A DNA stretch of 37,117 nucleotides, from positions 64,841-101,957 of the forward strand of contig CAJINV010000029.1 of NCBI GenBank assembly GCA_905178155.1, given 5' to 3'. Both the position numbers and the translations under genes were made by a program. Origin of the DNA: Amoebophrya sp. A120 (Eukaryota > Protista > Dinoflagellata). This document shows positions 1-37,117 of the stretch, in pieces (positions within the stretch are counted from its first letter, which is position 1; each line of letters starts with the position of its first letter). Below the pieces are notes generated by a model, which saw only the letters and a program-made list of their open reading frames with translations, was not told the DNA's origin and did not search any database.

Positions 1-394
1 TGAAGATGTATTGCATCGACACGATGCTACTGCGACTCGAAGAGTCGCATGAAGGAAAAGCTGTCTTGATGTTCCGCTCTGAAACAGAAGGAATCAATCC
101 AAATCAACAACAATGAATCCATTTTGAACAGCGATCCACAGAGCGAGTTTTGACTGTGGCAAGGAGGTGAAACATTTTGAATACCGATGGCACGACGGAT
201 CTTCTCTTGAACCCTTCTGGATTTCTTTGTGTGAGATAGCACCTATTTTCGATGTCTCGTAAGGAAAGATACGACTTGAATCATGTCAAAGAAGAAGAGA
301 AAGAAGCCAAATCCCGATGCCATTCGGTACACCTCCGGTCCTGTTCGCTCGCTCGATATCGATCACGCTGATCGTATGCCGACCCAGTTCTTCA
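1..394 (+). repeat. 5' LTR (394 bp)
   Basis: TGAAGA...TCTTCA inverted ends; direct repeat of 6977-7374. Confidence 0.96.
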
Positions 395-406
395 AGTTAT
401 GAGCCC
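395..406 (+). other. Primer binding site, copia-type (internal tRNAi-Met fragment)
   Basis: AGTTATGAGCCC directly after the 5' LTR resembles the GGTTATG(G/A)GCCC PBS of copia/Ty5-type elements primed by a half tRNAi-Met. Confidence 0.75.
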
Positions 407-637
407 GTTCACGTTGAACAGCAGAACGCAGAACTGCAGGACGGAGACCGAACCGCCAAACGCCAAGGCGGAGCGCATCAACGGGAAAACAGGCTATATT
501 TGTTGTTTTTAATGTGTGAATCGAAATTGAAAATCGCAAATTTGATAATGAAAAATCATGGAATCACGATCGGAATCGCGATGCAATAATGCGATGATCG
601 ATCTGAATCGCGATGGTGTTGGGGGAAGAGTAATGCG

Positions 638-691
638 ATCCGTGTACCACTTTGGAGCGGAATCGCAATCCGTGTACCACTTTGGAGCGGA
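638..691 (+). repeat. Tandem duplication in retroelement 5' leader (30-bp period)
   Basis: ATCCGTGTACCACTTTGGAGCGGA at 638-661 and 668-691. Confidence 0.9.
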
Positions 692-721
692 CCCCACATC
701 ATAAATACGGCTCAAGTTACC

Positions 722-3700
722 ATGGGTCGACCGCAAATAGCAGACTACGACACCGGTCTGCTAGTGTCATGCTACACACGACACGGCGGCAGCTTCACAG
801 AAGGAGCACTACGGGAACTGCAGAACCAGCCCGGATACGGAAGAAGAAACCTCGACTCCGTCAAGGTTGCCATCAGCAAGCAGCGCGGCAACAACAGGGA
901 GCTCGATGAACGACTGAAAGCAATCAAAGAATCCTTCCGCCGGCAGAGAGGACTACAACAACAGCAACCCGCAAATGCCATCCGACCGCCGATGCCACCG
1001 CAGCCGCAGATGCAGTTACAGCTGCAGCAGCAGCAAATGCCGATGCAGTTCCAGCATCAGCAGCAGCTACAGCAGCAACCGCCGATGCAGCTCCAGCATC
1101 AGCAACAACAGCATCCGGCTTATAACAGCATGGCGCAACAGCAACCGCAAGAAACAATACAACAGCTAGCACCAGTACAGGAAGCCCCACAGCAACAGCA
1201 ACAGCAGGACAACCAGCAACAGCAGCCGTTTTCGTTTCGCGACATAGCGACGCTGTTGTTTGCATGGTTGGGGGGATCTTTCGTTTTGCAAAACGGCGCG
1301 CAGCTGATCACCACGGTCACTGTCGCTGTTACGGAAGTTTTTCTCCTCGGGCTGATTCTGGCCATCGTGCTTTTCATCGGGTACTACGCGTTTCAAACAG
1401 TGAAGAAACTGCAACAGACCACGACTACACCAGCGCAGCAACCAGTAACCACCACCACACCGGCGCAGCAAGCACAACCAGCAAACACAGGCCTGCCAAC
1501 GGGACCAGCACAGCCGATCCCGCAGACCACGACCAGCTTGCAAACAGCTCCGGAACCTTTGTCACCGACAAGGGCGATGCCACAGGCACGACAGCAACTA
1601 CCGCTGCAGCAAAACAACAGTCACGGCTTCGAGCAGTTTCCGACCTTTGAACAAGTTTTTGAGCAAGTTCCTTCGCCGATGAATTCGCCAACGCGGGCAC
1701 GAGCCAGAGCAGACACCGAGCCAGCACCAAACCAGCTACAGCCCTACAATTCCCTTGCGGGGATGATTCAGCGACAGATGGGTCATCCGAAGCTCGTTTT
1801 CGAAACAACAGAAAAGACAGCGGAATCAGCAAGAGCTTGGGAAGAGTATGACGGACTGTTGGGAACAAGGCAGCACAGAGTTCGTTTTTTCGATCTCCAG
1901 ACCTGTTGCGCCCCAGTGGGATCGGTCGCGCACAACCTTCTGAACACCGCCAAAAACACGAAACAACCACACGACGAGGCGAGTTTTGAAGAGACGATCG
2001 ACTTTTTCTGGGAAGTACTAGCGGGAACCGACATAACCAGGAAGAAAGTTCGGAAGAAAACGAAGAAAGACTTGCAGTCTTTGAAGCTTCCGGCAGCAAG
2101 CGCCACAGAGACGCTTTCGAAGCAGATCACCAAATTCAGGGCAGAGTACCTGAATAAGTTCACCACAGCAACGAACGAAGGGGGGATCAGCTTCGATCTG
2201 ACGCAGAAGGGCGACGGCAGCGAGAACGAGCTGACCAGGCTTGCAAACAACGTTTTTCCGGCAACAATTCTAACAGCGCTGACCACCGAGGGCGTGAACC
2301 TAGCGAACGACGCAGAGCACTACAGCATCAAGGAGATGCTGGACGCGCTCGAGAGAGCAGCAGCAACAGAAGAAACCAAGGAGAACGCCACAGCAGGAGG
2401 AACAACGACCACCGCCGCCACCGGGGCGCCGCCGGCAGCAACGCAAACACCGGTCCAGACGCCGCTACTGGGGATGTACAACAACGTGATCCCGCAGTGC
2501 ATCCACTTTGCGAAAGGAAAGTGCACACGAGGAAACTGTCCTTACATGTATGGGGAACAAAAACCGCCACACAACCCCAAGCCGCAAGGAGGACAGAACA
2601 CAGGAGCCAACCAGCAAGGAAACGGGAACAAACAACAACCAGGGGCAGGCAACCAGACCGGAGCGCCGAACAAGGGAACAACGACAAAAGGACAAGGGAA
2701 AGGAGGAAAACAAAAAGGAAACGGAGGGCAGCGCGACGCGTGTCAGAATTTTTACAAATTCGGCACATGCAAGTACGGCGACAAGTGCTACTACGACCAC
2801 GTGCCAGGACCGGGCGCCAGCAGCAGTAGTAGTGGCGGGCAGCAGCAAGGACAAGGCAAGGGATGGCAGGGCCAGGGGCAGCAGCGCTCCTACCTGAACA
2901 CAGAACAACCACCACCACCCCCATCCGAGCCGCAGCAGCCGCTGTGTGTCCCTGCGCCGCCGTTGCAGCAACAGTTTCCGCCGCAGCAACAGTTCCAGCA
3001 ACTTCCTCCACCACCGCCGCAGCAACAGTTCCTTCCGCAGCAGCAGTTTCATCCGCAACAACAAATTCCGCAGCAACAGTTGAATCCGGCAGCAGCACCG
3101 TTCCTGAACCAGTCCAATTCCGCATTACCGATGCAGATGCCGACTGGGCCAGCAGTACTACCACCACCGCAGCAGCAAAATTCCAATTTTGTCCCACCGT
3201 ATATCCCGACCGATGTACACGCGGGGTTGATGTGCATCGAGGACGAGGCAACAGCCACCGACTTAGTAGTCGACGAGTCGGGAGAACTACACCCGCTGGG
3301 GGAGTTTCTGCAAAGCCACGCAGCTTTGGCAGATCCTACCGCACCGGCCCAGTGCAAGCTAGTCCGCATGTACATAGACAATTGCACGTCAAGAATGCTC
3401 CTGAACGACCTTTCAGTGATCTCCATCACCAACCACGCAGTCCATGCATTCGGGTCAAGTGATGGCAACACATTCAAGACATGCAACGACGGAACAAGTG
3501 AGTTTTTGTTGGGGAACGAGTCGCACGCTGTGAAGAACACGATCTTCAGACCAAACGGACCGAATTTGTATCCAAGTCATCAAATGAAGTCCGATTTCGA
3601 GATCTTAGACAGATCTACTGAAGGTTACCTGCAGAAGGGAGAGCGGATTTTTCCGGTCGAGAAGCGCAACGGACACGCCACGATCTTGCTACAGTTCAAG

Positions 3701-4615
3701 ATCCAGCCGACGAGTCTTCCTGCTATCGACCCGGACCAGTTGCAGCCAGCAGCACCAGTCCAGATACCGCAAACACAACCTGCAGCAAACCCAACAGCAA
3801 CCAGCACAACGCCGACCGACAACCAACAGCCACTACAAGTCTTCAGCAGCAACGCCGGCATTCTGGAAGCAGCAAAAGCAGAACTTGACCACCGCCGCGG
3901 AGGTCATGTAGGTTTTTATCCAGATTGCGAGACTTGTCTAGTGGGAAAAGCAGTAACCAAAGCGCACAACAAAACCACAAAAACAACAGCAAAGTCCTTG
4001 GGGGACGAAGTCGCAGTAGATTTCTGTGGTCCGACCACGCCGTCGATCACTTTAGCCGTCTACCTTCTTCTCTTCATCGACTTAGCAGTGCGAGTGAAGA
4101 TGGGTTTCTGTTGCAAAAACCGAACAGCCAGCACAGTAATCCAAGCAATTCGTATGTGGGTCAGGAGATTCGGCAAAATCACCTGTCTGCGCAGCGATGG
4201 AGCCAAGGAGTTCAAAAGCCACCCAGTTTGCGTCGAAGTAGGAAGAACTTTCACCACACCACCGCACGAACACGCCTGGCAGTCCTTAATCGAAATTAGC
4301 ATCCGCCACATAGTCAAGCACGCACGTATGACGTTATACGATTCGGGATTAGGAGTGTGTTTTTGGAGCTTCGCAGTGCTCTACGCGATCTACCTTCAGA
4401 GCAGACAACTACGCGGAAGTTTAGGCGTCACACCGTTCCAGGGGGCAGGTTTACCAGGAGACCTGACGCAGGCGCGAGTTTTCGGTTGTGTTTGTTACAT
4501 TCTCGAGCCGCGGGAATTACAGCACAAGCAAGACCGTTTTCTCGGGTGGACACACAAAGGACGTTTTTTAGGAATCTCCGAAGTAAGACAACAACTGCTT
4601 CTATGTTTATTGTGA
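722..4615 (+). CDS. gag-pol: Copia Gag-protease-integrase polyprotein (1297 aa)
   Basis: Q-rich Gag with a hydrophobic hairpin and CCCH fingers; protease-like MYIDNCTSRMLL; integrase HHCC (HRRGGH...CETC) and DDE core (VAVDFCGP, LRSDGAKEF, SLIE); RVFGC and GRFLG motifs. Confidence 0.9.
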   Translation: MGRPQIADYDTGLLVSCYTRHGGSFTEGALRELQNQPGYGRRNLDSVKVAISKQRGNNRELDERLKAIKESFRRQRGLQQQQPANAIRPPMPPQPQMQLQLQQQQMPMQFQHQQQLQQQPPMQLQHQQQQHPAYNSMAQQQPQETIQQLAPVQEAPQQQQQQDNQQQQPFSFRDIATLLFAWLGGSFVLQNGAQLITTVTVAVTEVFLLGLILAIVLFIGYYAFQTVKKLQQTTTTPAQQPVTTTTPAQQAQPANTGLPTGPAQPIPQTTTSLQTAPEPLSPTRAMPQARQQLPLQQNNSHGFEQFPTFEQVFEQVPSPMNSPTRARARADTEPAPNQLQPYNSLAGMIQRQMGHPKLVFETTEKTAESARAWEEYDGLLGTRQHRVRFFDLQTCCAPVGSVAHNLLNTAKNTKQPHDEASFEETIDFFWEVLAGTDITRKKVRKKTKKDLQSLKLPAASATETLSKQITKFRAEYLNKFTTATNEGGISFDLTQKGDGSENELTRLANNVFPATILTALTTEGVNLANDAEHYSIKEMLDALERAAATEETKENATAGGTTTTAATGAPPAATQTPVQTPLLGMYNNVIPQCIHFAKGKCTRGNCPYMYGEQKPPHNPKPQGGQNTGANQQGNGNKQQPGAGNQTGAPNKGTTTKGQGKGGKQKGNGGQRDACQNFYKFGTCKYGDKCYYDHVPGPGASSSSSGGQQQGQGKGWQGQGQQRSYLNTEQPPPPPSEPQQPLCVPAPPLQQQFPPQQQFQQLPPPPPQQQFLPQQQFHPQQQIPQQQLNPAAAPFLNQSNSALPMQMPTGPAVLPPPQQQNSNFVPPYIPTDVHAGLMCIEDEATATDLVVDESGELHPLGEFLQSHAALADPTAPAQCKLVRMYIDNCTSRMLLNDLSVISITNHAVHAFGSSDGNTFKTCNDGTSEFLLGNESHAVKNTIFRPNGPNLYPSHQMKSDFEILDRSTEGYLQKGERIFPVEKRNGHATILLQFKIQPTSLPAIDPDQLQPAAPVQIPQTQPAANPTATSTTPTDNQQPLQVFSSNAGILEAAKAELDHRRGGHVGFYPDCETCLVGKAVTKAHNKTTKTTAKSLGDEVAVDFCGPTTPSITLAVYLLLFIDLAVRVKMGFCCKNRTASTVIQAIRMWVRRFGKITCLRSDGAKEFKSHPVCVEVGRTFTTPPHEHAWQSLIEISIRHIVKHARMTLYDSGLGVCFWSFAVLYAIYLQSRQLRGSLGVTPFQGAGLPGDLTQARVFGCVCYILEPRELQHKQDRFLGWTHKGRFLGISEVRQQLLLCLL

Positions 4616-6593
4616 CGACGGGCAATTACGACATGGGAGACAGTGCAAGTTTTTAGAAGAACAGACCAGCACCAAGAGAGATCCAATAATCTTCCACAGC
4701 TTCGCCGAGTTAGAAGAACGACCAACAGTAACCGTGAGTGCGCTTGCACTCTTCGAGCAACGGACCGAGCCGCTTGCGAAGGTTTCCGACCTACAGATCG
4801 CAATGTCGACCACGTACCTCGCCCAGGGGTTTCGCGACGTAAATCCGGAGTTCGACGAGTTCGCACCAGTAACGTTTTTGCCAGCAGAAGAGGTAGCGTT
4901 CGCAACACAAAAAGTCAAAGACAACTACGACCGCACGGAACCACGATGGCAGCGAGCCATTGACCGACAGTGCGAACAAGTAGTAGCCCGACACGGAGGT
5001 TTGCGACCAGCAACAGACGCAGACTTCAAAGCACACTACGCGTACTACGGAAGAGGACCAATCACGACGCAGGTGATTTTGAAAGAAAAAGTCAGAGCGG
5101 TAGGTAGCGACGAACCAACAGAAAAAGCAAGGTTTGTAGCGAACGGAAGCCAAGTGAAAAGCAGACTGACCAGGAAGTTGGGGTCGACTGCGTCCGCGGT
5201 CAGTTGGCGGCTGACGCACAGCAAACTGCTGCACGCGCCGGCACGGGACGGCAAGCACCCGACAAAAGTAAACTGCGACGGCAGCGGTTCCTACTTCTTG
5301 TCCGACTACAAGTCCCCGAACGGAGAACCAGCGCCAGTCTTGCTTTTGTGCGAGGAGTTCGCGGTGAGGTTTGGCCAAAAGTACGCAGTACCAGCCAAAT
5401 CTTTGCCCGGTTTACAGTTTAGCGGGTACAGCTTCGAGGCCCACCGCAACAACGAACTGTATTCCGCCGGGTGGAAACGCTGCAAGCTCGACTACGGAGT
5501 TTTCACGTACCCAACCGGAAGCAAAGACGAGGAACACGAACAACAGCAAAAGAAGAGCAGCACAGCAGCAACACAATTCCGAAGGAATGACTGCGCTCTT
5601 ACGACTTGCGTTGACGACTTCGACTTCACGGGTTACGAGGCAGAGGAACGGTTTTTAGAACTACAGCACGAGTTGTGTTTACGCAAAGACCCACCAGCAC
5701 AAGTAGACCGCTGGTCAGGACACAGCTTCTGCAACTTACGCGCGTGGATCGACCAACATCGACAAGAGTTATTGTCTGACCAAGGTCCCTACGTTACCGC
5801 CGTCCTGCGACGATTTGGAGAGACAGGCTATAAGCCGAAGACACCAGGATGCGAACAGATCACGCAAGAAGCAGAGGAATCCCGACAACAAGTAGGAGGA
5901 TGCGCCCAGTACTGCAATGCTATATCATATCCGGAAATTTGTAACGCGTGCCGCGTTATCGCTTCAATTCCCGGATGCGACCAAGTAACACAACGGCGCA
6001 AGAAGATTCTTCGATACTTGCGGAATGACAGAGTCTTACGGTACACACGACAACAACCAGCAAAGCAACAGAGTGGACAAGAACAACAACCAGCAATCCA
6101 CTCCGTTGAAGAAAAAAGTTTTGTATCTCAGTCTGACGGTGACCACGCAGGATGCCGGCTGACGCGAAGATCCATTTCCGGTAGCGCGCACTTCCACAAG
6201 GGAAGTTGCATTCTTTGGAGAAGTCAGAAACAGCCTCTGATCGCACACAATCCGTTCGAGTCGGAAACAATTTCCCAGTGCCAGGCATACCGCGAAAACA
6301 GATGGATCCGACAGCTGTCGTCAACCATCCCGCTAGGAGAACAAGAGCCAGAGTCACAGGTAGGATTGATCCAGACAGACTCGCAGAGCGCGATCAATTC
6401 TGCTTCTTCCCCGGTACCAACACCCAACGGGAAGTACCTAGAGCTCCGCTACCTAGCGGTGCGCGAAGCAGTGCAAGCAGGACAATGCAGACTCGAGTAC
6501 CGCAGTACTAACGTGCTGGAGTGTGACGGCTTCACCAAGGACCTCACACACGACACGACAAGTTCGAAAAGTTTGCCAGGTCGGTCGGAGTAG
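4587..6593 (+). CDS. pol: Copia pol 3' part: integrase C-terminus, reverse transcriptase, RNase H
   Basis: Frame is open from 4587 (DNNCFYVY...CKFLE). RT motifs KARFVANG, KSLPGLQFSG, CVDD; RNase H motifs SDGDHAG, RRSISG, TDSQSAI, KYLELRY, DGFTK. Lies in the +1 frame relative to ORF1. Confidence 0.88.
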   Translation, partial: DNNCFYVYCDDGQLRHGRQCKFLEEQTSTKRDPIIFHSFAELEERPTVTVSALALFEQRTEPLAKVSDLQIAMSTTYLAQGFRDVNPEFDEFAPVTFLPAEEVAFATQKVKDNYDRTEPRWQRAIDRQCEQVVARHGGLRPATDADFKAHYAYYGRGPITTQVILKEKVRAVGSDEPTEKARFVANGSQVKSRLTRKLGSTASAVSWRLTHSKLLHAPARDGKHPTKVNCDGSGSYFLSDYKSPNGEPAPVLLLCEEFAVRFGQKYAVPAKSLPGLQFSGYSFEAHRNNELYSAGWKRCKLDYGVFTYPTGSKDEEHEQQQKKSSTAATQFRRNDCALTTCVDDFDFTGYEAEERFLELQHELCLRKDPPAQVDRWSGHSFCNLRAWIDQHRQELLSDQGPYVTAVLRRFGETGYKPKTPGCEQITQEAEESRQQVGGCAQYCNAISYPEICNACRVIASIPGCDQVTQRRKKILRYLRNDRVLRYTRQQPAKQQSGQEQQPAIHSVEEKSFVSQSDGDHAGCRLTRRSISGSAHFHKGSCILWRSQKQPLIAHNPFESETISQCQAYRENRWIRQLSSTIPLGEQEPESQVGLIQTDSQSAINSASSPVPTPNGKYLELRYLAVREAVQAGQCRLEYRSTNVLECDGFTKDLTHDTTSSKSLPGRSE

Positions 6594-6968
6594 TTCCACG
6601 ACCAAAAGAACTACAGGAGTACGCAAGCAAGCACTTCTGAACGCGACCTATCTACGATCTTCTATTACGAAAAGACGATGGATTTTTAACGGCAAGATCT
6701 TTCTAAACGTCAAGCACACCTTCGCAGAACGGAAATCGCAAATCGCATCTACGATCGCAATACCATCTACATTCAGTATCCAAATACACTGAAAAATAAC
6801 CAAAAACAGTACGACAGGGCCGCCCCGGCACAGCCGCACCACCACCACAAGGACCGACACAGACGGCACCACCGACACCAGCACGGCACAGCCGTTACCG
6901 GGCAAGCTTTCCTTCGACAAGCTACATCGACCTCTTCATCAAGTTCTCAACGATTTCGCTCGCCGAAC

Positions 6969-6976
6969 GGGGGGGA
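6969..6976 (+). other. Polypurine tract
   Basis: GGGGGGGA immediately before the 3' LTR. Confidence 0.85.
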
Positions 6977-7374
6977 TGAAGATGTATTGCATCGACACGA
7001 TGCTACTGCGACTCGAAGAGTCGCATGAAGGAAAAGCTGTCTTGATGTTCCGCTCTGAAACAGAAGGAATCAATCCAAATCAACAACAATGAATCCATTT
7101 TGAACAGCGATCCACAGAGCGAGTTTTGACTGTGGCAAGGAGGTGAAACATACATTTTGAATACCGATGGCACGACGGATCTTCTCTTGAACCCTTCTGG
7201 ATTTCTTTGTGTGAAATAGCACCTATTTTCGATGTTTCGTAAGGAAAAATACGACTTGAATCATGTCAAAGAAGAAGAGAAAGAAGCCAAATCCCGATGC
7301 CATTCGGTACACCTCCGGTCCTGTTCGCTCGCTCGATATCGATCACGCTGATCGTATGCCGACCCAGTTCTTCA
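6977..7374 (+). repeat. 3' LTR (398 bp)
   Basis: Differs from the 5' LTR by 3 substitutions and a 4-bp insertion. Confidence 0.96.
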
Positions 7375-7725
7375 CATACAGCAGGGCAATTATGTACTAG
7401 GTATCGGGTCGTACTAGAACTAACAGAAGAATGTCGTTTACTCGGAGTCGAACTAACAAAAAATAAAGTAAACCACTATATAATCTATAAACTTGAGAAG
7501 TCCGGTGACGCCGCAGACGCCGCTGCTAATTGTGTTATTACGAAAAAAAAATCCATTGTACGTGGCACAAGAAAAAGAACGATGAAAAAAAAGTTGTAAA
7601 TTTGTTGTATTTGATTTTTGCATACTTCACCGCGATAATTCGCGCACATACCGGGCGGACGAGATCATCCAGTTCATGCGATCGGGATAGGTAGGATAAT
7701 TGCTAAAAAATTTTTTGTTTTATCC

Positions 7726-7977
7726 TATCAAGTGTAAAAATGTCTGGGTCTGGAAGAATGCAAGTTTGTCATGCGTGTCTGGCATGACTCGAGATATCTG
7801 TGTTGCATAGGCACGAAAAGGCCCTCTTGCCTGTCATGCAAAAACGCAGTTTGTCATGCGGAATACGGAAGACATGGGAGCCAAAAAATTTGTCATGCAT
7901 AGCTGCGTATTGCAGTCCGTCTACCATTCACTTTTAGCATCACAAGTTTCCAGACCCAGACATTTTTGCATTTGATA
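7726..7977. mobile_element. Introner/MITE family A, probably in 3' UTR
   Basis: TIR TATCAAGTGTAAAAATGTCTGGGTCTGGAA...TTCCAGACCCAGACATTTTTGCATTTGATA; perfect TSD TATCC. Confidence 0.92.
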
Positions 7978-8038
7978 TATCCGTTACGCACCCCAAAGCT
8001 GCGAAGGAAAGCCGGCGCCAAGATCGCGTTCGGGATCA

Positions 8039-11000
8039 TCACCCTCGGTCCTGCCCCTGCTCTTTATGCATTGCAAAAGTATCGTACTAGTATAAATTGC
8101 ATTACAAATTTTGGCAAGAAGGGAAGTAGAATTTGTAATGCTGTTTTGCCTTAGGAATAACACTTGTCATGCATATTTGTAATTAGTACGAGTCCGATAC
8201 TTTTGCACAGGATACTCTTGCGGAAAAATCGATCTCGCACTGGAGATCGGTGGCCGCGGCAGCGGTTTCGGTCTTCTCGTCTGGTGGGGTGCAGCTGGGG
8301 TTACTTGATGTCCCTGCTCTCGGGCAAGAACTAGATTGCTGTCTGCCTGCTGTTATGGGTTGCAACTAATATCAGGGTCTGTATAGAAGAACTAAATTGG
8401 GTCGGGATGAAATCAGAGATTTGTCTTATTTCTTGAGAGGGTTATTCATGCCTAGCCTGCATGAGAAATACCTTCTCCAAGACACAAAAATTACTGACCC
8501 TGCAACACAGATAGATTTTTTCCTCTTCCAGAATCTGAGCACAGACCCAGATCGGCATTACAATCGATAGGTGTCGACCGGACACAGATGGCTCGGCGGG
8601 TTGATCCTGAAGTCGTCCCAGTCCCGACACCGCTTCGGCAAGGGCGCCCGGCGTTGCCGTTGCCTTGGCAGAGTGTGCACGGAGGGGTTCCAGTTTCGTA
8701 TTTGGTGCACCAGCAGCCCGTCCTGCGTTTCCTGCCTGCACCGCGGATCCAGGGCGGCTTGGTCTAGCGCTACTTGTGGAGACTGGCGGAGTTGTTGTTT
8801 CAGCACGACCCGGTGGGGATCTAATCTCGCTGTGGAGTATGTTCCCTGATTTTTCGCAGCCAGAGGATGAACAAGCACCACTTGATGTTAGCGCCGCTGC
8901 TGCCGCGACCGCTTGCTGCGAGCGCCCTTGGTGGACGGGTAGAACCCCACCACTACGCGGCGGCCCGAGCGGGTTCGGTGGGGGGAACGGCGGTGAACTC
9001 ACGCTGGCGGGTGGCTCGGAGGGGAATTTATTTCGAGTTCCACCAGTTGGTGAAGATATAGCACTGGTCGTTCCCTGAGTTGTTTTTAATGCGGCTACGG
9101 GCTCGGAGGAAAATTTGTGCTGAGACAGCAGCGGCCCGACAGGAGGGCTACTGACGTATGATTCCGTTAATATTTTTGCGGCGGAAGTAGAACTGGTGCA
9201 GCCTCCAACGGCGTCGCCCGTGACCACGGAGGGGGATGATCCTGGATTCAGATTATTGTTTCCTTCGCCGAAGAAATGATCCGATAAAAATTGTCCTCGC
9301 AAAACGGAGCTGCCGCGAACCTTGTCGAGCGAAGGCGGGCTTGGTGGAGGTAGTGGTACAGGTGGTACTCCCTCTGGTCCTCCGCTGAGCGCACCGAAGT
9401 TGGAGTACATGTGGTCTCTGCAACTCATGGACCCACCTCCCCACGTTGTCGACGACTTCGAGCTATCCTGTACAAAAGTATCGTACTCGTAGTAATTATC
9501 GCAGCCATGCATTACAAATCTCCTTCTTAACCTAAATCCGCGTAACAAATTCCATTTTTCATGCTGAGGGATTTTGTCATGTTCTACTCGAAGTACGATG
9601 CTTTTTCATTCCATACGAGCTTTGCCTCCCGCTCGTGCAGCTGGTGCTCAGCATCTCTCCCTGTTTATCCCACAGAAAAAAGCTGGCAGGGCAGATTTGT
9701 AATGCAAAGATAAATACACAGAAAGATCTGTCGTGGGCGGCCTCATAGCATGCCATTTAGGATATGAAATACAATTTTTTTTGTCTATTTATTTTTGCAA
9801 TACAAATATGACCTGCCAGGTTTTTTCTGTGTGATACTGTTGCAGGCTCTGCAGCATGAGCTTCCCTGCGGCTGTGTTCATACTGCTTCTGGAAACGCTC
9901 CTGGCGCGCGCGTATCAAATGCAAAAGCGTCTGGAGGGTCTGGAAGGTTCTAAACTTGCAATGCTGTCTCTGGATTCTGAAAAAATTTCTATTGTATGAC
10001 CAGCAAGACGAGAACTCCAGTTTGTGCTACGCGGAGAGGGCATTTCTCATGCGGCAGAGGCATCATAAAGTCCTCGAAAAATCTGTGATGCTAGGGCATG
10101 CATCACAGACATCATGGGTCATTCAAAATATGCATGACAAACCTGGTAATCTTCCAGACCCAGACACTTTTGCATTTGGTAGCGCGGAATCACAAGCAGC
10201 CCGGCTTGACGAGGATCCACCGCCGCCGGGCAAGAGGACCCCCGGGTATCCTGAGTAAAAACGTACCCACGCCAGAGTTGTCATGCAGATTTGCCATGAC
10301 AGGAACACTTGTGATGCGCAACCCCATGACAGGCATTTTCAATCGTGTTTGGGAACTTGTAACGCTGTAAACAGGGTCAGCAGATCGATTTGTGATGCGG
10401 CTTTCCTTGCTAACTTGCACTACCTTACGGACTGAAGCTTGTCATGCGTGACTCACAAAACTCCTAGGTTTGTGTTGCAAAATCCCCATCCCAACTCTGG
10501 TGTGGGTACGTTTTTACTCAGGATACCGGGTAGTTGTAAATTACTGCTGTTGTTCGAGTTCGTGTTCCCCGAGCCTAACTTCAACCCCGGCAGGTCAGTA
10601 TTTCTTGGTAGCGAAAATAAAGCCGGCAACGCGTCGACGGTAGCGCGCTTGTGGTGCAGAAGCTCGCGCTGCATGTCCTCCCTGACTTCCGTGAAAGCGC
10701 TCGTGACCGAGGGGGATGAGCAAGGACGAGCATCCAGCTGTGTCACCGTGCTGTACTTACTTGTAGCAGAGGTCGGGCGGGACCGAGATGCGGGTAGTCG
10801 TAGTTCTCCACTTATTTCTCGGATGGTTCTTGCCCCCTCTCCCGGGAACGGAACATGTAGTTCTTGATCATGCTGTCCATCAAAATAATCTTCACGTTCA
10901 CCTTCGTTGCTCAATACCCGAACCAGGAAGGCGGTACTAGAGTCGTCCGTGGGAAATAACGAATCGCTTCTGTCGACGACGACGCCGGCGCCAACATGAT

Positions 11001-13378
11001 GACCGACATCTACTTCGATCCCTAAGACACGTGAAGATTCTTCGCTGGCTGCTTGCTTTGTTGTGTGCAACGTCGCTACAGTTTGTGTCGCTTTCTCGTC
11101 GAGAATGCAGGAGGACAAAACGCTTGTGGCGCAGCTGAGCAGGCACTGGTTCTTGCTTGTGTCGGAGAATCCGGGCTCTACCTTCATGCTAGACAACGAA
11201 GATTGCTCTGATGCGCCGGACCCGGAGCCCGCGGACTGCTGCCTATGGATTGCAAAAGTATCGTGCTAATACTAATTGCATGAGCAGAACTGTGCTCAGA
11301 ATAAGAAATGGAATCTGTAATGCGGATGCGCCTTTTTACAAAAGAAATTTGTAATGCTTGGACTGCGATTATAACTTGTACTATACTTTTGCAGTGCATA
11401 CTGCGTCTGCTCCGATAATTGCCGTCCGTTTCGTTCCAAGTCGCCATCGGGGAAAGTATCTTCTTCGTCTTCATGGAGAAGAGGGAGAAACGAATCCGTC
11501 TGGGCATGGTAGGGGGAAGAACGATATGAAATGCAAAAATGTCTGGGTCTGAAAGGTTGGAACTTGATGTAATGCTAGCTTTCCATACCTAGAAAATCTG
11601 TATTGCATAACCAACAAAAGTCGCAGCCTCTTTTGTCATGTAAAAACGCAGTTTCTCATGCGGATTGCCTACTTACGAGAAAGCGTTTTGGGAAGTTGTC
11701 ATGCCGGACTGCATTCGGAAGTGTTTTCATCATGCACATTTTAGCATCACAAGTTTCCAGACCCAGACACTTTTGGATTTGATAAAAGATGTGCAACAGC
11801 ATTCGCCGACGAGGAGGAGGCGGAGGATCCGTGCCACGACGATATTACAACAGACGTTTTTTTCGACGACTCGGACTGCATTTCCACAGCTGCTGCTCCT
11901 CCCCCTCGGTACTCCAACGATCCTAGCGTAGCTGTTCCCGAGGAGGAAAGCAGTGCCCGCCGGTTCCCGGCCAATTTTGCTTTCTCGTAATCCTCCGACC
12001 GGGTTCTTGCGACTTGGGAAGGAGGAGAGTTGTGTTGTGCGACATGATGTTCTTGTGAGTAGAGATCAGCACCTGATTGAAAAAATTCTGGCTCCCTTGG
12101 TTCCACCGTCGGTCCCCCTCCATTCCTTCTTTTCCTTCTGGAGATGTCGAATTCAGGCAGAAGACCATCCGCGATGGCGCCAGAGGTGGTCGTAGCCGCT
12201 TGCTCCTGCGCAAGAACACCAGGGGAGGAGGCGTAGTTCCTCGACGCAGGAGAAGTAGGTGCAACAGCGGCGGGTGCAGTTTTGTTGCTCCTGCAAGCGG
12301 CGGACAAAACGAACAAGTCCATTTTTTCCAATTCATCGCCTGCCGATTTACCAGTAATACAAGAACCCTCTTCAAGAACGTATTGCTGGTGCCCTTGCAG
12401 TGTTGATGAAGCGACGTGCTGCCGCGGTGGCGTTCCCATGACCGCCCGTGCGCCGGCGAATGACAGCAAGGGGGATGCAGTGGAGCTGGCTGCGCCGGTC
12501 TCATTTGCAGGTGGAACAAAAATGCAACTCCTCGGGGATGCGGATGATGAAGACGGGACAACAACTCTATTGGAGTCGTTCATTTTCGGTTTCCCAGAAC
12601 AACTACTAGTGCCACAGATCGGGCTTGCAGTTGGTGTTTTCGTTTGCTTGTCCAACGAGGGTCCTGCTGCTCCCATGGCGGCCGCGGGTTGTAGTCCTAG
12701 TTGTCCTTCTCGAAGCTCATGCAGGTCTTGCAGCTCGTCTGCGCTTCTTGACCACGTGCAGTGTGAGTTAGAATTGCAACTACCTGCGGAAGATTTTGGT
12801 TTACTAGGCTGAGAATTCGACGGTGAGGTGAATGATGCAGCTGTCAATGCGAAACCATATGCGCCGAGGGTTGCACCACCTCCCAAAGCAGAGACCGCAG
12901 AGCTGCGTCCAGCAGATGACTTTCGCGTAGAAGTGGTGCCGAACAACCCGAAGAGATTGCTGACCACGAGGATCATGGCTGCACGCACCAGAGACGAGGT
13001 ACTTCTCTTGAGCTTGATGCTCCAAAAAAAACCACGCCGTGGAGGGATACTTTTGACGGTGCGTCGAGGTAGAATTTCTGTGCCAGGAGCGTCGTGGTCC
13101 CCGCGGTTGTAGTTTCTCGGTGATATCTTCATGAAGGATGTGCTGCACCGGCGCAGCAGCTGGCCGTGCCGGTAAAAAAATTGTCGCCCCTCAGGAGTTG
13201 TACTAGTAGAGCCGCGACTTCTGCAGAAGCCGTTTTGGCTTTCGACAGAAGCAATTTTGTTAGCATTTATTTCGTCCCATGAGCAGCATGACGAAGACGA
13301 CGAGTAGAAACCCGACCGGCCTGCTCGGGAAACCGATCCTGGCCGGAGGACCGCCTGTCCTGGCCGGATCTTCGCCAT
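8039..13378 (-). CDS. Multi-exon gene, S/G/P-rich hypothetical protein (~1210 aa), 8 introner introns
   Basis: Exons 13378-11785, 11519-11401, 11238-10526, 10241-10182, 9907-9837, 9660-9616, 9458-8570, 8348-8215, 8059-8039. 7 of 8 junctions join in frame after removing element plus one TSD; the 10247-10525 junction is 1 nt off. Hydrophobic segment near aa 128-146. Confidence 0.72.
8065..8214. mobile_element. Introner family B
   Basis: TIR TATGCATTGCAAAAGTATCG...CGATACTTTTGCACAGGATA; perfect TSD CTCTT. Confidence 0.9.
8354..8569. mobile_element. Degenerate introner, family A-like
   Basis: TAT...ATA ends, GGGTCTG/CAGACCC inverted core, TSD GCTGT/GGTGT; removal restores frame. Confidence 0.75.
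9464..9615. mobile_element. Introner family B (opposite orientation to 8065-8214)
   Basis: TATCCTGTACAAAAGTATCGTACT...AGTACGATGCTTTTTCATTCCATA; perfect TSD CGAGC; frame restored. Confidence 0.9.
9666..9836. mobile_element. Introner family E
   Basis: TIR TATCCCACAGAAAAAAGCTGGCAGG/CCTGCCAGGTTTTTTCTGTGTGATA; perfect TSD CTGTT; frame restored. Confidence 0.9.
9913..10181. mobile_element. Introner family A
   Basis: Family A TIRs (right end ...TTTGGTA); perfect TSD GCGCG; frame restored. Confidence 0.9.
10247..10525. mobile_element. Introner family D
   Basis: 34-bp TIR TATCCTGAGTAAAAACGTACCCACGCCAGAGTTG with 1 mismatch; perfect TSD CCGGG. Confidence 0.93.
11244..11400. mobile_element. Introner family B
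   Basis: Family B TIRs; TSD CTGCC/CTGCG; frame restored. Confidence 0.87.
11525..11784. mobile_element. Introner family A
   Basis: Family A TIRs; TSD AACGA/AAAGA; frame restored. Confidence 0.88.
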
Positions 13379-15834
13379 CTTGTGTTTTTGATCAGAAAAA
13401 GATTAATGTTTCGCTTGGATCTTCGAGGAAAAGAAAGAAGAAACAAAAACTTGCGCCGCGACCGTGTGCCAACGAATGAATGAAGTTGAAGGAAGAAAGA
13501 GTGGACGCCCGAGGACCATACTTGGTTTTTTTATTTACTTCGCGAGATGCGAGGAGCGAAAGGAGCGGGAACAACAACAGCAGCACGAGAACCACTCTCG
13601 TGCTTGAGTAACAATCAATCTCCATGGGCCGTTCGTGGCGCCATCGCGTCGCGTGGTTCGTCATGCGAGCAACAGATAATATCTGCAGGGAAGCTAGTAC
13701 TGTGTGCGCGCCGCGGCTACGGCTGAAGTAGAAGACGCAAGGGAGCGGCGCCAGGAAGCGCATGCGCCAGTGCGCGCAGACACGCGCCAAGCCGCGCGGT
13801 GTTAGGCACGGGAACTATCGCCCACGCAGCCAGAGAGCGAGCCTAGGGCGCGCCCTGGTGGGGTGTACGTATGTGCCTCAGGCGCCGCGGCAGTTGCTGA
13901 AGCGAGCAACCGACTGAAGCTGCCAGGGCGACAGCTGGGGAAGCTAACAGATAAGCGGGGGCCAGGCAGCGGCTGGGCCCCGGCGCCTTTGCTTCTTCCC
14001 CTTTCGTGGGCGGCGCTGCCCGGAGATGATAAAAAGCAAGAGCAAGGGGCGGGGGAGGGGCTGGCGGCCGGCGTATTCCAGGACGGTACCCGTGGAACGT
14101 ACACCGGAGCCGGCCCGGCCCGGCGTCCGGGTCGCGGATTTTTCGCCGACCCGAGTGCCTGCCGCCCGCCCGCCCGGCCGCCCCGCAGTGGGGCCAACGG
14201 CTGTCGCGGCCGTCGCGAACCGGCACGCCACGGACCGCAAACAGGGCGGAGGGGCGCGCAACATCCCCGGCCGGGCCCCCCGGTGTGAGGAAGCACGCTG
14301 CGGCAAAGGAGTGAAGCCGCGCGGGACTCCCGCGAGGAGTGAGGCCGCCCACCCATCACGCCGGCCCGCCCCGCTGCCCGGTCTCTTCCCTTGCGGCGGT
14401 GCCTCTGCGTGCTCTTCAAAAGTGACGGCCCCACCTGAACACGAAGCACCCCGAGCAGCTTCAAACGCCACCCCCGCCACTGCGTCACCCCTGTGCCTTG
14501 CTACTATCTGCGGAGGCGAATTCCTGCAGCTTTCGCGCGCTCTCTCGAAGTGCGGCGCAAGCCTGTTGCGTTGGCGTGTGGGTGGTCGCACTCGCTCCAC
14601 TTGGGGGCGTCGCGGCTCGACTCTTCGGCGCCGGCCAAAATAGTCACCCCCGAAAACCAGGCCGCATCGCCTTCCCGCGAAGATATTTCCCAGAAACGCG
14701 GCGCGCGCCTCTCCCCTGGCCGGCAGATCGTAGCGGGCGCCTGGAGCTCGCGCGGCAAAAAAGCAACGGCGCCAGCCACCGCAGACACTGCGCCACAGCT
14801 CTGCCACCCCGGCCGAGGCTGCGGGAAGCGCCAGGCCCTCCCGTAAAATCGGGCGCCTACCAATGCTCTCCGTGTATGCCTCTGCCCTTCACACGTCGGC
14901 GGGCGAGACAATTGTGGAAGGGTCGTAATGCGATCGTTCGTACGCATGAGGATCGATCCTCCGCTTCATACCGTGATGGATCATTGCGAACACAAAGCAA
15001 TAAAGCTGTCGACGATGTTGTTGTGAAACAGAAATCCAACGATCACCATCTCGCTGCACTTTTGCTACCGTTCTTCAGTCATTTTATAAATATGATTTTT
15101 CTTCGAAAAAAGTGTCAGTTTAATAAATCTGTTGTGATAAAACGTATACAAATTTTCATTCGCATTATCATGTTTCTGTGCTTGTTGCCAGACCGTTACA
15201 TTTTTCTGTCGCCATTGCGAGCAGTATTCTGTGCGACACTTCTTGTGTGGTCCGGTGAGATTACTTGGTGTATGATATTTTCTTTTTCTTTAATACATGT
15301 ACAGATCGAAGATGCCTTCTGCACCTCCTGCGTCAAAGTGTTATCTGCGGCGTGCGTGTACTGCACTCCATTCTACTATTTGTTCGTTTGCCAAAAAAAA
15401 CAAAAATAGTTGCTGCTCTGCAGCATCTTTTCAATCTTCCATGGGCATTTATGTGAAAGTCTAAATTCGGAAACCTATCCAAATATGAATTGAAAGCCCA
15501 GGCACATGTGTTGTAGTCGAAGAAAATAACGTTCATTCTTTTGCAACGCCGCTGGCGAAACAGGGGCATTGCATGCCTTTTGTCGTGTACTCTCAAAAAT
15601 AAGCATGATCTACAACTAGTTCGTAGTAGAAACAAGGTAAAATAATCTTAGCTATTCATGGGCCCATTAGCATTAAATGTTCTTGCAATTGTTCAACTAT
15701 AAGCTGCTGGCTCTTGACTTTGACAAAAAAAAATGTTAGATCTTGTGCATTGCAGCCTTCTGTGATACCGTAAAAAACAAAAATTGAAAGTGTAAAAAAA
15801 TTTTTCACGCAGCGCTTTATTCTCAACCAATATA

Positions 15835-18800
15835 CTATTTCAAAACACCTCCCCCCGTTCCAGGCTTCTTGTTCTTTCCCTTTGCAGATGCTTTTGCTTT
15901 CGCTTTGGCCCTGTTTGCACTTTTTCCTTCCGCCTTCGCACGCACGCCTTTGGCTTTTGTTTTCTTTTCCAATGTCGGACTTTTTGCGCCGGCGACGTTT
16001 TCCTCTTTTGATGTTGTACTTGCTACGTTGATTTTGTCCTCTTCGTCCCGAGCGGTTGTGTTGGAGGTTTTGTCGTGTGCATTGCGGAACAAGACGCTAG
16101 AGATTCCATTTTTGAAACCGCTCCAGAAACCAGTACTGGCACTTGCAGCTTCATCCTGACTGGTAGTTTGATTCGCGGCGTTTGATGCAGGAGCAGAGGA
16201 TGATGACAGTGGCTCTTGATGCCCAGAAGAAGTACAGTTCTCGCCTTCCTTGCTGCTGCAGTTGCTGTCTACTTTTTTCTTTGATGATGAACTTTTCTTT
16301 TTCAACATCTTCACGTGCTTTTCAACCCGACTCCGCTTTTCTCGCAGCGACGACTTCTTCTTTTCCGGAGAAATAACTTTCTTGCTGTCACTACGATCCT
16401 ATCAAATGCAAATATGTCTGGGTCTAGAAAAAGGGAGCTTGTGATGCTGGTCTTACAATCCAAGAAAATCTGTATTGCATGGCCAGCAAACGCGCAGCGT
16501 TCTTTGTCACGCAGAAACGGAGTTTGTCATGCGTGTTCTTACGTATGAGACAGCGTTGCAAGAACTTGTCATGCTTGGCTGCAGTCGAAAGCGTTGCAGT
16601 CATCCGCACTTCAGCATCACAAGTGTCCAGATCCAAGCATATTTGCATTTAATAGATCCCCGCGTGGCTGTTGTTGTTTCGCCTCCCGCTTCTTCACGGC
16701 GGTGGTACTTTTCTTTCTTCCTGGTTTTACAGCAGCAGCTTTGGCTTTCCGTTTAGCGCCGTTGTCTGAGTTCTTTTTACTTTTCCCGCTTGAACTTCCT
16801 CCTTGATGCGGGGGACAAGGCTTTGGAGGTGCTGCATTGGGCTTGATCTTCCCGACGGCCCGGCCAGCAGTTCCTTTATTCGCGGCTCCTGCTGTCGATG
16901 CGCTTGTTGCACTACTGCCGCTGCTCTGCAGCCTTGAAGATGTTGTAGTTGCGTCGTTTCTAGTACTCAGGAGGTGCGGCAGAGCTGCTGCGCGGGAGGA
17001 CGAGGAGCCCGCGGAGCCAGTACACGAGGAGGACGAAGTAGAGCTGCCCGGAGGTTTGGCAGATGCAGTTTGGACTTCTTATCCTATCCAGTGCAAATCA
17101 AACGACGTGACCGACAACCCAGACCGAAAAAGCATGAAGTTTTTCTTTCTAGTACACAAATCGCCAACGTTTGGCTATCATTTCGCATGACAAGATTGGC
17201 CGCGCAGTATACCAAAGTAGTGACGTTAGCTGGTGCAGCCGCATCACAAATCGATCACCTTACGATCATCCCGATAACAGCATGACAAAGACAAAGTCGA
17301 AATACGTAAATACTATTAGAAATTAAATCCTCAGTCAACCTCATGTTGTGGAAACGCATGAGAAACAAGCAACCCGCGCATGCAAATTCGCATGACAGCA
17401 ACTCCGGTGTGCGAACGTCGTGTTTACACGGGATATGATCTTCCCCAGCTTCATCATCCGTGGAACTCGGGATTTCCTCGCCCCTGCGGTTCACCTTACG
17501 CTTCGTCAAATCATAGGCGTCCTTATTCCAGGGCTCCGCTGGATACAGCCAGTAGTCTATCCGCTGCAATAAACATGTCTGGGTGGTCCTCTGGAGGAGT
17601 CCGCGCGTTTGTCTTCATGCAAGAAATCCTCCCGGCGAAAGATGGGCTGAGATCCACGCAAACGAGCTCAAGCTCAAGCACTACTTACAGGTTTTATTCC
17701 GAAGGTTTCTTGATGCCCACTCTGCATGAGAAATTTGCTAGTATCTGTGCAACAAAAAATAATAGTGGGCACACGCTGCACGGGCAGCATTTATTGGCAC
17801 TGACGCAGATACAGTGTTTTGTCTCGTCTGCTCAATATTTAGCATCAGAAGTTGCATCAAACTGCTTCGCCTTCCCGACCCAGATGAAATTTTTTTCGTT
17901 TTTTTTCATTTGATATAGTTGACGAGACTCCCATCACCGTCCTTGCGTCTGACGAATTTTTTCCGGATCTCCTCAGAGCTCTTGCGCCACTCCCGCCAAA
18001 TATCCAAGAAAAAAACGGCGTTAGCATAGAAGGGGTCTATGGGTGGCAGCATGACAAACTTGATGTTCCGCATGACAACGAAAAATCACGACTGGCAGCG
18101 TGACAAACTTGAATAGGACGTCACGACTGGGTGTAGTATGGCAAGCGCAACAAACTGTGTAGCCTCCGGTGCATTACTTACAGACTTCCACTTGCCTAGC
18201 CTTTTCCTTGCATACCAAAGACGCTGGTTGTCAAGCACCTCCGGGGGCACGGGTGGAAAGGCCTGCACGCCAGATGAGGTGAGGCAAATGCAGTCCCAGC
18301 CGACTTCGATTCTTGCCCTCCGTTCATTGTCAAGCGCCTTTTGGATGGTGCTCTCCTTCGGGTTCGGGATGCCTGGTGTTTATCAAGTGTAAAAATGTCT
18401 GGGTCTGGAGGAGTGCCAGACTTGTCATGCAGGTTTTCCATGACCCATGAGGTCTGGTCTGGCATGTAGGACATAGCATTACAGATTCTGTGAGGGTTCT
18501 ATCATGTCTATCCTGCATGAGAAACTGCCTCTCGATTACGTCAAAAGTGGACAGCTTTTGGTAATGATGCAACACTGTTTTTTGCATGCTTCAGATTTAG
18601 CATGAGAAGTTGCATTCTTCCAGACCGAGACACTTTCACATTTGATAGTGTTCTGCGGATGACGTTTTTCTCCGGGGTTATGCAGGAAAAGAAAATAAAA
18701 AGCTGTGTCGATAATATAAGTCTGTGACCATGCAGTAGAGCATGCAACGCAGTTCTTACAATTCTGTCATGCGGATTTACATTCGAGCCCCTTTTCATGC

Positions 18801-19518
18801 TCGATCATTTCACAGTTGATACTAGCAAGTGGCAAGTTTTTTCTGTCATGCGAAACAAATTTGTGATGCTGCACCCCGTCACAAGGAGTTAGAGTTACAC
18901 CAACGCAGTTCTTTTTTTTGATCTTGCATAGGTGCCTCGTCCCATTCAATGCCAGACTCTCGTGTGTACGACGAGAGAAATTGTATGAGATTCTCAAACG
19001 TTACGCGCTCAACTGCTACATAAATTTGTGAAGGAAGAACAAGGGACAACAACAGGAAAAGGGCCAACATTGAAACCTTCGCATCACAAATTTGGCGCAG
19101 ATTTAGACGCTCTCTCGCCCTACTTCGAGAATTTATCAATGAAAAGTATCTACTTGTTCTTGATCGTCTGGTGGCTTACGAGGATAAGTTTGCATTTACA
19201 AATTCATGTAAGAGTTGAGAAGATAACATCTGTCAAATCCATAACCTCCTCCATCGTCTTCTGGTTGCCCTGCCTGGCGTATCCACGGGAAGATGAAAAC
19301 GAGCATTGCACATCTCGTACTATTTTTTAATTGCAATCATCCATGACAGAAGATCCTGCCAGCAACACAAATTCAATTTTTCATGCTAGGCATTGAGTTT
19401 GTGTTTGAATTTGTCATGCAAAAATTTGCGATACTCTTGTACAGTTGGATATGGTGAGAAGGTAGGGTCGCGTTGGTTTTTCCTCGAAGTACTCCGTCTT
19501 CAACTTGGGAATCCGCAT
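15835..19518 (-). CDS. Multi-exon gene, hypothetical protein with K/S-rich C-terminus (~510 aa from ATG 19518; may start further upstream)
   Basis: Exons 19518-19452, 19274-19226, 18978-18931, 18673-18648, 18375-18215, 17995-17916, 17552-17436, 17079-16655, 16394-15835 sum to 1533 nt with no internal stop. Confidence 0.72.
16400..16654. mobile_element. Introner family A
   Basis: Family A TIRs; perfect TSD GATCC; frame restored. Confidence 0.9.
17085..17435. mobile_element. Degenerate introner
   Basis: TATCCAGTGCAAA/TTTACACGGGATA inverted ends; TSD decayed (TATCC/TGATC); frame restored. Confidence 0.7.
17558..17915. mobile_element. Degenerate introner, family A-like
   Basis: TAT...TTTGATA ends, TCTGGGT/ACCCAGA core, TSD TAGTC/TAGTT; frame restored. 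Confidence 0.78.
18001..18214. mobile_element. Introner family F
   Basis: TATCCAAGAAAA...TTTTCCTTGCATA; perfect TSD CCAAA; frame restored. Confidence 0.82.
18381..18647. mobile_element. Introner family A
   Basis: Family A TIRs; perfect TSD GTGTT; frame restored. Confidence 0.92.
18679..18930. mobile_element. Degenerate introner
   Basis: TATGCAGG...CTTGCATA ends; TSD decayed (GGGGT/GGTGC); frame restored. Confidence 0.68.
18984..19225. mobile_element. Degenerate introner, family C-like
   Basis: TATGAGATTCTCAAACGTTAC...GTAAGAGTTGAGAAGATA; right boundary partly chosen by frame. Confidence 0.6.
19280..19451. mobile_element. Degenerate introner, family B-like
   Basis: TATCCA...TGGATA ends; TSD TGGCG/TGGTG; frame restored. 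Confidence 0.72.
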
Positions 19519-19523
19519 TTCCT

Positions 19524-19741
19524 TATGGATTGTAAAAGTACCGCGCCAACAGTAATTGCAAGAGCAAAAAATTGAAATTTTCCCCACTGCAAGTGGACTT
19601 TGTAATTGCGCATGACAAAGTTACAAGTTCATGAGAAATGGAATTCGTTTTTCGTTTATGCGGGATTACAACGTCAAGCAAAAGATTTACATGACTGCAA
19701 TAGCAGTTACTATGAGTGTCAGGATACTTTTATTTTGCATA
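19524..19741. mobile_element. Degenerate introner, family B-like
   Basis: TATGGATTGTAAAAGTA...TACTTTTATTTTGCATA; TSD decayed. Confidence 0.65.
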
Positions 19742-20043
19742 GTTGTGGAGATGCGCCACCTTCTTTTCCTCGTCAGATTTAGGGCTCGCAGCAGGAGGAT
19801 CAACTGCCTCACCCGACTTTTCGTGCCATTATGTGGGGCGTAACAAATGTGTAGGCCCGAGCTGAATTCTTTGTGATGCGAGTCGTATAGAGTGACAGCA
19901 AGATCTTGCTGTCAGGGAATGCGGACGGTCGGACAGAACAGGCAATCGCATCAGGACAGAAAAGAGACAGCCCCAGGGGCAAAGCTTTGAAGTCGGAGGC
20001 AGCAGGCGGGGAAAAAAGGACAGAGCAACAAAAGAAAACAAAA

Positions 20044-20130
20044 CGCAGCGGAGGAGGAATCGAACCCCTGGGCGTCACCGCCCCCCGCGGGTTGAAGCCG
20101 CGTCCGAGCACCAGCCCGGCTCACCACTGC
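20044..20130 (-). tRNA. tRNA-Sec (TCA)
   Basis: 87 nt GCAGTGGTG...CTCCGCTGCG; 9-bp acceptor and 4-bp T stem, 6-bp D stem with 4-nt loop (CCGGGC TGGT GCTCGG), anticodon loop CTTCAAC, long variable arm, G discriminator, T-run terminator. Confidence 0.93.
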
Positions 20131-20168
20131 CTGGAAGGCGGTTGCGGCAGTTGGGTGAAACGCTAGAC

Positions 20169-31254: not shown

Positions 31255-34200
31255 CTACGACCACTTTCCACCAAAACCAGAGCTTCCCACCTTCCGCTGC
31301 GGATTACTCTCCGTGCTAGAAGATTCACCAGACTCCGGCGATCGCTTAATCTTAGAAGGCAGAGGCGTTGTCTGGGTTTCGGTTTCGCTAGCTGACAGGG
31401 TCGTCGTGGTGGTGGTCTCCGGGGAAAATTTTAAACCGTTGGTCAAATGATTTTTTTCCTGTGGAGGTGTCCCGTTATTTCTACTGGTGAAGGTGGAACT
31501 ACTGCTGCTACCACACTTAGCCGATTGTTCGTCCGCCTTCAAACGACTAATTTCGACCGCTGCGTTCCACTCTTTCAGACAGAGCTCCGCCTGCGTTTCC
31601 ACGGCGACTAAAACCTTCGCAGCATGTTCTTGCGAGGACTGCTGCTGGTGGGGTGTATTTTTTTTCGCCTGGTCTTGTTTCAGCGCCCTCGTGGGGGTCG
31701 AGGTAGTCCCGACGTGCTGCAGTGTGTCAAACCCCGGCGGCGTCGAAGCAGGAAAAATAACTTGGGGGATTCTATCCATTGCAAATACGTTCGGGTCTGG
31801 AGGAATGCAAAGTTTGTCATGCTTCACAGAGATGTTGATGTTTGTTGTCGAATGCACCCAAAAGCATCACAACTTGCGCGAAAGCTTTCAAATGCTTTAC
31901 TCTTCGGCATGAGCAGTTCGCCTCTCGTGTGGAAAGGAATGAGCAGCATTTGCCGTTTATGCAACACAGATTTTTGCGCGATTCAGATTCAGCATGAAGA
32001 CAGGTTGCCATTTTTTTCAGACCCAGACACATTTGCAATCCATATATTCCAACCAGCGACAAAACCTCCGTTGTGCGGTTACAAAGCTCCGAACCGGGGG
32101 CAACGTAGAGGAGGTAGTTGATCGTGCTCGTTTCTGTTTTATTTTGTTCGGTAACGCCGAGAAAGTTGCGGAGGATGTTTGTTCCTGTAGTAGTTGCTGT
32201 TGTAGCTCCTGCTGTTCCACCTTCCACCACGTTCATGAGAATGAACAATCCGAGGTTCTGTCTGTGTCGCGGTTTCAAAATCAGCAGTCTCTCCCTGGTA
32301 TACACGGCAAATGCGTCTGGGTCATCTGGAACAAGACGTGCACCAACTTGTCATGCTGTCTTTCAAATTGTTTTAGAAAAATCTGTATTGCACGAACAGC
32401 AACAGGACGCTTCCAGTTTATGCTACGTGGGATTTTCTCATCTTCAAAAGGGCCCTTGGAAGCAATCTGTGATGCTAGCGCATACATCAACGGCCATGCA
32501 AAATGTGCATGACAATAAAACGTGGTTGCAATTTTCACCTAGATCCAGGCAACAACATATTGGCATTTGATAACTGCCGGAAACGACGATGGTATCGGTC
32601 ACCGCAAACACGATGTTGCACACGACACATTTATGCACTACAAAAGTACTCTCGCAGTCGTAGTAAGTGGAGCTGGAATTGCAGGCACGCATATACAGAT
32701 CTTTCTCTTAAAGTTCAAACCGCATTGCAAGTTTACGACTATATCTCATGCTGTTGTGGAAATTCAAATTGATTCTCATTCGATTCCTACTACGTCCTAC
32801 GATACTCTTGCACAGGATACCACTCGACTGACCGCAACTTGCGAGACCAGATTCTTTTCAGCGACCGAATGTTCGTGGGGTTATTCGGCTTGGACGCTCC
32901 TGCACGAGATTCCTCAAAGGCGATGCACAGTGCTCCGTCTTGTTGTCGTGTTAAGAAGAAACTCGGGTGGAGGGAAGTTATTTGATGCTTCACCGTTTTG
33001 GTTTCTTGCGTGGGGATGTTATTTTTTGCTGGTTCATCTACTTGCTTGTTTATTTCCTGACTCATTTTTCCCTGCTCGTGGACGAAGTTCTGCTTCTGCC
33101 CTTCGACAAATATTTCGTGGCACTTCACGGTCATGCGGCTGGCCCAGGAACATTCGAAGGGGAGCAGGAGTGCCGCAAGGCTATCCTGTGCAAAACTATC
33201 GTACTCGTAGTAATCGCAGTCATGCATGACAAATTCCTTTTTCGAGCGATTTCAGCATGAGAAATTCCATTTGTCATGCTGAGCCAATTTGTATTGCAAT
33301 ACTACGAACACGATACTTATGCGATGCATAAAGGCCCCGCACCGAAGGTGTGGACGCCTTGCCGGTACGAAACAGCCGCTCCGGTATCCAGTCTGAAAAT
33401 ACTTATGTCTGGGTCCTCTCTTGATGAAACCTGTGATGCTGCATTTCGCATGAATGCAACAGTTTCAATGGCAGCCAGGCATGACAAGCTTTTGTTCGGA
33501 ACTCGCTTTCTGATACGTATAATACACGCATGACAAATTGCGTTTCTGCATCATAAGGAAAGCTACCCACTTGCTGCTGATGCAACACAAATTTGGCAGG
33601 AAAAATACAAAACGCGCATTACAAGTTCCACCATGATTCCAGATCAAGACACATTTACAATGCATATCCGCGTCGGCACGCAAATTGTCCTTTTCTGAAT
33701 TTGGGAATAGGTAGGACGTGTCGGACAAGAGGCTCTGCAGCAGCTGTTCTTGGGCGGGAAAGAACGGCATTTCCTTCTTGAGTGAAGAACAACCGGCACC
33801 TGCTCCTGGGCGAGCGAAATCTTCTCCGCGTCGCGGAATATTTCGTTGAAACTGGAAGAATATACGATGCAAAAGCATCGTACTAGTACAAATTCTTGCA
33901 TATACAAATTAGCCCAGCATTACAAATTAAATTTGTAATGCTGAGTTACCTTGACAAAGAGATTTCGATTTGTGATGCATAACTGCAATTACTACGAGTA
34001 CGATACTTTTGCACAGGATAAGGAACTTCCCGACCAGGGATGTCGCACGGGACAAAACTTCTTCGAAAGGAGTTGCGAACGGGCGGCGAAGATCAAAGGC
34101 GGTTGTCTTTATTTCGGGCACGGAGAGCAGTTTCAGCTCTTCTAGTGCGGTGGAGGCAGGGTACGGTTGCGGTGCCACGGCCGTTTCGCTGATTGCCACC

Positions 34201-36568
34201 TCGACCTCTCTTGGGGGGCGACTCCTGCGAGCGTCTGCGGGGAGGACCAGCACCATTTTTTCAATGTCCACCACCAGATGTTTATGCAGTGCAAAGGCAT
34301 CGTACTCGTAGCAAAAATTGCAGTTATGCATTACAAATCCCTTTCTTCAAGGCAAATCAGCATTACAAATTTAATTTGTAACGCTGGACCAGTTTGTATT
34401 GCAATTTATAGATACAACTAGTTCGATACTTTTGCAATTCATAGTGTGATGTGTTCGCGAGCAGATCGCGGGGGAAATCTCGTCTTTTATCCGTGACGTG
34501 TGCCGCAATTGGTACCTTCTCTGGTATGGGACTCGCAATTGTTACATGCTCAACTGTTACATGAATTTGTAATGCAAGAACGGCGAAAGTGAAAGGGACA
34601 AGATTGCGCCTTTTGCATTACAGATTTGGCACAGATTTCCATGCTGTTTAGCCCTTTGGATGCTTGTCATGCGAAGCAGCTTAATCGTGGCGATCTTGGT
34701 GGTAAATTTGCATGGCAAATCATGTAACAGTTGAGAATGTAACAGTTGAGAATGTAACAGTTGAGAACGCCATATCTGGAACATCCTTCTTCTGCTCGCG
34801 TTCAACGATGTATCTGCCAACCGCCTGCGCCAACGCGGTTTGCTGGCCCGAATTGGCCACATCTTCCTCACGAAGCCGGAAGAGAATATTCAGTTCATCT
34901 CCCCGTGGTCCACCGTAGCGAAACACTGCGCCAAGTTGCATGTTGTCCAGAGTCTCGCAGCGCCACTCTTCTTGCTTTATCGGGTCCATCTCTACTTTGT
35001 CGCGGCAGTTGCGATAATAGCGGGCTCTGAAAACTCGGTCCATCCAAGGGAGCGAATGGAAGCTGCTCTCCAAATCGCGCGGAACCTCGAAAGTCACCGC
35101 GATTCGTCGTGCTCCCTTGTTGTCCTTAAATATGGTGTAGGACTGCGGTGTGGCAAGGCTGTCGAGTCCCCTCCTGTTCCCGACATGTAGCCAGAGAAAC
35201 GGGCATCAAGAGCAAAAGTGTCTGGGTCTGGAAACTTGCAATGCTGTGTTGGGAATAGTAGAGAATGCTCTGTAATGCACAGCCAAGCATGAGAAATATC
35301 TGCGCTGCTTTGTGTTGCGCTTTTCGCATGAGAAACTGCGTTTTTCTTTTTGCATGACAGGCAGAAGGGTCTCTTCATAGACACGCATCACAAACTTTTT
35401 TAATTTTATCATGCCAGACAAGCATGACAAATGTCGCAATCCTCCAGACCCAGACATTTTTGCATTTGATAACGGGCTGTGCAAGAGCTGGGCCTTCTTC
35501 TCGCCATTCGTGATGATGTCTGCCGGCGTTAAACCAGGGGTATGCGTCGGCATCGCATGGTAGTATCAAATGCAAAAACGTCTGGGTCTGGAAGTGAATA
35601 AAAGACGTCTCACGCAGGTTCAACATGACACATGAGGTCTGGAATGCAGGATCTAGCATGACGCATTCTGTGAAATCTGTATCATGCCTATCCTGCATGA
35701 GAAACTCACTCCCAACTTGGTCAAACGTGGACCGCTTTTGCTAATCATGCAACAGAAATTCTTGCATGATCCAAAATTAGCATGACAAGCTGTATCCTTT
35801 CAGACCCAGACATATTTGCATTTGATAGGTAGATGAGTCGCCCGATCTCGTCCGGCACATTGGCCTCCAGCGGAGAATATCAAATGTAAAAATGTCTGGG
35901 TCTGGAAAAATGCAAGATTTGTGATGCAGGTTTTCCATGACCCATGAGGTCTGGAATGCGAGACCCAGCATGACAGATTTTTTGAGGTCTCTATCGTGCC
36001 TTTCCTGCATGAGAAACTCCCTCTCAACTTGGTCAAAAGCGGACAGCCTTTGGTACTCACGCAACACAGATTTTTGCATCGTTCAGATTTAGCATCACAA
36101 GTTCCAATCTTCCAGACTCAGACATTTTTACAATTGATAGAGAAGCACCGCTTTCCCTTTTTTTCTTCTCAAAGCAAGTCATCGCGGTTTTCACCAGTAG
36201 TATAACCTGCTCAGGTATTACAATCTCAAACGTTGCAATAGAGTCTGGAATTTGTGTTGCAAGAAGTGCATGATCTACCCTACTCCCACAGGATTGCGCA
36301 TGACAAGTTCTGGAGTCCCAATCCGCATTACAATCTGGCGAAATTTGTATTGCAGAAAGTGGAATGCTGTCGGAGTCTGTCATGCTCATCCTGCAATACA
36401 AAACCCAGACTCTATAGTAACGTTTGAGATTGTAACGTTTGAGCGGGTCATAAGTAGTGCCTTGAGATTCTTCTTCGCCTTCGCAGAATCGCCGGACTGC
36501 TGTTCCAGGCGGTCGAACACCTCTTGGAGGCTTCTCCCGTTGAGGGGATTCAACATGTTGTAAGCCAC
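31255..36568 (-). CDS. Multi-exon hypothetical protein (~820 aa; start uncertain), 12 introner introns
   Basis: Exons 36568-36453, 36195-36140, 35872-35828, 35558-35472, 35198-34775, 34519-34444, 34277-34021, 33855-33667, 33379-33331, 33176-32820, 32626-32573, 32293-32045, 31767-31255 sum to 2472 nt, all 12 junctions in frame with no internal stop. Confidence 0.8.
31773..32044. mobile_element. Introner family A
   Basis: Family A TIRs; TSD GATTC/TATTC; frame restored. Confidence 0.85.
32299..32572. mobile_element. Introner family A (diverged)
   Basis: TAT...TTTGATA ends; TSD CCTGG/ACTGC; frame restored. Confidence 0.78.
32632..32819. mobile_element. Introner family B (diverged)
   Basis: TATGCACTACAAAAGTA...TACTCTTGCACAGGATA; TSD ACATT/CCACT; frame restored. 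Confidence 0.8.
33182..33330. mobile_element. Introner family B
   Basis: Family B TIRs; perfect TSD AAGGC; frame restored. Confidence 0.9.
33385..33666. mobile_element. Introner family A (diverged)
   Basis: TAT...GCATA ends; TSD TCCGG/TCCGC; frame restored. Confidence 0.8.
33861..34020. mobile_element. Introner family B
   Basis: Family B TIRs; TSD AAGAA/AGGAA; frame restored. Confidence 0.87.
34283..34443. mobile_element. Introner family B
   Basis: Family B TIRs; TSD ATGTT/GTGTG; frame restored. Confidence 0.85.
34525..34774. mobile_element. Introner family C
   Basis: Similar to 24351-24587; perfect TSD TCTGG; frame restored. Confidence 0.92.
35204..35471. mobile_element. Introner family A
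   Basis: Family A TIRs (left end CATC); perfect TSD ACGGG; frame restored. Confidence 0.9.
35564..35827. mobile_element. Introner family A
   Basis: Family A TIRs; perfect TSD GGTAG; frame restored. Confidence 0.92.
35878..36139. mobile_element. Introner family A
   Basis: Family A TIRs; perfect TSD GAGAA; frame restored. Confidence 0.92.
36201..36452. mobile_element. Introner, family C-related
   Basis: Long imperfect TIR (TATAACCTGCTCA...TTACAATCTCAAACGTTGCAATAGAGTCTGG and its inverse); perfect TSD AGTAG; frame restored. Confidence 0.9.
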
Positions 36569-37046
36569 GTCGGTATTATTAATTTCGGACCACGGGGCTG
36601 TAGTGGTTGTGCTTGTGCTGACCGGTTGTGGGTCGGTTGATGGTGCCCTGCTAACAGGGTGATGTAAAAAGTTGTTGGATGGAAAGAACCGGCGGTGGAG
36701 GTTTATCGAGAACCGGCAACACCAGATGGACCACGGGATTACTCGACGGTTATCTCTTGAGCTCTACCCAGCCCCGCGCGAAGGTCCGTCGAATTCGAAA
36801 TCGAGTGAACGCCGAATAATTATTCCCGTCTGTAATCTGTCGGGCTCGTCGTGACGGTGCCTGAAAGTGAGAGTAATCTTTTCAGTTTGTCATGCAGGAA
36901 AAAATACTTTGAGAAGGACAACGAGTTGTTCATGCAAAAGCACACAGATACAGGAACTCCAAAATCACATACTTATTACAAGTCGGCAGGTTATGTCGCC
37001 ACAGTGTGTCGATCAACGAGAATCAGGAAAGCGAGGGCCCGCGAAA

Positions 37047-37117
37047 CCGAGAAAGCCGAAAGGCCGAGAAAGCCGAGAAAGAGCCGAAAGGCCGAGAAAG
37101 AGCCGAAAGGCCGAGAA
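37047..37117 (+). repeat. Purine-rich minisatellite running off the window end
   Basis: Alternating GCCGAAAG and GCCGAGAAA(GA) units. Confidence 0.85.

What the first reader, a model, noticed from the sequence alone, without database searches (positions are those of the whole stretch)
7726..36452. Several families of TAT...ATA elements with 5-bp TSDs act as precisely removable non-canonical introns in every host gene
Seen: about 35 elements of 150-360 bp from roughly six TIR families sit in four genes; 16 have perfect 5-bp direct repeats. Deleting element plus one repeat copy restores an open frame at 31 of 32 coding junctions (12 of 12 in the 31255-36568 gene). Most have no GT at the 5' end or AG at the 3' end. 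Known: IR/DR-bounded non-canonical introners are described in Amoebophrya, so the phenomenon has precedent, but I know of no established excision mechanism. Inference: one rule (TIR hairpin plus TSD, with shared TAT/ATA termini) defines removal across otherwise unrelated families.
Basis: partly seen in the sequence, partly recalled or inferred. Interest (0 to 1): 0.88.

Follow-up and report, generated by a model that had tools for sequence, protein, structure and literature searches.

The report
Transposon introns cut at fixed offset
The genes of this marine parasite are riddled with small transposons already known to be removed from the messenger RNA without normal splice signals; here the cut falls one base before and four bases after the element wherever it can be placed, which likely means the cell's ordinary splicing machine reads the transposon ends as its signals.

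Summary
The window is from Amoebophrya sp. A120, and these are the TAT-type introner elements of Farhat et al. 2021. I count 34 elements of 149-358 bp, 16 with perfect 5-bp duplications. Probable-RNA contigs lack element+5 nt at 25 of 25 elements in two genes (11 singly, 14 by block sums). A third gene (9 elements) had no RNA cover.

Two things go beyond the text I read. (1) Imperfect duplications fix one register: intron = N-TAT...ATA-NNNN on the transcribed strand, in either element orientation. This puts U, A, U at +2 to +4, as in a spliceosomal 5' site lacking G+1. Four introns with decayed hairpins fit the same register.

Most likely mechanism: a modified spliceosome (about 0.6); lariats untested. 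The scan noted similar hairpin introns in other genomes.

The parts
8039..13378 (-). Host gene A, 8 coding elements; frame breaks at the 10247 element unless L+3 or L+6 is removed (then about 1215 aa)
   Evidence: no exon cover in X3/X5; no database protein found (weak)
15835..28806 (-). Host gene BC, 2508 aa, 13 short elements + one 2041-nt intron + one GT-AG intron
   Evidence: identical to P0001 = GSA120T00025290001
31255..36556 (-). Host gene D, 819 aa, 12 elements
   Evidence: identical to P0002 = GSA120T00025291001
7726..7977 (.). Element, 252 bp, TSD 5/5, 3' of gene A stop
   Evidence: not RNA-tested
8065..8214 (.). Element, 150 bp, TSD 5/5
   Evidence: not RNA-tested
8354..8569 (.). 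Element, 216 bp, TSD 4/5
   Evidence: not RNA-tested
9464..9615 (.). Element, 152 bp, TSD 5/5
   Evidence: not RNA-tested
9666..9836 (.). Element, 171 bp, TSD 5/5
   Evidence: not RNA-tested
9913..10181 (.). Element, 269 bp, TSD 5/5, sense 5' end TAC
   Evidence: not RNA-tested
10247..10525 (.). Element, 279 bp, TSD 5/5; the one junction where L+5 breaks the frame
   Evidence: not RNA-tested
11244..11400 (.). Element, 157 bp, TSD 4/5
   Evidence: not RNA-tested
11525..11784 (.). Element, 260 bp, TSD 4/5
   Evidence: not RNA-tested
16400..16654 (.). Element, 255 bp, TSD 5/5
   Evidence: joint skips 260
17085..17435 (.). Element, 351 bp, TSD 2/5; limits register to k 0-1
   Evidence: joint skips 356
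17558..17915 (.). Element, 358 bp, TSD 4/5; no significant end duplex
   Evidence: joint skips 363; z 0.0
18001..18214 (.). Element, 214 bp, TSD 5/5
   Evidence: joint skips 219
18381..18647 (.). Element, 267 bp, TSD 5/5
   Evidence: joint skips 272
18679..18930 (.). Element, 252 bp, TSD 3/5; k 0-2
   Evidence: joint skips 257
18984..19243 (.). Element, 260 bp, TSD 2/5; k at most 1
   Evidence: joint skips 265
19280..19451 (.). Element, 172 bp, TSD 4/5; k 0-3
   Evidence: joint skips 177
19524..19741 (.). Element, 218 bp, TSD 2/5; k 1-2
   Evidence: joint skips 223
19828..21868 (-). 2041-nt non-canonical intron, starts A-TAT (one base before TAT, unique placement), degenerate complementary ends, hosts four Pol III genes; 3' cut only 2 nt after the nearest ATA
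   Evidence: X3 record joins 21869 to 19827, loose end in X3 and X5; end duplex z -3.6
20045..20130 (-). tRNA-Sec gene inside the 2041-nt intron
20592..20697 (-). U6 snRNA gene inside the 2041-nt intron, ACAGAGA box unchanged
21111..21183 (-). tRNA-Lys gene inside the 2041-nt intron
21314..21461 (-). SRP RNA gene (partial model match) inside the 2041-nt intron
22201..22392 (.). Element, 192 bp, TSD 3/5; k at most 1
   Evidence: skip 197
24351..24587 (.). Element, 237 bp, TSD 4/5
   Evidence: block sum 515 with next element
24923..25190 (.). Element, 268 bp, TSD 4/5; reads GT-AG at the k=1 register
25985..26140 (.). Element, 156 bp, TSD 5/5
   Evidence: skip 161
26523..26661 (-). Canonical GT-AG intron, 139 nt, in the same transcript
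   Evidence: skip 139
31773..32044 (.). Element, 272 bp, TSD 4/5; k at least 1
32299..32572 (.). Element, 274 bp, TSD 3/5; k 1-4 by protein; weak end duplex
32632..32819 (.). Element, 188 bp, TSD 3/5; k at least 1
33182..33330 (.). Element, 149 bp, TSD 5/5
   Evidence: block sum 1027
33385..33666 (.). Element, 282 bp, TSD 4/5; weak end duplex
   Evidence: block sum 1027
33861..34020 (.). Element, 160 bp, TSD 4/5; k at most 1 by protein; opposite orientation to 34283
34283..34443 (.). Element, 161 bp, TSD 3/5
   Evidence: block sum 1027
34525..34774 (.). Element, 250 bp, TSD 5/5
   Evidence: block sum 1027
35204..35471 (.). Element, 268 bp, TSD 5/5, sense 3' end ATG
   Evidence: block sum 1066
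35564..35827 (.). Element, 264 bp, TSD 5/5
   Evidence: block sum 1066
35878..36139 (.). Element, 262 bp, TSD 5/5; long hairpin, z -7.7
36201..36452 (.). Element, 252 bp, TSD 5/5
   Evidence: block sum 1066

Best explanation
These are the non-autonomous TAT...ATA transposon-derived introns of Amoebophrya A120, missing from probable-RNA contigs by exactly element plus five bases, with one cut position (one base before TAT, four after ATA) fitting every short element where it can be placed, and likely removed by a modified spliceosome. Step 1 (structure shown, enzyme inferred): a DDE-type transposase inserts the element and duplicates 5 bp. Step 2 (shown): the transcript loses N-TAT...ATA-NNNN; 1+4 equals the duplication, so the original coding sequence is restored in either element orientation. 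Step 3 (inferred): the paired ends and their terminal triplets stand in for U1 and AG recognition; U+2, A+3, U+4 supplied by the repeat are handed to an unchanged U6; G+1 and the 3' AG are no longer required; the 3' cut is set by distance from the terminal ATA. Step 4 (untested): branch site unknown, with the A at -7 a candidate. My odds: identity and RNA-level removal 0.95, fixed register as the general rule 0.85, spliceosomal chemistry 0.6.
For: Removal: 9 of 9 joints in 16394-19743 skip L+5 in both X3 and X5; the other 16 short elements fit by adjacent pieces or block sums; X1 contigs cross elements unspliced with 0 differences. Register: 11 imperfect-repeat junctions read from contigs all allow k=1; three cap it at 1 (17085, 18984, 22201), three require at least 1 (19524, 31773, 32632); chance under a random register about 0.0008, or 0.005 for any common register. 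Only k=1 reproduces P0001 and P0002 with 0 differences. T+2, A+3, T+4 in 26 of 26 supported introns. In the paper's Table S4, 9 of 9 leading A120 non-canonical motifs have T at +2 and 9 of 9 A25 motifs start TT, whose repeats start TTA, so U+2 A+3 would be shared by two different element systems. In the yeast P complex U+2 pairs with U6 A51, while G+1 pairs with the 3' G, so both Gs could be relaxed together (inference). U6 here keeps ACAGAGA. A120 has nearly all spliceosomal proteins but no detected U1 snRNA or snRNP27; loss of SNRNP27K goes with +4 U preference in yeasts (abstract). A GT-AG intron shares the transcript. 4 of 25 introns lack a significant end duplex yet keep the terminal triplets.
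Against: No lariat, branch point or knock-down data. TAT-N7-AAA is what a transposase binding site looks like, so its conservation need not reflect splicing. No drift towards GT-AG: 1 of 88 oriented elements in a second assembly, against 1 of 88 on the antisense control. No G-U over A-C excess on the sense strand (42 vs 39 in 88 elements, 15 vs 11 in the window), so selection on the RNA hairpin is not shown. The candidate branch A at -7 is changed in 2 of 147 oriented, RNA-untested elements, and U+4 in 4 of 147. The 2041-nt intron cuts 2 nt, not 4, after its nearest ATA, and 10247-10525 breaks the frame at L+5. X3 and X5 are RNA by guess, one study, contigs only; the two annotated proteins may rest on the same reads and are not independent. 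The paper's Fig. 3 legend calls the splice sites variable relative to the hairpin.
Confidence: 0.6

Rival explanations
1. A spliceosome-independent endonuclease plus ligase recognises the closed stem and cuts at a fixed 1-nt / 4-nt geometry, as proposed for euglenid nonconventional introns; T at +2 is only a by-product of the transposon end.
For: Orientation-independent removal; no consensus at +1 or -4 to -1; 21 of 25 introns form a significant end duplex; U1 snRNA undetected; euglenid introns have an offset stem and leave as circles without lariats (review).
Against: 4 of 25 introns have weak or no end duplex yet are removed at L+5; no G-U asymmetry; the register coincides with the U+2 A+3 of spliceosomal donors in two strains with different repeats.
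Confidence: 0.3
2. The gaps are artefacts of reverse-transcriptase template switching across hairpins flanked by direct repeats, and the genes are really disrupted or spliced otherwise.
For: Strong hairpins with flanking direct repeats are the classic substrate (own knowledge); only assembled cDNA-type contigs were seen.
Against: Junctions with only 1 base of microhomology are removed (17085, 19524); weak-hairpin introns are removed; 12 to 14 removals in a row give open frames of 819 and 2508 aa; one register fits.
Confidence: 0.04
3. The elements are excised from DNA (programmed elimination as in ciliates) and X3/X5 show a rearranged genome rather than spliced RNA.
For: X3 and X5 are RNA by guess only; TA-bounded transposon remnants are removed from DNA in ciliates (own knowledge).
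Against: X3/X5 also lack the GT-AG intron and have no cover at 29210-30751, where X1 has about 30-fold; X1 keeps the elements; asymmetric 1/4 register follows the transcribed strand.
Confidence: 0.03

Closest known systems
Introner elements of Amoebophrya sp. A120 (Farhat et al. 2021, PMC7789003)
   Same: Same organism; repeats start TAT, seven variable bases, then AAA; 3-5-nt direct repeats at the boundaries; non-canonical ends; RNA-supported. This is that system.
   Different: The text and legends I read call the splice sites variable or 1-5 nt from the repeat and report no dinucleotide signature; here one register and an invariant U+2 A+3 U+4 emerge. [quoted passage not shown] An intron hosting U6, tRNA and SRP genes is not mentioned in what I read.
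Fritillaria borealis non-canonical introns (review PMC11282704 section 6; preprint 10.1101/2025.08.15.670264, abstract)
   Same: MITE-derived, TIR and TSD, non-GT/AG, removed by an adapted spliceosome.
   Different: Mostly AG-AC/AG-AT ends with a preferred target motif and U1 present; here +1 and the last four bases are free.
Euglenid nonconventional introns (PMC11282704 section 6)
   Same: Stem joining intron ends with an offset from the cut sites, TSD-like repeats, non-canonical ends.
   Different: Stem core at +4 to +6 with -8 to -6 and purine/pyrimidine preference at junctions; here +2 to +4 with -7 to -5 and none; circles shown there, untested here.
TSD-co-opting introners of algae and Symbiodinium (Gozashti et al. 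2022, PMC9860276, passages)
   Same: TIR/TSD transposons whose removal takes one TSD copy.
   Different: They carry or co-opt real splice dinucleotides; these do not.
IS3EU/GingerRoot and IS481EU DNA transposons (PMC10045372, passages)
   Same: TA..TA or TNT..AYA termini, short TIRs, integrase-like DDE group; Gozashti 2025 (PMC12130899, passages) reports A120 TIR introners with LTR-integrase-like ORFs.
   Different: TSD 6 bp (IS3EU) or about 4/15/25 bp (IS481EU) against 5 bp here; no transposase found.

Membership tests
Amoebophrya A120 introner elements | Found in A120 | tested here: met
   Both reconstructed proteins are identical to proteins named Amoebophrya sp. A120
Amoebophrya A120 introner elements | Inverted repeat starting TAT, seven variable bases, at least three A | tested here: met
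   Position counts in 26 window introns and 289 elements of a second assembly; definition
Amoebophrya A120 introner elements | 3-5-nt direct repeat over the exon/intron boundary | tested here: met
   16 of 34 perfect 5-bp in window; 231 of 289 perfect 5-bp, 1 for 4 bp, 0 for 6 bp, found without using the repeat
Amoebophrya A120 introner elements | Repeated families | tested here: met
   Pairwise similarity within window; 76-89% identical copies elsewhere
Amoebophrya A120 introner elements | Removed from RNA with non-GT-AG ends | tested here: met
   25 of 25 short elements in genes BC and D; 9 in gene A untested
U2-type spliceosomal intron | GT at the 5' end | tested here: not met
   4 of 26
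U2-type spliceosomal intron | AG at the 3' end | tested here: not met
   3 of 26; 5 of 88 vs 4 of 88 control
U2-type spliceosomal intron | U at +2 and purine at +3 | tested here: met
   26 of 26
U2-type spliceosomal intron | Lariat through a branch adenosine; dependence on U2/U6 | not testable with these tools
   No raw reads covered the genes; A at -7 in 26 of 26 but changed in 2 of 147 untested elements
Euglenid nonconventional intron | Stem at +4..+6 with -8..-6 and purine/pyrimidine junction consensus | tested here: not met
   Stem starts +2 with -5; junction bases free (definition)
Euglenid nonconventional intron | Excised as full-length circles without lariat | not testable with these tools
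   Needs RNA work
IS3EU/GingerRoot or IS481EU transposon | TA..TA or TNT..AYA termini | tested here: met
   TAT 282 of 289 left ends, ATA 282 of 289 right ends (detection favoured these ends); definition
IS3EU/GingerRoot or IS481EU transposon | TSD of 6 bp, or about 4/15/25 bp | tested here: not met
   5 bp; lengths 2-8 examined
IS3EU/GingerRoot or IS481EU transposon | Cognate DDE transposase | tested here: inconclusive
   One 2459-bp element carries an ORF with no Pfam match; only 409 kb of a second assembly examined

The most novel reading that the evidence does not exclude
The A120 spliceosome reads transposon ends directly: the repeat's TAT supplies +2 to +4 of the donor to U6 without U1 or G+1, the mirror ATA sets the acceptor by counting four bases with no AG, and 1+4 matches the transposase's 5-bp duplication, so any insertion in either orientation is silent. 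The A25 TTA elements obey the same U+2 A+3 rule shifted by one base. One such element has swollen to 2 kb and encloses the U6 gene itself.
Probability: 0.45. Interest if true: 0.8.

Novelty: already known. Interest (0 to 1): 0.45.

Why it matters
The elements are published, but how they are removed is open. A single cut register turns that into direct tests: lariat junctions should start at the base before TAT, and T+2 mutants should fail while +1 and 3'-end mutants should not. It also gives a simple annotation rule for the tens of thousands of such introns in A120 and explains how a transposon can spread through coding sequence at little cost. If the spliceosome does this, it would be a natural case of splicing without G+1, AG or U1.

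Tried and rejected
No whole genome was held for the window, so no genome-wide count in A120, and the contigs behind the second-assembly loci could not be extended. The run search listed no holder on record as RNA. One search's joint table was swamped by repeat copies; I used its piece table, of which 24 rows were shown. Gene A exons had no cover in X3/X5 and no database protein: untested. Drift towards GT-AG: none (88 of 289 elements could be oriented). G-U versus A-C test for an RNA hairpin: no signal. Polarity of terminal variants: too few (12 variants in 147 oriented of 325). Orthologues to test whether the 2041-nt intron fused two genes: only the protein itself was found. The 2041-nt intron's ends gave no blastn hit to other elements and only a weak profile hit at one end (E 0.041). 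No TIR match in viral contigs. Pfam: nothing for host exons (7 of 7), P0001 (one sub-threshold hit) or the L072 ORF; the Atlas gave no answer. P0003 is a repetitive moth protein and was rejected. Roy et al. 2023 was not held and not read.
Full report
1. Observation. Scans for paired ends with flanking repeats and the spliced lengths seen later gave 34 elements of 149-358 bp; 16 of 34 have perfect 5-bp repeats. A strict test finds 14 sites in the window and 0 in each of 50 shuffles. All host frames are on the minus strand. Removing element+5 nt keeps the frame at 32 of 33 coding junctions; 10247-10525 fails and needs L+3 or L+6.

2. Organism and prior art. An exon of the middle gene matched one protein, 2508 aa, named Amoebophrya sp. 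A120. The last gene matched an 819-aa protein of the same strain with the next gene number. Farhat et al. 2021 (PMC7789003; I read the abstract, sections 10, 11, 12, 16, search passages, supplement part 3 and the legends of Figs S19-S27; figures unseen) describe A120 introner elements whose repeats start TAT, seven variable bases, then at least three A, with 3-5-nt direct repeats. That is this system, so the elements are already known.

3. RNA evidence. Of 11 listed runs I laid 4. X1 contigs cross elements unspliced with no differences and cover the intergenic stretch 29210-30751. X3 and X5 (RNA by guess, one study) lack that stretch, lack the GT-AG intron at 26523-26661 and lack the elements. 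Nine joints between 16394 and 19743 each skip L+5 in both runs; 22201 and 25985 skip L+5 by adjacent pieces; the other 14 match in block sums of 515, 749, 1027 and 1066 nt. So 25 of 25 short elements in two genes are removed at L+5. Gene A (9 elements) had no cover.

4. The cut register. Let k be the number of upstream repeat bases taken into the intron. Imperfect repeats limit k. From contigs: at most 1 at 17085, 18984 and 22201; at least 1 at 19524, 31773 and 32632; five more allow 1. The chance that 11 junctions with random k all allow 1 is about 0.0008, or 0.005 for any shared value. Applying one k to whole genes, only k=1 gives 0 differences from P0001 and P0002, which adds 32299 (1-4) and 33861 (at most 1); these annotations may share reads with X3/X5. 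The intron is therefore N-TAT...ATA-NNNN. Across the 26 supported introns +2, +3, +4 are T, A, T in 26 of 26, -7 is A in 26 of 26, and +1 and -4 to -1 are free. Family members lie in both orientations and both are removed, e.g. 33861 against 34283.

5. A second assembly. A TIR pattern found 138 loci (409 kb) in contigs of JACKZZ01. Of 289 elements detected without using the flanks, 231 have a perfect 5-bp duplication, 1 a 4-bp and 0 a 6-bp one. In the 88 that could be oriented by open frame there is no excess of G+1 with AG (1 vs 1 on the antisense control), both orientations occur (15 vs 14 for the main family) and G-U pairs do not exceed A-C mismatches (42 vs 39). Terminal variants are too few to decide: U+2 unchanged in 147, A-7 changed in 2, U+4 in 4. 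None of these elements is RNA-tested.

6. The long intron. The 2041-nt intron starts one base before a TAT with unique placement, has complementary ends (z -3.6, 0 of 200 shuffles) and holds tRNA-Sec, U6, tRNA-Lys and SRP RNA genes on the sense strand. Its 3' cut lies 2 nt after the nearest ATA, an exception to the rule, though -7 and -5 are still A. Long family members with perfect duplications exist in the second assembly (631, 972, 2459 bp), so growth of one element is plausible; fusion of two genes by two element ends is not excluded. One paper search for such an arrangement listed 2 unrelated papers.

7. Mechanism. The register places U+2 A+3 U+4 where a spliceosomal donor has them. In the yeast P complex U+2 pairs with U6 A51 and G+1 pairs with the 3' G (10.1101/212811, passages), so joint loss of both Gs with U+2 kept is coherent (inference). 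The U6 here keeps its ACAGAGA box. The paper reports nearly all spliceosomal proteins, no U1 snRNA and no snRNP27, and loss of SNRNP27K goes with +4 U in yeasts (PMC10581693, abstract). Its Table S4 lists 9 leading A120 motifs, all with T at +2, and 9 for A25, all TT, each only 2-5% of introns; the text reports no signature. 21 of 25 introns form a significant end duplex but 4 do not and still keep the terminal triplets, which points to the triplets as the working signal. Against: no lariat data, the conserved ends are also what a transposase needs, no hairpin asymmetry, and two exceptions. I give the spliceosome 0.6, a euglenid-like nuclease-ligase route 0.3, artefact or DNA excision under 0.1.

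8. What is in print. Searches for Amoebophrya with introner or splicing terms listed 12, 6 and 12 papers. I read passages of PMC12130899, PMC9860276, PMC11453091 and PMC10045372, section 6 and passages of PMC11282704, and the abstract of 10.1101/2025.08.15.670264. None of these passages states a fixed register. Subscription papers, Roy et al. 2023 (not held) and the unseen figures could. Ciliate DNA elimination and template-switching artefacts are recalled, not from a call.

9. Verdict. Real, RNA-supported and already known as a system; the fixed register, the U+2 A+3 U+4 reading and the U6-hosting intron are the additions. Interest 0.45.

Noticed in passing
window 20045-21461 (-): tRNA-Sec, U6, tRNA-Lys and SRP RNA genes cluster inside the 2041-nt intron of a protein gene, same strand.
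   Followed up: partly
window about 20160-20200, 20720-20760, 21484-21520 (-): A shared element of about 30 bases lies just upstream of tRNA-Sec, U6 and SRP but not tRNA-Lys; likely an upstream Pol III promoter.
   Followed up: partly
window 1-7374 (+): Young Copia-like LTR retrotransposon: LTRs 391 of 394 identical plus a 4-nt indel, CCCH finger and weak integrase hits, two overlapping frames at about 4587-4615; no TAT...ATA element found inside it.
   Followed up: partly
L072:476-2934: 2459-bp element with main-family TIRs and a perfect 5-bp duplication carries a 415-codon open frame with no Pfam match: cargo, nested insertion or unknown mobiliser.
   Followed up: partly
L046:3001-3972, L029:3315-3945, L042:3001-4031: Longer and nested members of the main family with perfect duplications.
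   Followed up: no
window 10247-10525: Near-perfect TIR and perfect repeat, yet L+5 breaks the frame; a run of C beside it suggests an assembly error, or the L+3 cut seen in the long intron.
   Followed up: partly
window 13800-14900 and 29100-30550: G+C-rich stretches (66-68%) upstream of genes A and BC, without cover in the probable-RNA contigs; promoter-like or repeat, unexplained.
   Followed up: no
inside most elements: A short internal motif recurs many times in both directions across families (weak profile hits); possibly transposase binding sites or small hairpins.
   Followed up: no
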